IMG/VR virus record: IMGVR_UViG_3300025602_000002
Coordinates: 102,718-166,717 of that record
DNA from: a virus
Lineage: Duplodnaviria; Heunggongvirae; Uroviricota; Caudoviricetes
Reading direction: 5' to 3' (one strand)
DNA: 64,000 nt
In this document: positions 1 to 64,000 of the stretch, piece by piece
Layout of the letters: every line of letters begins with the position of its first letter
How positions within the stretch are numbered: the first letter of the stretch is position 1
Notes under the pieces: model-generated
Databases searched by the model: none
What the model was told of the DNA's origin: nothing
What the model saw: only the letters and a program-made list of their open reading frames with translations
Position numbers and translations under genes: made by a program

Positions 1-236
1 TCAGTTATACAGCATCTTCGCAGATAATCGAGTGCTCCTCCTATCTGACTGCACGTTATGGGCCAATTATTCCCACTTTCACTTTACTATGCGGCTTTAA
101 AGCAGTTTAGCTAGTTTATAGTGTTGCCTACAGGTTCACGGCCTCTGGAGATACCAGATATTTATTGGGGCTTGGCTCCTGTAGTACAGATCGCGTATCC
201 TCCGACACCTTAGTCATGGGATAGGTCTTTTCAAAG

Positions 237-321
237 TGACCAGAGAGGGGGTCGAACCCTCATGGGCATAAAGCCCGCGAAATTTTAAGTCTCGTGCGTA
301 TACCAACTCCGCCACCTGGCC
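237..321 (-). tRNA. tRNA-Leu(TAA)
   Basis: Minus-strand cloverleaf with a 7-bp acceptor stem (two G-U pairs), GAGGG/TTCGACC/CCCTC T-arm, anticodon loop CTTAAAA and a long variable arm GGGC-TTTAT-GCCC. Confidence 0.7.
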
Positions 322-602
322 GTTACTTAGTTTTATATTGTCGTTTAGTTTTTCTAAATCGTTTCCAATTTCTATCACGAATAAATGAGCCATTTTCCCA
401 ACCGCCATGGTATGGGCATCTGTCGCAATTAATATTTCTGCGGCTGAGCTCTTTTCTTTTATAGAGTATTTTGTATAGCCTATTAATAGTAGTCCATACA
501 AACTCTTCGTACATTTTGTGTTTCACTTTAACTTCTCCTATTTAAGGGTGTTAAAGTGCGATATATTCCTTTTTCATTTTAAATTTCTTTCGTTAATTAA
601 TA

Positions 603-1643
603 TTATGCCATTTTTCTAAATGGCTCCATTATAGGTACATTGTCTGCTAAAAACCATTCTAAAGTACCTACCGTATCTGCCCCTATTAAGAATCCGTGAT
701 TCTTTAAATTTATAGCAAATAGAGTAGCTAATGGTTTTGTTATTTTAAGAATTTCCTCTACCTCTCTAAGATCCCCGCATGGGTAATAATGTTCAGTACT
801 GCGTCCCTCTTTAAAAAAGGCATGCCCATGAATCATAAAATTAATTTTAGGAAGCTTTTTATATAATTCTAATTGAACCGGTGTATCTACAGAGGGTTTA
901 TTATCCCCAACATAGCCGTCATTAGTTACGTATACCATGTCTCCAGCTTCTAACTCAAGTTTACTAACGTTACGAGGGGAAACTAAACAACCGCTTTCAC
1001 TTCTTACAGATGGAAATGTAGACATACATCTAGTGCTACAGTTGCCAAAGTATCTATCGGAAGTTCCTTCCATTATATTTTTTGCATTTTCTCTTACTAA
1101 ATGCATAAATTCTTCAATTTCAGTATGTTTTGGTGTAGAAACTCTTTTTTGCTGACTATTCCAGTTATAAAATGTATGAATAGTATTAGCTAATGCTGAA
1201 GTATTACAAGTAGTTATCCAAATATTTCCTAAAGCGTCAATAAGACTAAAAGTTTTAAAATTAGGAGTATTTTCAATTGCAATTACTGCATTTGCCCGCA
1301 TTTTAAAAATTCGTTGAACAGCCTCAAAATATTTATGGTGGCCTGTTAGAGCTTTTTCTATTAACCTCTCTGTGCTTTCCGCCCTACGAACCACTTTAGA
1401 AACAATTAAGCAAGAACCTACTTTTTTTATTGGATACTGCTTAGTTACTGCATTAGAAATATTAGGCATCCAAATTGTAAGCCCGTCAACCTTTTCAGGT
1501 AAATCTTTGACATCTCCACCATTATAAACTGTAGGAACCTCAAAAAAGCGTGCTAATTTAATTATAATACTTGATTCTTTTTTTAAAGTTTTATCTCCAA
1601 AAATTGGTTCTTGCCAGTTGCCTCCTACTATTGTAGTTTTCAT
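603..1643 (-). CDS. Hypothetical protein, 346 aa
   Basis: Long ORF in the supplied track, TAA stop. No confident family assignment from sequence. Confidence 0.5.
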   Translation of the reverse strand: MKTTIVGGNWQEPIFGDKTLKKESSIIIKLARFFEVPTVYNGGDVKDLPEKVDGLTIWMPNISNAVTKQYPIKKVGSCLIVSKVVRRAESTERLIEKALTGHHKYFEAVQRIFKMRANAVIAIENTPNFKTFSLIDALGNIWITTCNTSALANTIHTFYNWNSQQKRVSTPKHTEIEEFMHLVRENAKNIMEGTSDRYFGNCSTRCMSTFPSVRSESGCLVSPRNVSKLELEAGDMVYVTNDGYVGDNKPSVDTPVQLELYKKLPKINFMIHGHAFFKEGRSTEHYYPCGDLREVEEILKITKPLATLFAINLKNHGFLIGADTVGTLEWFLADNVPIMEPFRKMA

Positions 1644-1666
1644 TTGTTTTCCTTTTCTTAAATTTG

Positions 1667-1741
1667 TGACCCCTGACGGATTTGAACCGCCGACACCCTG
1701 GATGTAAACCAGGTGCTCTGCCCAGACTGAGCTAAGGAGCC
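1667..1741 (-). tRNA. tRNA-Val(TAC)
   Basis: Acceptor GGCTCCT/AGGGGTC, D-arm GCTCAGTCTGGGCAGAGC, anticodon stem CCTGG/CCAGG with loop TTTACAT, T-loop TTCAAAT. Confidence 0.75.
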
Positions 1742-1745
1742 AAAG

Positions 1746-1792
1746 GGCGGGCTTTTCACCCGCTCGTCGAGGTATAGGCCCCGCTACACTTT
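1746..1792 (-). terminator. Possible rho-independent terminator after CDS 1795..2544
   Basis: GC hairpin GCGGG-TGAAAAG-CCCGC on the minus strand followed by CTTTGG. The T-run is weak. Confidence 0.3.
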
Positions 1793-1794
1793 CT

Positions 1795-2544
1795 TTAGAA
1801 TTCGACAGATAGTGCCAATATCTTAGACTCTCCGTCTTCGTATACTAAATAGGCGTTGCCGAATTTATAACCAATACCCCAAAGGGCTTCGTCATCCATT
1901 TCGCCATATAAACCTACCATATTACCCCACTGAAGTGAAGTAGTATACCAAAGAATCTCATCTTCAACGTATTCAAACTGAACTTTTTCAGTCATATTGA
2001 AAAATGAAGCTTCTGTATTAAAATCCCAAATAGGTTCTGCGCCGGGGGCGTTACTATCTGAATATCCTAACTGAAGCGTGTCTATTCCTAAAAGATCATT
2101 AAAGTTTGGAGCAATTCTCCAACAATAATTATCGTTGTTCTGATAGAAAATTCCAAAATCTCTATCTCCTACTAAAACTCCAGTTTGCACGTCGTGCATT
2201 CTAGGAGTAGAATAGAAGTTGCTTTGAGAAGGTCTATGTAAGGCCCAAGCATTTCCATAAGGAAGTGGTTGTAGTCCTACTGTAAACAATCCAAAACGGA
2301 TGTTGGCTTCTTCTACATTGACCAATTGACTCTCAATGTTGAGGCCCAGGTTCCAATTTTCGCCTTGAAGTTGGAATCCCAGATAGCCAAGATCGTTTGT
2401 TAGTGAATCGCTATCGCTAACATTTAAAAAGGTTTCAAAATCCCCACTAATAGTGATATCCTGCGAAACAGTAGTATCAAATGTAGGGAACTGGGCCATT
2501 GTAAATGTAAACAGCGTTACACATAGCAAAAGTATCTTTTTCAT
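1795..2544 (-). CDS. Putative secreted outer-membrane beta-barrel protein
   Basis: N-terminal signal peptide MKKILLLCVTLFTFTMA and an alternating hydrophobic C-terminus ending in a terminal Phe (...ILALSVEF), as in outer-membrane protein signatures. Confidence 0.45.
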   Translation of the reverse strand: MKKILLLCVTLFTFTMAQFPTFDTTVSQDITISGDFETFLNVSDSDSLTNDLGYLGFQLQGENWNLGLNIESQLVNVEEANIRFGLFTVGLQPLPYGNAWALHRPSQSNFYSTPRMHDVQTGVLVGDRDFGIFYQNNDNYCWRIAPNFNDLLGIDTLQLGYSDSNAPGAEPIWDFNTEASFFNMTEKVQFEYVEDEILWYTTSLQWGNMVGLYGEMDDEALWGIGYKFGNAYLVYEDGESKILALSVEF

Positions 2545-2588
2545 ATTTCTCCTTGTTTATTATTCTATTATCGTGACACATGTCACTG

Positions 2589-2672
2589 TACCTTCGGAGA
2601 GACTTGAACTCTCAAGATCTTTCAACCAACGGTGTCTAAGACCGCCGTGTATACCATTTCCACCACGAAGGC
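2589..2672 (-). tRNA. tRNA-Leu(TAG), class II
   Basis: Anticodon stem GCGGT/ACCGT with loop CTTAGAC, long variable arm, T-arm GAGAG/TTCAAGT/CTCTC. The 1-72 pair is G-T. Confidence 0.55.
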
Positions 2673-2676
2673 ATTG

Positions 2677-2752
2677 TGGCCGGGACAGGGCTCGAACCTG
2701 TAGCTGACAGGGATTTAGAGTCCCCCGCTCTATCCAATTGAGCTACCCAGCC
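2677..2752 (-). tRNA. Amber suppressor tRNA (anticodon CTA); amino-acid identity undetermined
   Basis: GGCTGGG TA GCTC AATTGGATA GAGC G GGGGA-CTCTAAA-TCCCT GTCAGCT ACAGG-TTCGAGC-CCTGT CCCGGCC A. Positions 34-36 of the 7-nt loop are CTA, with U33 and A37 present. The acceptor stem pairs with one G-U. Confidence 0.7.
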
Positions 2753-2757
2753 ACTAT

Positions 2758-3054
2758 TTATAAGGTTCTTAAGCTTTTAAATAATTTATTATTATTTTCA
2801 ACTGCAATAGCAGTTAGTTGCCCGTCTAAATCAGGCTCATAAAAAGAGGAATGACTAACATCCCGGGATGAAAGTTTGTATTGCCATTTTTCGAGCTCCT
2901 GTTCATCCCGAACTGCAAGATAAATGAGATAATCGTTATTCCATTCCTGTGTGTTGCCATTAAGTAAAATTTCTGCAACTGCATGCCCTCCTTGGACTGC
3001 TGCGTAAACTGGATCTAAATCCTTTCTACATAATATAAATAAAAAAGGGGACAT
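2758..3054 (-). CDS. Possible Pth2-like peptidyl-tRNA hydrolase
   Basis: 98 aa. The motif AAVQGGHAVAE resembles the Pth2 catalytic motif. The call is from memory only and is weak. Confidence 0.25.
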   Translation of the reverse strand: MSPFLFILCRKDLDPVYAAVQGGHAVAEILLNGNTQEWNNDYLIYLAVRDEQELEKWQYKLSSRDVSHSSFYEPDLDGQLTAIAVENNNKLFKSLRTL

Positions 3055-3056
3055 GA

Positions 3057-3335
3057 TTATGACCCCTCCTGAATTCTTTCGACGTATTCTTCTTTATATA
3101 ATGTTATTCTAGTTTCATTTGGGGGATTTTTGGTATGTCTCTCGATCTGCTCACGAGTGCGACCTCTAAGCTCACAGCGCGCAATATGCCTATGTCTAAA
3201 CTCTGTAGACTTTGTCTCAATATTACACTGTAATTGCCAATCTGATCCATTTCCTTTTCTTTCCTTTTTGAGATCTCTGATCCCCTTTCCTAAACTTTTT
3301 TGTTCTTCTTTAATTTCTAAAATTGTTTTGTTCAT
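3057..3335 (-). CDS. Hypothetical basic protein
   Basis: ORF of 92 aa, rich in Lys/Arg/Glu. Confidence 0.35.
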   Translation of the reverse strand: MNKTILEIKEEQKSLGKGIRDLKKERKGNGSDWQLQCNIETKSTEFRHRHIARCELRGRTREQIERHTKNPPNETRITLYKEEYVERIQEGS

Positions 3336-3517
3336 GTCTTCTCCTTGAAGTTTGTTACTTAGTTACTTGTATTTTTATGTAATCTAAGTTTCAAGGAGGA
3401 CCTCGCAAACAAATCTAGCTAAATTGCATTATGTAATTCTTCTTCATTTTTAAATATAACTATTAGTTTTGGTTAAATCAATTGTTTTCTTTATCTTTCG
3501 CCACCGCCTTAATATGT

Positions 3518-3590
3518 GGTCCAGGATGGAGTTGAACCATCAACCTCCCGGTTATCAGCCGGGTGCTCTAACCAATTGAGCTACCGGACC
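3518..3590 (-). tRNA. tRNA-Ile(GAT)
   Basis: Acceptor GGTCCGG/CCTGGACC, anticodon stem CCCGG/CCGGG with loop CTGATAA, T-loop TTCAACT. Confidence 0.75.
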
Positions 3591-3596
3591 AGTTTA

Positions 3597-3971
3597 TTAA
3601 GATGCATTTAATAATAAGTGTTGAACGTATCCAGCCTCTATAAAGTGATAAAGCGCTGCAAAAGCTGGTACTAAAAAAGCCACCCCTACAATATGTAAGA
3701 TTATTATGTATTTAGCTATTAAGATTATTGCTATTGCGGCAATAACTTTTAAACTAGCTGAAGTCAAACTTAACTGTTGACTATACTGTACCCCTGCGGT
3801 TTTATATGCGCTAATTGAGAGTAACCCTAACCCTGCAAATATAAAATTGCATACTATTATTTCCACAGAGGTAGTTAAGAGCCCTATTGCAAGAAAAATG
3901 CAATACCATAGAATCATAACGCTAAATCCGTTTTTTATTTGTATATTCCCTAATTGTATAAATGAGAACAT
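3597..3971 (-). CDS. Hypothetical membrane protein
   Basis: Several hydrophobic helices; directly downstream of tRNA-Ile. Confidence 0.4.
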   Translation of the reverse strand: MFSFIQLGNIQIKNGFSVMILWYCIFLAIGLLTTSVEIIVCNFIFAGLGLLSISAYKTAGVQYSQQLSLTSASLKVIAAIAIILIAKYIIILHIVGVAFLVPAFAALYHFIEAGYVQHLLLNAS

Positions 3972-3983
3972 ATTTTTCCTTTC

Positions 3984-4352
3984 TTATTTTTTATATTTTA
4001 TCCATTCCGCAAGCCATATATCTGCTCGAGAATGTATTTTTGGCCAAATAAGTCCCCTAACTTGCACAGGGATTATTTTGAGCTTGTTGAGACGTGTTTT
4101 AAACTGCGCTTTTTTGAAGGCCTCCGCAGCTTCTTTCGTAGGCAATAAATGCCAACCTGAAGTATATACCGTAGCATGACTTCCATCCTTTATTGGTTTC
4201 TGATCAGACTTTAGCCATTTATTAGGCTCTAAGTGTCTAGATCGGTTTGTTCCATGGAATAGTGTGCGTACTCCGCCCTTATACTCTTCCACAATTCTAT
4301 AATATATTGTCGTCGTTTTCAGTTGTCGAATATTAGGGCGATTGTCTTTCAT
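3984..4352 (-). CDS. Hypothetical protein
   Basis: ORF of 122 aa, TAA stop. Confidence 0.4.
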   Translation of the reverse strand: MKDNRPNIRQLKTTTIYYRIVEEYKGGVRTLFHGTNRSRHLEPNKWLKSDQKPIKDGSHATVYTSGWHLLPTKEAAEAFKKAQFKTRLNKLKIIPVQVRGLIWPKIHSRADIWLAEWIKYKK

Positions 4353-4720
4353 TAATTATTTTTGATTGTTATCGTTATTTTTGTATCTTTGGGAATTAGT
4401 TCCTTTCCTGGGCACCATCTCGGACTTGGTATATCTCCAAAAGTAGTAAAGCAGTTTTCGCCTCCAATTTTTGGAAAAGTTGTTACCTTACAGCAATACT
4501 GCATGTACTGTATTCCCTGCCCATTTGCAGTATATTCATGAGTATCTACCAAGTATTTACAACCGTTACAATACTGATCGTAGTTATCTATTTCCCAAAT
4601 GGTAGCTAAGTCATATCCTTTACTTTCACAGGTAGGGCAAGGAATTGGCCACGGTACTAAACCTTTAGCGTCATATTTACCCTTACCCTCGCACGTTTTA
4701 CAAACTATTTTTACTTTCAT
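4352..4720 (-). CDS. Cys-rich, probably zinc-binding, protein
   Basis: CxxC pairs: CKTCEGKG, CPTCESKG, CNGCKY. Confidence 0.4.
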   Translation of the reverse strand: MKVKIVCKTCEGKGKYDAKGLVPWPIPCPTCESKGYDLATIWEIDNYDQYCNGCKYLVDTHEYTANGQGIQYMQYCCKVTTFPKIGGENCFTTFGDIPSPRWCPGKELIPKDTKITITIKNN

Positions 4721-5271
4721 TAGCAGTTACCTATAAATCCACGATCCTCTTGTAAAGAATCATAAATATCGGGAATTAACCCCTTTTTAAATCTTTGTTC
4801 TTTCCGATGAGCTAATACTACATTTACGGCTGCTGCTAAATTAGTACAGTGGGCCGTGGGTAGTACCACAAATCGATGACAATGTTGTAATGTTTTCCAA
4901 TCCAGCCCACCATCTTCTGGGCCGAATACATACACTGCGTTTTCAGGATGTTCAAAATCAAATAACATTTCAGATCCAGGCCTTAATTCTATTGCTACCG
5001 GAACTGTGTCTTCGCTAAAATTTTTCAATGTATGTTTTAACGTATCAACTCTATGCATAGATACTTCTTTGTATCCCTTCATACGTTCTTCCCTTGGAAG
5101 TCTATATTTTTCTGTCCATTCATCTGGATGCTGCACTCTATGTCCAGTCCAATAAACTTGCTCTGCTCCCCAACATGACGCTGCCCTAACTGTAGCTCCA
5201 ACGTTAACTGCAAACTTTGGGTTTGTCAGCATTATTGCAGGAGATATACCTTTAATTCTTTTAGGCTTCAT
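4720..5271 (-). CDS. SpoU/TrmH-family (SPOUT) RNA 2'-O-methyltransferase-like
   Basis: Motifs AVYVFGPEDGGL and FVVLPT...NLAAAVNVVLA match the SPOUT motifs II and III. Confidence 0.45.
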   Translation of the reverse strand: MKPKRIKGISPAIMLTNPKFAVNVGATVRAASCWGAEQVYWTGHRVQHPDEWTEKYRLPREERMKGYKEVSMHRVDTLKHTLKNFSEDTVPVAIELRPGSEMLFDFEHPENAVYVFGPEDGGLDWKTLQHCHRFVVLPTAHCTNLAAAVNVVLAHRKEQRFKKGLIPDIYDSLQEDRGFIGNC

Positions 5272-5631
5272 TTATAGCTCCTTAAACTCTTCCACAAATT
5301 TTGCCCAGGTTCCTGCATGGTCTAATCTAATGGATATTACATTATCATTATATCCGCATTGTATATAAGTACTAGATATGGAATGTAGTGTATAAGCCAC
5401 TGCCATACAAGGGCCCGTGATATCCATATTAGCATACGGAGTCCCATGTAATATGCTAATTATGTCAGGATCTATTATTTGGGCATACTTATTAACATCG
5501 CATGAGTCGCGGAGTCCTGCCTGTACTATAGCTCCTCGTATTAGTGTTAGGGCTTCTATCTGCCAAGTTTTTTCTGAATAGGTAGGGACTACTGGGTTAG
5601 TATAATCTTTATATGTTTTAATTTGTATCAT
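5272..5631 (-). CDS. Hypothetical protein
   Basis: ORF of 119 aa. Confidence 0.35.
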   Translation of the reverse strand: MIQIKTYKDYTNPVVPTYSEKTWQIEALTLIRGAIVQAGLRDSCDVNKYAQIIDPDIISILHGTPYANMDITGPCMAVAYTLHSISSTYIQCGYNDNVISIRLDHAGTWAKFVEEFKEL

Positions 5632-5639
5632 TTTATTTT

Positions 5640-6330
5640 TTGGTTAAGTTATCAGTTATAAACTAAATCGCCGAATAGAAGGGATCTTGGGGCTCTATTC
5701 GACGACTCTTCTCCAGTATTGCTACTGGGTAAAGGTGTTTCAAGTTGTTCAGGTCGCTCACCGAGGATCTCATGAATGTTTGGCGTTAGTTCGATCGGTG
5801 ATCAACCCGATAGCGTAGGCCCTCTCAACAGATCGCTGTGTGCGATACATCCTCTGTTCCAATCGTACATCCTCTGTGCCCTCAAGGCAACTTGAAAGTT
5901 TAATTAATGTATATAAATAGTGTGCTGTTACGCCAAAGACAACTAGGAGGCACTCCTAGCTACAGCCCCCAATGCCTTTTCCCTGGAGGTAGATTTTATC
6001 CAACTGCTACGTCATGTTTAGAGCATGAGTTATCACTCTTTAAAAGATGGCTGCTTCTAAGCCTACTTCCTACTTATAATTTGGTCGCGAGTGTAGTTTA
6101 TTACACTACATTCCCTCTCTAACAAAGAGGTTCCTAGACTTAGACGAACTCGCGTTAATTGGTGGGGAAGTACAGGATCTTGCACCTGCGCTGATATGCA
6201 TCAGCATATATCCGGATAACTTCCCCTCTAGCAGTTAGGATAGGACTTAAACCTATATATGTTACTAATCGCCAGTGACTGTTCACGCCACCCGTTTTTC
6301 ACATGTCTTAGTCTATTTGGACGACCTAAC
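5640..6330. other. GC-rich structured noncoding region upstream of a tRNA cluster
   Basis: No ORF of 60 aa or more on the gene strand. GC content is visibly above the AT-rich coding regions. Stable hairpins such as CTAGGAG-GCA-CTCCTAG are present. Confidence 0.4.
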
Positions 6331-6333
6331 TAT

Positions 6334-6420
6334 TGGTTGCGGTGACAGGACTTTAACCTGTGTCCTCCCCCCTGCCTGGGGGGCGAGCTATTCTCTGCTC
6401 TACACCGCGCCTATTAGGTT
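6334..6420 (-). tRNA. Degenerate initiator-like tRNA element (pseudo-tRNA?)
   Basis: C1-A72 mismatch and a GCAACCA 3' end like the adjacent tRNA-fMet, with good D- and T-arms. The anticodon arm is CCCCC-CAGGCAG-GGGGG with A at position 33, so it is not a canonical decoding tRNA. Confidence 0.35.
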
Positions 6421-6467
6421 TATTGTACCTTATTAACTAATAGGATTATTGCCTTCCGACAATGAAT

Positions 6468-6545
6468 TGGTTGCGGGGGAGGGATTCGAACCCCCGACCT
6501 CAAGGTTATGAGCCTCGCAAGCTACCAGACTGCTATCACCCCGCG
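6468..6545 (-). tRNA. tRNA-fMet (initiator, CAT)
   Basis: Close match to the bacterial initiator: CGCGGGG...GGCTCATAACC...GGTTCGAATCC...CCCCGCAACCA, with the C1-A72 mismatch and an encoded CCA. Confidence 0.75.
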
Positions 6546-6614
6546 TTTGATTTTTAAATTGGTAGCTCTCAACCTCAGCTCATGAGGCCACGGTTTTGTG
6601 CACTGAGAGCCTTG

Positions 6615-6686
6615 TAGCGGGAGCGGGGATCGAACCCGCGTTGAAAGAGTTATGAGTCCTTTCCGGAAGCCAACATCCTTCCCGCG
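6615..6686 (-). tRNA. Atypical tRNA-like element with a CAT anticodon motif
   Basis: Perfect T-arm GCGGG-TTCGATC-CCCGC and a 6-of-7 acceptor stem, but the anticodon arm has a 9-nt loop ACTCATAAC. It may be a degenerate Met/Ile2-type tRNA. Confidence 0.3.
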
Positions 6687-6916
6687 TCTATTTCTTTTCC
6701 GGAGCATTTTCCAATGGACAACCTTTTAAAAGACCTCTATTTTTAAAGTCCGCCTTTTCTCCAAATTGTAACGTCCATTTATCCGGTTCTGACAGTTTGC
6801 TGATTAGAGGGCATCCAGTCCATTTAGGGCATTGGGAACAACTTCCCACCCTTATCATTTTTTGCATAACTGCTCCTTTATTTTGTATACTGGTTATATA
6901 CTTAAGTATAGTGGTT

Positions 6917-7300
6917 TTAATTCTCAAAATCAAATAAGAATTCTACATTATCTACTTCAATTAATTCTTTTAGTCTATTACAAATGATTTTTTCCCAGAT
7001 ACCGTACTTATTAGCCAACCCGCTTCCTAGTTTTGATATGAGGAATATGTTATCATGTTTGACTTGTATCATAGCTGTTAACATATCAAATTCGTTTTCA
7101 AAAACTGTTTTGTATTCTTCCGGATGGTAGTATGAGCTATCTTTATAATTAGGATACTTTTTTGTAATAAACCCAAGGACATTAGGGAGGTCTCTAAGCT
7201 CTGAAGCACCTTTTTTACCTTTTCGTAATAAATTATCTCCAAACACAAAAATGTGTGTGGGATTTTCTATTAGATATTCTTCTGTAATTATTCTTTCCAT
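6917..7300 (-). CDS. Hypothetical protein
   Basis: ORF of 127 aa immediately downstream of the NAD cluster. Confidence 0.4.
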   Translation of the reverse strand: MERIITEEYLIENPTHIFVFGDNLLRKGKKGASELRDLPNVLGFITKKYPNYKDSSYYHPEEYKTVFENEFDMLTAMIQVKHDNIFLISKLGSGLANKYGIWEKIICNRLKELIEVDNVEFLFDFEN

Positions 7301-7303
7301 AAT

Positions 7304-7840
7304 TTATTCTTTATATAGTTGATGTCCTATAATATAGCCAAAGATACTTCCGTCGAGTAATCTTCCAGCCAACTCATACTCAGCTTTACAAATGTGTTCT
7401 CTAACTTTACCGCTACTTGCGTGAGTATACTCTGAAATCTTTCCTAAATCAATCGACTCTATAGCTGCGCATTTTTTAATTTCATCAATATCCTGCCACT
7501 TATGAACTTCTAACCCAGTATCATCATCGCCTACATAAATTACAATATTCACATTATAATACATAATCTGTATATGATTAATTAAACTCATCATATACGT
7601 ATGGTTATAATGTAATATAAAGTTATTTGGGAAAGCTTTAGCACACATTGCTACTTTGTCGTTGTAATCGCTTTGAAGAGGTTGTTCTATTTTAAAGGGA
7701 TTAAATGACGGGCAAATAAGTAATAAATCTGAACTAGGGTATTCGGAGTTATATATTTTATTATTTAAGTATTCAACAGCTGCCATATGTCCCAAGTGAG
7801 GAGGATCAAATGACCCCCCGTATATGTGAATTGTTCTCAT
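7304..7840 (-). CDS. Nicotinamide/nicotinate mononucleotide adenylyltransferase
   Basis: N-terminal motif IYGGSFDPPHLGHM, the (H/T)xGH motif of this family. Confidence 0.75.
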   Translation of the reverse strand: MRTIHIYGGSFDPPHLGHMAAVEYLNNKIYNSEYPSSDLLLICPSFNPFKIEQPLQSDYNDKVAMCAKAFPNNFILHYNHTYMMSLINHIQIMYYNVNIVIYVGDDDTGLEVHKWQDIDEIKKCAAIESIDLGKISEYTHASSGKVREHICKAEYELAGRLLDGSIFGYIIGHQLYKE

Positions 7841-8433
7841 TATTTCATCCTTATATATTCGTAATTTGGAGATTCCATAAAAGATAATCCTGCTGCAAAT
7901 GACAGAAGTCTGCTTGAGATTTCTACTTTTTTTGCTTTTTCAGAGGCTATGAAACTAAGTAAATTATAACCATTAATTAAGATTATTTGGTCTATATCTT
8001 CAAAGTCTCCTAACGACTGTTGCTCTGGTAAGTAACTTCCTAAAGCTCCCATTACTAAATGAGTTGCTTCATCTGACATTCCTGCGGTATTGATGGCTGC
8101 AGGAAATACTCTACAAGCCCCGTCTACTTCATATCCAGTTTCCTCCAACAATTCTCTACGCATAGCGTCTTCTGGAGTTTCTCCCTCTTCTATCATACCT
8201 GCTGGAAATGACCAAATGTAGTTATCTAACGCAGGTCTCCACTCCTTAATTAGTAAGAATCTTCCAGAGCGGTCATGAAATACTCCCGCTACAGACTTTT
8301 GGTTTCCAATTCTTCTAACTATTTCCCAATCAGTAGTTTCTCCAGCTTCATTTTCTAGATTTAATGTTTCAGCTATTACATGTTGGGGCTCTATTAAAGC
8401 GTCTGATACAAATTTAATCTTAATTTTTGGCAT
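7840..8433 (-). CDS. Nudix hydrolase, possibly ADP-ribose pyrophosphatase
   Basis: Nudix box GMIEEGETPEDAMRRELLEETG. Confidence 0.75.
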   Translation of the reverse strand: MPKIKIKFVSDALIEPQHVIAETLNLENEAGETTDWEIVRRIGNQKSVAGVFHDRSGRFLLIKEWRPALDNYIWSFPAGMIEEGETPEDAMRRELLEETGYEVDGACRVFPAAINTAGMSDEATHLVMGALGSYLPEQQSLGDFEDIDQIILINGYNLLSFIASEKAKKVEISSRLLSFAAGLSFMESPNYEYIRMK

Positions 8434-9224
8434 TAGGCTATGTCCCTTAAAAAGCTTGGAATATTATCGCGTTTATGACGGCTATTGTTTATCATACTTT
8501 CGATATTATTCATAACTTCTACAGAAACCGGAGATGGTACATTTTCACAGTCCATAGTACTCCACCAAATCAAATAAGAATCTAGTTCTTGGTATGTAAA
8601 TCCAAATTCTTGTTCATCAGTTTGTCCTTCCCATAATCCCGCAGAAGCTACCGCATTTGCATATTCGTTAGGTAGCTCTAATTCTCTAGCTATTTCTCTA
8701 ACTTCAAATTTGTAAAACTCTAACAATGGTTCAAAATCTACTCCACCGTCTCCATATTTAGTAAAGTACCCTATTTCGTATTCAGACTTGTTAGTTGTTC
8801 CTATTACGAGGTTATTGGTACTATTTGCTAGCAGGTACAGTGCAGACATGCGGGCCCGGGCTTTCATATTCCCTTTTGTGAGGGTAGTTATTGCCTCTGT
8901 TTGGATATAAGTCATACCCTCTATCATGGCGTCTACAGAAGTGGTAATATCTATACAATTAAGGTTTAATTGGAGATGTTTTGCAAGAGCTAGTATATTA
9001 TCAGCTCCATGAAATAAATTAGATATTGAGGGAATAACTGTTTCATGGTAAGGCAGCCACACCGCCATAACCTTCTCTGGCCCTAAAGCTCTTTGAGCTA
9101 AAGCCGCAATTACTGCGGAGTCTACTCCTCCAGATAATCCTATGACTACCCCATCAGCACCTGCATCTTCTACTGTTCTTTTTATAAAATCTTGTAAGTC
9201 AATTATGTCTTGTCTAAGTTTCAT
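8433..9224 (-). CDS. nadE: NH3-dependent NAD+ synthetase
   Basis: PP-loop motif GLSGGVDSAV; length typical for NadE. Confidence 0.8.
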   Translation of the reverse strand: MKLRQDIIDLQDFIKRTVEDAGADGVVIGLSGGVDSAVIAALAQRALGPEKVMAVWLPYHETVIPSISNLFHGADNILALAKHLQLNLNCIDITTSVDAMIEGMTYIQTEAITTLTKGNMKARARMSALYLLANSTNNLVIGTTNKSEYEIGYFTKYGDGGVDFEPLLEFYKFEVREIARELELPNEYANAVASAGLWEGQTDEQEFGFTYQELDSYLIWWSTMDCENVPSPVSVEVMNNIESMINNSRHKRDNIPSFLRDIA

Positions 9225-9241
9225 CTGTTTTCCTTTTTAAA

Positions 9242-9640
9242 TTAAGCAAAGCAGTTGTTTAATATGGTAACCGCCCTGTGTATGTTGTTATCTATGTAAG
9301 CTATTCCTCCTGCAGCATTTACTAACTCTACAGTAGCTTTTAAACTTTTGAGCTGTCCTTTATCAAATCCATCAGGCCTAACGTGCAATATAGTTCGTTT
9401 GCCGTGGGTGTGTGCGCTATTTACAACTTCTGCTATGGAAAATACTCCTTGCATTTCTTTAGAAATAAGATAAAAATGTACATTACATTTATTGTCTTTT
9501 TCATCCATTTCTATTGCTTGGCACGCCTCTGTCCAGTCTTCCACATCTGGATTAAAGTAGTCTATAGTTAGTTGAGGAATTATTTGATTCCTCCAGGTTG
9601 TATGTGCGCAAGTGCCTCCTAAAAATACTCTGTTTATCAC
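9242..9640 (-). CDS. Hypothetical protein, possibly nucleoside 2-deoxyribosyltransferase-like fold
   Basis: 132 aa with an N-terminal MINRVFLGGT Rossmann-like start. Weak. Confidence 0.3.
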   Translation of the reverse strand: MINRVFLGGTCAHTTWRNQIIPQLTIDYFNPDVEDWTEACQAIEMDEKDNKCNVHFYLISKEMQGVFSIAEVVNSAHTHGKRTILHVRPDGFDKGQLKSLKATVELVNAAGGIAYIDNNIHRAVTILNNCFA

Positions 9641-9816
9641 TGTTCCTTTCCTTTTTTACTGTTTAAATCATCTTGGATATTGTTATAAGTTTTTAACAAT
9701 TTAGCTTTTTCTTTGGCTCGTTTTTGATCATCTCCAATAGCCCATAATTTTAGAAACCCAGTCCATGTGACTTGTGGTTTTTCTTTCTTTTCTTTCATTT
9801 ATCCTCTTTGTTATTA

Positions 9817-9905
9817 GTGGCTAGGACAGGACTCGAACCTGCATACGCACCATGCGTCCACTATATAGTATATCTACTGAAGTGTTACTGAGTCGAACAG
9901 CCTAC
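9817..9905 (-). tRNA. tRNA-like 3' half or degenerate tRNA
   Basis: Canonical T-arm GCAGG-TTCGAGT-CCTGT and an acceptor 3' strand CCTAGCC-A, but no complementary 5' acceptor strand could be found. An internal hairpin ACGCA-TGG-TGCGT is present. Confidence 0.25.
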
Positions 9906-9950
9906 TACGCGAAGATGTTTCCCAATTACATCACCTAACCATTTTTTTTG

Positions 9951-10023
9951 TGGGCCCTGCTGGACTCGAACCAGCATCCTACACATTATGAGTGTGTTGC
10001 TCAGCCAATTGAGCTAAAGGCCC
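9951..10023 (-). tRNA. tRNA-Met(CAT), elongator or Ile2-type
   Basis: Acceptor GGGCCTT/AGGGCCC, anticodon stem ACACA/TGTGT with loop CTCATAA, T-loop TTCGAGT. Confidence 0.75.
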
Positions 10024-10116
10024 TGGAGGAGAGGACAGGGATCGAACCTGCAGACCCCCTTGCGGGGGCGCACCGGTTTTCAAGACCGGCAGAATACCAT
10101 TCTCTTACACCTCTCC
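10024..10116 (-). tRNA. tRNA-Ser(TGA), class II
   Basis: Acceptor GGAGAGG/CCTCTCC, anticodon stem CCGGT/ACCGG with loop CTTGAAA, long variable arm GCGCCCCCGCAAGGGGGTC, encoded CCA. Confidence 0.7.
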
Positions 10117-10210
10117 GTAAAGAGCGACGCGATACTTTTTTCTGCAGTTATTATATTGCGCGCTCCCATCTCCTTCTGCTCTTACACGCAAGCGATGGCA
10201 GATGAGTCTG

Positions 10211-10282
10211 TGGCGAAAGATGGAATCGAACCACCGTCGCGTGGATCTTCAATCCACCGCTCTACCCCTGAGCTACCCCGCC
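10211..10282 (-). tRNA. tRNA-Phe(GAA)
   Basis: Anticodon stem GTGGA/TCCAC with loop TTGAAGA, T-loop TTCGATT. The acceptor stem has three G-U pairs. The 5' end overlaps the stop of CDS 10273..10776. Confidence 0.55.
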
Positions 10283-10776
10283 GGAGTATTTAATAATTTA
10301 ATTGCTTGTTCTACATGCTCATCTTGTAGACCTAAATCTGTTTTTGTTTGTACTAGTCGATCCATTAAATGCTCCATGTCTGAGTCATCGTCCAAAATTA
10401 TGAAGGAATCGGCTCTTTCGTGGTAATGTTCTTTAGAGAACTCAGGATCTGCGTCGTATTCGGCATTATGCTCATCAAGCCATTGTTGAATTTCTATGCC
10501 TCTTCTTTTATGTAGTCTTGGGGTACTCTTCCCTATTACGAAGGGTAAATTGAATCCCAAGGCAGCAAATAGATGTCTAAACATAAATGAATCACCATGA
10601 AGTCTCCAAGTTGAGGATACTACTATTTGTGCTCCAGTTGCGTCAATTATTTGCTTTAAGCGTTCTACTAGCGTTATGTCTGGAAGCCATACATTTCCTA
10701 ACTTTTCTTCATGTCGTTTATGTACCGACTCACGATTATTGAGTACGCCGTCGATATCTAAAAATATTACTTTCAA
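10273..10776 (-). CDS. HAD-superfamily phosphatase
   Basis: Motif I (V)IFLDIDGVLN. A TTG start is likely. The TAG stop lies within the 5' end of tRNA-Phe. Confidence 0.5.
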   Translation of the reverse strand: MKVIFLDIDGVLNNRESVHKRHEEKLGNVWLPDITLVERLKQIIDATGAQIVVSSTWRLHGDSFMFRHLFAALGFNLPFVIGKSTPRLHKRRGIEIQQWLDEHNAEYDADPEFSKEHYHERADSFIILDDDSDMEHLMDRLVQTKTDLGLQDEHVEQAIKLLNTPAG

Positions 10777-11133
10777 TTATTCAATTCCTTCTTCTTTTTT
10801 CCATTTCTGGTAACGTTCAACTCTTTCCAAATATATCTCATACTCGGCTCGAGTTCCGCCTTTGCACCCTCCGTGACCGTCTGATCTGATCTGCCAACCA
10901 ACAAAGGCATAATGATCCTTGCATTTAGCTTCATATTTCGCTAATTCGTCTTCTTCAATAGGAAAAAAGTCATAAATTTCTGTTAAACGTTTAAAGGTGT
11001 AGTTGTCATGAGCGTTTGCTCTTGTGCCGTCTGAATATTTTATAGGTTTATAGCTTCTATAGCAATTGTTTGATTCGTCTAATTCCCATATATAGGAATC
11101 GTCTGGCCTGACTATATATTTTGGATTTTTCAT
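10777..11133 (-). CDS. Hypothetical protein
   Basis: ORF of 118 aa, same frame as and adjacent to the HAD phosphatase. Confidence 0.4.
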   Translation of the reverse strand: MKNPKYIVRPDDSYIWELDESNNCYRSYKPIKYSDGTRANAHDNYTFKRLTEIYDFFPIEEDELAKYEAKCKDHYAFVGWQIRSDGHGGCKGGTRAEYEIYLERVERYQKWKKEEGIE

Positions 11134-11153
11134 TTTTTAGTTCCTAAGTTAAT

Positions 11154-11242
11154 TGGGGTGTCGGACGGGATTTGAACCCGCATGAGGAGCAACTCCAACT
11201 CGGGTCACAGCCGAGTGCATTACCAAATCTGCCACCGACAAC
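11154..11242 (-). tRNA. tRNA-His(GTG) with an encoded G-1 and a long variable arm
   Basis: Anticodon stem CTCGG/CCGAG with loop CTGTGAC. The extra 5' G pairs with discriminator C73, which is the His identity element. CCA is encoded. The 17-nt variable arm and a U1-C72 mismatch are unusual. Confidence 0.5.
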
Positions 11243-11243
11243 G

Positions 11244-11327
11244 GGCTGATGGTAGGATTCGAACCTACGTGGACTTTCGTCACCTGATTACAAATCAGGA
11301 CCTTTCGACCGCTCAGGTAACACCAGC
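11244..11327 (-). tRNA. tRNA with anticodon TGT (Thr-like) and class-II-like long variable arm
   Basis: Acceptor GCTGGTG/CATCAGC, anticodon stem CCTGA/TCAGG with loop TTTGTAA, T-arm GTAGG-TTCGAAT-CCTAC. The architecture is atypical. Confidence 0.45.
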
Positions 11328-11337
11328 TCTATTTAAA

Positions 11338-11362
11338 AGTGGGGACGCTTGGCCCCCACGTA
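11338..11362 (-). terminator. Rho-independent terminator downstream of the NAMPT gene
   Basis: Hairpin GTGGGG-ACGCTTG-GCCCCCAC followed on the minus strand by TTTTAAATAG. Confidence 0.5.
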
Positions 11363-11363
11363 T

Positions 11364-12509
11364 TTAAACCTTTAATATTTGTTTACATAACGCAATCTCG
11401 TCTGGATCGCCTGTATGTTTTCCCGGGGAATCTGACAACTTAATAGCTGGTTCCCATACATCATTTAATTTAACAGCGTTAATTTTGATTACCATATTCA
11501 ATGGTGTAACGTCTGTATCATTAGTGAAGTTGGTACCAATTCCGTAAGCCGTTTTAATGTGCTTATTCACTTCTTTTTCGATGTGTACCGCTTTTTCGAG
11601 ATTTAAACTGTCTGAAAAGATTATTAATTTACTTTTCGGATCAATGTTTAAATGCTCATAGTGGTTAATAATTTTGTTAGCAAACACAAGCGGGTCCCCA
11701 CTGTCTTGCCTCACACCGTCAAATAGTTTAGAATACTTCATGGCAAATTCTTTAAGAAAAACGTCTGTAGTAAAGGTATCTGGTAAAGCTGTTCCCAGAC
11801 TTCCTTGAAACACTTCTACCCATTTCTCTAATACCATAGTAGTTGCCATCTTGTAACCGTATAGGCGTGATAAGACCATATATACTTCGTGAGCTTGTGT
11901 ACCTGTTGGGGTTAAATTATATTTTTTGGCAAAATGAACATTAGAGGTTCCTACCAATCCATGCTTTAAAATATTAAGAGTTTTATCATGTACGTCATAA
12001 GAGTGCCTTCGTCTAGTTCCGAAGTCGGCTACGCTTAAATGATTATCGTGTATAATTCTCAATTTTTCTATATTCTGTTTTTCTAACTCATACAGCGGGC
12101 TTAATTCCCCATTAGACATCTCTGAAATAATAGCCATAATAGGTACTTCCCACAGTATAGTCCTATACCAGGGACCTCTAATACATATCTCAAATTGATG
12201 TTGTTTACCGGGTTCATAAATTACTTCTACTTCAGAAGAGTCATACGCATACCCTTTTAAAAAGTCCCTATACACGGGAGTGAAATAATAACATTTCTTT
12301 TTTAAAAAAGTTGCTTCTGAATCAGTTAACCGTAGTGATCCCATTGCGTTAATATTGCTTATCAATTTTGTAGCAAACGAGTCACTAAACTCAACTGGAG
12401 TTCTCAATATCCACTTGTATTCTACTTCCAGGTTTGGAAATTGCTGACAAACAAACATTTGTTGTGTAAATTTATATATGTCGTTATCTAAAATTGAATT
12501 AATTAACAT
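11364..12509 (-). CDS. nadV: Nicotinamide phosphoribosyltransferase (NAMPT/NadV-like)
   Basis: 381 aa, consistent with NadV homologs (call from family-level resemblance, no specific motif cited). Part of the NAD salvage cluster. Confidence 0.8.
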   Translation of the reverse strand: MLINSILDNDIYKFTQQMFVCQQFPNLEVEYKWILRTPVEFSDSFATKLISNINAMGSLRLTDSEATFLKKKCYYFTPVYRDFLKGYAYDSSEVEVIYEPGKQHQFEICIRGPWYRTILWEVPIMAIISEMSNGELSPLYELEKQNIEKLRIIHDNHLSVADFGTRRRHSYDVHDKTLNILKHGLVGTSNVHFAKKYNLTPTGTQAHEVYMVLSRLYGYKMATTMVLEKWVEVFQGSLGTALPDTFTTDVFLKEFAMKYSKLFDGVRQDSGDPLVFANKIINHYEHLNIDPKSKLIIFSDSLNLEKAVHIEKEVNKHIKTAYGIGTNFTNDTDVTPLNMVIKINAVKLNDVWEPAIKLSDSPGKHTGDPDEIALCKQILKV

Positions 12510-12802
12510 TATTTGGTATCCTTTCCAGAGTGTATTGTACGTAATACGGTTAGGCTGGAAGAACCGTCAACCACCTCTATTATACAACGCTCGATAGCAT
12601 AGTCTTTCAATAAAAAGTGTCTTTCTGCTATCTTTCTCCAACCGTAGTTATCGTATCCTTGAACGTCTATTTTAGTGGGACTAACTTTAGTTATTGCCCA
12701 CCTACGTTGTGTCCAGTATGACGGAATGTGGTCTTCGCCAGTACTAGCTCGTACCGTTATAACGTCATCTACTTTTAATTTAAACATCTGTTTCCTCTCC
12801 AT
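12509..12802 (-). CDS. Hypothetical protein
   Basis: ORF of 97 aa; its stop overlaps the nadV start (ATGA overlap). Confidence 0.4.
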   Translation of the reverse strand: MERKQMFKLKVDDVITVRASTGEDHIPSYWTQRRWAITKVSPTKIDVQGYDNYGWRKIAERHFLLKDYAIERCIIEVVDGSSSLTVLRTIHSGKDTK

Positions 12803-12940
12803 TAAGTTTATCGAGTTTTCTACAAATTTGTAATAGAAGTATATCTGTAAGGGTTAGTCTGCCATTTCCAAATTTGGTTTCCAAAATAAGTTGTAAATCC
12901 TCATCTATGGTAGCTTCTAAAGGTAGTATAACCTCACTCA

Positions 12941-13276
12941 TTAATAAACCTTCTCGAGTATTTCCCAACGTGCCTCGGGAATATTAATTACTTGAACTAT
13001 TTCGCCATTGACAAAAAAAGTTAGTTTGTTGTCACCTATTGACACACGATCCGCTAAGTATTCTTTGTCATATTTAATATTATAAGCTTTGTCATAAACT
13101 GTAAGAGTATAGGTAGTTCTAGAATCATTTCCATAACCTAATTCTGTTTTCGTACCATTCGCATCTATAACACCAGAATTAAAAAGCTTTGGTATTGCCA
13201 CTGAGCCTATAATCCCTGCAATTACTAGAACAATAATTAGTTCTATTATTGTAAATCCTTTTTTACTTCCATTCAT
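12941..13276 (-). CDS. Type IV pilin-like (prepilin N-terminus) protein
   Basis: N-terminus MNGSKKGFTIIELIIVLVIAGIIGSVAIP matches the class III signal (G|FTLIE). Confidence 0.4.
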   Translation of the reverse strand: MNGSKKGFTIIELIIVLVIAGIIGSVAIPKLFNSGVIDANGTKTELGYGNDSRTTYTLTVYDKAYNIKYDKEYLADRVSIGDNKLTFFVNGEIVQVINIPEARWEILEKVY

Positions 13277-13724
13277 TTTCTTTTAGTTCCTTTCTTACTT
13301 TCATTAATGCTTTTCCTAAAAGGTTTGTACCTTTACCATTTTTTCCGATGCCCCATATTGCGTCGTTCCATTCAGCCGCGTCTTCTATTAATTCTGCATC
13401 TTGTGTACATAGTAAAATCTTTTTGTAAAGATCTATTTTGAATTTTTCTCTTAAGCACATAACCATAATGTCATATTTTACTTCTTCCCAATCTGGGCGA
13501 AGATTTACTTTATTACCCGCACGTTTAGATTTGCCAGGGGTTTTTAACTGTGCTATTTCTTTACGTATTGTGTTATTAAATGTTTTATGTGCTTGAAACG
13601 CATGCTCTACTGTTGGATATTCAATACCTTCTATAGTAATAGGGGAATGTGCAAAATTAGAAAAATATTGATCATAGCCTGATGGCTTCTTTGCGGAGAA
13701 AATTATTTGGTTTGTGTTTTTCAT
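13263..13724 (-). CDS. NADAR-domain (YbiA-like) protein
   Basis: Motif FSNFAHSPITIEGIEYPTVEHAFQAHKT resembles the NADAR/DUF1768 core. Confidence 0.45.
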   Translation of the reverse strand: MKNTNQIIFSAKKPSGYDQYFSNFAHSPITIEGIEYPTVEHAFQAHKTFNNTIRKEIAQLKTPGKSKRAGNKVNLRPDWEEVKYDIMVMCLREKFKIDLYKKILLCTQDAELIEDAAEWNDAIWGIGKNGKGTNLLGKALMKVRKELKENEWK

Positions 13725-13754
13725 TTGTTAGTTTGATTTTTATTATTTAAAAGT

Positions 13755-13838
13755 GTGGGCAGAGAAGGATTCGAACCTCCGAACCCCGTAGGGACCAGAT
13801 CTACAATCTGGCGCTTTTGACCGCTCGGCCAGCTGCCC
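13755..13838 (-). tRNA. tRNA-Tyr(GTA), class II
   Basis: Anticodon stem CCAGA/TCTGG with loop TTGTAGA, variable stem CCC/GGG, T-loop TTCGAAT, acceptor GGGCAGC/TCTGCCC. Confidence 0.65.
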
Positions 13839-13845
13839 AACTTAA

Positions 13846-14553
13846 TTATCGTTCTCTTCCATGGTAGTCGTTCGGATATAAATCTTCTGATAAGTCTGAT
13901 TGCCAGTACTCATGCGTATTTACATCCATGATAGTAAGTTTTCCTTCCCAACCTGATCCGGTGTCTAACATCCATAGATTGGAAATATTTAAAGGTTTAT
14001 CCGTTCCAAACATTCCTGTAGTTGTATGCCCAACGAATACCTCTTTATAATCTTTAAATTCACGCTTTTGAGTTACGTAAATTTTTGCCACTTCAATGAT
14101 GTGACGATTCCAATACAAATTATACGGATCCTGATCCCGGATAGGGACCTTTTGATCGAATCCTCCGTGTACGTAGATTTTGTTCTCATCATCGATGTGG
14201 TAAAATACTGTTTTGTTACGTAGATAATGTAGGTGCTTAGTTCTCCATTCTAGTGGGGCTGACACGTAGCTGGCAATTGTAGCCATACCACCTTGTCTAG
14301 TCCACAATGAGGGAGTTTGTCCATATTCTAACCACCCAAGTAGCCATACGTCGTGATTACCTATAACCTATATTAAATTCTTAATCTTTAAAAGTTCTTC
14401 GAAACACTTTGCCGTATCTGGCCACCCGTCATTTATATCGCCAAGAAAGACTAATGTATCCTCCTCATAATTGAAGTTAGAACGTTCGAAACATTGGAGC
14501 ATGCCCTGGTAATTACCATGTACGTCTCCCAGTACAAATATTTTATTTTTCAT
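13846..14553 (-). CDS. Calcineurin-like Ser/Thr phosphatase (PPP family) interrupted by one in-frame TAG at 14368-14370
   Basis: Track ORFs 14368..14553 and 13846..14307 share a frame. The translation reads ...GDVHGN...GDINDGW...KIKNLI-TAG-VIGNHDVWLLGWLEYG...HGGF. The PPP phosphoesterase motifs continue straight across the stop. Confidence 0.6.
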
Positions 14554-14789
14554 CCTTCATCCTTTGTAATGTGGTTTATACAGGCAGCTATTCTACTATC
14601 CTGGTAAAATGGATCCATTGCTGTAGCTCTAATCTCTTCTGCTACTTCCGGATAAAGTATATAAAGTGCATTAAAAATACATTGCCCACGTCTCCAGAGG
14701 GGGTTGTTTAGTCCCATTTTATTTGTTGTTTGAAAGAGGGTTTTCATTTCCTCTTGAGTTAATTTATTCATTACCAACGTCTCCCGCAC
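14550..14789 (-). CDS. Hypothetical protein
   Basis: 79 aa; its TGA stop overlaps the ATG of the phosphatase (ATGA overlap). Confidence 0.4.
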   Translation of the reverse strand: MRETLVMNKLTQEEMKTLFQTTNKMGLNNPLWRRGQCIFNALYILYPEVAEEIRATAMDPFYQDSRIAACINHITKDEG

Positions 14790-15019
14790 TCACACTCCCA
14801 GCGTCCTTTATAAACTTTGGTTGCTAATAGTCCGCAACTATGGCATGTCATTTTTGGGGCTATACGGGTATTTATTCCGAATAGTACTCCTTTTAAAAAG
14901 GTGTCAATTACTTGGAAAAGCCCGGTAGTAATTTTATCTTTAGTTTCTTGTTTCATAATTATTTCTCTTTTTTTTCTGTAGCACGAGTGGGCGTCGAACC
15001 CACCTTCCCAGGTTTCCAA
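14771..15019 (-). CDS. Small zinc-ribbon protein
   Basis: CHSCG...CECGRRW. Confidence 0.35.
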   Translation of the reverse strand: METWEGGFDAHSCYRKKREIIMKQETKDKITTGLFQVIDTFLKGVLFGINTRIAPKMTCHSCGLLATKVYKGRWECECGRRW

Positions 15020-15051
15020 AACCCAAGAGCCTCGCCCCCGGTCACCGCACT
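14979..15051 (-). tRNA. tRNA-like element, possibly Pro(TGG)
   Basis: T-arm GTGGG-TTCGACG-CCCAC. The acceptor stem AGTGCGG/TCGTGCT needs three G-U pairs. The anticodon region TGGGT-TTTGGAA-ACCTG is poorly paired. Confidence 0.3.
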
Positions 15052-15063
15052 AAACCTATTTAG

Positions 15064-15300
15064 CTACCTAACTTTCCTAGCTACCGCTATTATTTCATGT
15101 ACAAATACATCTCCCAATTCATAGCTGCCATAAGTATAGGGAGACTTAACTCCGCAAAACCATCTAGCGCCTTCTTTGTTATCATCTATTTGCCATTTTT
15201 TTAAAACTTTCCATTCCCAAGACTGATCTAAAGTTCTCCATATTTCATATGGGTTGTCAAGAGGTCTGGTCTTTCCACATAAATTCTTCTGTCTTGTCAT
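15064..15300 (-). CDS. Hypothetical protein
   Basis: Track ORF trimmed to the internal Met (MTRQKN...) because the upstream part overlaps tRNA-Glu. TAG stop. Confidence 0.35.
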   Translation of the reverse strand: MTRQKNLCGKTRPLDNPYEIWRTLDQSWEWKVLKKWQIDDNKEGARWFCGVKSPYTYGSYELGDVFVHEIIAVARKVR

Positions 15301-15326
15301 TTTATTTTTCTGGTTTGTTACCTTCG

Positions 15327-15398
15327 TAGCGCATAGGAGAATCGAACTCCTGTACCCAGACTGAAAACCTGGTGTCCTAGCCATTAGACGAATGCGCC
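15327..15398 (-). tRNA. tRNA-Glu(TTC)
   Basis: Acceptor GGCGCAT/ATGCGCT, anticodon stem CCAGG/TCTGG with loop TTTTCAG, T-arm AGGAG-TTCGATT-CTCCT. Confidence 0.55.
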
Positions 15399-15410
15399 GT
15401 TATTAATGAG

Positions 15411-15484
15411 TGGAGAAGAGGGGATTTGAACCCCTGACCCTCTGCGTGCAAAGCAGTTGCTCTCCCAGACTGAGCTACAACCCC
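15411..15484 (-). tRNA. tRNA-Ala(TGC)
   Basis: GCTTTGCACGCAG anticodon arm and canonical D-arm as in bacterial tRNA-Ala. The G3-U70 identity pair is present. There are T-T mismatches at positions 5-68 and 6-67. Confidence 0.6.
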
Positions 15485-15490
15485 ATTAAT

Positions 15491-15727
15491 TTATTCTGTT
15501 TGTTCTGTTGCTTGTTTTTCTTCTTCTGCCATGACTACTTCTGATTCGGCCCATGAAAGTATTAAAAGATACCACACGATTCCACAAATGGCATAACAAG
15601 CTAGTCCATATGTTTTTGCCCATCCGGCTTTCTTTGTATACTTTGGCATTAGCGACATTACTAGGAACATAGTTCCAAGCCCAAATATAATTCCCACTGG
15701 TATGAGAAGTACTATAATTCCCATCAT
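15491..15727 (-). CDS. Small membrane protein
   Basis: Two transmembrane helices. Confidence 0.4.
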   Translation of the reverse strand: MMGIIVLLIPVGIIFGLGTMFLVMSLMPKYTKKAGWAKTYGLACYAICGIVWYLLILSWAESEVVMAEEEKQATEQTE

Positions 15728-15752
15728 AACGTTGTCCTTTCTTTTTATTTCG

Positions 15753-15825
15753 CAGAGCGCACGGGGATCGAACCCGCAGTCTCCGGCGTGACAGGCCGGC
15801 GTGTTACCATTAACACTTCCACCCT
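15753..15825 (-). tRNA. tRNA-Asp(GTC)-like
   Basis: Anticodon stem CCGGC/GCCGG with loop CTGTCAC, T-arm GCGGG-TTCGATC-CCCGT and discriminator G as in tRNA-Asp. The 5' strand GGGTGGA does not pair with the 3' strand GCGCTCT, so it may be a pseudogene or I may have misplaced an end. Confidence 0.4.
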
Positions 15826-15834
15826 ATAAATTAG

Positions 15835-15906
15835 AGCCTAGGGAAGGAGTTGAACCTCCATTTCTCTTAGCGGACTAAGAGCGTCTTACCATTAGACGAC
15901 CACGGC
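15835..15906 (-). tRNA. tRNA-like element with an 18-nt anticodon arm (possible 8-nt anticodon loop)
   Basis: D-arm CGTC-TAATGGTAA-GACG and T-arm GGAGG-TTCAACT-CCTTC. The anticodon arm CTCTT-AGTCCGCT-AAGAG is one nt longer than canonical. The acceptor stem has two central mismatches. Confidence 0.35.
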
Positions 15907-15908
15907 GT

Positions 15909-15981
15909 TGGTTGGGGGTGTGGGATTTGAACCCACATTCGCCTGCCTCTGCAGACGTCCTTTACGTTGGATGAGCCCCCA
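15909..15981 (-). tRNA. tRNA-like element with encoded CCA and a tetraloop in place of the anticodon loop
   Basis: Perfect T-arm GTGGG-TTCAAAT-CCCAC and an ACCCCCA-A-CCA 3' end. The central arm is TCTGC-AGAG-GCAGG with only a 4-nt loop. Confidence 0.3.
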
Positions 15982-16018
15982 TTAATTTTTTCTCTCTATG
16001 TCAAAAAACTAGAATCTT

Positions 16019-16258
16019 CTATAGAAGGTTCTTTTGTTTTAAAATACGATTTACATGTAGTTTTGTAATTACAGGCTGTTTATTTTGACTAGCCATATGT
16101 AACGCAATTTTAACCTCTTTACCTTTGTGCCCTGGTTTGCTTGTTGCAAATTTTACAATTCGTCTTGCTATGTTCATTTCCCGTGTTTCACGCCCCAGGT
16201 ATCGTTGGCATTTTATTTTGTCTCTACCCTGTTTGTTAGAGTTTGATTTTTGTGACAT
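16019..16258 (-). CDS. Small basic protein
   Basis: 79 aa, rich in Lys/Arg. Confidence 0.35.
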   Translation of the reverse strand: MSQKSNSNKQGRDKIKCQRYLGRETREMNIARRIVKFATSKPGHKGKEVKIALHMASQNKQPVITKLHVNRILKQKNLL

Positions 16259-16267
16259 TAGCTTTCC

Positions 16268-16663
16268 TTATTTTTTAAATCTTTTTTCCAATTGTTTATA
16301 AAGCTCAAAATCGTCTTTTTCTTTCTTATTCTTCCGTCTTGTCGCGTTTCGCTTTCTAGTTATTTCAGATTTTTTTGCTCTATCTTTTAATACATTCGTT
16401 CTAATAGTAAATTCCTCATCCGTCTCTTTTCGACTCACGCTAACCTCTAATTCGTCGAGCTCTATCCTATCGTCCCACGAGTTGAACTGGCTACAAACTG
16501 CGGTAAACCTCACATCTGGGTTGTCTACCCCTGTCTGTTGTCTAGAAAGAGCTATGATGTGCCTTAGTACCTCTTGTACGTCTTCAAGTTTTCCTTCTAG
16601 ATCATCATAATCATACGGGTGTGCTATTATTATTTTAACTGTTTTCTTTTCATAACTTGCCAT
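16268..16663 (-). CDS. Hypothetical protein
   Basis: 131 aa with a basic C-terminal tail. Confidence 0.4.
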   Translation of the reverse strand: MASYEKKTVKIIIAHPYDYDDLEGKLEDVQEVLRHIIALSRQQTGVDNPDVRFTAVCSQFNSWDDRIELDELEVSVSRKETDEEFTIRTNVLKDRAKKSEITRKRNATRRKNKKEKDDFELYKQLEKRFKK

Positions 16664-16685
16664 TGTTTTTTATTGGTTTTATTTG

Positions 16686-16756
16686 AGCAACTAGAGAGAA
16701 TCGAACTCTCATCGTCTGAGTGGAAGTCAGAAGTCTTACCGTTGGACCATAGCCGC
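16686..16756 (-). tRNA. tRNA-Gly(TCC)
   Basis: Acceptor GCGGCTA/TAGTTGC, anticodon stem TCTGA/TCAGA with loop CTTCCAC, T-arm GAGAG-TTCGATT-CTCTC. Confidence 0.65.
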
Positions 16757-17083
16757 TTTAATTGGTAAAGCTGTGACAATTTCATTAGTTTTCTTATCAT
16801 ATACTACTTTGTATCTAATGCTATTTTGCTCAATAATCATAACTAACCTGTGTCCTACTTTTTCTAGAACGCTTACTCCTTGGTCGTTATACTCGTTCCT
16901 AATTCTATTCAATAATTCTTTTCTTAGCTTTTTGGTCAACGTAATATCATAACGCTCTTCAAATCTTTTTACAGCGTGTTGTCGTTGATTGTGTTTATAA
17001 CTCATGTTGCCCTTTCTATTTATTTGAGCAGCTAGACGGATTTGAACCGACATTCCAACCATGGCAAGGTTGTGTCCTACCAT
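16757..17083 (-). CDS. Hypothetical protein
   Basis: Track ORF 16736..17083 trimmed because its end overlaps tRNA-Gly. Confidence 0.35.
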
Positions 17084-17097
17084 TAGACGATAGCCGC
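17027..17097 (-). tRNA. tRNA-Gly(GCC)
   Basis: Acceptor GCGGCTA/TAGCTGC, anticodon stem CAACC/GGTTG with loop TTGCCAT, T-loop TTCAAAT. Confidence 0.65.
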
Positions 17098-17098
17098 A

Positions 17099-17776
17099 TT
17101 ACCAAGAAACTTTTCTTATTTTTAATAGAAAATCATTTACTAATTTTGAGTTAGCTTCTTTTTTTGTAGACTTATTAAACGCGTCTTCTAGTTTTTCTTC
17201 CCAAGAGCTACAAGTTTTTATAACCTCTGGTATAGTAGATTCGCCTTCCTTATATTTTCTGCAAAGAATGCCTACTTCTGTATCAGCTATTCTGGCTGTA
17301 AAATCGCCAGTTTGTAATAGTTCGTATCCATTATATAACATTCTTAACCAGGCCGCTGATGATTTTCTTTTTCTAATGGTATCTAATTCTACATTTCCAT
17401 TACTAAGGGCTTCATCATTTTCTAAAAGCTTTTTGCGTTGCGATTGAGCATAACCCCTGTACGAGTGGAAAACTAATTTAGAACTCCAAACGTCTGGAAA
17501 TAGACTTCTTAACTCTTCACACCAGTTCTCGTTTTCTGTAGTAAATGTCGCTTTAAAAGTTTCCAGAATTGTAGGATTACTTCTTAATGCGAAATGTAGA
17601 AATCTAGCTAATTCCCAGGTATCTGCTGGATCCTTTGGATCGCTGGGCTGGTGCTCTGGTAAAGCTAAAATATTTGAAGTAGTCTCAATAAATACAGTTT
17701 TATAATCGAAATCACTTATAGGAGTATCTAACCCATGCAATCTACTTCCTACTAACGCTCTCATTAATAATCTCAT
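17099..17776 (-). CDS. Pol-beta-superfamily nucleotidyltransferase
   Basis: GS-x-D-x-D motif GSRLHGLDTPISDFDY near the N-terminus. Confidence 0.45.
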   Translation of the reverse strand: MRLLMRALVGSRLHGLDTPISDFDYKTVFIETTSNILALPEHQPSDPKDPADTWELARFLHFALRSNPTILETFKATFTTENENWCEELRSLFPDVWSSKLVFHSYRGYAQSQRKKLLENDEALSNGNVELDTIRKRKSSAAWLRMLYNGYELLQTGDFTARIADTEVGILCRKYKEGESTIPEVIKTCSSWEEKLEDAFNKSTKKEANSKLVNDFLLKIRKVSW

Positions 17777-17804
17777 TTATAATTCCCTATTGTTAATAAT
17801 TGTT

Positions 17805-17836
17805 AAAAAAAAGACCCAGCGAGTGATCGCCGGGCC
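17805..17836 (-). terminator. Rho-independent terminator
   Basis: Hairpin CCCGGCGA-TCAC-TCGCTGGG followed on the minus strand by an 8-T run. Confidence 0.5.
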
Positions 17837-17901
17837 TAATTTCAAAGATATAAAGCGGTTAAGCTTTATAATGTCTTTTATTGACGATCTACATAGAAGC
17901 G

Positions 17902-18288
17902 CTAGCCTTCGCTAACTGTGAACTCCTGTGGAGTGAATTTCCCTTTTACAGGTATGGCGATGGTTAAAACACCACGAACTAGCGAACTAGTTAATTTTCC
18001 ATAATTAAAATGTTCACCGTTCTGTAATGGAAATTCGTTATAGAAACCTTTACAGAAAGTTCCTTTACCAATCTCTTTATCCGGTCCAGCTGTCACTAAC
18101 AGGCGGTCATGAGTTGAAGGCGAATTGCCGAACGCAGTTCCAGCCTTAGCTATTCTAATTTTAATGTTAGAAGCCTGATAACCTGGTACTAATAGCTCAA
18201 CCATTACGTTTGGCTCGTTCCAGTACAGTACGAAGTCTACTGCATCATATTTTTTATCGTCACTTAATTTTGAGTATAAATTGCTCAT
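17902..18288 (-). CDS. Hypothetical protein
   Basis: 128 aa, TAG stop. Confidence 0.4.
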   Translation of the reverse strand: MSNLYSKLSDDKKYDAVDFVLYWNEPNVMVELLVPGYQASNIKIRIAKAGTAFGNSPSTHDRLLVTAGPDKEIGKGTFCKGFYNEFPLQNGEHFNYGKLTSSLVRGVLTIAIPVKGKFTPQEFTVSEG

Positions 18289-18300
18289 TTGTTGTCTTGA

Positions 18301-19992
18301 TTATTTCATTTTTAGTTGATACATCCGATTCATTTCATAGAACCGAACAATATTGCCCTCGTGGGCCAGTGTCATCGACGACTTGATGGCAGAGTCTTTG
18401 TAGACCTGCACATCACTTGAAGCCTTAGCGCGAAACATTTCTAAAGCGCCATCTTCATGTATACTTATAGTTAATCCGTTAGGTAGGCAGATAAAATTCA
18501 ACATATTATCTGCGTCCTTCAAGATTCTTATATCATATTTTTTGAAATTTTCATCGAATACGATAATAAATTTATCATACTTGCTGCCTGATTGTCCTAT
18601 TATCATACAAACCCTGTCTCGGCATTTTGCATCAATTATCTTGTACTTATCTAGTTCAGGAATTGCTACAATTGCACATTTGTTGGGTGCGTATGGTAAA
18701 TATAAATGAGTTTTACCTAAAATACTAGAACATAATACTCCATCTAACATTTCTGTAGAATTATTGAATATTTCCCAAGTATTTAAAATATAAAACGTAG
18801 GCTTTGAGCCGGTATCTAATACATCTATTTCAAAAAATCTATCCTTGTTTACGCCATATAGCCTATTTTCGTATATCATAGTTTTTTCAACCTTAATATT
18901 TGTACTATGATAAGGAGATTGGCTATCTTCCAATGATCTGTATACTAAAGATTCATCCTTAGTTTTCACAAGAAACGTCTTTTGAGACATACTGTGTGAA
19001 AAAACCTTGGAGGTGGTATCTTTAATATAACTATTATTGTTATATATGACAACATCTTTTTTGGTATATATTATATACTGTCTACCAAAATAAGTGCAGT
19101 CAATTATGTCGCCAGGATAATCGTTTAATTGTTGTATTGTAAAATATTTGCTTCCGGTGTGTGTTGTTATTATAGGAGTTATTGGAAGTATAATGTACTG
19201 CCCTTTCATGTCTGGAGGAGTACTTCTATAACCATTTTCAAATACTTCTTTAAACCAATCATAATAACTCTTAGGTATATTTGTAAAGTCCCTTACTGCG
19301 CCCGGAACACGCGTTTCAGGGTTAAAGATTGATACGTTTGCTCTCATACGTTCTTCTAATGTAGCTCGTTTAAAGTGAGAATTCTTTCCCTTATATGGGT
19401 GAATTCCTATAAACAGTTGACAAGCTATTACAGCGAAGGAAAACCAATCTGAAATTTCTGTGAATTCTGTAGCATGCCAATCTCTAATAGAGGGCATAAT
19501 TACTGTAGCTGGATAATTAGGAGTTTGCCATGAGTTTACATCTATACAATAAGCAGTAGTATGCTTTCTAGTTTCTATTAAATAATTTAATTCGTTACCA
19601 TCGACCATTATTATGTCATGATCGTGCACATGACTAATTGTATCCTTAATATTTGTAACTAATTTAGTAACGGTATCGTTATTTAAATTGTTTCTATTAA
19701 GATACGCAGATGTAAACATTCTTGGTAATGGAATAGACTGAGGTACAGTCTGCATCATAAATCCTATTAACGTGTTTTTTGTAGTGTAAATTAAATTCTC
19801 AGGTTTTATAATGGTATTCTTAGTAAGAACTGACAGTTCCCTAATTTTTTCTTCAGGTATCATAGTTTTTGGGTCATGAAATATTTTATAAGCTCTTCCA
19901 CCTTTTACATATACTTTACCCTCTCCACCTTGAGCTACAAAATTAGAGTCTAATAATGATACTTGCCCCTTTCCTTGTACTAAAACCTTCAT
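18301..19992 (-). CDS. Ser/Thr protein kinase-like protein
   Basis: Glycine-rich loop with an invariant Lys (AQGGEGKVYVKGGRAYKIF) and a catalytic-loop-like segment HDIIMVDGNELN. Confidence 0.5.
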   Translation of the reverse strand: MKVLVQGKGQVSLLDSNFVAQGGEGKVYVKGGRAYKIFHDPKTMIPEEKIRELSVLTKNTIIKPENLIYTTKNTLIGFMMQTVPQSIPLPRMFTSAYLNRNNLNNDTVTKLVTNIKDTISHVHDHDIIMVDGNELNYLIETRKHTTAYCIDVNSWQTPNYPATVIMPSIRDWHATEFTEISDWFSFAVIACQLFIGIHPYKGKNSHFKRATLEERMRANVSIFNPETRVPGAVRDFTNIPKSYYDWFKEVFENGYRSTPPDMKGQYIILPITPIITTHTGSKYFTIQQLNDYPGDIIDCTYFGRQYIIYTKKDVVIYNNNSYIKDTTSKVFSHSMSQKTFLVKTKDESLVYRSLEDSQSPYHSTNIKVEKTMIYENRLYGVNKDRFFEIDVLDTGSKPTFYILNTWEIFNNSTEMLDGVLCSSILGKTHLYLPYAPNKCAIVAIPELDKYKIIDAKCRDRVCMIIGQSGSKYDKFIIVFDENFKKYDIRILKDADNMLNFICLPNGLTISIHEDGALEMFRAKASSDVQVYKDSAIKSSMTLAHEGNIVRFYEMNRMYQLKMK

Positions 19993-20768
19993 AATATTAT
20001 TCCAGCAATTCCAATATCGTCTGCGTTAGTAATATAATTTCTATTCCAGGTTTTCTTAAGAAACCTTAGTTTTCTTACAGCGAATGCTCCTGCGGCACTT
20101 GGGAAATGAGTGATGATATCATCAATCACTACTCTCTCTCCAGTATCCCTATCTATTACTTGGTCTATACCATCAGTAGTTAAAATTACCGAAGCTATCG
20201 GGTAATCAGGCTGAAATATAAAGGGCATTCCAGTTTCTAATGCTACATTGGTAGGATCCTCGTCACCATCATTCATGTGAACAACTGTTTGTCCTTTGTC
20301 CTTTAAACACTCTTTGTATTCTTCCTGATCTTTTCGAGTAATGTTATACGCAGGATAGTATGGAGTATTATGAGGTGATTGAATATCTATATGAAGCGGT
20401 CCTTCTTTTGAATCTAAGAAACAATGTCCATCTCCGGCCATAAGAATATAAAAGCTTTGTTTTTCTTTATTATAGATAGCTACCAACACAGTTGACAGCA
20501 GCATACGGCGGTCCAGGCCTTGGACATCAGTATAACCTTTACATAATTGAAGTTGCCACTCTAATTTTTGACGAGTCAGCTCTCCAAATTCTCTAATGGC
20601 TTGTTCTACACTATGGGCTATTAATCTAGCTCCAAAATCTGTGTGAGGAGCGCTTGAACACCCATCACATACAATAATATAAGCTATCTCATCTGTTTCC
20701 CCATGAAGTGTATAATCTTCACAAACCCGATGAGTGGCCCCTTGAATAAAATGTGAATCTATGTTCAT
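19989..20768 (-). CDS. PP2C-family Ser/Thr phosphatase-like protein
   Basis: GATHRVCEDY...IVCDGCSS...DDIGIAGIIL resemble PP2C motifs. The TGA stop overlaps the kinase ATG. Confidence 0.45.
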   Translation of the reverse strand: MNIDSHFIQGATHRVCEDYTLHGETDEIAYIIVCDGCSSAPHTDFGARLIAHSVEQAIREFGELTRQKLEWQLQLCKGYTDVQGLDRRMLLSTVLVAIYNKEKQSFYILMAGDGHCFLDSKEGPLHIDIQSPHNTPYYPAYNITRKDQEEYKECLKDKGQTVVHMNDGDEDPTNVALETGMPFIFQPDYPIASVILTTDGIDQVIDRDTGERVVIDDIITHFPSAAGAFAVRKLRFLKKTWNRNYITNADDIGIAGIIL

Positions 20769-20797
20769 AGTTTTCCTTTTAATAAGAACGAACGTAA

Positions 20798-20865
20798 CAG
20801 CGCGGATTGGATTCGAACCAATGTCTAGGGTATCCCCTAACTCTACCCTGCTGAGATACCGCCCC
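20798..20865 (-). tRNA. Short tRNA-like element (about 68 nt) with a tetraloop central arm
   Basis: T-arm ATTGG-TTCGAAT-CCAAT and a 6-of-7 acceptor stem. The central arm is TAGGG-GATA-CCCTA. Confidence 0.25.
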
Positions 20866-20896
20866 GTTACGCCGTTTCTTACGTACGTTTTGTAAG

Positions 20897-21661
20897 TTAG
20901 AATTTCATACTAGCTTGAGCAGAAGGTCCGCCAGTGCCAAGTGAATGGCTCTGTGAACTAATGCTTTGGCTAATGAAATTCCCTAATTTTGCAAGAGTTT
21001 TAGCATTTGCATTGCCCGCATCAATATATTGCGTGAGGTCTGCATCATCTTTAAACTCTTTTAATAGTTGTGAAACCCTAGAGCCCCAACCATGGTTGCC
21101 GTCTGTGCCTATCCCGATTAATACGGAAATTAAAGATTCAATTGATTCTTCGGCACGTTTAATGGAGTGTATTCTGTCCTTTACATTAGTGGCTGTCATA
21201 GTCGAAGAATTATCATCTCCGTCTGTAATAACATACACGGCAGCATTTACACTGTATTCCTGGTCCGCTAGGGATTTACCATACTGTTCAATTGATCCGA
21301 TCATATCATAAGTGGCATCAAACAGGTTAGTAGCTGCGTCAGGTACTAATTTCCCTGAATACTCACTTAAATCTATATCGTTTACAGGCTTAAATCCATG
21401 GATTTCCAAAATATCAGTCTGACTATTAAACAGTGTTACCCTAACAAGTAGATTTTCAGAACGTGCAGACATTTTACATGCCCCCACTATTTCTTCAATC
21501 ATCTTTTGTAACATAGTTTCATAACCGCCCACTGATCCGGTAATGTCAACGACTATACCTACTAAGGTATATTCGGAGGCTTCTAGTTCATCTAAGCCTA
21601 TTGCTGAAAACTTAAAATTTCCAGCTCCTAATAAGTCCACACTTTGCATGGTATCTACCAT
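20897..21661 (-). CDS. von Willebrand factor A (vWA) domain protein
   Basis: MIDAS motif DITGSVGG in the N-terminal region. Confidence 0.55.
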   Translation of the reverse strand: MVDTMQSVDLLGAGNFKFSAIGLDELEASEYTLVGIVVDITGSVGGYETMLQKMIEEIVGACKMSARSENLLVRVTLFNSQTDILEIHGFKPVNDIDLSEYSGKLVPDAATNLFDATYDMIGSIEQYGKSLADQEYSVNAAVYVITDGDDNSSTMTATNVKDRIHSIKRAEESIESLISVLIGIGTDGNHGWGSRVSQLLKEFKDDADLTQYIDAGNANAKTLAKLGNFISQSISSQSHSLGTGGPSAQASMKF

Positions 21662-21691
21662 TGATAATCTCCTTTATCTTTGTGTGTTTGT

Positions 21692-22555
21692 TTATTTCAA
21701 AAAGTCTTCAGCTTTACAGATCTGCATACCGCGTGAAACCATTTCCGTTACAAAGTCGGTACCCAATTTCTCAAACCCAGTAACATTTGAAGAAGTGTCT
21801 TCAAGCAGTACTAGTTTTTTGATATTCTCTTCTCCGAAGTTGTCTGCAATATCTTTAACTGTATTAGCTACACAGTGTGATAGAGCCTGACCTGAAAGGG
21901 CAATTATGTCTGCGTCTTTTAAAAGTTTTAAAAGAGTGACGTTTAACTGCGTAGTAGGATCTTCATCGTCAGGTACATCAGCAATAACGCCAGAGTAATG
22001 TTCTGTCCAAGGGTTGTGTCCTTTTGTAACATAGTTTATTCTGCGTTTTCTGCTTTCTTCCCAGGCTTCAAGTTCTGCGTTTACAACATCTACTACATTG
22101 TGGCCCCATGTGCCCACTTTACAATGTGGTGGCCATATACACAGAAGGTATCTGTCGTTGTCTTGGAGAGCTTGCAGGTAAGCTCTGGCTCTTGGAATTC
22201 GATCTGGGCTAGTCGGTGTCCAAACTGATCCGTTTAAGTCGTCTAGACTTATAAGTGTAAACGGGCCCGGATGTTCTCCAGCACTATTCATCCAAAATAA
22301 TGGATGCGAAATATCCAACAATTGGTGGGTATCTAGCGTCACGTGGATCCCAGTAATTTTACCTCTTAAGCGGTTAAGCACCATAGCTAACCTCTCAGAG
22401 TCCTCATAAGCCCCCGGTACCGGTAATTCTGGTTCTGGAAGTCGTAATCCTATATCCGCCAAATTTATGCCGGCTTTTTGAAGTAAGACTAAATCATTGT
22501 TTCGATCCATAAAAGAGTTTTGTGGATCAATTATTAAGAAGTGCAATTTTTGCAT
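21692..22555 (-). CDS. Isochorismatase-family hydrolase, possibly a nicotinamidase
   Basis: N-terminal LIIDPQNSF and a catalytic-Cys context ALSHCVANTV. Confidence 0.45.
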   Translation of the reverse strand: MQKLHFLIIDPQNSFMDRNNDLVLLQKAGINLADIGLRLPEPELPVPGAYEDSERLAMVLNRLRGKITGIHVTLDTHQLLDISHPLFWMNSAGEHPGPFTLISLDDLNGSVWTPTSPDRIPRARAYLQALQDNDRYLLCIWPPHCKVGTWGHNVVDVVNAELEAWEESRKRRINYVTKGHNPWTEHYSGVIADVPDDEDPTTQLNVTLLKLLKDADIIALSGQALSHCVANTVKDIADNFGEENIKKLVLLEDTSSNVTGFEKLGTDFVTEMVSRGMQICKAEDFLK

Positions 22556-22609
22556 TTTGTTTTTTTTCCTTTTCTAACTTGTATGTTATTATTTCGTCAG
22601 TTTATTAAT

Positions 22610-23524
22610 TTAGAAGTTTCCGTAGTTTACTTGGAAACATTGTAGACCTAAGTCTTTACGCCATAGACCAACTACTTGGTCTCTATCATCAAACACGCAA
22701 AATACGTTGTATTTATCTTTAACGTGTTCATCATAAAGTTTGCGTTTAAGAATTGAATCTCTTATATTATGCTCAAACAATGGTCTCATGAACATCTTCC
22801 AATGAGGAAACGGAAGGTTTGCTTTCAAAAACTGTCTAGTTTCTGAAAGGTATTTTTCCGATCTTCCAGATAAAAAGATTATTTGGTATCCCTGTTTGTC
22901 CATAACGTGAAGAATTTCCCCCAAAATCGCATTGTAAGTATCGTTCTCACAAGTAGAGGCGTCATAAGGGTTACGGCCTTTAAGGAATGCCATCGTGCCG
23001 TCTAAGTCACAAATGATTGCCTTAGGTAAGCCGTCTACCAACTCAACCGTGCCTGGAGGCTCAGGATAGTCGTGAGGCTCATCTTTCTTTAGAAACCTAC
23101 TGTACATATCATAAATAACTTTAGAGCCTACATGGGCCGATCCTGTACGTAATGCGTCTCGATCAATGGCATCAAATACATCTGTAGGGAATTCTCTAAC
23201 CACAACTAATACGTCGTGCTTAACTTCCCGTAAAATGTTATAGTCCGCCACTATTTTTCTAATATGCTCCTCATTTGAGCTGTGTAAGTTTGTATCATCT
23301 ACGAATACTGATCTTCCGGCATCTAAGTATCTAAAGATTAAAGAGTCTCTAATTGCTTTAATTATTTTCTCATTTCCTTTAGAGTATACTCCACCATCAA
23401 CCATGCTTCGTAGACTATCCCTATTTACACGTTTGTATGTATCTGGCATTTTATCCATCATATCTACGGCATACGAAGTCTTACCGCTTGCGGGTAACCC
23501 CCGTAGTATTATTACTTGTCTCAT
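22610..23524 (-). CDS. pseT: Polynucleotide 5'-kinase / 3'-phosphatase (T4 Pnk-like)
   Basis: Walker A GLPASGKTSYA and a C-terminal HAD motif IICDLDGTM. Confidence 0.8.
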   Translation of the reverse strand: MRQVIILRGLPASGKTSYAVDMMDKMPDTYKRVNRDSLRSMVDGGVYSKGNEKIIKAIRDSLIFRYLDAGRSVFVDDTNLHSSNEEHIRKIVADYNILREVKHDVLVVVREFPTDVFDAIDRDALRTGSAHVGSKVIYDMYSRFLKKDEPHDYPEPPGTVELVDGLPKAIICDLDGTMAFLKGRNPYDASTCENDTYNAILGEILHVMDKQGYQIIFLSGRSEKYLSETRQFLKANLPFPHWKMFMRPLFEHNIRDSILKRKLYDEHVKDKYNVFCVFDDRDQVVGLWRKDLGLQCFQVNYGNF

Positions 23525-23548
23525 TTTGTATTTCCTTTTATTTATGGC

Positions 23549-23932
23549 TTAGTCTCTATCCCATAACTTTATAGAACTCTCCGCCGTACTCTGGGCGTGT
23601 TTGTACTCAACGTCAGAGTATTGGTATAAAGATGCTTTCCACATATCTTTATTTCGTGCAAATTGTTCAAGATGCTCGGGAGCTATCACTTCTGTTATTG
23701 ACAAACAGTTTCCAGCTGATTCACCTAACTGTGAACTATGTACGCGAGTATTTACATACAAAGTGTCAGAGTCAAAGTCTAACCAGTCGAAAGAGCGCCC
23801 CTCACCCTTTGGAATGAATTTAGTATTTTTGAGTTGGCATATCTCTAACACTGAAGGCTCATATAACCCAGGAAGCACCATTAATACTATATCGCCATCT
23901 TTCAGTGTTTTTAAAAGCTGGTTACTTTTCAT
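23549..23932 (-). CDS. Hypothetical protein
   Basis: 127 aa, between Pnk and the RNA ligase. Confidence 0.4.
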   Translation of the reverse strand: MKSNQLLKTLKDGDIVLMVLPGLYEPSVLEICQLKNTKFIPKGEGRSFDWLDFDSDTLYVNTRVHSSQLGESAGNCLSITEVIAPEHLEQFARNKDMWKASLYQYSDVEYKHAQSTAESSIKLWDRD

Positions 23933-24997
23933 TTATTCTCCAAACTTAATTAAGAAGTCAGGGTTAATTACTTTAAAACTAAAGCTACCATCTCTCGCTC
24001 TAATCACAATTCCCTCTCTTGGGATATCAGGATTTAGAAGGCTTGGGCCTTTAGAAAGCTCTACTAATTCGTCTACTGTATGGTTTAACACCATCTTTGG
24101 ATTAAGGACAGGTACAGTATTAAATATTCTATCTAACCCTCGTACGCGAACTTCCCCCTCAGTTGTGTAGTCCCCAAATATAAGATTTAGAAAGCTCTCA
24201 ATACTTCCAAAGCCACCATCTTGTATAGTAAAAGCGTTAAACATTTTTACTTCTGTAGCAGACAATTTGTATTTATTTTTCTGAATCCCTGGCCCCAGTA
24301 ATTCTCCTTGGAAAATTACATTTATACCAAGTTTAGACATTTTCTCTTCTGCGTCAATATCTCTAGCGACTTTCCAGAAAGAATTTTTGTCATTCTCTAT
24401 TAGGTCAAGCTTCCGACTGCATACTCCGAAAGGTGTTGCTTTTCGGTAGTTAGGTGCATAATAAAAGGTAGATGACGATCCATCTAATTTCTCTGTTATG
24501 TAGCACTCTGTTCCTGCCCATTCTTTTATTTCATCTACAAGATTCTGTACACGTTCTTCATCCGTCTTAGGAATCCAGGAAGGTCTGTGGCCTTTAATCT
24601 GGCCACTTAAGCATGCTGGAATGGGTGCTTCATATTTTACTACTTTCAAAAGTTCACTTACGTCTGTTCCCACTTCGGGGCCATCGGCGAGCTCTTCGAA
24701 AGTATCTAATGGCATGGCTAGCCCTTGACTAATTTGCTTACGCAATTTTATAGTTCGTAAGCGATAACCTCTTGTGCCGTCATCTATTGTTTTGACACCG
24801 TTTTTCTTTAAGAATTCAAACGGCTCTATTTCTGGCAACAAAGAGTCCACTTCAAAGTAGACGCATTTATCACCTATTTGAAATTCCCCCTTCTTAACTA
24901 CTAGATGCCAGCCTTTTACAGTTGCTTTTTCAATTACATCTGCTCCAGAGATAGGCTCTAAATTAGCTATGAGTTGGATTGTTGCTAAATGTCTCAT
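23933..24997 (-). CDS. ATP-dependent RNA ligase
   Basis: Nucleotidyltransferase motif I ITEKLDGSS (KxDG); 354 aa; sits next to the Pnk gene. Confidence 0.65.
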   Translation of the reverse strand: MRHLATIQLIANLEPISGADVIEKATVKGWHLVVKKGEFQIGDKCVYFEVDSLLPEIEPFEFLKKNGVKTIDDGTRGYRLRTIKLRKQISQGLAMPLDTFEELADGPEVGTDVSELLKVVKYEAPIPACLSGQIKGHRPSWIPKTDEERVQNLVDEIKEWAGTECYITEKLDGSSSTFYYAPNYRKATPFGVCSRKLDLIENDKNSFWKVARDIDAEEKMSKLGINVIFQGELLGPGIQKNKYKLSATEVKMFNAFTIQDGGFGSIESFLNLIFGDYTTEGEVRVRGLDRIFNTVPVLNPKMVLNHTVDELVELSKGPSLLNPDIPREGIVIRARDGSFSFKVINPDFLIKFGE

Positions 24998-24998
24998 T

Positions 24999-25520
24999 TT
25001 ATAATTTCCATTCTTGTTTTAAAAAGTTTATTCTGGCTGTTATACTTTTATAATATTGCCAACCTGCTGGAGACTCCCAGCGATTGCCCGCCCTGTAGGA
25101 TCTTACAGTTTTGGACCAGCTACCATTATGTCTCTCATTCTTCCAATAGGTTAGTTCAGTTATTGCTTCTCTACAACTAAGTATGTGACTATCTATGAGC
25201 CATTGGGCCACTACATTCCTATTAAAGGGTGTGTCCTCTATCTCATCTCTATGTCTACTCATATATGTGTTGATATTGATATGGTGAGCTCCTGCGGAAG
25301 GGTCTTGCAAATTTACAAGGTATTTACCTCCTGCAGATTCTTGCCACTCAATAGCAGCTAATGTCCACCCTAAATCAAAGGGCACCCCATATTCATAGGA
25401 TGCCCGTATTGATTCTTGTTGATGGCTTGTTAAAGCTTTCCATTCCTCAGGTAAGGCTCCAACGCATAAACATATATTTGTGAGTAGTATTAGTAAATAT
25501 CTAATCGAGCCAACTTGCAA
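24999..25520 (-). CDS. Hypothetical secreted protein, possibly lytic transglycosylase-like
   Basis: Signal-peptide-like N-terminus. The EWQESAGG motif weakly resembles an SLT domain. Confidence 0.25.
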   Translation of the reverse strand: MQVGSIRYLLILLTNICLCVGALPEEWKALTSHQQESIRASYEYGVPFDLGWTLAAIEWQESAGGKYLVNLQDPSAGAHHININTYMSRHRDEIEDTPFNRNVVAQWLIDSHILSCREAITELTYWKNERHNGSWSKTVRSYRAGNRWESPAGWQYYKSITARINFLKQEWKL

Positions 25521-25701
25521 TTGCAGCTATACCGCCTACAGCTAAAAATAATAAGACGAAGCCAAGCCACAGCGGGGCAGTTATCCACCACCAACTCCAT
25601 GTAATGACTCCAACTAACTTTAGGACAAGTAATACTATAAATAGTATGAATCCGGGATTTTTCATTTTTTCTCCGTTTGTTTTGGTTTTAAATATTTCCA
25701 A
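25501..25701 (-). CDS. Small membrane protein
   Basis: Two transmembrane helices, TAG stop. Confidence 0.35.
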   Translation of the reverse strand: MEIFKTKTNGEKMKNPGFILFIVLLVLKLVGVITWSWWWITAPLWLGFVLLFLAVGGIAAIASWLD

Positions 25702-26735
25702 ATTAAGGGCTTTATGTTTTTCCCTTGTAACATTGTAAATACTAAAGAAATTATTTGTTTATTTCCAATATTTATGACTTTTTCTGCTACTGCTTTGGAA
25801 GTTCGTTTTTTCATATCAATTGATTCTGGGAAACTAGTTATAAGGTGCATGTATTGTTTACAAGCAGTGTTTGCTAATATCACATAATTCTCTCTAAAGT
25901 TATCTATAGAGGTATGAAGCCATTTATAGTATTCATCTGGTACAATATCAATTAACTCTTGTATATCTAATTCTGGATCTGATAAGTATTTCCATACCGT
26001 TTTATCATTGCAAAGCTGCAATATACGGTGATGTCTTACATACCAGTCAAATTTTACTTTAACTCTGAACCCGTTATCATATGCTAACACAAATCCTTCT
26101 TTGTTTTCTTGATTTGGTACATTATATAACTCACTTACATCGCAATCATGTTCATATAGCTCTGTTCTTGGTATACAAGTAGTAACAGCGTGCAACCCTA
26201 TCTCTCTGCCAGTAAACGTATCGCGTACTGCCAATAGCCTTAGGTCGCTCTCTGGGTAGGTGATACAGGTCATCCCCCCTTTCTTAAGAGTAGGTGTTAA
26301 GAACTCATAGCAGTATGTGAAGTCCTCCCTTATAGTAAGGTCAGGGTATTTTTCTTCTAAGACTACATTGGCCTCTGTAATATATTCATTATCAAAAGAG
26401 CCTCTTGTAGATTTAATTAAATGCCCCCTCCACATAACCATTATAAATAGACATCCGTCTAGTTTATTAAAAATGCTGTAGTGGTCATCTGGGAGCTCGA
26501 TACCTAGTCCTTCTAATTCTGTATAGTTGAAAAATTTTCTAAAAGGGTTGGCTACTACAGTTCCATATTCATCTAGTATAAGACCCCTACATCTAGTAGT
26601 GGTATCGTTCCAATTTCGAGCATACTGTGTGGCATGGGTATAATTATATATCCAAAGTGGAAACTCTGGATGTTTTCTTCGCTTTACCCACCCTTCCTTT
26701 ATTTGGGTTTCTAAAACTGTTAGGACTGTATTCAT
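25662..26735 (-). CDS. Second RNA ligase (Rnl2-like family)
   Basis: KxDG motif FNKLDGCLFIM; 357 aa. Confidence 0.5.
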   Translation of the reverse strand: MNTVLTVLETQIKEGWVKRRKHPEFPLWIYNYTHATQYARNWNDTTTRCRGLILDEYGTVVANPFRKFFNYTELEGLGIELPDDHYSIFNKLDGCLFIMVMWRGHLIKSTRGSFDNEYITEANVVLEEKYPDLTIREDFTYCYEFLTPTLKKGGMTCITYPESDLRLLAVRDTFTGREIGLHAVTTCIPRTELYEHDCDVSELYNVPNQENKEGFVLAYDNGFRVKVKFDWYVRHHRILQLCNDKTVWKYLSDPELDIQELIDIVPDEYYKWLHTSIDNFRENYVILANTACKQYMHLITSFPESIDMKKRTSKAVAEKVINIGNKQIISLVFTMLQGKNIKPLIWKYLKPKQTEKK

Positions 26736-26738
26736 TAT

Positions 26739-27755
26739 TTACCTTTTTGTTTTAAAGCCTATATTATGAGAAGAAATTGCTACTTCAGACGTAGCTACCT
26801 CTTGCCTTAGTTTATTAATTCTGTCTATTGATACTTTATAATCTGTATCTAACATTATGACGCTTACTATGAGTTCTTTAATATGTGCGAAAGACCAGTT
26901 ATTAGTATCTTTTACCCAAGTATTTAATTCTTTACCCTTTAAACTACTCTTTAATTGTAAATATTTTTTACGAGTAATTTCATCTGGGTAATCCTGGTGC
27001 ATAACCCTGTCAAACCTCGAAGGTCTATTTTTTAAAGATGTAGGAAGCCGTTCTGGATAAGCAGTTGTAGCTAAAAATACAACATTATTTATTACTCCTA
27101 TTCCATCTAGTAAATCCAGAATCTTTGCTTCAGCTACTGGATCCATTATAATTCTGTCAATGTCTTCAATTATAACAAGTATGGGCCTATTCCCCTCAAT
27201 ATCTCTTATTCTAGTAATACCTTCTGATACTACAAAAGAGCTATCAAATACTAAATATCCTTTTTGAATACAATTTGACATTACTATTTTCATTGTACTA
27301 TTTTTTCCTGAGCCGTCTCCACCATAAATTAGAATTCCTCTTTTATGGCTTTCTCCCCAAGCTTTATAAGCTGATCCAAGTTTCCAAAATTTTCCTAATT
27401 CTAATAATATTTCTTCAGCTATTGAATTACTAAATAAAATTAGGTCCGAGGCTTCTAGCTCAATATTTAAGAACTCTACGGCGGCTCCTCTAGATTCTAA
27501 TACTTCATAATACCCTGCTGGTAAAATTTTTACAAAAGCTGAAGCTGGTAAAAAAGTTCCTTGTTCATTGGTTAAATATCCAGAGGTTACGTTTTCAAGA
27601 TTTAGGTTTTTATCTTCGGGGAGTAGGGCGCTATTCTGGCTATCTTCGGATAAAAAAGTTTCAGGTTCACTATTATTATATAATTCTGAACTTGTAATCT
27701 CTTTTTTCCTAAATTTATCAATTTGTTTTTTATCTACTTCTATTTTGCTAGTCAT
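26739..27755 (-). CDS. AAA-type ATPase
   Basis: Walker A ILIYGGDGSGKNST and a Walker-B-like hhhhDD segment ILVIIEDID. Confidence 0.5.
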   Translation of the reverse strand: MTSKIEVDKKQIDKFRKKEITSSELYNNSEPETFLSEDSQNSALLPEDKNLNLENVTSGYLTNEQGTFLPASAFVKILPAGYYEVLESRGAAVEFLNIELEASDLILFSNSIAEEILLELGKFWKLGSAYKAWGESHKRGILIYGGDGSGKNSTMKIVMSNCIQKGYLVFDSSFVVSEGITRIRDIEGNRPILVIIEDIDRIIMDPVAEAKILDLLDGIGVINNVVFLATTAYPERLPTSLKNRPSRFDRVMHQDYPDEITRKKYLQLKSSLKGKELNTWVKDTNNWSFAHIKELIVSVIMLDTDYKVSIDRINKLRQEVATSEVAISSHNIGFKTKR

Positions 27756-27765
27756 AAATCTCCAT

Positions 27766-27800
27766 AAAGAAAAACGGGGCCGAAACCCCGTTTATATATT
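27766..27800. terminator. Bidirectional rho-independent terminator
   Basis: Hairpin ACGGGG-CCGAAA-CCCCGT flanked by an A-run and a T-run. It lies immediately 3' of CDS 27799..28650 on the minus strand. Confidence 0.65.
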
Positions 27801-28650
27801 AATATCTAGTTGTACACGCTGGACAACATATCCAGGTAGACTTTTTTCGTCTAAGTCCACATTTTTGGCAATAACGTTTCTCTAAATCATTTACCGTAAT
27901 AGGTTTTAATGACATAGGTAATAATTTATAGGTTACTACATGAGAGGGAGTATGCTCAAATTTTTGATAGCTTCTTCCGAACTTTTGTTCTGAATGACTA
28001 CCTTGTTTAATTCTACCCGTCTCTTTCATAGGCGCGCTTGCAAAGCATGCGGTTGTAAGTACTTCGCCACTATCTTCTATCATACCCATAGCCATTTGAG
28101 GCTCTGCTGGATTTGAGCATCTTGTGCCCCTAGCGCTATACATACTTGGCGCTGACATGCCGCTAATTCCCGTGAATTCGCCAGCAAGGTCGGTCCACCA
28201 AGTATTATCGTTGGTTAGTATATCACCTTCCCATGTAAACGGTCTTGGGTAGACATTAGGATTAGTGTATGGGCTACAGTATTTATGCTCGATAGGAAAT
28301 GACTCTCGATAAAACTCTATCTCTAGTAATCCGTTCTCGGCTATAGCTTTGTCTATTTCCTCAGTATCTTCTACGTTATATGTTGAAAATTCAAACTTTC
28401 GATCTACTTCGATATGTCGTTCCAGAAAATAATGCTGTCCAGGGTCAAGCACAAGCCCGCCATTGGAAATATATTTTCCATTAAGTTTTATCCTCAATTT
28501 ACAGGAAGAAGTTTCTAAGTTAGTAAGTTCGATTTCAAATTCGTCTTTATCATTTAAGTAATAAGTTGCTTCTATGCCATTCCAGACATCTAATTGGCTA
28601 TATACTTTTAAACGATTCTTTTGAATTGTAAGGTTGGTTTTTATATTCAT
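27799..28650 (-). CDS. Hypothetical protein with a C-terminal zinc ribbon
   Basis: 283 aa; C-terminal CQKCG...CCPACTTRY. Confidence 0.45.
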   Translation of the reverse strand: MNIKTNLTIQKNRLKVYSQLDVWNGIEATYYLNDKDEFEIELTNLETSSCKLRIKLNGKYISNGGLVLDPGQHYFLERHIEVDRKFEFSTYNVEDTEEIDKAIAENGLLEIEFYRESFPIEHKYCSPYTNPNVYPRPFTWEGDILTNDNTWWTDLAGEFTGISGMSAPSMYSARGTRCSNPAEPQMAMGMIEDSGEVLTTACFASAPMKETGRIKQGSHSEQKFGRSYQKFEHTPSHVVTYKLLPMSLKPITVNDLEKRYCQKCGLRRKKSTWICCPACTTRY

Positions 28651-28786
28651 TATTGTTACCTTGTGTTTACGTCAAATTTGTGTGGAATTGCCACACTCAA
28701 ATGCCACATATTTAATATGACACTCTGATACAATTATCAGGTCTCTTAAATATAACTATTATTTTTAATATAACCAACTATTATAT

Positions 28787-29068
28787 TTATAGCGTAAGCA
28801 TGTCTCCATGCCCACTATCTAGTTTGATACTAGTGCACCCTGCGTTGGGCATACCAAAATCGTCTAGTGGTTCAAATCCGTCGTATTCTCCGCAAATATA
28901 TCCGGTGTAATATAATATATCATCATCGTCATACATTTCGAATTTTCTGCCGAATTCTGTAATTTCTTCTTCGGAATATACAGCCCCTCCTGGGCCTAAT
29001 GTTCCTAATTCATCTTTTAAACTTTCAAGATGGCTTTCGGTTATAATCCAAGCATAAGCTCTACTCAT
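28787..29068 (-). CDS. Hypothetical acidic protein
   Basis: ORF of 93 aa. Confidence 0.35.
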   Translation of the reverse strand: MSRAYAWIITESHLESLKDELGTLGPGGAVYSEEEITEFGRKFEMYDDDDILYYTGYICGEYDGFEPLDDFGMPNAGCTSIKLDSGHGDMLTL

Positions 29069-29081
29069 AGTAGTTTATTGG

Positions 29082-29438
29082 TTAATTAAATAAATATCTC
29101 GGTATTATTATTAAGATAGCTGTAATTACCCAAAGAATCCCAGTACCCATAAATCCGGCTAACATACTTATTAACGCAGTTCCAAAAGTTATTATTATTA
29201 GTTCTTTAGAAGTGCAAAAATTTTCAGTAAATTTTAACATCTCTGTTGACTTGGTATTTATATCTATAGCAGAAGAATCGTCCGTCGTCGCTAACTTTAC
29301 TATATGTATAATAACTAATGTTATTAACGCTATAGTAGTTAAAGTTATGAAAAAGAATATTAGTCCCTCTATGTGAAGTAAGAACATTATTGCAGGTATT
29401 AGTAGTAATAATGTCTTCTTATATTTCATATTAATCAT
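29082..29438 (-). CDS. Membrane protein
   Basis: Three or four transmembrane helices. Confidence 0.4.
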   Translation of the reverse strand: MINMKYKKTLLLLIPAIMFLLHIEGLIFFFITLTTIALITLVIIHIVKLATTDDSSAIDINTKSTEMLKFTENFCTSKELIIITFGTALISMLAGFMGTGILWVITAILIIIPRYLFN

Positions 29439-29784
29439 CTTCTGTTTCCTTTTGTTTTTGTTTTTGTACTAGTTTACATACAGCTTCGTATTTTTTAGGC
29501 TCTTCTTTAGCCTCACTATAGTTACTATAAACTCTTTCCATTTCTTCTTTTATTTCTTGTGCAGTTTGAATGTTGTTGAGAATTTTAATAGGGCCGTCAT
29601 GCTCAATTCGAATTGAACCGATACAAGGTTCACCCCAACCTTCATCCATATGTTCTTGATCTAGTTCAGCTAATTTTTCACTTTCCATTAATTGTGGATA
29701 AGCACTTCCATCCCCACCGTTTTGTACACTGTACCATATTTTAGTTATCATTATTGTTTTTTTTTGATTTAGTTTAGTTGACAT
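29431..29784 (-). CDS. Hypothetical protein
   Basis: ORF of 117 aa. Confidence 0.35.
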   Translation of the reverse strand: MSTKLNQKKTIMITKIWYSVQNGGDGSAYPQLMESEKLAELDQEHMDEGWGEPCIGSIRIEHDGPIKILNNIQTAQEIKEEMERVYSNYSEAKEEPKKYEAVCKLVQKQKQKETEDD

Positions 29785-30073
29785 GCTCTCTAGTATTTAG
29801 AATAGCTTTTACATGTTTAACGAAGGCTTCCCAATCATCACTTAACTTCTTTAAAGCCTTAGCTTCTTCATCTGTTACATTTTTATAACTCGATGTAACA
29901 ACTCCATCCTTGTCTTCATACCATAGAACTTCGCATCTGAATTCGCAACAGTAAAACATACAAGTTTTTCGTAGCTTATTTCGAATCGATTTATAGTAAG
30001 ATAGTAGGCGTTTAGTATTCAATTTGTGCAGCTGTTTATCAGTCAGTATATTAATTTCGTCTTGTAATTCCAT
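29774..30073 (-). CDS. Hypothetical protein
   Basis: ORF of 99 aa. Confidence 0.35.
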   Translation of the reverse strand: MELQDEINILTDKQLHKLNTKRLLSYYKSIRNKLRKTCMFYCCEFRCEVLWYEDKDGVVTSSYKNVTDEEAKALKKLSDDWEAFVKHVKAILNTREHVN

Positions 30074-30092
30074 AGGTTTCCTTTTTTGATTG

Positions 30093-30165
30093 CTGTAACG
30101 ACGAGACTCGAACTCGCAACCACTGCATTAACAGTGCAGCGCTCCACCAATTGAGCTACGTTACA
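30093..30165 (-). tRNA. tRNA-Asn(GTT)
   Basis: Perfect acceptor TGTAACG/CGTTACA, D-arm GCTC-AATTGGTG-GAGC, anticodon stem CTGCA/TGCAG with loop CTGTTAA, T-arm GCGAG-TTCGAGT-CTCGT. Confidence 0.75.
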
Positions 30166-30176
30166 GATTTAATTTA

Positions 30177-30428
30177 TTAGGTCATTTTTGGATAATCAAT
30201 GGAAGAGGCGTGATACTTACCAGCTAAAACATCCAGTTTTTCCATTTCAAAGCTTACTTTTAATACTTGATGAACTGGATAATAACTCATAATTCCATTT
30301 TCAACGTTACGCCATCCTTCTGTTATTATTCTATGTGCATGCTCTCGAGCCACTGCTGAATCACTTACTTCATACTTGAATACTCTTCCGTCTTGCATAT
30401 ACACATTTATTGTAATTGACTTTTTCAT
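30177..30428 (-). CDS. Hypothetical protein
   Basis: ORF of 83 aa, downstream of tRNA-Asn. Confidence 0.35.
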   Translation of the reverse strand: MKKSITINVYMQDGRVFKYEVSDSAVAREHAHRIITEGWRNVENGIMSYYPVHQVLKVSFEMEKLDVLAGKYHASSIDYPKMT

Positions 30429-30657
30429 TTTATCTTTTATTGGTTGATTTTGCTAAATAAGCCTCTTCATCTTCTTTCCAGTTTCCTGTAAGCTCTGGAT
30501 AAATTTCAAAAAACATTCCTGAATTTAATAGTTTATCATAACCTTCTCGAAGATTATCCATTAACTCTTCATATCTTTTGGCAACAGCGTCATCTACTGT
30601 ATGCTCATGATTATAAACAATTATTTTTTTTCATTTGGTTCCTTTTTAATGGGGGCG

Positions 30658-30728
30658 TGAAGGCGGTAGGAATCGAACCTACGTCGGCGGCTTAAAGGGC
30701 CGCTGCTAAACCACTCAGCTACGCCTCC
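30658..30728 (-). tRNA. tRNA-Lys(TTT)-like
   Basis: Acceptor GGAGGCG/CGCCTTC, anticodon stem GCGGC/GCCGC with loop CCTTTAA (C at position 33), T-arm GTAGG-TTCGATT-CCTAC. Confidence 0.45.
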
Positions 30729-30814
30729 ACAGTTTTTATATTATGAGTGTTAATATTAATAGTAGTGCTACAAAATGTAGGAACTGGTCAAAACCTATAG
30801 TATTAAACATAAAC

Positions 30815-31129
30815 CTAATTTTGTTTAAAGCAAATGCTTTTTTTTACTATTCTACTAGTAACAGCGTCTATCCATAAATGTGACATAAATAATAAAGACC
30901 AGCATAGCGCTGCATTTCCTAATGAAATAGTTATTATTGTGCCAAGAGAGGGCGCTAGCATTATAAACGCCGTCAATACAGTGGCATATACTACACAATG
31001 TAAAATTAGAATGCCCCAGTGTTCATGTTTTTTTGAAGCCATTTCCTGTGTTTGAAACAAGAAATCTGCTACCCAATGAACTAGCAATACAACTAGTATT
31101 ATGTGAACTGTAAATGTTGTAGTTAACAT
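30815..31129 (-). CDS. Membrane protein
   Basis: Four predicted transmembrane helices. Confidence 0.4.
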   Translation of the reverse strand: MLTTTFTVHIILVVLLVHWVADFLFQTQEMASKKHEHWGILILHCVVYATVLTAFIMLAPSLGTIITISLGNAALCWSLLFMSHLWIDAVTSRIVKKSICFKQN

Positions 31130-31410
31130 TAGCAGCCTTTATAGTGGGAATCGTAACGTTCTATAAACGCGGCTAACCACCCTGCTAATAAAAGGCAGCC
31201 CGCTATCGTAATAGGAGTACTAGGTAGTATAATTCCTCCAGCTATTACAAATACTCCTGTCAAGAAGTTCAGTAGTAATCTTAATGCTCCGAAAAATTTA
31301 AAATTCATTTTGTGTTCCTTATTATTTTTATTAATTAAAATACTTATCGTAAGTATTGAGGGATGAGTCGGATTCGAACCGACACAGTCCAGGGTTGCAG
31401 CCTGTCGCAT
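31129..31410 (-). CDS. Small membrane protein
   Basis: Two transmembrane helices. The N-terminal part of the ORF overlaps tRNA-Cys and the true start is probably internal. Confidence 0.3.
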   Translation of the reverse strand: MRQAATLDCVGSNPTHPSILTISILINKNNKEHKMNFKFFGALRLLLNFLTGVFVIAGGIILPSTPITIAGCLLLAGWLAAFIERYDSHYKGC

Positions 31411-31433
31411 TAACCAATTTTGCTTACCATCCC
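31359..31433 (-). tRNA. tRNA-Cys(GCA)
   Basis: Acceptor GGGATGG/TCATCCC, anticodon loop CTGCAAC, T-arm GTCGG-TTCGAAT-CCGAC. Confidence 0.5.
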
Positions 31434-31450
31434 TAATTTTTTATCTAAAA

Positions 31451-31484
31451 AGAAAGAGGGCGGATATTGCACCGCTCTCTTTCT
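31451..31484 (-). terminator. Rho-independent terminator after hflC
   Basis: 12-bp stem AGAAAGAGGGCGG/CCGCTCTCTTTCT with one mismatch and loop ATATTGCA, followed on the minus strand by a T-run. Confidence 0.6.
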
Positions 31485-31510
31485 AATCTTTTAAATGTGG
31501 CTTCTAGTAT

Positions 31511-32470
31511 CTATTCAAACAATACTTTTAAGACACCATTTCTGCTGGTCATCATTATGTTGGTCGACGGTGTTACCGCTTTCTCCAACGTTTCCAACGA
31601 TTTCACAAAATTATAAAAGTCTGGATCTGCGCCATAAGCTTCTGCGTAGATCTTGGTAGCTGTTGCATCAGCTGTACCTTTAATCATCTCAGACTCATTA
31701 TAAGCCTCAGACATTAGATTTTTTATTTTGTTATTTCGTCTTCCAGCTAATTCCTGTCTCTCTTTCTGCCCCTGGGCGCGATATTTCTGAGCAATTCGTG
31801 ACTGCTCTGAAACCATTCTATCCTGTATCTTTTTCTTGACTACATTGGTAAAATTTACCCGTTTCAGCTGAACGTCTATAATTTCGATTCCTAATTTACG
31901 TTCGGCTAGTTTTGATTGAGCCATTGCCAGGATTTTAGCCACAATTTCGTCTCGGATTCCTGGTTGCATGAAGCTGGACTCGGTGCCCTGATCTTCAGTA
32001 TTTGTATCTGAGGTTTCCTGCGAACGTAACACCATCTCCCGATTACTAGACCGTACAATTTGAGACATTACATGCTCAGCAATTATGTCACGTGAGCTAC
32101 CATCTATTACATCATCAATTCGAGATTGTGCCTGGTTTTCACGACCACCTACAGCTTTATGATATTCCTGAGGATCACTAATTCTCCATCTGGCAAATAC
32201 ATCAATAAAGACATATTTATTATCTTTTGTAGGTAATTCTTCGGCATCCCCATCCCATTCCAGAATACGTTTGTCATAAACATGCTTATTCTGAATGTAA
32301 GGAATCTTCAGGTGAACCCCTGCGTCAGTAATCGCTTCGCCGCGAATTTTACCAAACTGAGTAATCACCACTTGTTCTTTTTCATCGATAACGTATAAAC
32401 CGCTAAAGAATCCAAAAAGCAGGAACATAAAGAGGAATATGAAAGCCCCTTTTTTAACTGTCAATTCCAT
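31511..32470 (-). CDS. hflC: HflC-like SPFH/band-7 protein
   Basis: N-terminal transmembrane helix followed by an SPFH domain; paired with the upstream HflK-like gene. Confidence 0.65.
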   Translation of the reverse strand: MELTVKKGAFIFLFMFLLFGFFSGLYVIDEKEQVVITQFGKIRGEAITDAGVHLKIPYIQNKHVYDKRILEWDGDAEELPTKDNKYVFIDVFARWRISDPQEYHKAVGGRENQAQSRIDDVIDGSSRDIIAEHVMSQIVRSSNREMVLRSQETSDTNTEDQGTESSFMQPGIRDEIVAKILAMAQSKLAERKLGIEIIDVQLKRVNFTNVVKKKIQDRMVSEQSRIAQKYRAQGQKERQELAGRRNNKIKNLMSEAYNESEMIKGTADATATKIYAEAYGADPDFYNFVKSLETLEKAVTPSTNIMMTSRNGVLKVLFE

Positions 32471-32472
32471 AA

Positions 32473-33396
32473 CTAGTTGCCTCCCAAATTAAAGTGTGGT
32501 AGTGCTGAAATGTTTTCATCAATAAACCAAACGTTTTCTGCTGTCGGTAGAATTTTCTGCATTGTTTCAAAATATAAACGGTCCTTAGTTACCTTAGGAT
32601 TTACTTTATACTCATTATATACTGCAGTAAACCAAGCTGTGTTACCTTTAGCTTCGTTAACTCTTTCGATAGCATAACCATTTGCTTCCTCAACCAGTCT
32701 TGCCGCTTCACCTTCAGTTTCTGTTACCTGCTTGGTGTAGTCTTCCCTGGCCTCATTAATAGTAGTCTCCTGCGTTTGCTCAGCAGAATTTACTTCTTTA
32801 AAGGCAGCCTGAACTAGCGGAGGTGGATCAACAGTTTTCAACTGAACCAACTCTACGATAATGCCGCATTCATATAATGTTAGCATATCCTGCAGGTGAG
32901 TCTTGGCCGTATTGGCTATAGCTACACGATCTTTTTGTAATACTTCATAGAAGGAGCGATCCCCTACCATTAAACGCATTACACTTTCCGAACCGTCTCG
33001 CAAGAGCTCTTCAGGGTTTCTAGTGGCAAACAAATACTGATAAGGATCATTAATCTTATATTGTACAACCCATTGTAGGTACACAATATTTAAATCCCCT
33101 GTCAGCATTTCTGATTCTTCGACGAATCCGCTTTTGTTGTAGTTGGTATTTTTACCAGCAGATACAGTTCTAAATCCAAATTCGGCTTTATATTCATACT
33201 CAGTTCTCACTTTGTATGCTTCATCAATCCCGAACGGAATCTTAAATTGTAGTCCTCCAACAGCGGTAGTACTATTGTACTTCCCCAAACGGAGCACGAC
33301 TGCTTGTTCATTAGCGTCTAGCGTGTATGCAGCTGAGAATGTACCCCAGAGCACTACAACGACTATAGCTATTAAAATGCCTAGCGCTTTGTTCAT
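32473..33396 (-). CDS. hflK: HflK-like SPFH/band-7 protein
   Basis: N-terminal transmembrane helix plus SPFH domain, with a coiled-coil C-terminus. Confidence 0.65.
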   Translation of the reverse strand: MNKALGILIAIVVVVLWGTFSAAYTLDANEQAVVLRLGKYNSTTAVGGLQFKIPFGIDEAYKVRTEYEYKAEFGFRTVSAGKNTNYNKSGFVEESEMLTGDLNIVYLQWVVQYKINDPYQYLFATRNPEELLRDGSESVMRLMVGDRSFYEVLQKDRVAIANTAKTHLQDMLTLYECGIIVELVQLKTVDPPPLVQAAFKEVNSAEQTQETTINEAREDYTKQVTETEGEAARLVEEANGYAIERVNEAKGNTAWFTAVYNEYKVNPKVTKDRLYFETMQKILPTAENVWFIDENISALPHFNLGGN

Positions 33397-33399
33397 GCG

Positions 33400-33591
33400 T
33401 TATCCTTTTTCTTTTGTTATGGCGTCTTTGAGGCTAGCGATTTGTTCTTTCAGGCGGTTGCCTAATTGTAAATCCCCTAGTTCTCTTGTTAATTTATTTA
33501 CTTTACGAACCTCTTTTGGTACTAAAGCATAATATAACATTATGACTATCAGTAGTCCAATAATCCCTCGTAAAAATAGTAATCCGAACAT
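33400..33591 (-). CDS. Small membrane protein
   Basis: 63 aa with one transmembrane helix; in an operon with hflKC. Confidence 0.35.
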   Translation of the reverse strand: MFGLLFLRGIIGLLIVIMLYYALVPKEVRKVNKLTRELGDLQLGNRLKEQIASLKDAITKEKG

Positions 33592-33599
33592 GTATGTTA

Positions 33600-34127
33600 C
33601 TACTCCTTATCTAAATATCCCGGAAGGTTATAAGTCTTTATTAATTTTAGAAACGCTTCCAAATTACCCATAGCGTCATCGATAGAGCTATGTGTATGAG
33701 GAGTATCTCTCAGGTGTTTGAAGTTTTCAAAAGGAGTTTGAACCAACCCTTTAAAAAGACTTCCTAGGTTTGCACTTGAGTGCCCAAAGGGATTTATCCC
33801 TAAGTACTTATGACAGTAATAATTTATGAACTGCCAATCATGCCCATTGTTATCAGATATAAACATCGGCCTTCCTTTTGAAGTTTCTTTTACAAACTCT
33901 GCTAAAGTTTTTATAGCTTCTTCAGGATCTCCGTATCCAAGAGTTTCTTCCCTAGTTACCCCTATCTTTTCTAAAGCTTCAGGTTTCCATAGGTTAGTAA
34001 TAGGCCTTAGGCGCTCGTGGACGGACTCGTCCTTCGCTTCCGTGACCCTTATTGCTGCAAACTCTACCATAGAGAATATTCCAGGGCATTCCCCGTCAGA
34101 CTCTATGTCTATCATGAAATAACTCAT
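33600..34127 (-). CDS. DEDD-family 3'-5' exonuclease
   Basis: Exo I motif MIDIESDG and Exo III motif HSSIDDAMG. Confidence 0.6.
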   Translation of the reverse strand: MSYFMIDIESDGECPGIFSMVEFAAIRVTEAKDESVHERLRPITNLWKPEALEKIGVTREETLGYGDPEEAIKTLAEFVKETSKGRPMFISDNNGHDWQFINYYCHKYLGINPFGHSSANLGSLFKGLVQTPFENFKHLRDTPHTHSSIDDAMGNLEAFLKLIKTYNLPGYLDKE

Positions 34128-34133
34128 ACTACA

Positions 34134-36913
34134 CTACTCCTTGTATTTTAACGTGTCTACTTCGTCTGGAATCCACCAATCGTAGTAATATTCATTATCA
34201 AACTGAACGTGATTGACCCACAAGTTGTACTCGCGTGCAGCCATCTCCGAACTGTTTTCCATTTTATGATGAACTAGGTCTCTAGATATCCATATACTGG
34301 CAAATAAACAGAATACTGCTATTAACTCCCAATATATAGCTTCTGTTTTCCATCTTGGTAATCCAATTGCTTGAAAATACCACGGTACTAAAAAACATAT
34401 AACTAGAAATCCTACTATCCATGATAACATCTTAACCTCCTTCCATTTTTCTTAATTCTTTAAAGCTTCGCCTTTAATTATTTGTTCTATAATCATTCCA
34501 GAATATTCTTCATCCTGATTTACAACCCAATAATTAGGTGCTGCTTCTCTTCCTGTTTTCTCTCTATATTTTTGTATTTTTATTATTATTGCCTGCAGAA
34601 CTAAGCGTTCATCAGGCTCTAGACCTTTGTCAATATCTTCAGTTTTCAGTATTAGGAATAAGTTGTCTTTTATGTTTACTGTACTCATCGGTCTAGATGG
34701 TTAGTTGTTTTATGCTTCTGCCTCTATTCCTGAGCTGGCAGTTGCTCGTTCGATACTAATTGTATCTATTGCTTCTCCGTCGTCTAAAGCTATAGCAGCC
34801 CTTACTAACGACTCAAGTTCGTACATGGTTACCGGTAAACAGGCTCCCAATCGATCTTCTTGATTTTTATGATGCACTACTTTTAATAAGTTTTGCATTA
34901 ACTTCATGTTATCTCCTTTTTCTTATACCTTATTTATTGTTATATTTTTGGCGTTCGCTGTTAGCTAATGCCGAGTATCTACTGGCATAATCCATTGAAA
35001 GTTTTTCAGATACGAAACTAGCCATATTTAAATGTTGAGAAAAGGAAACCATCTCTTCTCCAGGAGTAAACCAGAAAACTCTAACTTCTAAGATACCGTC
35101 TGCATTTTTTCTAAGAGAAAGCTCTACTCTATCTGCCTTTGTAAGTTTAAGAATTTGTTGAAGAGGCTTTATGTCGTTCATAATTTTACATCTCTCAGGT
35201 TTTGTCGTAAGATATCTCCTAAAACTACAACATAGTAAATAGTAGTATCCTCAAATAATATTTTAGTGTTTATCCACTTGCGAGTTACATAACTAGAGGC
35301 ATCTTCTTTATAAGTAGCATAAGATACCCCCATGTAGAACATCACCTCATCGAACTCTACCGGGATAGTGCCGGGTTCTAACTTCATAAGGACTTCTCCA
35401 CATTTAGGGAGAAATTCTACCTTATATTCTAAGATTTCACCTTTTACTATTTTTCTTAATATTTCAGCATTAGTATAGATCATTAGGGTTTTGTTCATTC
35501 GTTTTACAAAAGTCATTGGGGTGCTCATTCGGAACGGATCCCTCCCATTTTGAAAAAGTCTACATTACTTAACCCGGTAAATTTGAAAGAATCTCTGTCT
35601 TTTTTCGAGTATTTATCGCAGACATAATGTTCCATTTCATCAACAAACTGGTTAAAATCCATTTTGTTGAAATAGTTTATAGTATCAATAGCTTCTTTTA
35701 ATTCGTGAAAGTTATGTTTTATTTTTCTTATTGCACACCCGCCTTTAGTTGTGCGAACTATTTCAGTATTCATGAGTTCTCCCCTTTTGCTTATTATATG
35801 GTTCTTTCAAGTAAAAAAAATCACCTAATTCTGAACATTTTCCTTTTTCTGATTCGGTATAGCAGCATGTCCTATGATATTTATGTTTTTGATATTTCGT
35901 ATGACACACACATTCACAGCTTTCCCATTTTTCTTTTGGTTCTGGTATCTTATCCACCAACCATACCACGAAAGGAGTTTCCCAATAAAAATTACCAGAT
36001 TCTCCGGCTTCATATTGAGCTCTTACATTTTCCTCTCTCAAATACTGTTCCATTAGTTTTGTTAATTTCATTCTTTCTCCTTCGGCTTAATAGACTCAGC
36101 AAGCCTCTTGCCTAGATCTGTAGCGCATCTAACTATGTCGTTAGCCATAATATCTAAATACTGTTGAGTATAATTCTCAGGAATATTAAAACAGAATGAT
36201 TCGTCCTCTTCGTTAACAAAGGATATTGTACCTTCATATCTATCATGTCGTTTATGTTCTTTCTTTTCCCAACCATATCCTTGTTTAAACCTGATACTTA
36301 TATTATCAAGTTTCCAATTATTTTCCATTATTTCTCCTTATTTAGGGTTTAATAGCAACATACAAATCTAAGGCTTTATATATTATTTCGCCTTCTTGTA
36401 AATTCGCCCTCACCTTTTCTTCAATATTGCCCCACTCCATAAGATTTTTATAATTGTATCTTTTGTCATGAAAGAAATTAATACTTTTTAGCAAATCTTT
36501 TTCAATCTGTGTTAAATCATTTTTCATTTAGTCTCCTCCAGTTTCTCTGGTATACTGTTCATATAGGCAATCTAATTCACCTGCTGAAAACTCACAATCT
36601 AACTGAGTTGTCGGTCCATAATGACTTAGATGCCCTTCTTCTATTAACCATTCTATGAAGTCTTCCATTGTTGTTAGGTCCCCTTGATAAAATATGTTTC
36701 TTTGTGCCAATATGGGCTTTCTTTTACAACACTTCGATTTTTTTGTTTCTTAAAACATTTTTCACATACCCTGTGCTTTTTTGTAGCCATTCCAAAAGTC
36801 CAATAGATCCAGCTATGCCAGCAAAACCACTTTTTTCGTTGCTTAGTATGTAAAATTAGGTCGAGCTCTTCTCTAGTTAGTCTGTAACTTGTTGGGGTGA
36901 AATCAATTACCAT
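34134..36913 (-). other. Run of 11 small minus-strand ORFs (60-124 aa) of unknown function
   Basis: Track ORFs 34134..34430, 34452..34688, 34710..34907, 34930..35181, 35178..35528, 35525..35773, 35763..36071 (Cys/His-rich), 36068..36328, 36342..36527, 36528..36710 and 36674..36913. They are tightly packed, several with ATGA or TAAATG junctions. Confidence 0.4.
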
Positions 36914-37049
36914 ACTATGCTCCTTTATAATAGTTTTTCATCTGTTTATCCATTTTCTGTAGGGTCGTGTATAATTATTGAGTTTCCTTCACTCTTTGTT
37001 TCAACTACCATTCCTACACTTAATTCTAATTTCATTTCTTTTTCACTCC

Positions 37050-37769
37050 TTAATTATTTTCTATTAAATATACATGTTTTTCAATGTAATCTTTACCCCT
37101 AGCTGAGGCAAACACTGGGATATTCATATCTGGGTGGTTATTGTCTATACAGTACCCTTGTCGTCTTAAACTAGAGAAGTCATCAAAATTAATTCCTATC
37201 TTTTTGGATAGAAGATGTTTTATATTCTCAACACTTCTCATGTGAAGTTCTTTCTGAGAGAAATGCTCTCTTCCTACCATCTGGACAGCGTTGCGTATAG
37301 CATCTTGTTGTCTCCAGATATAATAGTTTGTCACTTCATCTTTTGCCAAATTAAAAGCTCTAGCATCAAACTGCACTTTTTCGCCAGTTATTGAATAAAA
37401 GTTAGTGCTTACGATAGCTGCTGTAATTGATACTATTTTCTGTATGGAATTATTGAACCACGACTGTGTGTTATGAGTTTTATAATCCGTTAATAAAAAA
37501 CTGATCTCATCAGATTGACCATAGCAAAACTTTGTTGACTGCATATCTTCCATAGAAGCCCTAGCAGTTTCCATCATATTTGCAGAGAATCCGGTAGACC
37601 ATCCTCTTCCATATAATTTTCTTGTAAGAGTGTGAAACGCTCTACCGTCTACTCTTATTATTACTGGCATTCTTTTGTGAAGCTTGTATTTATAGGTAGC
37701 TTCATAATCTTTCATACGATCACCTAGTGGGGTTCCGTCTCCCATATTATTTAGTCTCCTCTTTTTCAT
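37050..37769 (-). CDS. tRNA-His guanylyltransferase (Thg1)-like protein
   Basis: Thg1 signature motifs IIRVDGRAFH, YGQSDEISF and WRQQDAIRNA. Confidence 0.8.
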   Translation of the reverse strand: MKKRRLNNMGDGTPLGDRMKDYEATYKYKLHKRMPVIIRVDGRAFHTLTRKLYGRGWSTGFSANMMETARASMEDMQSTKFCYGQSDEISFLLTDYKTHNTQSWFNNSIQKIVSITAAIVSTNFYSITGEKVQFDARAFNLAKDEVTNYYIWRQQDAIRNAVQMVGREHFSQKELHMRSVENIKHLLSKKIGINFDDFSSLRRQGYCIDNNHPDMNIPVFASARGKDYIEKHVYLIENN

Positions 37770-37956
37770 CTACGAACTTTACTTGAAAGTTTTTTCCTTC
37801 TACTTGTTTAGTGTGTTCATCACATACATAAAGGAAGCCTATTAAGTGGTTATCTTTATTACGATGCCCCACCATGTGGATGTCCTTTCTAGTTGAAGAG
37901 CATATACAACAACATAGAATATAATCTTTTCCGCTGTTGTTTCCTACTTTACTCAT
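37747..37956 (-). CDS. Small Cys-rich protein
   Basis: 69 aa; CCCICSS...C. Confidence 0.3.
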   Translation of the reverse strand: MSKVGNNSGKDYILCCCICSSTRKDIHMVGHRNKDNHLIGFLYVCDEHTKQVEGKNFQVKFVDEKEETK

Positions 37957-37997
37957 TGTTTTTCATTGTTGTTTTCCTTTTTAGTTAAAAATAGAAA

Positions 37998-38024
37998 GAG
38001 GCGCACAGAATTATCTGGCGCCCC
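37998..38024 (-). terminator. Rho-independent terminator
   Basis: Hairpin GGCGC-ACAGAATTATCTG-GCGCC followed on the minus strand by a T-rich tract. Confidence 0.45.
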
Positions 38025-38032
38025 TAATTATT

Positions 38033-38656
38033 CTATAGTAATCCTTGTCTTTCTGCGATTGCTATAAGTGTTTCATTTGGTACTTTACGATTTCCTATAC
38101 TCAATCCTGTGTCTTCAAAGACTATTACGTCGCCGTCAAGGAATATTAATGGAGTTGTTTTAACATCTAACACTCTGGAACAGAAGCCAGCTCTAAACAA
38201 ATGACCTCCCTCTAATCCCGATTGTAATAACACATCCATGGCGTTTATACCGCGGTAATAACGTGGACCCGACACCTCACATACCGTTGTAACAGTTTCT
38301 ATATATTCGTCCATGTATCCATGCCAACTACGCCATTCTTTATCCGCATGAATACGTGCGAAATCGCCTTCTCTGAAAGCTACTCCATGAGGAGCTTCTG
38401 CTTTTATTCCATTTTGATTAAATAATCCCTGTAGTCCTGAATCAAGTTGTACTCCATATATAGTAATATTTTGGTCCTGGGGATTAATTGCTGAATCCAT
38501 AATTATTCCCAAGTCACCATTAGCTCCTACTGAGTGGTATTCCTGGTATTTATCGAGACCAAGTTTTCTCGCCATTTCTTCATAGCCACTATATTGTTGC
38601 CCAACGTGGGTTATAGACACTAAAGTATTTTTAGGGATTATATTATAGTCAATCAT
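38033..38656 (-). CDS. Paralog family A member 1
   Basis: Shares the C-terminal ...ERQGLL motif and internal similarity with 38657..39064 and 39094..39732. Confidence 0.45.
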   Translation of the reverse strand: MIDYNIIPKNTLVSITHVGQQYSGYEEMARKLGLDKYQEYHSVGANGDLGIIMDSAINPQDQNITIYGVQLDSGLQGLFNQNGIKAEAPHGVAFREGDFARIHADKEWRSWHGYMDEYIETVTTVCEVSGPRYYRGINAMDVLLQSGLEGGHLFRAGFCSRVLDVKTTPLIFLDGDVIVFEDTGLSIGNRKVPNETLIAIAERQGLL

Positions 38657-39064
38657 TTACAGTAAGCCTTGTCGTTCTAGTACAATTTTAATAGTATCAT
38701 TATCGATACATTGGCATCCTACCTGGATATCATCCTCACTAAAGACTACTTCATGTTCACCTATATACAAGGTTTCCTCTTCTATTTCTTCTGGCTCCAC
38801 TCTCATAAGAACGAAGAAAGGATATGAATTACCGTCTGATAACTCTATTCCTGTGTTAGAGTTTTTGCCTAGATTTGTTATTTTAAGGATATGCTCCTCT
38901 TCAACAGCCTCGGTCATCTCATGGATCCAGCTGTCTCCCCAACCCATTTCACCATCTTCAGCTGTTCTAACAACTTTAATAGATTCTCCTACTTCGAAGT
39001 CAGTGGCCTCGCTTAAAGTCATGTAGGCCATACTTAGTTTTGCGCTTGTTTCGCTATTGTTCAT
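38657..39064 (-). CDS. Paralog family A member 2
   Basis: RTAEDGEMGWGDSW and a C-terminal LERQGLL. Confidence 0.45.
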   Translation of the reverse strand: MNNSETSAKLSMAYMTLSEATDFEVGESIKVVRTAEDGEMGWGDSWIHEMTEAVEEEHILKITNLGKNSNTGIELSDGNSYPFFVLMRVEPEEIEEETLYIGEHEVVFSEDDIQVGCQCIDNDTIKIVLERQGLL

Positions 39065-39093
39065 TGTTTGTTTCCTTTATTTTAAAAGATTTA

Positions 39094-39732
39094 TTAGTTT
39101 CTGGCAATGATGCCTTGTTTTTTGGCAACAGTTAATAATTGATCGTTGGATATAGTTAGGTTTCCAACCCTTACATACTCTTTGTGGAAGTGCATAATAG
39201 ATCCATCAAAGACTAGGGCTACGTCTTCCACAAACTCTAAAACAAACCAAGGTACCCAGTACGGGTTATCTCCCTCTAGGTCTTCAATTTCATAACTATT
39301 GTGATCTTTATTAGTAATTCTATATAAATCGCCAACATCACAATCGTCTAATTCTTCAGGCCACTCCTCTGCCCATCCATATTCATCTTCTTCTGCAGTT
39401 CTGACTAATTTTACTAAATTGCCTGTTTTCAGCTCACACTTTGCGTGGTATTCCTCAAAAATTCCATATAATGAGTTAGTGTTTGTATCTGGTTCTAGTA
39501 CAAACCATGGATACCATCTAGTTCCGGCTGGTGTATCTAACATAATTCCCTGTCTAGGGTCTACAGCTGTTACTGTATAAATATGGTCCACTGTACTGTT
39601 CATGTCCGTTGTCCAAACACAGCCGTACCCCATTTCGCCAGTTTTAGCCGTTCTAATGACTCTTACTTTATCCCTGACTCTAATATTGCAGTTTTCAGTA
39701 AATCGTCTATATAATTCTCGTTCGTTAGTCAT
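39094..39732 (-). CDS. Paralog family A member 3 (internally duplicated)
   Basis: Two copies of the RTA(K/E)xGEMGYG / YGWAEEW module and a C-terminal KKQGII motif. Confidence 0.45.
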   Translation of the reverse strand: MTNERELYRRFTENCNIRVRDKVRVIRTAKTGEMGYGCVWTTDMNSTVDHIYTVTAVDPRQGIMLDTPAGTRWYPWFVLEPDTNTNSLYGIFEEYHAKCELKTGNLVKLVRTAEEDEYGWAEEWPEELDDCDVGDLYRITNKDHNSYEIEDLEGDNPYWVPWFVLEFVEDVALVFDGSIMHFHKEYVRVGNLTISNDQLLTVAKKQGIIARN

Positions 39733-39894
39733 TTGACTTTTCCTTATTTTTATTGTTTATAATAAATGTTGTTTATGTTTGATGTCATATATACTTATGG
39801 CTGTGTTTCGCGCTTCGGCGGTGGAAGATCCATAGGTAATACACATTTTTGGTTAGAGACGGTTCCTCGGTTCCTAGACCCAGACTCCGTCAGG

Positions 39895-39934
39895 TTGATA
39901 GCTTGATAGCTTGATAGCTTGATAGCTTGATAGC
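39895..39934. repeat. Tandem repeat (TTGATAGC) x5
   Basis: Five perfect 8-bp units directly abutting the stop of CDS 39935..40897. Confidence 0.8.
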
Positions 39935-40897
39935 TTAGTCAGAAAATAGTTTAGATTCGCCATAGTTGTTATACGTATTATCTATACTGTCATTATGGTC
40001 ATAGTAGTCATCAGCTGGCATTCCAACTGTTTTAATAAAAGCTTCAGATAGCTCAGCATGTGTAGGTATTTTAGGGTTTACTTCTAATGACCATAAGGGA
40101 TATGACCACTTTACTAAACTTTCATCTGCAAATATACTACGTTTGTCGGTAATGTCGAGATTAGGTTTTAACCATACACGAGCATTATGTATATCTACGC
40201 GATCTACAATAGCAAATCTACCAATTGCTTCATCCATATTAGGAATCCAACAAGCTTTAGCTCCCAAATATTCATCTGGCACTTTAGTAACTATCTTTAC
40301 TGAGTCACCAGCGTGTATATAAGACTCTAATAATATTGAGTAAGCTTCTTTTATAGAAAGGTCTTGAAGTACGGCGCCAAATACGCTATCTTCCTCTTTA
40401 CGTACGTCTTCTGCAATTACTTCAGAAATTAACTTAGGAACTAATAAAGAAGTATAATTATTACTACTGCAGACGCTGGTAGTTTCTTCTAATTCTATCT
40501 TCTTTAAGCACCATATAGGGAAATAGCATTTAACTGCTGCTAATATTGTTTCAGTTGTATGTGTAAATATGCCTCTTTCGGAATACCAAATTGGATCTTC
40601 GCATAAAGTTACGCCATTCACGTAGGAACGTCTGTGCCCGAAAGGAGCGTTTGATAGTGTTTCAGGCGAGTCTATTATATGTATACCTTCAACTATAAAT
40701 CTATGCCCTATTGTTACATCCATTTCTGGTATCCAGTCCGTTGACCAGCCTAGCTTTTTACTAATGTCGCTAGTGTCTGAGGGGCTGTTGATTGTGTATG
40801 GATTTAGGACTTCTACTATATCTCCTGGCTTTAGATACGAACTTTGTAAAGTTTCATAAGCCTTTCTTAATATGATATTTTTGGGGGTGTTATTCAT
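39935..40897 (-). CDS. Paralog family A' member (YPLWSL motif)
   Basis: 320 aa; shares the YPLWSL and IGH(R/V)FIV motifs with 40979..41575. Confidence 0.45.
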   Translation of the reverse strand: MNNTPKNIILRKAYETLQSSYLKPGDIVEVLNPYTINSPSDTSDISKKLGWSTDWIPEMDVTIGHRFIVEGIHIIDSPETLSNAPFGHRRSYVNGVTLCEDPIWYSERGIFTHTTETILAAVKCYFPIWCLKKIELEETTSVCSSNNYTSLLVPKLISEVIAEDVRKEEDSVFGAVLQDLSIKEAYSILLESYIHAGDSVKIVTKVPDEYLGAKACWIPNMDEAIGRFAIVDRVDIHNARVWLKPNLDITDKRSIFADESLVKWSYPLWSLEVNPKIPTHAELSEAFIKTVGMPADDYYDHNDSIDNTYNNYGESKLFSD

Positions 40898-40978
40898 ATT
40901 TGTGTTTCCTTTAATATGTTAAGTTAGTGTGTTGAATTAATATTGTTTATTATTCTGAAAGTATAATTTACTATATGT

Positions 40979-41575
40979 TTAAGTAAAGAGAGAAGGGGTT
41001 ACCTCATATCCTTGTGATGGCTTGTTTAATGGTCCATCTTCTGGATAAGTGCAAGATACATCAGCTGGCTTTGGAGGAGCCAAGGTGCCATCTTTGTCAA
41101 CAACAAAATTTAAGTCTATATATTCAATTGATTGTCTCATTTGTATGCTTACATTTATAGAATCTATTTGTTCTATCATATTTTTATCTAATGTTGTACT
41201 TAGATTTCTACGAATTTCATTACTTACAGCTTTGAGTACATCTGGGTTTTTTGGATACATTGGATGTGGAGGTACTATCTTTTGTAGACTCCATAGCGGG
41301 TATAGATAGTTACTAGCGTAGTCAATTGCTTCGTACTCCTCAGTATCTACGGTATCTTTTAATATAATACTATATTTTGGATGCATCTTAAGAGATATAC
41401 CGCTATATTCTAATTTGTTTACGATAAATACATGACCTATTGCTGGGTGCATATAGTATTCCCAGGAATATGGGTTCCCTGCAAAGTGGCGTGATGTTCG
41501 GTGAGTAACTAGTACTACATCACCGGTTTTTAAATAGGAGTTATATAATGAAGTATATTCGGACGTGTGTGTCAT
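40979..41575 (-). CDS. Paralog family A' member
   Basis: Track ORF 40979..41806 trimmed to the internal Met (MTHTSEY...) because the N-terminal 77 residues are a low-complexity read-through of the iteron region. Confidence 0.4.
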   Translation of the reverse strand: MTHTSEYTSLYNSYLKTGDVVLVTHRTSRHFAGNPYSWEYYMHPAIGHVFIVNKLEYSGISLKMHPKYSIILKDTVDTEEYEAIDYASNYLYPLWSLQKIVPPHPMYPKNPDVLKAVSNEIRRNLSTTLDKNMIEQIDSINVSIQMRQSIEYIDLNFVVDKDGTLAPPKPADVSCTYPEDGPLNKPSQGYEVTPSLFT

Positions 41576-41654
41576 TTTAGTGAGTTCCTGGTTAATTTTG
41601 ATTGTAATTTTTGTAATAATTTGTGTGTTTTGGGACAATTTATTGGTAAAAAGA

Positions 41655-41975
41655 GCGCAAAAGTGGTCAAAAGGTGGTTGAAAGTGGTAAGCAATTGGTC
41701 GAAAGTGGTAACGAAAGTGCTCAAAGTGGTAAAGAAAAGTGTAGTTTTGGTAAGACCTATATGTTGTGTAATGGGTATATAGCTTGTGTACGATATAGTT
41801 CTGCACAACATATGGGTAACCTATATAGCTGCTTGCTCTATCTAAAATAGAAATACACTGGCTTTTTTTGATGGTTTTTTTACCACTTTTGATGTTTTGC
41901 TTACCAGTTTGGGGCGTTCGCTTACCACTTTAGGGGGGTTGGCTTACCAGTTTGGGGGTTTTGCTTACCAGTGCC
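41655..41975. repeat. Iteron-like dyad: about 6 direct copies of AAAGTGGTAA (41655-41755), then 5 inverted copies TTACCA(C/G)TTT (41875-41975), around a 120-bp spacer
   Basis: Read directly from the sequence. The opposite orientation of the two arrays suggests a protein-binding origin or regulatory region. Confidence 0.6.
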
Positions 41976-41999
41976 ATTTTGGTCGAAATTGGGTGTAAG

Positions 42000-42660
42000 T
42001 ATAGGTAAATAATAAAGATAAGAGAAAAGTATAAAAAATCCAAACTACACTTTTGAATCCATTACTACACCATTACTACACATAGTAAAAAAATATATGT
42101 ATATATAATAACAATAACTTATTTGGTCTAAACTACGATTACTACGATTACTACGCTTTCTGGAAGGAGAGACACGTCAGCAAATATTTATAAATTGTCG
42201 ATCTCTTTTTTTTCTGATTAAGGACCCTCTAGTTTTGGCCTAAAAGTGTAGTAATGTAGTTTAGTATTGATAAGTGTATGTAAATAAAGAATATATCCAA
42301 ACTACACTTTTGAAAATAGGTGTAGTAACGTGTAGTAATGAAATTGGTAATTGCTATAAATGCTTAAAAATACTGATGTTATAGATAAAAAAAAGTGTAG
42401 TTTAGAATTTGGAAATATTTCCTTAATTAGGATACGCTTGTCTTTTTAGTATATAAATGATGGTGTAAGTGATGGTGTAAATGGTGTTCCGTGCAGGCTA
42501 CAAGCCTACTTTTTCCTAAAGTTAATTACAAGCGGTTTGCTAGCAACCAACTTGTGTTCTCCTTAGTACGCATTATTGATATATATGCTAACGGAACATT
42601 CAGGAAGTTTAATGGCCTTTCGAGAAGAAAAAGATAGCACGGCCAATTACGGCCAATTAT
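42000..42660. repeat. Repeat-rich AT-rich intergenic region
   Basis: An 18-bp exact direct repeat CCAAACTACACTTTTGAA at about 42039 and 42296. Inverted copies AAAAGTGTAGT at about 42252 and 42400. Tandem ATTACTACG x3 at about 42128. GATGGTGTAA x2 at about 42458. GGCCAATTA(C/T) x2 at 42641. Confidence 0.55.
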
Positions 42661-42682
42661 TCTTCTTCAGGATGTAGTAGTA

Positions 42683-43504
42683 TTATTTGGTTGTGGTGTC
42701 TGCTTTTGATACTAAATCTTCAGCACAAGGTACATAGACTGACTCATAAGTTACTGAATCTTGTTTGTTAGCTATGTGAGCTAACCCACGCCAGGCTGCT
42801 TCAGGTAAGTTCATACATCCTAGTTTTCTGATGGTACCGTTTTCTCTGTATCTTATGTTGTATCCGAAAAGCCTTTGAGGTTTTGGGTCTTGTAGGTGTT
42901 TGTAGTTGAACCCTGGATAGAAGAATGTGCTCTTACCCGGAATTAGGTGAGTCTCGTTCTCATACTCATCGCTGTAGTTTTTTAAGGAGTGTATTCGAAA
43001 TATTGGCTCTAAATAAGAGTCCAGAGCGCTATCGATTATTACACATAGCTCGTCATTTCCAACATTTCCAGGTATTTGAACAATATCACCTTCACAAGGA
43101 GTTGTAACTTTTGAGGGGTTGTATAGCTTTCTTATAAGATCTTTAGAAAACATAATTGATCGAGCATCTGTAGCAGAATATACTATAAATGCACCTTTCA
43201 ACATTGCAAACACAAAGTCTTTAGAGCTGAACAACACTTTAGGTACTAACTCTCTGGGGTAGTATATATTAAAGGCTGAGTGAGATAATTTAGCTCCTGA
43301 GCTATATAGTAATAGATGAGGAGTGTCTACAGATACGCTGTCTTGTTGCATTACTGTTACAACATTATTATTGATATCAGTACATATTCGTAGATGACCT
43401 ATTAACTCGTCAATGCTTTGCTGACTAGACATAAGATAATAGAGCCTTGACATATAGTCTTCTACTGCTAGATTAGCTATTTGGGGATGGTCTTTGAGAT
43501 TCAT
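42683..43504 (-). CDS. Paralog family B member 1
   Basis: Shares the NLIRKI, PCEGD and RLFGY motifs with the next two genes. Confidence 0.45.
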   Translation of the reverse strand: MNLKDHPQIANLAVEDYMSRLYYLMSSQQSIDELIGHLRICTDINNNVVTVMQQDSVSVDTPHLLLYSSGAKLSHSAFNIYYPRELVPKVLFSSKDFVFAMLKGAFIVYSATDARSIMFSKDLIRKLYNPSKVTTPCEGDIVQIPGNVGNDELCVIIDSALDSYLEPIFRIHSLKNYSDEYENETHLIPGKSTFFYPGFNYKHLQDPKPQRLFGYNIRYRENGTIRKLGCMNLPEAAWRGLAHIANKQDSVTYESVYVPCAEDLVSKADTTTK

Positions 43505-43505
43505 G

Positions 43506-44222
43506 TTATCCTTTCATTGCGTTTTTTAGAAGTAAGTCCCATAATTTGGGGTCAATATCTTGGCAACCTACATTTGATATAGCATTTCTTTCTTTATTGT
43601 AAGTTGTACAATTACTACCAAATAGAAATTTGGGAGTAGGGTCTTGTAAAAACTCACAATCTAATAGGTCTGTGTACTCTATGCCTATTTCATAATCATC
43701 TACTATTCTAGTACATCTCATCATTAGTTTATTACCCGCTATGCAGGCGTCCAAGATCATAACCATCTCACCAGTTTTAGTTCTTACTACGTCACCTTCA
43801 CAGGGTTGGTTGGTGTGGTCGCTTCGTCGTATTTTTCTAATGAGGTTTTTTGTAAATACCCAGATTTCATCTCCGTGTAGTAATAAGTAGGCTTCTCCTA
43901 TGTCGGCAACAATATAATCGTTTGTTCCATCCTTATCATAAATAATGTTAGGTATGAGGTGTTCAGGGTATGTGTAAGTTTTTAGCTTTTTGATGGGCGC
44001 GAGGTCCCCTATATGAGTTGAGTGCCAGGTTCTATAAGGCAGTTGTTGATTCATAGGGAAGCCGGGTTTAGAGAACCACATAAACACAGCACCCTCCTGA
44101 GTTCGCTGTATTGAGATGTCTTTAAGTTTAAAAGTGTTGTATCCGCTCAGAACTTCGTCATATAAATGCAGATAAGCTTGTACTAAGGATAGATGATATT
44201 TGTTAATAATATGTTGTAGCAT
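43506..44222 (-). CDS. Paralog family B member 2
   Basis: KNLIRKI...PCEGDVV...FLFG motifs. Confidence 0.45.
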   Translation of the reverse strand: MLQHIINKYHLSLVQAYLHLYDEVLSGYNTFKLKDISIQRTQEGAVFMWFSKPGFPMNQQLPYRTWHSTHIGDLAPIKKLKTYTYPEHLIPNIIYDKDGTNDYIVADIGEAYLLLHGDEIWVFTKNLIRKIRRSDHTNQPCEGDVVRTKTGEMVMILDACIAGNKLMMRCTRIVDDYEIGIEYTDLLDCEFLQDPTPKFLFGSNCTTYNKERNAISNVGCQDIDPKLWDLLLKNAMKG

Positions 44223-44243
44223 ATTTATTCCTTTTTTAATAGT

Positions 44244-44930
44244 TTAAAAATAATCGTTGTTGGCGGATTCAAGTAACACGTCCCACAAGGATTTAGTGAT
44301 CCTATGACATCCAATTTGAACAATCCGGGACTGAGAACCCTCATTAGTAAATCTGGCGTGATACCCGAACAATCGAGGTGGTCTTTTGGTTTGTAAAAAT
44401 TCACAAGAATTTACAAAGCTCATAGATACCTCACGATCGTAGCCCCGAGTGGTGGCTATAGAATAATTGAAAAGATTATTATTTTCTTGAAGAGTTACAT
44501 AATTTATAGTATGTGGGGTATCTTCAAATAATATAACATCACCTTCGCAGGGTACCAGTACTTTAGTAGGAAGGCCTATCTTACGTATCAAGTTTTTGGA
44601 AATATATATATAATCGGAAAGTTCATGATGATACACTAAAAAATGATTTCTAAAAGCTGCGTAAATTGCTGTACCACTTTTACTTAACACTGTAGGCTTT
44701 AATTCTTCTGGAAACTCATAATGGTGAATCGTTTTGGTAGGAGGTAAGCCTGTATAGCTACGAGAATAAGCTGTGTATTTTCCTGTAGACAACACATACC
44801 CTATCGAAACATCGCCGAATATAGTTCTCTGTATAATAACTGGAGTATGTATGTCCCCCATTCTATGTTGCAGGGACATATATTCTTTAGCAAGTTCATA
44901 TGTTAATTTGTCTGTAATAGTTTTAAGCAT
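44244..44930 (-). CDS. Paralog family B member 3
   Basis: KNLIRKI...PCEGDVI...RLFGY motifs. Confidence 0.45.
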   Translation of the reverse strand: MLKTITDKLTYELAKEYMSLQHRMGDIHTPVIIQRTIFGDVSIGYVLSTGKYTAYSRSYTGLPPTKTIHHYEFPEELKPTVLSKSGTAIYAAFRNHFLVYHHELSDYIYISKNLIRKIGLPTKVLVPCEGDVILFEDTPHTINYVTLQENNNLFNYSIATTRGYDREVSMSFVNSCEFLQTKRPPRLFGYHARFTNEGSQSRIVQIGCHRITKSLWDVLLESANNDYF

Positions 44931-44949
44931 TACTGCTCCTTTTTATTTG

Positions 44950-45135
44950 TTAATTAGTTTCGATAAGATATTTAGCAAAATCAGATAAGCTTACGTCTTT
45001 AGGTAATTGTTTCATGTATTTAGAGATAATAACTTTTAGTTCTAGTTCTTTGTTTGATTTTGTAGAACGTAAGGCTTTATTAATTTTGAACACAACCTCT
45101 TTATCGAAGAGATTGTTTAAATCGAATTTAGTCAA
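44950..45135 (-). CDS. Hypothetical small protein
   Basis: 61 aa; first gene downstream of a promoter-like repeat. Confidence 0.3.
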   Translation of the reverse strand: MTKFDLNNLFDKEVVFKINKALRSTKSNKELELKVIISKYMKQLPKDVSLSDFAKYLIETN

Positions 45136-45214
45136 TGATGGGTCTCCTGTGTATTCCAGTATTCTTATACCGGTATTTATTAAATAATGTTATAGGGTTA
45201 AATATTGTCATAGG

Positions 45215-45246
45215 TCTTATACCTACAAATTTAAGGTAAAAAAAAG
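45215..45246 (-). promoter_or_regulatory. Promoter-like conserved repeat, copy 1 (variant)
   Basis: TCTTATACC...TTTAAGGTAAAAAAAAG. On the minus strand this reads TTTTTTTACCTTAAA...GGTATAAGA, upstream of CDS 44950..45135. Confidence 0.4.
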
Positions 45247-45820
45247 AATACGCTTGTAAGATGGCACAGAGTGCACGGGCGTAAGGCCAATTTTTCAGGT
45301 GGCTTTCCTGGTATTCTTTTTATGGAAGATGAGAGTGGCTGAGGGGTAAACTCTTCTTCCGAGGGATGCAACTCCCTTTGCGAGACTTATTAATCCCCGC
45401 ACCACCTACGTTAAGTAGGAAGCCCTATCTTAAATTCTTTTCCAAATTGAAGGCTCTAGCCTTGCAACTCCTTCGGATAGACACCCAACGTTTTTATTAC
45501 GTCTTTGGCCCAGTTTTATGAAGTTTGTACTTTTCCTGAGAATACAGTTAGTACGGTATATCTTTAAAGGGATCATTTCAATTCCCCTCGTTTCCACGCA
45601 GACTTACGTCGTCGTAATACACCAATCACAGCTCCAGGTATGGAGCCAGGTCTTTCCACTTACATTAACTCTACAATTTCACGACTATCTTAGCTGCCGC
45701 CAAGCTTAACCGCTTCCTTATAAATACTGCTGCAACCCTTGCGAGGCGCAGAGCTCGACGTTATACAGGCCGATATTAGTGATCTTTTATTATAAGCAGC
45801 CAGGAATCTAATTGCTTTCA
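45240..45820. other. Structured GC-richer noncoding region at the strand switch
   Basis: No ORF of 60 aa or more on either strand except a short spurious one. Hairpins such as GAGGGA-TGCAAC-TCCCTT are present. It lies next to the tRNA-like element at 45824-45894. Confidence 0.35.
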
Positions 45821-45823
45821 TTA

Positions 45824-45894
45824 TAAATGACGAGAATCGAACTCGTGATCTACGGATTAATATTCCGTTGCTCTACCAACTGAGCTACATTATG
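45824..45894 (-). tRNA. tRNA-like element with an ATATTAA anticodon loop (positions 34-36 = ATT)
   Basis: Canonical D-arm GCTC-AGTTGGTA-GAGC and T-arm ACGAG-TTCGATT-CTCGT, with anticodon stem ACGGA/TCCGT. The acceptor strands pair poorly. Probably a pseudogene or unusual tRNA. Confidence 0.3.
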
Positions 45895-46428
45895 GTTTTT
45901 CTGTGATTGGGAGGACGCGTTCCCGGTTGTGGTTACGTAGTTTTCAGCCACATAATGCCACTCGCCCTCGTAAGTCATTAGCCATGACAGCCTCCGATCC
46001 TTCATCATAGTAGTTGTCTCTTCTTGACTTAGAAGCCAATGAAGGCCTCAATATCTTGATCCCGACAAACTATATAATTGATAACCCGCTTGACAGACAG
46101 GATATCTTGCGATTACTATACAGACATTTCTGCCTACCCCTCAGGGGATACGTATCTCGACCTTCACGCCTCGCAGTTAGCCTGGAGTGTTGGACTATTT
46201 TTTACAAGATAAATAGAAGTTCGCAGTGTATAAATGTTTGCACTCCCGAAGGAGAACAACGCAATGCCAGGTATAATTTCACAGACCCGACTGCTTTTAG
46301 TCCCATTGCTGGGGTTATCTTTAACTGGATGTCATACCACCCAGGTGCTAATTAAGGCTAAGCCTTGATTGCGAAATTCTTATACCAGAAAATATTGTTT
46401 TTTAAAAGACATTGGGTTATATTCAAGT

Positions 46429-47928
46429 ATGGAAAGAAATTATGAAGTATTTAGAGCTAGGGTAGTTTCAGTAGAGAGTCCTGATGTAAACGCCCTAGAT
46501 AAAAAAGACATATATATTCAGGCAATAGATGAGACAGATCCTGAGAAGACGTATTTGGCGTTACCTCCGATATTTATACCAACTTCTGCATTTGGGTCGG
46601 GAGTAGTATCAGTGCCTCCTGAAAATCAGGAGTGTTTGGTGGCCTTGGACAAATGAAATAATGTTGCACAGATTCTTACTTATATCCCCTCAGGACTATC
46701 TTCGGCCTTCGGCGGTTTATCTGCAGAAGCTGTACCAGAGGGGGGAGTGTTATTAAAAATAGGTGGAAAGAACAAAACTAACTTCCTAATGGCTCCAGAT
46801 GGATTCTTTAGTTGGTTTTCTAACGCCTTCGCTGAAATAACTTTGGATGGAGCTTATAAGAAACTAAATATTACAACTAAACGATATGAAAGACGAAGCG
46901 CAACTAATTTTGTTAGAGACTCATATCATCCTAAGAAATCTGCAGGAATAGATAAAGGAGCTACATCACATTTAGAAGTATATTCAAAGTTTGATGATAC
47001 TACTGGGTATCTTGACCATATCTCAGAAAACACTGAGACTCACCGCAGTATTCCTTTCAAGCACCAATTCACAGATCAAACTATTATAAAGTCTGGATAC
47101 ATACCTCATGTTAAGAATTTAAAAGGCACGCCTTATTCCCATTTGTATCAATTAGAGACTAGACAAGCTACTGGAGGTTCTAAACAGAAGAATACCTATA
47201 CTAAGTTACATCTAGGGTATCAAGGGGCTACAGATCTATTTGATATAGGAGAAGAACACCCGGCAGGTTCTTTATTTCATTGGGTATTTAAACGAGCAGT
47301 AACAAATAATAATAGCTCAATGATAAATAGATTTGGGAAATTAGAGTCCGGGAGTTTAGCGGGAGAGTTATATAGACATCAAATATATGATGGAACTTTT
47401 GATGCTACAGCCTGGAAAGCTGGGCAAGGTTACGATTATACTTTTATCAACACCGGAATTAAACAGCAATATGTAAGTAGTTTTGGCAAGTTAAACACGG
47501 GTAGAATATGAGGAAGACACATCCATCAGCTAGAAACCACAACTAATGGTAAAATGTATACTAAAGAGTTTGGCGGTACAGATATATTAAAGACAACAGT
47601 GCAGTCCGGGGATGTTGCAACTCCAGAGTTGAAATTGACAAAGACGTTAAATAATGAGGCATACACTGTTAAACTGAATCTAGGAGATACTACTCTTACT
47701 ATAACTTTGGATAGCAGCGGAATAACTCTTGACGTGCCTGAAGGTAAAAATGTGTATCTCGGAGGCTCAGAGGGTCAGACGTTAGTTACTAAAGAGTTTG
47801 TTACAGAATTATACGCGGGACATACACATGGTACAGGAGTGGGACCTTCGTCACCTCCAATAATTCAGCCAAGTATTTATGATCCTTTGGATGAGAATAT
47901 TTATACTGTGAAGACTTTATCAGAATAA
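46429..47928 (+). CDS. Structural (baseplate/tail-spike-like?) protein with in-frame TGA codons at 46654-46656 and 47509-47511
   Basis: Track ORFs 46369..46656, 46747..47511 and 47554..47928 are in one frame with no TAA or TAG. Coding-like composition continues through both TGA codons. The frame ends at TAA 47926. An ATG at 46429 follows a weak RBS. Confidence 0.55.
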
Positions 47929-48477
47929 TGTTAAGTGAAACTAATTTAAAGACTGAGCTAATCGCGGAGTTTTATAAGTATTATTATTTAGAAGGCGATA
48001 ACCGAATAGCTTATACAGTTGATGAAAAAAGCATCAGGTTAGGGGAGATTATTAGTGAATATATGAGCGAGGCTGTAGTAGGAGTTACTGGAATCACTAC
48101 AAACTTTTCTAATGTAGAAATAACTATACCCGAATGACCAGAGGTTGATGTATCTTTAACTTTTATATCTAACCCATTGGCGGAGATTTCAGGGTCTAGA
48201 GGTATATCTGATGAAGATTTACTAGCGGAAGCTACTACATTAGTACCTACAGCAGTAGGATTTATAACTTATACTCCTGTAGGACCAATAATACCCTTTA
48301 TAACACCCACATGAGGTAGCAGCAATGCAGAGTTAATAGCCCAAACTGTGGAGATCTTTTGTGAAGACTTGGCAACTAGTATCCATAACTATGTAAAACA
48401 AATAAAGTTTCAAATGACAGGAACGTCGGCAAGTGGTGTAGTACTTACAGTAGTATGGACTATAACGTAGATAATAC
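47928..48477 (+). CDS. Hypothetical structural protein with in-frame TGA at 48135-48137 and 48313-48315
   Basis: The frame of track ORF 47928..48137 stays open for 58 more codons, then TGA, then 54 codons, then TAG at 48475. Confidence 0.5.
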
Positions 48478-48550
48478 TTGACTAAAAACCTAAGCTTAGT
48501 TATATTGAAATGTTAGAAGAAACAAAGTTAGTGATTAATTGGAGATAATA

Positions 48551-50728
48551 ATGGACAACTTATTTATAAAGAACTCTTTTACTAAAACAGCGTCATACTC
48601 AGTGGATATGGACGCAACGAAGTGGGTTAGAAATGTAATTACGTATTTTTACGAACAATATCCGTTCGCTCAAAATCAGCCTGCAGTGGTTCAGTGGAAG
48701 AAAAAAGATAGTACAAAGGGATATGCGGTAGGGGTATTAAAGATATCCGGGGCATCCATACCAGTAGTAATCAAAGATTGGAAATTATCTCCTTTAGACA
48801 TAGTTATGGCAGGTGGAAGAACTTTACCACTTAATACTGAGGTGTTAAGAACTATGTTAACTTCGCCAGGAGCATTTGTAGGAGTAGCGTCGTCTCCTCC
48901 TAAATCAGGACTGGACATGTTCTCACAATTACAGTATTCTCCTGATGGGAGTATAAACAATTCAGCTAGCGAGTCTAGTTCACAAGAACGACCTGCTAAA
49001 ATAGCTTCATTTATTGACAAAATTGAGCATATAGACAAAAAAGCCGTTGTTGAAATACTAAATACTGTTAAAAACAACCCAGAAATCCATAATAACTTCA
49101 AAAAGACCGGAAGATTAGACGTTTTAGACAAACTAGCGTCAAAAACAGAGAGTCAAGAAGAAATCGTGGATTCTTTCATTAGGGACCTTGATATAGATAG
49201 ACAGTTAGTTATTAAAGACTCTTTAGGTAATCACACAGTTAAACAAGCTAATTCTAACATAGATTTTGTATGAGAACTCCCTATTAAGGCTTCAGAAGCT
49301 GAAGAATTTGAGATATTAACTGCTTCAAGTTTCCAAGAAAAGACTGCTGAGTCTGTAGATGCTAATTGCTACAAGATTTGGGACACTGATAGACACCTTA
49401 TGGTAACATCGGACAAAGATTATCATGATTTTAGTAGAAATGATGTGAAAACGGCTGAAGCATTTACTTTAGAAGAAGACCAACCACAAGTTGGTGATCT
49501 TGGCGTTTGAAAATTTGGAGAATCAGTCTCTGAACCTTTTGAAGTACTAGGAATGGACAAAGTATCGTCATATTCTTCAAATCTTTATAAACTAGACGGA
49601 GGTCCAGGGTATCTTAGCATCAGTAAGAATAAAGATTGGGTTATTTTAGAGAAATTAGGACAAAAGTCTTCAGAAAATGTAGAAATAGACGGAGATTTTC
49701 CTAAAATAGGAGATTTCGGAGCGTGAGTTATGCCTGATGGCAGTGCCACTAAGCCTTTTGAGATTAGAGAACTATTACAAGACTTAGAAGCTTCTAGCAA
49801 TAAACAAGTACAAGTAGCAGGTTGGGATGGATTGCAGAAGATTGCGTATTACCTGACTGAAATGCCTGTTAAGAGTCTGATGGACTCAGAGAATGGCGGA
49901 AAGTTACTACCTAAAGAAGCAAAGTTTGTTAAATTAGGCAAAGAATTAAGAAAAGTTTCTGAAGTTAGCGAGGATAATCAAGATACCCCATTAAAAGTTA
50001 CAGGATGGGCCGGAAGAGAAAAAGTATCTTATTACATCGACAACACAACTACTTCTGAAGCAAAATATGTAGAAAAAGAATCTAGTTGGTATTTATCTAA
50101 GGACGTGAGCTTCATTAAGCTAGGATCATACTTACAAAATGAAATACCACATACTGTTAAAGTAAATAAACACACAGTTGGAAAAGACTCTGTAGGCCTT
50201 TATTACTTAAAAGGTGCAGAGTTCTCTAAATATGCAGAAAACAGCCATGAATTACGTGATTTAAGCCTCTCAGAGGCAGAATGATCATTAATTCATTGTG
50301 GAGCAACCAAGACTGATATAAATAAGGCGGCAATGTTGCTGAAAGGCACTGAAATGCTAATTGCTTGTCCAATTGAAGCTCCTATACCTCCAAAAGTGTT
50401 TATTGATAAAATAGCAGAAACTTATGAAGATAGTACTAATGACATAGAGATGTTAAAAGTAGACTTAGTAAAAGAGGCTGCGGTTTTATCTGATAAAAGC
50501 ACTGTAGATGCTGTATTGTCTCTTGGAGCTATCAACAAACAGAATATTATAGAATACATAGCTCTATTACCTCAATATGAGATGATTATGAGTGAATTAG
50601 CCAAAATGCTGCTTATGACTAGGTTAGGTATGAGGCATCTTCCGGAGGAAGCCGTAAAGAACGCCATGGATTCAGTAACTAAAATAGTACTGTTGCTTAT
50701 GGGCGTTAACAAACTGTACTCTAATTAG
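48551..50728 (+). CDS. Large structural protein (about 725 aa) with in-frame TGA at 49271, 49508, 49724 and 50282
   Basis: Track ORFs 48539..49273, 49730..50284 and 50333..50728 share one frame. The 456-nt segment between the first two is open except for TGA. The ATG at 48551 follows a GGAG RBS. The gene ends at TAG 50726. Confidence 0.55.
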
Positions 50729-50736
50729 GAGATACT

Positions 50737-51153
50737 ATGAGATCTTTAGGGGATATGGCGCGACAGATGACTTCATTGCAGAAATTAGTGGTTAGCCAGA
50801 ATGATCAAGAAGGCGTAGACGAGGTTGTATATGAAAAGGCGTACGAGTCTACTGCAGGGGCAGATTCTATAGGGCGAAGTATTTATAACGAAGAAGATGG
50901 ATCAGTAATGATATTATCTTTGCCAGAAGGAACAGAGTTTCCACCACATACTCACGAAAATCCAATAGTAGAGTATGGAATCATATTAAAGGGGAGTATA
51001 AGAATTACACAAGAAGGAGTAGATGACGTAATCTATTCTTATCAAGACTGCGTAATTCTTAAAGATGAGGTTATGCATTCTGGAGTAGCTTTAGAAGATA
51101 CGAAGATAATCGCAATAACAATCCCACAAGAGTTAGGATACCCTGGAGCTTAG
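50737..51153 (+). CDS. Cupin-like small protein
   Basis: The ATG is preceded by AGGAG. The HTHENPIVEYGIILKGSIRI beta-strand motif resembles a cupin fold. Confidence 0.4.
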   Translation: MRSLGDMARQMTSLQKLVVSQNDQEGVDEVVYEKAYESTAGADSIGRSIYNEEDGSVMILSLPEGTEFPPHTHENPIVEYGIILKGSIRITQEGVDDVIYSYQDCVILKDEVMHSGVALEDTKIIAITIPQELGYPGA

Positions 51154-51182
51154 TCTCCACATTATAAAATAGGAATATTAGA

Positions 51183-51650
51183 ATGACTGATAAAAAAGGA
51201 CCAATGAGCTGAGAAGAGTTTTTCGTTAAAATCGGAGACAAAGTGGATGAGCATGAAAAGACGTTAGTGACTTTTACTAACGGTAAGTTTAAATCATTAG
51301 AAGATAATGTAGATACTTTAAAAGAGACAGTTGGGGGCATTAAGAATGATATGTCTGAGATTAAAAGAAGACTTCTAGATCCTGAAACCGGCGTAATTCA
51401 CAAAATGAATGAAGCTACGGTATATGTAGGCAAATTACAGAAAGAAGAAACGTTAGACCAGATCAAATTAGTCAAAAAAGCTAATACGAACGTTTCACGG
51501 TTATTCTGGCTAGTTATGACATTTGTTATAGGCTCTTTCTTATCTCAGGTCATACCAGACACTTGGTATCCATATTCAGATAAATATACACCAAAAATAG
51601 AAAATGTTCAGCCTGAACCAGTGATAATACCTGATACTATCGCTAATTAA
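51183..51650 (+). CDS. Hypothetical protein with in-frame TGA at codon 10 (51210-51212) and a C-terminal transmembrane helix
   Basis: ATG 51183 has an AGGAA RBS. It reads MTDKKGPMS-TGA-EEFFVKIGDKVDEHEK... and continues into track ORF 51243..51650. Confidence 0.45.
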
Positions 51651-51772
51651 TATTTGTATAATACCTAGAATCTAACTATATTAAAGAAAGGGGGTAATTC
51701 CAATGATAATACACTGGGGTCTCTCTATAAAAGACAATTTGAAGAATAAAGTATTAAATCAGTATAAAAATA

Positions 51773-52105
51773 ATGCACAATTCGCCTCTCTCGATTACAA
51801 AAGCAGCTGCAATACAGTTAGAAACTAAGAAAATTAGCTTAAATCACCCAAAATCCCACATATTAAACATAAAGTTGGCGCCAAATTACGAAACTGAGAT
51901 GGCACACTTCGATTTTACATATAAAGACATAAAAGATATTAAAAATATAGTGTATGATGATGACTATGCACACACCATGGATTCGGAAACTGCTATGTAT
52001 CTTCTTGGCAGTACATTAGATTATAAGGATAATAGACTTATATTCGATCATATGGAGCTAGATGGCTTAAATAACTTTAATAATATTGATAATAATAGCA
52101 ATTAA
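51773..52105 (+). CDS. Hypothetical protein
   Basis: 110 aa, TAA stop; last gene of the plus-strand block. Confidence 0.4.
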   Translation: MHNSPLSITKAAAIQLETKKISLNHPKSHILNIKLAPNYETEMAHFDFTYKDIKDIKNIVYDDDYAHTMDSETAMYLLGSTLDYKDNRLIFDHMELDGLNNFNNIDNNSN

Positions 52106-52106
52106 T

Positions 52107-52130
52107 AGCTTTTTAAGGTAAAAAGAAGAG
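52107..52130. promoter_or_regulatory. Partial copy of the conserved repeat (TTTTTAAGGTAAAAAGAAG)
   Basis: Matches the 3' half of the repeat only; it sits at the junction of the plus and minus blocks. Confidence 0.25.
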
Positions 52131-52176
52131 CTTTCACTCTCCTTTTGTGCAACTGACGTGTTACACAACGTAATTA

Positions 52177-52383
52177 CTAATCGATAGCAGATTCTTCCAA
52201 GGATGGAAGGTCTGTATTGCGATTATCATAGGCTCGTAATCCAAATGCCCCAGCTGCAACACTTAGGACTACTAATCCAGTGTTTTTCACTGCGGGTTTT
52301 GAGGCAACGGCTTTAATACCATTAACTGCTTTACGAAAATAACCTACTTCTGGGGTCTCAACGACCTTAAGTTCATCAGACAT
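52177..52383 (-). CDS. Small hypothetical protein
   Basis: 68 aa with one hydrophobic helix. Confidence 0.3.
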   Translation of the reverse strand: MSDELKVVETPEVGYFRKAVNGIKAVASKPAVKNTGLVVLSVAAGAFGLRAYDNRNTDLPSLEESAID

Positions 52384-52672
52384 GTTATGTCTCCTTTTAC
52401 GTTATTTAGTTGTTTAATTAACGCCAGACATGGATTTTTCTCATTGTATCCTCTGGCGCATCATTCTTATACCCTATTTGGGGCCAAAATAGCCCATTTT
52501 TGACTAATATGAGCATCATACACTTAATTATTAACGTTTTAAACTCGATCTTGCGGATTAAGGTTCCATATCATGCCCCCTATCCAAATGCACAGAATAA
52601 AACTAAATTGAAGGGTTTAAAATTTTTCCTATATGAGATTTTTTATTTTAAAATTTTTTAATTTATTTTTTT

Positions 52673-53104
52673 TTATTTTAAAACTTTTTCCCCAGATTTC
52701 AACATTTTTTCCCGGTGCTTATGGCAGGCCCATACTTCTTTTAAGTCACTTCTCTTAAGAGTCACGGTATTTATAATATCCCAACCATAGCCCTGAATAG
52801 CTACTTCAAGCCTAATCCGTAAGATTTTAGGCCCATAGGTTCCATGTAGGCGCATACGGGTTAAAATTCCTTCGGGAGATAATGTATAGGTATCCGTGCC
52901 CCCAGGCCATGCTAAACCTATCTTAATTCTCCCAAAAGGTGAATATTTCAATTTATCAAGCACTTGTTTTAAAACTGAGTATTTATATATATGACAACCA
53001 ACCCTTAATCCTTCATGATGCGGTACAATATTCCTATTAATAACCTCATGATCGAGCGCTCCTATGCGTTCCTTGACTTTCCAAGGCCATTTATCATTCA
53101 TCAC
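52673..53104 (-). CDS. Paralog family C member 1
   Basis: Shares VGC...SVL..L...PFG...R.R....GP.KI(L/V)RIR...W...........FKR..LK..W with three adjacent genes and with 58228..58653. Confidence 0.45.
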   Translation of the reverse strand: MMNDKWPWKVKERIGALDHEVINRNIVPHHEGLRVGCHIYKYSVLKQVLDKLKYSPFGRIKIGLAWPGGTDTYTLSPEGILTRMRLHGTYGPKILRIRLEVAIQGYGWDIINTVTLKRSDLKEVWACHKHREKMLKSGEKVLK

Positions 53105-53502
53105 AACTTCTCCATAATAGCTACTATACTCCGGTTATAAGCCCACATGTCCTTTAAAACTTTCCTTTTAAAATAGACGGTGTTTACAGGCCACCAAGAA
53201 CCTTGCCAGCTGATCCCTTCAACAGCGACCCTTACAATTTTAGGCCCAAACCGAACATTTAATCGAGCGTTATATAGAACATTTTCGGAAAAATCATAAA
53301 GTTTTAAATCAACAACATCTTCTATAGCAAGCCTAAATTCCCCAAACGGTAAATATCTCATTGAGGAAACTATTTTATCCAAAATACTTATGCCGAAACA
53401 TAGGCAACCTACCTTTACAACCTCAGTATCTACGATAATACCTCTAGTAACCTGCATACTCTTTAACTGTTCATCTGCAGTCCATTTATATTCTTGCATC
53501 AT
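53101..53502 (-). CDS. Paralog family C member 2
   Basis: Same motif set; 4-nt overlap with its neighbours. Confidence 0.45.
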   Translation of the reverse strand: MMQEYKWTADEQLKSMQVTRGIIVDTEVVKVGCLCFGISILDKIVSSMRYLPFGEFRLAIEDVVDLKLYDFSENVLYNARLNVRFGPKIVRVAVEGISWQGSWWPVNTVYFKRKVLKDMWAYNRSIVAIMEKL

Positions 53503-54002
53503 AAAATTGTCTCCTTATCTTTTTGTAAATCCTCTTTGATATTATTAGCGGTTAACGTATCAGCTTTTAGCTGAAGCTTTGCAGCTTCCCGCTCTCTAAC
53601 CAATAACTCTCTCCATAACTCTCTAAGATCTGATTTTTTAAATACAAGATCCTGCAAAACTATGTCGTAGTTTATACCCCAGCCAGTAGTAACAATAATT
53701 TTTCTTATTCTTACCTTCCTAAGACCCCAACTCATTTTTAGAAGTGTGGCACTAACTCCAGGACTCGGGGTTTCACGGGTGCTAAGCCCAAAAATGCCAC
53801 CACGATCGCGTATATACAAATCACCTCGGCCAAATGGCCACATAACTTTTCTTAGGGCGAGTTCTAATACAGACTTGTGAAAATTATTACAGCCTATATT
53901 TACAAGCATACCGTGTTTTTCAGACTCCCATAACCTTATACCTAGCTTATGGGGTAGGCGGCTATTATAGTATTCTGCGTGTCTCATATTAACGCCTTCC
54001 AT
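53499..54002 (-). CDS. Paralog family C member 3
   Basis: Same motif set. Confidence 0.45.
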   Translation of the reverse strand: MEGVNMRHAEYYNSRLPHKLGIRLWESEKHGMLVNIGCNNFHKSVLELALRKVMWPFGRGDLYIRDRGGIFGLSTRETPSPGVSATLLKMSWGLRKVRIRKIIVTTGWGINYDIVLQDLVFKKSDLRELWRELLVREREAAKLQLKADTLTANNIKEDLQKDKETIL

Positions 54003-54370
54003 GCTTTTTTTAGGTCTGATTTATAGAATACAAGATCTTCTATCACAGAAGCTTCTGAAAATCCCCAACCTTGATAAATCTTTTGTATTCTTAGTTTTCT
54101 AGGACTATAACTAACCTTTAAATATGCACGATGTGGAGCTGTGTTAACGCCTTCTACGTAAAAAATATCCGTATGGACTATTTCTATAGAGAACTTACCA
54201 AATAGCCCTTTAGAACGATGTATTATCTTTTCCAATAACTCTACCCCATACCTTTCACATCCTACTTTTAAATAAGATCCGCCACCCGCGTCGGTAAACC
54301 GCATAGAGTATACACTATAGTGAGCACACACGCTTCGACGGGCTTTCTTGTGCGGACGGGTCTCAAACAT
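53984..54370 (-). CDS. Paralog family C member 4
   Basis: Same motif set. Confidence 0.45.
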   Translation of the reverse strand: MFETRPHKKARRSVCAHYSVYSMRFTDAGGGSYLKVGCERYGVELLEKIIHRSKGLFGKFSIEIVHTDIFYVEGVNTAPHRAYLKVSYSPRKLRIQKIYQGWGFSEASVIEDLVFYKSDLKKAWKALI

Positions 54371-54435
54371 AACTTCTTACTCCTCGGCTGATATGCGACA
54401 TCTTGTTGCCTCCAATAATTTGAGTTTTCTTTTAA

Positions 54436-54906
54436 TTAGTAAATATTATTAGTAGATAAAACTTGTTTTATTTCTATACATTTTTGCATTTTTCCTATTA
54501 ACATAAGAGCCTTACCCATCTCTGTGAGTAGTTCTTCATATATCATATTAGTATGAAATCTAAATAACTGTCCACCAAGTCCTTCAAATTCTAGACTTTT
54601 CCAGGTTGATCCGCTACCTTCGAAAGGAAATGGGTCCCTTGTTACGGGCCCTAATCCTAATGCAGTCCCAATTGACCTAATAGAATCAATATTTACGGTC
54701 ATATAAGAGTCCTTGTTACCGTTCGTATTGGCCGGTATTGCGTCATAATGGGCCCAGTATCGCTGTTGTTGGGCAAAGGTCATGTTACACCCCTCCCAAT
54801 CTTCTATACCCAAGTTTTTATCGAGGTCCCACTGCTCTTGGGAACTTAGTTCAAAATAATTTTTAGGTCTTTTGAAGGACTCTTTGTACATTTGAAATTC
54901 AGTCAT
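54436..54906 (-). CDS. Hypothetical protein
   Basis: ORF of 156 aa. Confidence 0.4.
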   Translation of the reverse strand: MTEFQMYKESFKRPKNYFELSSQEQWDLDKNLGIEDWEGCNMTFAQQQRYWAHYDAIPANTNGNKDSYMTVNIDSIRSIGTALGLGPVTRDPFPFEGSGSTWKSLEFEGLGGQLFRFHTNMIYEELLTEMGKALMLIGKMQKCIEIKQVLSTNNIY

Positions 54907-55172
54907 TATAAGTCTCCTATATATGTGTTGCCATCAGGCAAATCTTCTAGTAATTTTGGAAATCTTCCCATTTTATATAAATAGGAGTCATCTTCATCTG
55001 TAACTTCGTCAACGGTAATATCTTTTACTTTAAAATTGAAGCCTTCTGCTACTTTCATTAAATATAACCTAGAATCACCATCGCCAAGGGTATGTCCCTC
55101 GTCATGAAGCTCTCCATTAATATAGATACCTTCCCAATTCCCACTACCAGAGGTTAATATTAGTACTTGCAT
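54906..55172 (-). CDS. Hypothetical protein
   Basis: ORF of 88 aa. Confidence 0.35.
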   Translation of the reverse strand: MQVLILTSGSGNWEGIYINGELHDEGHTLGDGDSRLYLMKVAEGFNFKVKDITVDEVTDEDDSYLYKMGRFPKLLEDLPDGNTYIGDL

Positions 55173-55577
55173 TTATTTCCTAAGCCCTTTAAGTTCATCT
55201 ATAATTCCTACAAACTCGCGCCCTTCTGCAAAGTTAGCTTCACCGGCAGCCAACCCTCTTAAAACTTCATCTTTAGTTGCAAGTCTGAAAAGGCCGCTAC
55301 TGTTTAAGTGTTCTGCAAATTTAGCTCTAGGATGAACTGCAGCAACCATACCATCAGACATGGATATTAAACAGTAATCGCCTCGGCCACTAATGGCCAC
55401 GTCGTCGTCATCTTCTTTACGATTTTTTATTGCAAGGTAGTCTACATGCCAGCCTATTTTGTATAACATACTAGTAATACTTCTGTTATCGTCAAGAGTT
55501 ACTCTATCTGTATGCACAATATACAGCCCACCAGTAATATCGGCAGTCTCCCATATTGTTTTTATATATTGTCTCAT
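55173..55577 (-). CDS. Hypothetical protein
   Basis: ORF of 134 aa. Confidence 0.4.
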   Translation of the reverse strand: MRQYIKTIWETADITGGLYIVHTDRVTLDDNRSITSMLYKIGWHVDYLAIKNRKEDDDDVAISGRGDYCLISMSDGMVAAVHPRAKFAEHLNSSGLFRLATKDEVLRGLAAGEANFAEGREFVGIIDELKGLRK

Positions 55578-55612
55578 TATTTTTCTCCCATAATCATTTA
55601 TATTTTAAAAGC

Positions 55613-55891
55613 CTACGGGACCTGTGTTATAGTAACAGTGCCGAAAAACTCTACGAAAGTTGTATGATCCCATACGTTTGTTATTAACCCATTTGTATAT
55701 ACTGTGCCGCCAAGTTCTTCCCCATAACTATAGTGTATACACATACCCAAAAGCTCCTTATTGCTGGTGTTGGCACAGCGAACCACTACCACTATATCAC
55801 TGTGTATTCCGAGGTAGTACCTACCCTGGATAAATATCTTCTCTCTAGGGGTCGGCAGAACTGTATCTACCGTAGTAACTATTGTTGACAT
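55613..55891 (-). CDS. Hypothetical protein
   Basis: ORF of 92 aa. Confidence 0.35.
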   Translation of the reverse strand: MSTIVTTVDTVLPTPREKIFIQGRYYLGIHSDIVVVVRCANTSNKELLGMCIHYSYGEELGGTVYTNGLITNVWDHTTFVEFFGTVTITQVP

Positions 55892-56067
55892 TTTTCTTTC
55901 TCCTTATCTTTTAACACCCACTTTAGTATACCTATTTCGGACTCTAAGCCCAGCTGTATAAGTGCTAGTGGTGCATTTGCAAATACGGTAGCCGCTGGAT
56001 ACCCCAACCTTTCATCCCCTTTAAGCTCTTTTAACTTATCCTGGATCTCTTTTTTTGTTTTCATAGT

Positions 56068-56406
56068 CTACTCCTTGATCAATAATGGTAATTTCAACAA
56101 TTCCGCCAAACACCAATCAGAGCGTTCATAGTTATGCCCCTCAGCCTGGATAGCCCAAGCATGTACTTGAGTTCTACCGTGAGTGAACTTATACACACTG
56201 TCGTAATCAGGGAACCTGTCAAAGAGCCAATCATTAACTGCGTGTCTATCGTTCCCAACTAACGTATGGAACAAGAGGTGTTCACTTATATAATTACAAA
56301 TTCCCCAAGTATTTCCAAGAGAATGCTTAGGTTTTAATCTAAACACCTTTTCTGCATCAAGAAGCATGTCCCTAATAACTATCAATAATCTTTGCGATGG
56401 TTCCAT
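56068..56406 (-). CDS. Hypothetical protein
   Basis: ORF of 112 aa. Confidence 0.4.
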   Translation of the reverse strand: MEPSQRLLIVIRDMLLDAEKVFRLKPKHSLGNTWGICNYISEHLLFHTLVGNDRHAVNDWLFDRFPDYDSVYKFTHGRTQVHAWAIQAEGHNYERSDWCLAELLKLPLLIKE

Positions 56407-56408
56407 AA

Positions 56409-56603
56409 TTAATCCTCCTCACAACAAGGTTCATGAGGAAGTATACAATCTGTAACTCTATTGTACGAGCTTGTTATAGGTATCCCTCCAGCCCTAATAC
56501 AGGCGTCTATAGCTTGTTGCTTGACGACCCAAATCCTATCAGCCTCTTTACAACCAATAAATACAAATATACTCATTAGAAGTAATATCTTTATTTTTTT
56601 CAT
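56409..56603 (-). CDS. Small lipoprotein
   Basis: Signal peptide with a lipobox: MKKIKILLLMSIFVFIGC. Confidence 0.45.
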   Translation of the reverse strand: MKKIKILLLMSIFVFIGCKEADRIWVVKQQAIDACIRAGGIPITSSYNRVTDCILPHEPCCEED

Positions 56604-56626
56604 TACTATTCCTTTATTTAAGTCTT

Positions 56627-56929
56627 TTAATATCCACCTAGTTTTTTACCCGTTTTGTGCGACTCTACGGCAATCTCATCTTCTATAAGTATGAGGCTAT
56701 CGTCTAGCGCAGATCTTGCTGCAGCTATTATATCATTCAACAGCTCTGCAGAACTCTTTCGATTATATGAATGAACTACCTTCCCATCTGTGTCGTAAAA
56801 CACTACCCTATATGTATCATCCTTTATTTTCCAAGATGCAGCTTCAAGTTTGGTATATTGTTCTTTTAATTTTTCTAGTTTTGTCATTGTTTTTCCAATT
56901 CTATAACTAATTCGTTTAAAGATCCCCAA
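56627..56929 (-). CDS. Hypothetical protein
   Basis: ORF of 100 aa. Confidence 0.35.
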   Translation of the reverse strand: MGIFKRISYRIGKTMTKLEKLKEQYTKLEAASWKIKDDTYRVVFYDTDGKVVHSYNRKSSAELLNDIIAAARSALDDSLILIEDEIAVESHKTGKKLGGY

Positions 56930-57486
56930 ATATTCATTAACATTCGGTTCATTTCTGTGTCTACTTCTATAGTTTTCTCATTAACAACATTACACGTAGA
57001 ACTCAAACGATCAGAAATTATAGGATATTCTTTTATATACATATTAAAACGGCGTTTACTATGAGACCCACTAAATACCATGTTAGCAAATCGATCACAT
57101 AATTTTACATATAAAGACATTTTACTAATTATGTCTGTCTGCTCTAAAGCTACATATACTGATTCTTTTCTTTTAGCTCTATTGTATCCTGGAGAATCTG
57201 ATACGTTTCTTACTATTTGCGCTGCAGTTTCGCCAAACTCTTTTAATAACTGTTCATAAGTTATCTCAGAGTCCTCAATAACATCATGTAATATACAACC
57301 TAGCATTATATACCTTCGGAGATCGCTAGCAGTTTGCGTATACGCCGGTATAAAATTAGATTCAGCAACTATAACCACCTGTTTTAAATGAAATTTATAA
57401 GGGTATATGTCATAGCTTTGCCCACGATGAGCAGCTTCCGCAACCATCCAGGCGCGCTCATATATAGGAATTTCTTTCGGATACAT
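56884..57486 (-). CDS. HD-domain phosphohydrolase
   Basis: An H...HD motif (LGCILHDVIEDS), consistent with the HD metal-binding residues. Confidence 0.5.
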   Translation of the reverse strand: MYPKEIPIYERAWMVAEAAHRGQSYDIYPYKFHLKQVVIVAESNFIPAYTQTASDLRRYIMLGCILHDVIEDSEITYEQLLKEFGETAAQIVRNVSDSPGYNRAKRKESVYVALEQTDIISKMSLYVKLCDRFANMVFSGSHSKRRFNMYIKEYPIISDRLSSTCNVVNEKTIEVDTEMNRMLMNIWGSLNELVIELEKQ

Positions 57487-57515
57487 TTTATTTTTCTCCT
57501 AATTGTTATCGAACA

Positions 57516-57764
57516 TTATAGATCTTCTACTTCTTCTACTTTTACAGTTACCCTAATCACTAACCTTTTACAGTTCTTATCAACAGGGTTTAACCTGGTA
57601 TGCCTATAACCACGTTTTATTTGGTCCTTTGCGGTATTGAAAATACCACCGGCATGCTCTCTTAGTGTTAAATTTCCATAATCATACACCATTTCTTGTA
57701 ATCCCAACTCTACGGGGGCGGAAAGTGTCCTACTTTTTATAGTGTCTTTACTCATGACACCCAC
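57516..57764 (-). CDS. Hypothetical protein
   Basis: ORF of 82 aa. Confidence 0.35.
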   Translation of the reverse strand: MGVMSKDTIKSRTLSAPVELGLQEMVYDYGNLTLREHAGGIFNTAKDQIKRGYRHTRLNPVDKNCKRLVIRVTVKVEEVEDL

Positions 57765-58005
57765 TCTCTACTTCAAAATAACCTATTTCGCCAAAGGGCT
57801 GCTCTCCCATTTCAGGGGTCCACGTTCCCAAATGCCCTATGCAAGGTTCGTCTAACGGCTCGTTTAAAGACGGGTGTGAATCGTCGTCAAAACATTCACG
57901 ACAAAACCCGGCAATTATTTGGTCTTCACCACGACAAACATGCCCACTAAAACAAGTAGCGTCTTCTTTAAGGCAGGTTATACATTTTGCGGTTGCTAAT
58001 GACAT
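57748..58005 (-). CDS. Cys-rich small protein
   Basis: CITC...C...C..C pattern. Confidence 0.35.
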   Translation of the reverse strand: MSLATAKCITCLKEDATCFSGHVCRGEDQIIAGFCRECFDDDSHPSLNEPLDEPCIGHLGTWTPEMGEQPFGEIGYFEVESGCHE

Positions 58006-58227
58006 TTTTCTTCCTTTTTGCTATTCATCATAATTATTCGTTAACTTCAACTGGGTGGATACTAACAGGTCCATCATCGATAACTTCTTGCTTAGTCATA
58101 CCTACCATCCCCCAAGGGATGTCATAAGAATAGACACTCATTACCCACCAGTCTCAAGCCTTAATAGTCATATTTATTTTTCGGCTATCCTCTAGCGTGT
58201 TTACCAATTTCACCACTTCTCCACATT

Positions 58228-58653
58228 TTATAGAGGCCAAGTACTCTCGTGAGTTTCTATAGCTTTTTTCATTTCTTTAAAAACTTTTCTTTTAAAATGA
58301 AAGTTTTCTTGAGTAACCCAACTAGGGTATGTGTGCCATTGGCACTTAGTTTGTAATAATATGTATACATTTACAAACCCATAACGAACTTTAAGCCTAG
58401 TTTCTCTTTCAGGTATAGACACATATCGTTTTTTATAGAAGTAATGCCCATTGCAGTCTCTCTTTATGAATACATTAAACCACCCAAAAGGGTATCTTCT
58501 TAGTTTGCTAATAACCTTCATTAGCACAGATTTATTAAATCTTCTACAACCTATGGCTACTCCGTCAGCATAAAGATTAATTCGACGTGAGTCTTCCATT
58601 AATCCCCGATCTACAGCTTCCCATTTATCTGATATCAAGTATACAAAATTCAT
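58228..58653 (-). CDS. Paralog family C member 5 (dispersed copy)
   Basis: IGCRRFNKSVLMKVISKLRRYPFG...FKRKVFKEMKK matches the family at 52673-54370. Confidence 0.45.
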   Translation of the reverse strand: MNFVYLISDKWEAVDRGLMEDSRRINLYADGVAIGCRRFNKSVLMKVISKLRRYPFGWFNVFIKRDCNGHYFYKKRYVSIPERETRLKVRYGFVNVYILLQTKCQWHTYPSWVTQENFHFKRKVFKEMKKAIETHESTWPL

Positions 58654-58654
58654 A

Positions 58655-59197
58655 TTATTTTCCCTCTATTATTTGCTCACTTACATTACTTTTTACCCGT
58701 CTTCGGCGAGCACTAATCTCCGCAGGAGTCAGTCTCTTACGGTTAGGGTTTTTCCATTCCGGATTCGGCGCGCTATTACAGCTTAAAAACTGTATAATAT
58801 CTAACCACTCGTTTGGGTGAAAGCCGGCTTTGTCGTCCAGATATATGTCAAAATAAGGCTTGTTTTCATAATAGCCAAAGTCCTCGTATGAACGTACTTC
58901 TGGATTTTCGTTTATATAATCAAACTTAATATGGTGCCCTTCCAATATCTTTAGGTATTCTAGTATTTGATCAGGATAAGAAGAAGTATATAATATTAAT
59001 CTAGTATCGTCACGTAAAGTAAGCATCTGCAAACAGGTACATGCGAATTTATTAACAAAATTCAACTCTAACTTATCTAAATCATAATTAGGATGGCAAA
59101 TCACTCCATGAATATCAATCATCCAGTAACTTTCATACCAATGATATAGCATTTGCTTCTCATGTTGTCGGGCAAGTACATCAATTATTTTACCCAT
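58655..59197 (-). CDS. Hypothetical protein, possibly HAD-like
   Basis: 180 aa; N-terminal MIDIHGVICH with an acidic motif. Weak. Confidence 0.35.
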   Translation of the reverse strand: MGKIIDVLARQHEKQMLYHWYESYWMIDIHGVICHPNYDLDKLELNFVNKFACTCLQMLTLRDDTRLILYTSSYPDQILEYLKILEGHHIKFDYINENPEVRSYEDFGYYENKPYFDIYLDDKAGFHPNEWLDIIQFLSCNSAPNPEWKNPNRKRLTPAEISARRRRVKSNVSEQIIEGK

Positions 59198-59336
59198 CAG
59201 CTATACTCCTCAAAGCCTGCTTCTCAAGCTCTCTGGAGATGTTTCCGATCGTTTCTGCATCTTGTGTATTCATCGATCATTCCTTTTTTTTAATTTAAAA
59301 AGAACGGCATTATACCGTTCTCTTTGTAGTTATTAA

Positions 59337-59771
59337 TCAGTTTTTTTCATCCTGAGCAGCTTCAAAGATAAGCACTATATCGTCACTTACTAAAAGAGAT
59401 ACTATATCATAGTAAGGATTATATCCCCCTATGAATACATTATCTTTATAATAAATCCAAGCGCCTCTATCAGCATCCCAGTGAATCGTATCAAACTCGA
59501 AGAGATCCACTGTGTCATTTAAACGATCACGTACTATTAATATATGCTCTCCCTCAAAATAATGCCCATCTTCCAAGTCTACGAATATTGTAGCATATGA
59601 AGATTGGGTTTCAACGACGGTTGGATCGAAGGAAGTATAACTAACTGTATAGCTATAAAACGGACCAACTGTTACGCTTTGAGGGTGTATTCTATCTTTA
59701 GCCTGTACTTGGCAACCTATTCCAATGATTATTATTAAATCAAATAGGGCAACCTTTATTAAGTTTTTCAT
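59337..59771 (-). CDS. Secreted protein or lipoprotein
   Basis: Signal peptide MKNLIKVALFDLIIIIGIGCQVQA. Confidence 0.4.
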   Translation of the reverse strand: MKNLIKVALFDLIIIIGIGCQVQAKDRIHPQSVTVGPFYSYTVSYTSFDPTVVETQSSYATIFVDLEDGHYFEGEHILIVRDRLNDTVDLFEFDTIHWDADRGAWIYYKDNVFIGGYNPYYDIVSLLVSDDIVLIFEAAQDEKN

Positions 59772-59809
59772 AATAGTTTCCTTTCATAATTTATGATTGA
59801 CTTGTATCT

Positions 59810-59843
59810 ATACTTCTTATACCCTTTTTAAGGTAAAAAAAAG
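59810..59843 (-). promoter_or_regulatory. Promoter-like conserved repeat, copy 3
   Basis: CTATACTTCTTATACCCTTTTTAAGGTAAAAAAAAG, 40 bp upstream of the minus-strand CDS 59337..59771. Confidence 0.45.
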
Positions 59844-60118
59844 AGTATATATTTAAGTTAAAAAAGCAGCTATATCCGTTAGGATACAATCATATACGCT
59901 ACTTTTTTTATAAGACCTTCTACAGCTTCGACCTTCTGTTTTCAGCTTGTGCGTTTTGTTAGGAGGAACGCTTCCTTTTTCAAAATTTAATTATTTTACG
60001 CAAGCTCCTATTTCTTTGAAGAAGGACTTGTATGGCGAGATAATAATCCAATAATTTTAGTTTTTCAAGATTGCTAATTGCCATGATATACCTTTCGTTA
60101 TTTTAGTTATTGTTTGCT

Positions 60119-60152
60119 CTATTATTCTTATACCCTTTTTAAGGTAAAAAAA
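60119..60152 (-). promoter_or_regulatory. Promoter-like conserved repeat, copy 4
   Basis: TTCTTATACCCTTTTTAAGGTAAAAAAATAC. No ORF of 60 aa or more lies immediately downstream on the minus strand, so a small gene or ncRNA may be present. Confidence 0.4.
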
Positions 60153-60410
60153 TACACCTCCCCCGGAGGGGAGGGTACAACTCTTTCTTTTATCTCAGGA
60201 ACAGGAATTAACCTTGCCCCTGGACTGGAAATACAAATGACCTCTACAGCCTTTGTACTTACCGTTTTTGATATCTTGTTTCTGGTTCTTATTCTGTAGC
60301 TGGCGTAAAAAGCTTCTACGGCGAGCAACAGCTTCTGGGGATAAGACGTCAAACGCCTCATTATTTTGAGCAGCCATAATCTTCCTTTCATTTTTAGTTT
60401 ATGTTTAACT

Positions 60411-60445
60411 CTAGTATTCTTATACCCATTTTAAGATAAAAAAAG
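60411..60445 (-). promoter_or_regulatory. Promoter-like conserved repeat, copy 5
   Basis: TTCTTATACCCATTTTAAGATAAAAAAAG, upstream of the minus-strand ORFs 60195..60377 and 60128..60391. Confidence 0.4.
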
Positions 60446-60524
60446 AACTAGCGGGTTGTTACACTAGCTCTTTTTTATAGTTTCTCACTTTATGCTACTG
60501 CATAAGCGGTTCCGCAGTAGAAAA

Positions 60525-60776
60525 TTAAAGATTGTGCACTTCAAATTGATAATGACCTGGAATCGGTTTGACTCCTATAGTCACATCAATAGCGAAATCT
60601 CGAGCATCTTGCCATCGATCATTTTCTGTTATACCCTCATAATTCCATACAACTACGTATACTCTCCAGGCTGCCTTATGAGCGCATATATCCTGTCCCA
60701 CATTAGGGACGTGATTGGTGGAAAAGGTTAGATTCGTTTTCGAAGAATCGTCAAAAGCTATTCGCATCCTAACCAT
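60525..60776 (-). CDS. Hypothetical protein
   Basis: ORF of 83 aa. Confidence 0.3.
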   Translation of the reverse strand: MVRMRIAFDDSSKTNLTFSTNHVPNVGQDICAHKAAWRVYVVVWNYEGITENDRWQDARDFAIDVTIGVKPIPGHYQFEVHNL

Positions 60777-60788
60777 AATTTTATCTCC

Positions 60789-60974
60789 TTACCATAGGTT
60801 ATCTTTGCTTCGAAACCATTTACAACTGCTAATACAATTAACAGATTGTAAACAGCGTTTTAAACTGCAGTTATACCAGTAGCATTTTTTACACGGCTTT
60901 TCAAAATAGCCAGCGTATAAAACACTACCAGCAACTACACAACATCCAATGACTAGAGCAATAACTCCTGTCAT
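60789..60974 (-). CDS. Small membrane protein
   Basis: 61 aa with one transmembrane helix. Confidence 0.3.
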   Translation of the reverse strand: MTGVIALVIGCCVVAGSVLYAGYFEKPCKKCYWYNCSLKRCLQSVNCISSCKWFRSKDNLW

Positions 60975-61073
60975 TTTTTACGACTCCTATTGGAGTTCCA
61001 GGCATAAACCCATTTCCATCCGTGATAGCCAATGAAGACTATCCACACAATGATTACAATAGTTACTAGCATC

Positions 61074-61331
61074 CTACTTTCTCCACCAGATACTAAATGC
61101 GCGTTCCCAATCTTCGAGAACATCAGCTGTATCCTTTCCATGTACAACCCAAACTCCAATACCAGCTATCACTAGTAATACTACGATAGCTCCTATTAGT
61201 CCGAAAATGAGCCATAACACAGAGAAGGCTATCTTAAGTACAAAGATTACAAAGTAACCAATGAGCAAGAGTACCAACCCTATGACTATTCTGGCCATAA
61301 ACGGCGCTTCATATAATGATTTAAAATCCAT
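61074..61331 (-). CDS. Membrane protein
   Basis: Two long transmembrane helices. Confidence 0.35.
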   Translation of the reverse strand: MDFKSLYEAPFMARIVIGLVLLLIGYFVIFVLKIAFSVLWLIFGLIGAIVVLLVIAGIGVWVVHGKDTADVLEDWERAFSIWWRK

Positions 61332-61352
61332 TATTTTCCTTTTTGTTATTTA

Positions 61353-61835
61353 TTAAAATTTATCTCTATCCTCTACGCGGTCAGCACACTTACAATCCTC
61401 AATACAATGCTCATCAGCTTCATAAGGTACTTCCATATCCAAATCGGGCAGTAGTTTCTTAGTGGCGGCCTCAGGATTAGTTAAATACAGAGTCAAATTT
61501 TCTATAAAGTCAGTCAAGTCTGAAAATACTAAAAGTTGACAACCTACATGTACGATAACTCCATTATTTACTCTTTCTATCCTAATATCGTGAATTTGGT
61601 ACCCTTCTTTACCAACACCCCAATAGCTATGCGACCCTCCAATTTCTTCCCTATCTAATATTAAGAAATTATATTTGGGAGGAAACTTAGCGCTATAGAA
61701 ATAGCCGTTGTCGTCTAACCAAAGTACCACCTCGTTTGCAACATTATTAATGGTGTCTAGTAGCAGCGGACCCGTAAAGGTATGCATGATATACCCATTT
61801 TTTGCGTGACTAATAATTATTTTATTTTTGTCCAT
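61353..61835 (-). CDS. Hypothetical protein
   Basis: ORF of 160 aa. Confidence 0.4.
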   Translation of the reverse strand: MDKNKIIISHAKNGYIMHTFTGPLLLDTINNVANEVVLWLDDNGYFYSAKFPPKYNFLILDREEIGGSHSYWGVGKEGYQIHDIRIERVNNGVIVHVGCQLLVFSDLTDFIENLTLYLTNPEAATKKLLPDLDMEVPYEADEHCIEDCKCADRVEDRDKF

Positions 61836-62011
61836 TAGCCTTCCTCATTTACAAATGTTGCAAAATTTTGATCGCACGGAGGCAGACCTTCGGCCTCACA
61901 CCAATTTTCAAAGTCATTATAAAATGCTAAAAGCTCCTCAAAATCGAAGCACGATAACACATCTTTTATTATCTCTGTATCCATATTCTCTCTATTTCTC
62001 CATTTCTTATA

Positions 62012-62515
62012 TTATTTGTTAAACCACACTACATGGCTAAAATCTGTTCTCACATTATCAGGTACATCACTAGGGTAAATGTGTATATCCGAAGCCCGGG
62101 TCGAAGTAGCATACACGCCATCTCCATCAGAATCAAGAAATCCCCCACATTCACAATTTCCAATAAAATCGTCTAAAGAAAAAAGATCTCCAAACGTAGG
62201 CACATAATCTTCGTCTTGAAATACGCTCAAGTATTGCTTTTCAGCTTCTGATACCGGGTATTTAATTGCAAGTATTCGACCCTCTAACCATAGGTTCTTT
62301 GGAGTCGGAGGTAGCACTGAATGATATACAAGAGTATCTACTTCGTCGGTGATGTAGACAACTTCAACGGATATCAATTGACTATTTACGGGCTCTTTAT
62401 AACTGCTAAGCCCTTGGTTGAGCACTCCAGTAAAAATTGCTACCATAATGGATACGACAAATACTATAGCTATGGCATATCTCTTTTTAGTGAATTGTGA
62501 TTTTGTGTGTAACAT
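62012..62515 (-). CDS. Membrane-anchored protein
   Basis: N-terminal transmembrane helix; 167 aa. Confidence 0.4.
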   Translation of the reverse strand: MLHTKSQFTKKRYAIAIVFVVSIMVAIFTGVLNQGLSSYKEPVNSQLISVEVVYITDEVDTLVYHSVLPPTPKNLWLEGRILAIKYPVSEAEKQYLSVFQDEDYVPTFGDLFSLDDFIGNCECGGFLDSDGDGVYATSTRASDIHIYPSDVPDNVRTDFSHVVWFNK

Positions 62516-62533
62516 TATTTTCCTTTTCTTTTA

Positions 62534-62920
62534 TTAATTGTAAAATTTTTGTACTAATTCATCAAGCTCACTACGAGCTAAACTAAATGTAAGAATCACA
62601 TCCTTACAAGGTTTATAGCTATTAGTGCTATTTTTCTTTAATTTCATAGTTTGTGTTAATTGAATTACAATGCTTCCATCCCTTAGATACTGTGCCTGAA
62701 GATTTCCGGAGACTATAGTATCACCAAAACCTCTAGACATTAGCCAGAATCTCAAATCAGGATTAAAGTGCACAGGAACAATGTGAATATGGTCAGGATT
62801 ACCTGTTAAAATCTTTAACACTACTTCTTTAAAAGCTCTAGTGCTTATATCAATGTATGGACGCGTGTCCATCCTTAAGAATTGCCCATTATCTATCCAA
62901 GCGACCCAGCGAGCTATCAT
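62534..62920 (-). CDS. Hypothetical protein
   Basis: ORF of 128 aa. Confidence 0.4.
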   Translation of the reverse strand: MIARWVAWIDNGQFLRMDTRPYIDISTRAFKEVVLKILTGNPDHIHIVPVHFNPDLRFWLMSRGFGDTIVSGNLQAQYLRDGSIVIQLTQTMKLKKNSTNSYKPCKDVILTFSLARSELDELVQKFYN

Positions 62921-62955
62921 ATGCTTCCTTTCATTTAATTAGTTTGGTATTGAAA

Positions 62956-63300
62956 TTACTTGCTCAGCAAAAATTCCATTAGTTGTTTATACTTCTTTTG
63001 TATATTAGTGTCTTTATCAACGGCAAAACGTATGTTATGATGAACACAAGTAACAGCCGTATTTGCTAAATTGGCAAGCGCCTGCATAGCATATATAACG
63101 TCTATAATTCCCCCAGAATAACTCTTACTTATTTGAACAGGTATCACTGTAGAAGCAGTGTATATTTCTTTATTAAGTATTATATCACGTTGAATTAAGG
63201 CTTTTTTAATGGCCAGTTTATTAGCTTCAATTTCTTTAGCTCTTGTCTCTAATTTACGTTCGTACCAGTATTCCAATTCCCACATCGGCTTCCATGACAT
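62956..63300 (-). CDS. Hypothetical protein
   Basis: 114 aa; downstream of a promoter-like repeat. Confidence 0.4.
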   Translation of the reverse strand: MSWKPMWELEYWYERKLETRAKEIEANKLAIKKALIQRDIILNKEIYTASTVIPVQISKSYSGGIIDVIYAMQALANLANTAVTCVHHNIRFAVDKDTNIQKKYKQLMEFLLSK

Positions 63301-63342
63301 ACTACTGACTCCTTTCTATTATTTATAAATATTGATTGTCTT

Positions 63343-63378
63343 CTATACTTCTTATACCCTTTTTAAGGTAAAAAAAGG
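63343..63378 (-). promoter_or_regulatory. Promoter-like conserved repeat, copy 6
   Basis: CTTCTATACTTCTTATACCCTTTTTAAGGTAAAAAAAGGAG, 40 bp upstream of CDS 62956..63300. It shares the extended CTATACTTCTTATACCC with copy 3. Confidence 0.45.
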
Positions 63379-63380
63379 AG

Positions 63381-63965
63381 CTACCCTTTTTCCGAACAAA
63401 ACTTAGTTTCATAAGCTAGTATCGCTCTCATTATTAACCATTCATAATATCCACATTTATCTTCACCAGAGGACTGTGTGCCGTCTGGAAGACTTTTTTG
63501 TTTAGCTCCTAACGCTAATGGGGACGAATTATTAGAATTACCTTTCATAATAATAACTACACTTTTCGGGAATAACTCTTCAAGCTTACTACGTAAGCGG
63601 GGGGATATGTCTCCCCTAGAGTATTTATTCTCACCAACTATTATATACTTCGGCTGTAGGTTATAGTTATTATACCATCCAGGAACGTGGTGTTCCATAG
63701 GGGTATCAACTAAATGTTCCGGCCGAACTATGTTTTTTCTGGGAGTTTCATACTGCAGTATTCCGTGACGTATTACCTCTTCAGGATCAAATAAAAAGAC
63801 TATCGGACGTAAAAGGTCTGCCTGTTTCTCAAACTTATATGACTTGAGATAATTCCATGCAGCATTAACTACGACACTTGCGAACTTAGTAGTTCGTGAT
63901 AGCCATATATTGGTCCAACAATCGGTGCCCTTAAAGCCAACCTTTTCATCTTCTTTAGTAATCAT
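63381..63965 (-). CDS. Hypothetical protein
   Basis: ORF of 194 aa running toward the window edge. Confidence 0.4.
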   Translation of the reverse strand: MITKEDEKVGFKGTDCWTNIWLSRTTKFASVVVNAAWNYLKSYKFEKQADLLRPIVFLFDPEEVIRHGILQYETPRKNIVRPEHLVDTPMEHHVPGWYNNYNLQPKYIIVGENKYSRGDISPRLRSKLEELFPKSVVIIMKGNSNNSSPLALGAKQKSLPDGTQSSGEDKCGYYEWLIMRAILAYETKFCSEKG

Positions 63966-64000
63966 AAGATTTCTAAATTGTCCGAAAAGTGTACAAGCTA

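Follow-up and report, generated by a model that had tools for sequence, protein, structure and literature searches.

A 28-nt repeat in the genome of a large uncultured marine phage rather probably represents, as judged from the DNA alone, the fullest form of a class-specific promoter, which would have the core GGTATAAGAA-N3-T-R, would be read by a separate factor and would be arranged in cassettes resembling the promoter-early stem-loop (PeSL) cassettes of T4-type phages. The kind of element is ordinary, while its sequence is unusual. The window analyzed here comprises 64,000 nucleotides of this phage; the motif survey covers 92 kb, and the longest assembled contig of the source phage has at least 211 kb. 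Being sharply defined and easily scanned, the motif marks transcription units in a phage lineage without a cultured member and separates two promoter classes on opposite strands.

The 28-nt repeat and its cassettes

The 28-mer TTCTTATACCCTTTTTAAGGTAAAAAAA is present exactly at 59814-59841, 60125-60152 and 63349-63376, and with two mismatches at 60417-60444. None of these four copies is expected by chance, as 100 shuffles yielded no match, and the repeat reported in a preliminary description of the window is thereby confirmed. The starts given there (59810, 60119, 60411 and 63343) identify the right copies, but were set 4-6 nt too early and included a variable tail. Also, the 17-mer CTATACTTCTTATACCC said to be common to two copies was found at 59808 and 63343. 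Of the two further copies that had been listed, the one at 45215 exists, but is a divergent gapped relative (TTTTTTTTACCTTAAATTTGTAGGTATAAGACC) with a spacer longer by 3 nt, while the partial copy at 52107 comprises only the upstream half TTTTTACCTTAAAAAG, without TATAAGAA. The distance to the start codon, described as 30-45 bp, agrees roughly with the 39-49 nt from TATAAGAA to ATG in the four main copies. The copy at 60119 had been thought to lack an ORF, which is wrong: downstream lies a 34-codon ORF (ATG 60084, stop codon 59980-59982), which has GAAAGG 7 nt upstream of its start and was not called by the metagenome annotation.

In the four 28-nt copies, the core is fused to an upstream module made of a T-run and then ACCTTAAAAAG. 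About a third of the sites have a T-run with AC(N)TTAA ahead of the core, usually just after a GC hairpin. In cassettes 2 and 3, as well as in the half cassette at 52.1 kb, the hairpin adjoins the T-run (Table 1). GAAAGG(A/T) is located 6-9 nt ahead of each ATG. The T-run may double as the U-tract of the intrinsic terminator of the preceding gene, and in each intergenic space of 35-60 nt transcription would be stopped and then restarted by a terminator-promoter cassette of the PeSL kind. The upstream module without the core was observed only at two convergent gene junctions; the half cassette lies at the junction of a minus-strand and a plus-strand block and is therefore regarded as a terminator only. 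The same cassette layout with different hairpins was found in a distant phage (relative B, see below).

Table 1. Location and composition of cassettes, core-only sites and associated features in the window
Feature	Position	Strand	Elements	Downstream
Cassette 1	59808..59842	-	Exact 28-mer; T8 run 59835-59842; ACCTTAAAAAG 59824-59834; core GGTATAAGAA 59814-59823; predicted +1 59809; terminator-like hairpin ~20 nt further upstream, roughly 59858-59905, none adjoining T-run	144-aa gene, 59337-59771
Cassette 2	60120..60174	-	GC hairpin 60157-60174 (-20.7 kcal/mol, z -2.35; terminator scan and folding); T7 run 60146-60152; ACCTTAAAAAG 60135-60145; core 60125-60134; predicted +1 60120	34-codon ORF, 59980-60084
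Cassette 3 (2-mismatch variant)	60412..60476	-	Hairpin ~60439-60476 (-17.6 kcal/mol, z -5.3; 0/200 shuffles fold as well); T7 run 60438-60444; ATCTTAAAATG; core 60417-60426; predicted +1 60412	60-aa gene, 60195-60377
Cassette 4	63344..63398	-	Weak, A/T-flanked hairpin 63377-63398 (z -0.2); T7 run 63370-63376; core 63349-63358; predicted +1 63344	Genes 62956-63300 and onward to ~60525
Half cassette	52107..52147	-	Strong hairpin (-20.9 kcal/mol, z -4.6), then TTTTTACCTTAAAAAG; without GGTATAAGAA	
Core-only site	52459..52473	-	TAGGGTATAAGAATGATG	68-aa gene, 52177-52383
Core-only site	46372..46386	-		Head of gene-free stretch of ~840 nt ending in GOLLD RNA match
GOLLD RNA 3' domain (Rfam RF02032)	45533..45970	-	Embedded tRNA 45822-45893	
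Tandem pair after GOLLD RNA	45157..45248	-	First: T8-ACCTTAAATTTGTA-GGTATAAGAC, core 45214-45223 (the 45215 copy); second: core-only, 45162-45171	Second: TTG-start ORF 44950-45135
Core-only site	34915..34929	-	AAGGTATAAGAAAAAGGAG	ATG after 12 nt

Core motif and its distribution

A shorter motif, GGTATAAGA(A)-N3-T-R, underlies the repeat, which is one special form of it. For GGTATAAGA, nine occurrences were counted in the window versus 1.02 expected, all nine on the minus strand and between genes. In 92 kb of the source contig, 16 core sites are located on the gene strand and none on the opposite strand, all of them intergenic, and one-mismatch variants of the core inside ORFs stay at chance level. 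GGTATAAG and TTTTTTTA are the top enriched intergenic 8-mers. Most sites (13 of 16) fall within 19 kb, from 52 to 71 kb, a region with ORFs of 33-243 aa that are almost without Pfam or PHROG match (one sub-threshold Tetraspanin match). Small ORFs, tRNA-Trp and a GOLLD RNA are preceded by sites, and the distance from site to start codon ranges from 12 to ~110 nt.

The same core was detected in two distant metagenomic phages (~36-45% protein identity) with 16 and 4 sites, on the gene strand only. Relative B is represented by a 28.3-kb part of a 204-kb contig; its proteins share ~36% identity with those of the window, and its 16 sites (0 opposite) serve, among others, genes for a D5-type primase and RadC. 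In relative C (L028/L029), 4 sites were counted against 0 opposite, and its flanking genes are unrelated except for a PNK fragment. Across the three genomes the strand bias is strict (36 sites vs 0), with each core upstream of a gene. Among the 36 independent sites, the element is TATAAGAA in 31 and TATAAATA in none; motif position 9 is A in 31, position +13 is T in 28, and position +14 is a purine in all 36. The promoter-like character proposed at the outset is thus well supported, since all 16 core sites of the 92 kb lie between genes and on the gene strand, the core is kept in two distant phages with unrelated flanking genes, and it also precedes RNA genes. No match to the core GGTATAAGAA was obtained in the phage collections and literature searched, and no further shared promoter element was seen beside the core-only sites. 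Two things had been missed by the preliminary description: the repeat is a composite of terminator tail and promoter, and the true recognition core is shorter and commoner.

Near-identical copies of 28-34 nt amid numerous small orphan genes might also point to a recombination or homing target, a mobile-element remnant or an RNA-processing site instead of a transcription signal, the more so as PeSLs are known recombination substrates (PMC4122927). With spacings of 300 bp to 3 kb, the copies could act as substrates for recombination. No sign of it was seen at the cassettes in the contigs read, as gene order is identical in 24/24 contigs of the source phage; over 4.4 kb, a further contig matches the window with 100% identity. 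Besides this constant gene order, the absence of terminal inverted repeats and target duplications at the repeat copies, the lack of a conserved RNA structure at the sites (z -1.1), and the position of the core, always upstream of a gene and always on its strand in three genomes, make a role outside transcription highly improbable.

As the 10-bp element is invariant and occurs at fixed positions in many intergenic regions, GGTATAAGAA could alternatively be the operator of a phage DNA-binding regulator (repressor or activator) that overlaps promoters, and not a polymerase element. Read directly from the sequence, the upstream module repeats the core in imperfect inverted form (TTTTTTTACC vs TTCTTATACC); however, this inverted partner is missing at most sites, and no other shared promoter element stands alongside the core-only sites. 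The fixed 4-nt distance to the conserved T-R dinucleotide and the resemblance of the core to TATAAT at 5/6 positions fit polymerase contact, and we consider an operator very unlikely.

Promoter model and proposed specificity factor

For the class-specific promoter favored here, the transcription start is placed at +14 because a purine is invariant there. With this start, TATAAG would span -12 to -7, G would occupy -14 and AA -6/-5, and the promoter would be of the extended -10 type, -35-independent and read by a bacterial-type RNA polymerase. At three short-leader sites (L123:7418, L029:2845 and L042:2304) the Shine-Dalgarno sequence begins 2-6 nt past +14, so that a start further downstream would cut into it, which supports the start at +14. 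Sites ahead of tRNA-Trp and the GOLLD RNA and the variable distance to the start codon argue for a transcription signal and against a translation signal. The function of the site at 34929 is doubtful, as its predicted +1 falls inside its own ribosome-binding site.

Sigma-70 proteins need T at -7. Here, -7 is an invariant G and no conserved -35 hexamer is present, a pattern different from the canonical sigma-70 promoter (TTGACA, 17±1 bp, TATAAT, T at -7). The earlier view that the repeat is not a sigma70 -35/-10 pair therefore holds, with two thirds of the sites lacking an upstream hexamer. A competing explanation assumes ordinary host sigma-70 promoters of the T4-early/PeSL type with TTTACC (TTTACA in relative B) as -35, a 16-17-bp spacer and AAnnAT (AATAAT, AAGTAT, AATACT) as -10; GGTATAAG would then be no more than an 'extended' element or a spacer that happens to be conserved, with transcription starting ~6 nt further downstream. 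A scan does give TTTACC-16-AATAAT at 60148 with 9/12 matches, A9 (31/36) and T13 (28/36) fill two critical positions of TAnnnT, 16-17 bp separate the upstream module from that hexamer in each of phages A, B and C, and the PeSL consensus of T4 and PST is TTTACW-N17-TAYWAT (PMC4122927). Yet 24/36 sites are without any -35-like hexamer, the invariant bases would fall in the spacer with a weakly conserved -10 beside them, and the purine at +14 (36/36) would be left unexplained. Furthermore, the later start would lie inside the Shine-Dalgarno sequence at the three short-leader sites, and clear TTGACT-N17-TATATT promoters without GGTATAAG exist in the same genome. Ordinary sigma-70 promoters are thus unlikely.

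The TTGACT-N17-TATATT promoters belong to the opposite strand. The plus-strand blocks at 46.4-52.1 kb and 70.3-82.3 kb contain 0 core sites, and TTGACT/TTTACA-N17-18-TATATT was found ahead of opposite-strand blocks at 48478, 64217 and 70190. The canonical promoters at 64217 and 70190 each have a GGTATAAGA site back to back with them, at 64164 and 70162, respectively, and the same arrangement occurs in relative B (L123 2176/2189). The canonical promoters of the opposite-strand blocks set the core motif apart as a separate promoter class and, together with the invariant G at -7, point to a different specificity factor.

Either a sigma encoded by the phage or a host holoenzyme that the phage has modified could be this factor, and the class probably depends on one that the phage specifies. 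Pfam and PHROG searches of the window ORFs and precomputed Pfam lists covering both flanks (92 kb altogether) revealed no homologue of a sigma, an RNA polymerase, MotA or AsiA, and thus yielded no candidate gene for the proposed factor. A host sigma with matching specificity could also be the reader of the core. Should the motif be read by a phage factor, the invariant G at -7 would provide a handle for finding and characterizing it. A tentative extension of the model is that GGTATAAGAA-N3-TR may be the signature of an undescribed specificity factor (phage sigma or polymerase retargeter, with a -10 pocket accepting G at -7), common to an uncultured lineage of ~200-kb marine and sediment phages, possibly on hosts of the FCB group/Bacteroidota, and controlling a temporal gene class including tRNAs and GOLLD RNA, with the terminator fusions as PeSL-like modules that shuffle small genes.

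Comparison with known promoter systems

PeSL cassettes of T4-type phages were reportedly described by Arbiol et al. in 2010. They were also treated by Comeau et al. (2014), with RB49/phi1, T4/PST and KVP40/nt-1 as T4-type phages carrying them (PMC4122927). Shared with the elements described here is a stem-loop terminator directly upstream of the promoter, then Shine-Dalgarno sequence and start codon, although the hairpin of cassette 4 is weak and that of cassette 1 lies ~20 nt upstream. In both systems many near-identical copies are clustered among small orphan genes, and degraded half copies keep the stem-loop and the upstream box without the -10. In contrast, PeSL promoters are sigma-70 pairs (TTGACA/TTTACW, N17, TATAAT-like), whereas here GGTATAAGAA is invariant with G at -7 and most sites are without -35; in the module-bearing copies a pair TTTACC-N16-AAnnAT is readable with at best 9/12 matches. 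Also different are the lack of any T4 core gene in the sequence examined and the lack of detected recombination at the cassettes in the contigs read. The PeSL design, in which a terminator joined to a promoter recurs among orphan genes, would hence not be confined to the sigma-70-type promoters described for T4-type coliphages and vibriophages.

The likeness to the T4 late promoter (TATAAATA, gp55/gp33/gp45) noted in the preliminary description applies to the architecture, a single 8-bp -10-type element without -35 and with the start a few nt downstream. It does not extend to the sequence (TATAAGAA vs TATAAATA), which differs at positions 6 and 7, and GG just upstream of the 8-mer is required here. 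A true T4-type late promoter, whose 8-mer would be recognized by a gp55-like late sigma with gp33 and sliding clamp and which would drive late genes, would agree with the 6/8 identity to TATAAATA and with the T4-like genes of the window, which are accessory only (Rnl1, Rnl2 and PNK; best PNK matches in the phage collection <40% identity). It is nevertheless distinctly unlikely: TATAAATA is neither enriched nor strand-biased (13 per strand, 3-4 intergenic), and the genes served, namely small ORFs, tRNA, GOLLD RNA and the D5-type primase and RadC genes of relative B, are not late-looking or structural. Relative B has a D5-like primase and not the T4 gp41/gp61 pair, and neither gp55 nor gp33 was matched by Pfam and PHROG scans of the window or listed among the precomputed Pfam matches of its flanks (92 kb altogether).

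T4 middle promoters and the PmSL promoters of nt-1 have a MotA box at -30, followed after 11-13 bp by a -10 element, and the latter also follow stem-loops (PMC4122927). Similarly, the module-bearing copies have a box, TTTTTTAC, 11-12 bp upstream of a -10-like hexamer and centred near -28. This box is unrelated to TGCTT and missing from two thirds of the sites, and the searches of the 92 kb revealed no MotA/AsiA homologue.

With extended -10 promoters the sites share a -10 element with conserved bases just upstream (G at -14) and no -35 hexamer. The canonical TGnTATAAT keeps T at -7, whereas the sites have (G/T)GGTATAAG with the invariant G at -7. Other phages, Thermus phage P23-45 among them, transcribe middle and late genes from extended -10 promoters that lack a -35 element.

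Two other systems were considered and rejected. The sigma-A promoter of Bacteroidota has TTTG at -33 and TAnnTTTG at -7; the core does not fit it, and TAnnTTTG shows enrichment neither on the gene strand nor between genes. N4-type hairpin promoters consist of a 5-7-bp stem with a 3-nt loop and serve a giant virion RNA polymerase. Here, TACC...GGTA could pair around a loop of 8-19 nt, a pairing that the core-only sites do not have, and no ORF of the window exceeds 563 aa.

GOLLD RNA

The GOLLD match scored 124.8 bits (E 4.3e-34) over model positions 1-416 of 416, which is under the gathering cut-off of 150. No gene was called in 45135-46429. It is probable that the GOLLD RNA at 45533..45970 is the product of the promoter at 46386, which represents a directly testable candidate promoter for a phage GOLLD RNA, an RNA of poorly understood expression and role.

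Sequence data and searches

For the analysis, the window was extended with its source contig (ENA ERZ23491642 scaffold_55, 138,951 bp; loci L001, L037 and L167) to 92 kb in all, and positions beyond the window are given as extended coordinates, i.e. window numbering continued onto the contig. The phage is also present in the sample ERZ27237545. Two related metagenomic phages were included. Relative B is a 204-kb contig found in IMG/VR and GTDB (IMGVR_UViG_3300025867_000006; DAOQAF010000001.1 is of the same phage), of which the loci L123 and L042, 100% identical in their overlap, provided 28.3 kb, while relative C is represented by the loci L028 and L029 (one contig from marine sediment). The search for regulatory factors combined Pfam and PHROG scans of the larger window ORFs, one Pfam run on 80 smaller ORFs pooled together, and precomputed Pfam lists of both flanks.

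A repeat upstream of minus-strand genes and its shorter core

The promoter-like repeat of the preliminary description was confirmed as the 28-mer TTCTTATACCCTTTTTAAGGTAAAAAAA (plus strand), which is exact at 59814, 60125 and 63349, has two mismatches at 60417, and was matched zero times in 100 dinucleotide shuffles. Read on the coding (minus) strand, the repeat is T7-8 ACCTTAAAAAG GGTATAAGAA. The copy listed at 45215 exists but is gapped, reading TTTTTTTTACCTTAAATTTGTAGGTATAAGACC, and the partial copy at 52107 is indeed the upstream half only (TTTTTACCTTAAAAAG). No ORF had been seen after the copy listed at 60119; however, a 34-codon ORF (ATG 60084, stop codon 59980-59982) lies downstream of this copy at 60125, with GAAAGG 7 nt upstream, and is absent from the metagenome annotation. 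A small RNA at this place was rejected, as there was no Rfam match, the predicted fold was close to that of shuffled sequences (z -1.1) and an ORF with a ribosome-binding site is simpler.

Relaxed searches revealed the long repeat to be a special case of a shorter core, GGTATAAGA(A). The window has nine copies of this 9-mer, all of them minus-strand (expected 1.02 ± 0.98). A comparison of motif positions with gene starts had been suggested earlier and was run on the 92 kb: 16 core sites were found, every one of them minus-strand, and all 16 lie between genes by the ENA gene calls, supporting the promoter reading. Two of them are inside weak TTG-start ORFs of our crude in-house gene calling, which the ENA calls do not contain. 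Thirteen sites are located within 19 kb of small unannotated ORFs (52-71 kb), and the most enriched intergenic 8-mers of the minus strand were GGTATAAG, GTATAAGA and TTTTTTTA. One-mismatch variants of the core occur within ORFs, on both strands and at chance level. A recombination site or an RNA element would conflict with the strict strand rule and with the placement upstream of genes, and is highly improbable as an explanation of the repeat.

Most core sites are found 26-110 nt before the start codons of small ORFs, the exception being the site at 34929 with an ATG only 12 nt downstream. At extended coordinate 69632, a tRNA-Trp gene follows about 60 nt downstream. The site at 46386 forms the 5′ end of an 840-nt stretch, no protein gene being called in 45135-46429, and the 3′ half of this stretch is occupied by a match to GOLLD RNA (see table), an element that probably extends to about 46372. 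A tRNA embedded in the match (45822-45893) was detected by Rfam and missed by ARAGORN. Since the genes downstream of the sites encode proteins, a tRNA and a large non-coding RNA, and the distance to them varies, the core is a transcription signal and not a translation signal.

Coordinates and properties of the RNA match, cassette hairpins and canonical promoters
Feature	Position	Strand	Details
GOLLD RNA match (RF02032)	45533-45970	-	full-length model match, 124.8 bits, E 4.3e-34; gathering score 150 not reached
Hairpin of cassette 2	near 60125		-20.7 kcal/mol
Hairpin of cassette 3	near 60417		-17.6 kcal/mol, z -5.3
Hairpin of half cassette	52.1 kb		-20.9 kcal/mol
Canonical-type promoter	46395-46423	+	window
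TTGACT-17-TATATT	48478-48506	+	window
TTGACT-18-TATATT	64217	+	source contig, beyond window
TTTACA-17-TATATT	70190	+	source contig, beyond window

Anatomy of the core and predicted transcription start

In an alignment of 36 core sites, whose downstream sequences are all different, 31 have A at position +9, 28 have T at +13, and every one has a purine at +14. With the start site set at +14, TATAAG would occupy -12 to -7, preceded by G at both -13 and -14 and followed by AA at -6/-5, and this predicted geometry matches a bacterial -10 element combined with the extended -10 G. At three sites with very short leaders (L123:7418, L029:2845, L042:2304), the Shine-Dalgarno motif begins 2-6 nt past +14, which makes a later start unlikely. 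At the -35 position, no conserved hexamer was found across the 36 sites, the only upstream feature being richness in T/A between about -30 and -17. The chief departure from sigma-70 promoters is the invariant G at -7.

The main alternative is an ordinary sigma-70 promoter, for which the sites bearing an additional upstream module can be read as TTTACC-N16/17-AAnnAT. This gives no account of the majority of sites, which consist of the core only, leaves the invariant purine at +14 unexplained and does not fit the short-leader sites, and we regard it as unlikely. If the core were the operator of a regulator, the core-only sites would be without a promoter, and this reading is very unlikely. The analogy with T4 late promoters drawn in the preliminary description holds for the architecture but not for sequence and gene context: the T4 late box TATAAATA differs from the core and is not enriched here, and a true T4 late promoter is quite unlikely as it fails on both counts. 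Neither does the core fit the Bacteroidota -7 motif, and nothing relevant on TATAAGAA as a phage promoter was found in the literature searched. Three further candidates were rejected: an N4-like hairpin promoter (loop too long, no partner arm at core-only sites, pairing weakened without compensation in the variant copy), a single-subunit T7-like promoter (-4 to -2 not conserved, no polymerase gene within the sequence searched) and an archaeal or eukaryotic TATA box (conserved T-R just 5 nt past the element).

Putative terminator-promoter cassettes

Twelve of the 36 sites carry a module upstream of the core that consists of a T-run and then AC(N)TTAA; the gap to the core is 4-7 nt, once 15 nt. 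This module is found in all three phages, and the pattern TTTTTAYCTTAAA occurs six times in the window versus 0.05 expected. Usually, a GC-rich hairpin lies directly before the T-run; the arrangement recurs in relative B, where the hairpins are unrelated to these. Since the hairpin sequence varies between copies, the repeated unit spans the T-run to the start site. The sequence evidence supports a terminator-promoter cassette on a putative -35-independent promoter, for whose consensus no match turned up in the collections or the literature searched. At two places, 52112 and extended coordinate 64746, the module occurs without a core, both times where minus-strand genes meet plus-strand genes, and there it would simply terminate transcription.

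The cassettes share the design of the promoter-early stem-loop cassettes (PeSLs) of T4-type phages, including degraded half copies (PMC4122927). By analogy with PeSLs, recombination between cassettes is plausible; no variation was seen, the gene order being constant in all contigs read, one of which was identical over 4.4 kb. The module TTTTTTTACC, present in all four cassettes (e.g. 59814-59842), is also, imperfectly, the core in inverted orientation (GGTATAAGAA reads TTCTTATACC when reverse-complemented), and a cassette could form a 10-bp stem with one mismatch, one wobble pair and an 8-nt loop. Core-only sites have no inverted partner for the core.

A probable second promoter class on the plus strand

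The plus-strand gene blocks at 46.4-52.1, 64.27-64.74 and 70.3-82.3 kb contain no GGTATAAGA on either strand, and every such block is preceded by a canonical promoter of the type TTGACT/TTTACA/TTGTTT-N17-18-TATATT. The two beyond the window are each arranged back to back with a GGTATAAGA site (64164 and 70162, respectively), and relative B has a like divergent pair at L123 2176/2189. Our reading is that each strand has a promoter class of its own. The canonical promoters are of a kind suited to an unmodified host holoenzyme; for the GGTATAAGAA class, we infer that a different specificity factor is required. No sigma, polymerase, MotA or AsiA domains were detected in the 92 kb searched of a genome of at least 211 kb. 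In the recently described 'moraphages', a lineage of aquatic jumbo phages with predicted Bacteroidota hosts, a sigma gene belongs to the core set and a polymerase is lacking (PMC12619734). What makes the system noteworthy is the unusual G at -7, the division into two classes by strand and the association with the GOLLD RNA. At 46423 and at extended coordinate 79997, an ATG lies 5 nt past the -10 hexamer, so that either leaderless messages or true start codons located further downstream are possible.

Conservation in other phages

Searches of the phage collection by megablast, blastn and a 40-nt motif query gave no DNA match to the region, no isolate phage resembles it, and the exact 21-mer was without a match in IMG/VR. 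A homologue search with the downstream 144-aa protein returned only itself, and the 160-aa protein had no homologue in IMG/VR. A pattern scan of metagenomes yielded 21 loci, 19 of them single chance matches, with L028 and L029 as the only true relatives. In the genome collection, a too loose pattern gave at least 120 matches, mostly by chance, and among the matches listed only L123 was useful.

Relative C carries four core sites, one of which is identical to cassette 2 at 33 of 33 positions; its only detectable homology to the window is a PNK fragment (41-62% amino-acid identity). In relative B, 16 core sites were found, all on the gene strand, and its SPFH proteins share about 36% identity with their counterparts in the window. 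The core being conserved while proteins are at 35-45% identity and flanking genes are unrelated argues for a conserved reader of the core rather than recent duplication.

Host hints and other genome features

A host in the FCB group or Bacteroidota is hinted at by a 543-aa protein of relative C (L028 2623-4254) carrying a C-terminal sorting domain for type IX secretion (Por_Secre_tail, E 4e-11) and by the binning of relative B as 'Bacteroidales' in GTDB. Such binning is unreliable, since NCBI lists one copy of the phage studied here as a fragment of a Scalindua genome. Shine-Dalgarno motifs stand ahead of all four cassette-served genes; neither these motifs nor canonical -35/-10 promoters are typical of Bacteroidia, and together they hint against a Bacteroidota host.

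Near the change of GC-skew sign at about 40 kb, an 870-bp gene-free stretch (41812-42682) is dense in short direct repeats, among them CTGGTAAGC-type units (4.8 copies with a 21-bp period), pairs of GTGTAGTAAYGG and 2.7 copies of CGTAGTAAT, and looks like an iteron-type replication origin. Among the 24 tRNA genes of the window, one on the minus strand (2676-2752) has the anticodon CTA and is of the amber-suppressor type (ARAGORN label 'Pyl'), which may be a sign of TAG recoding or of protection from tRNA cleavage by the host. Outside the window, to its left, ARAGORN detected a tmRNA gene with the tag peptide GRPAVKLAA (L037 17093-17464), neighboured by more tRNA genes and genes for uracil-DNA glycosylase, thioredoxin and PhoH. 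Beside the tRNA island, at 7304-12509 and 22610-26735, the window encodes a NAD-synthesis set (NAPRTase, NAD synthase, NUDIX and a cytidylyltransferase-like gene) and an RNA-repair set (Rnl1, Rnl2, PNK, Thg1-like and an AAA ATPase), a gene content typical of large phages countering host tRNA cleavage.
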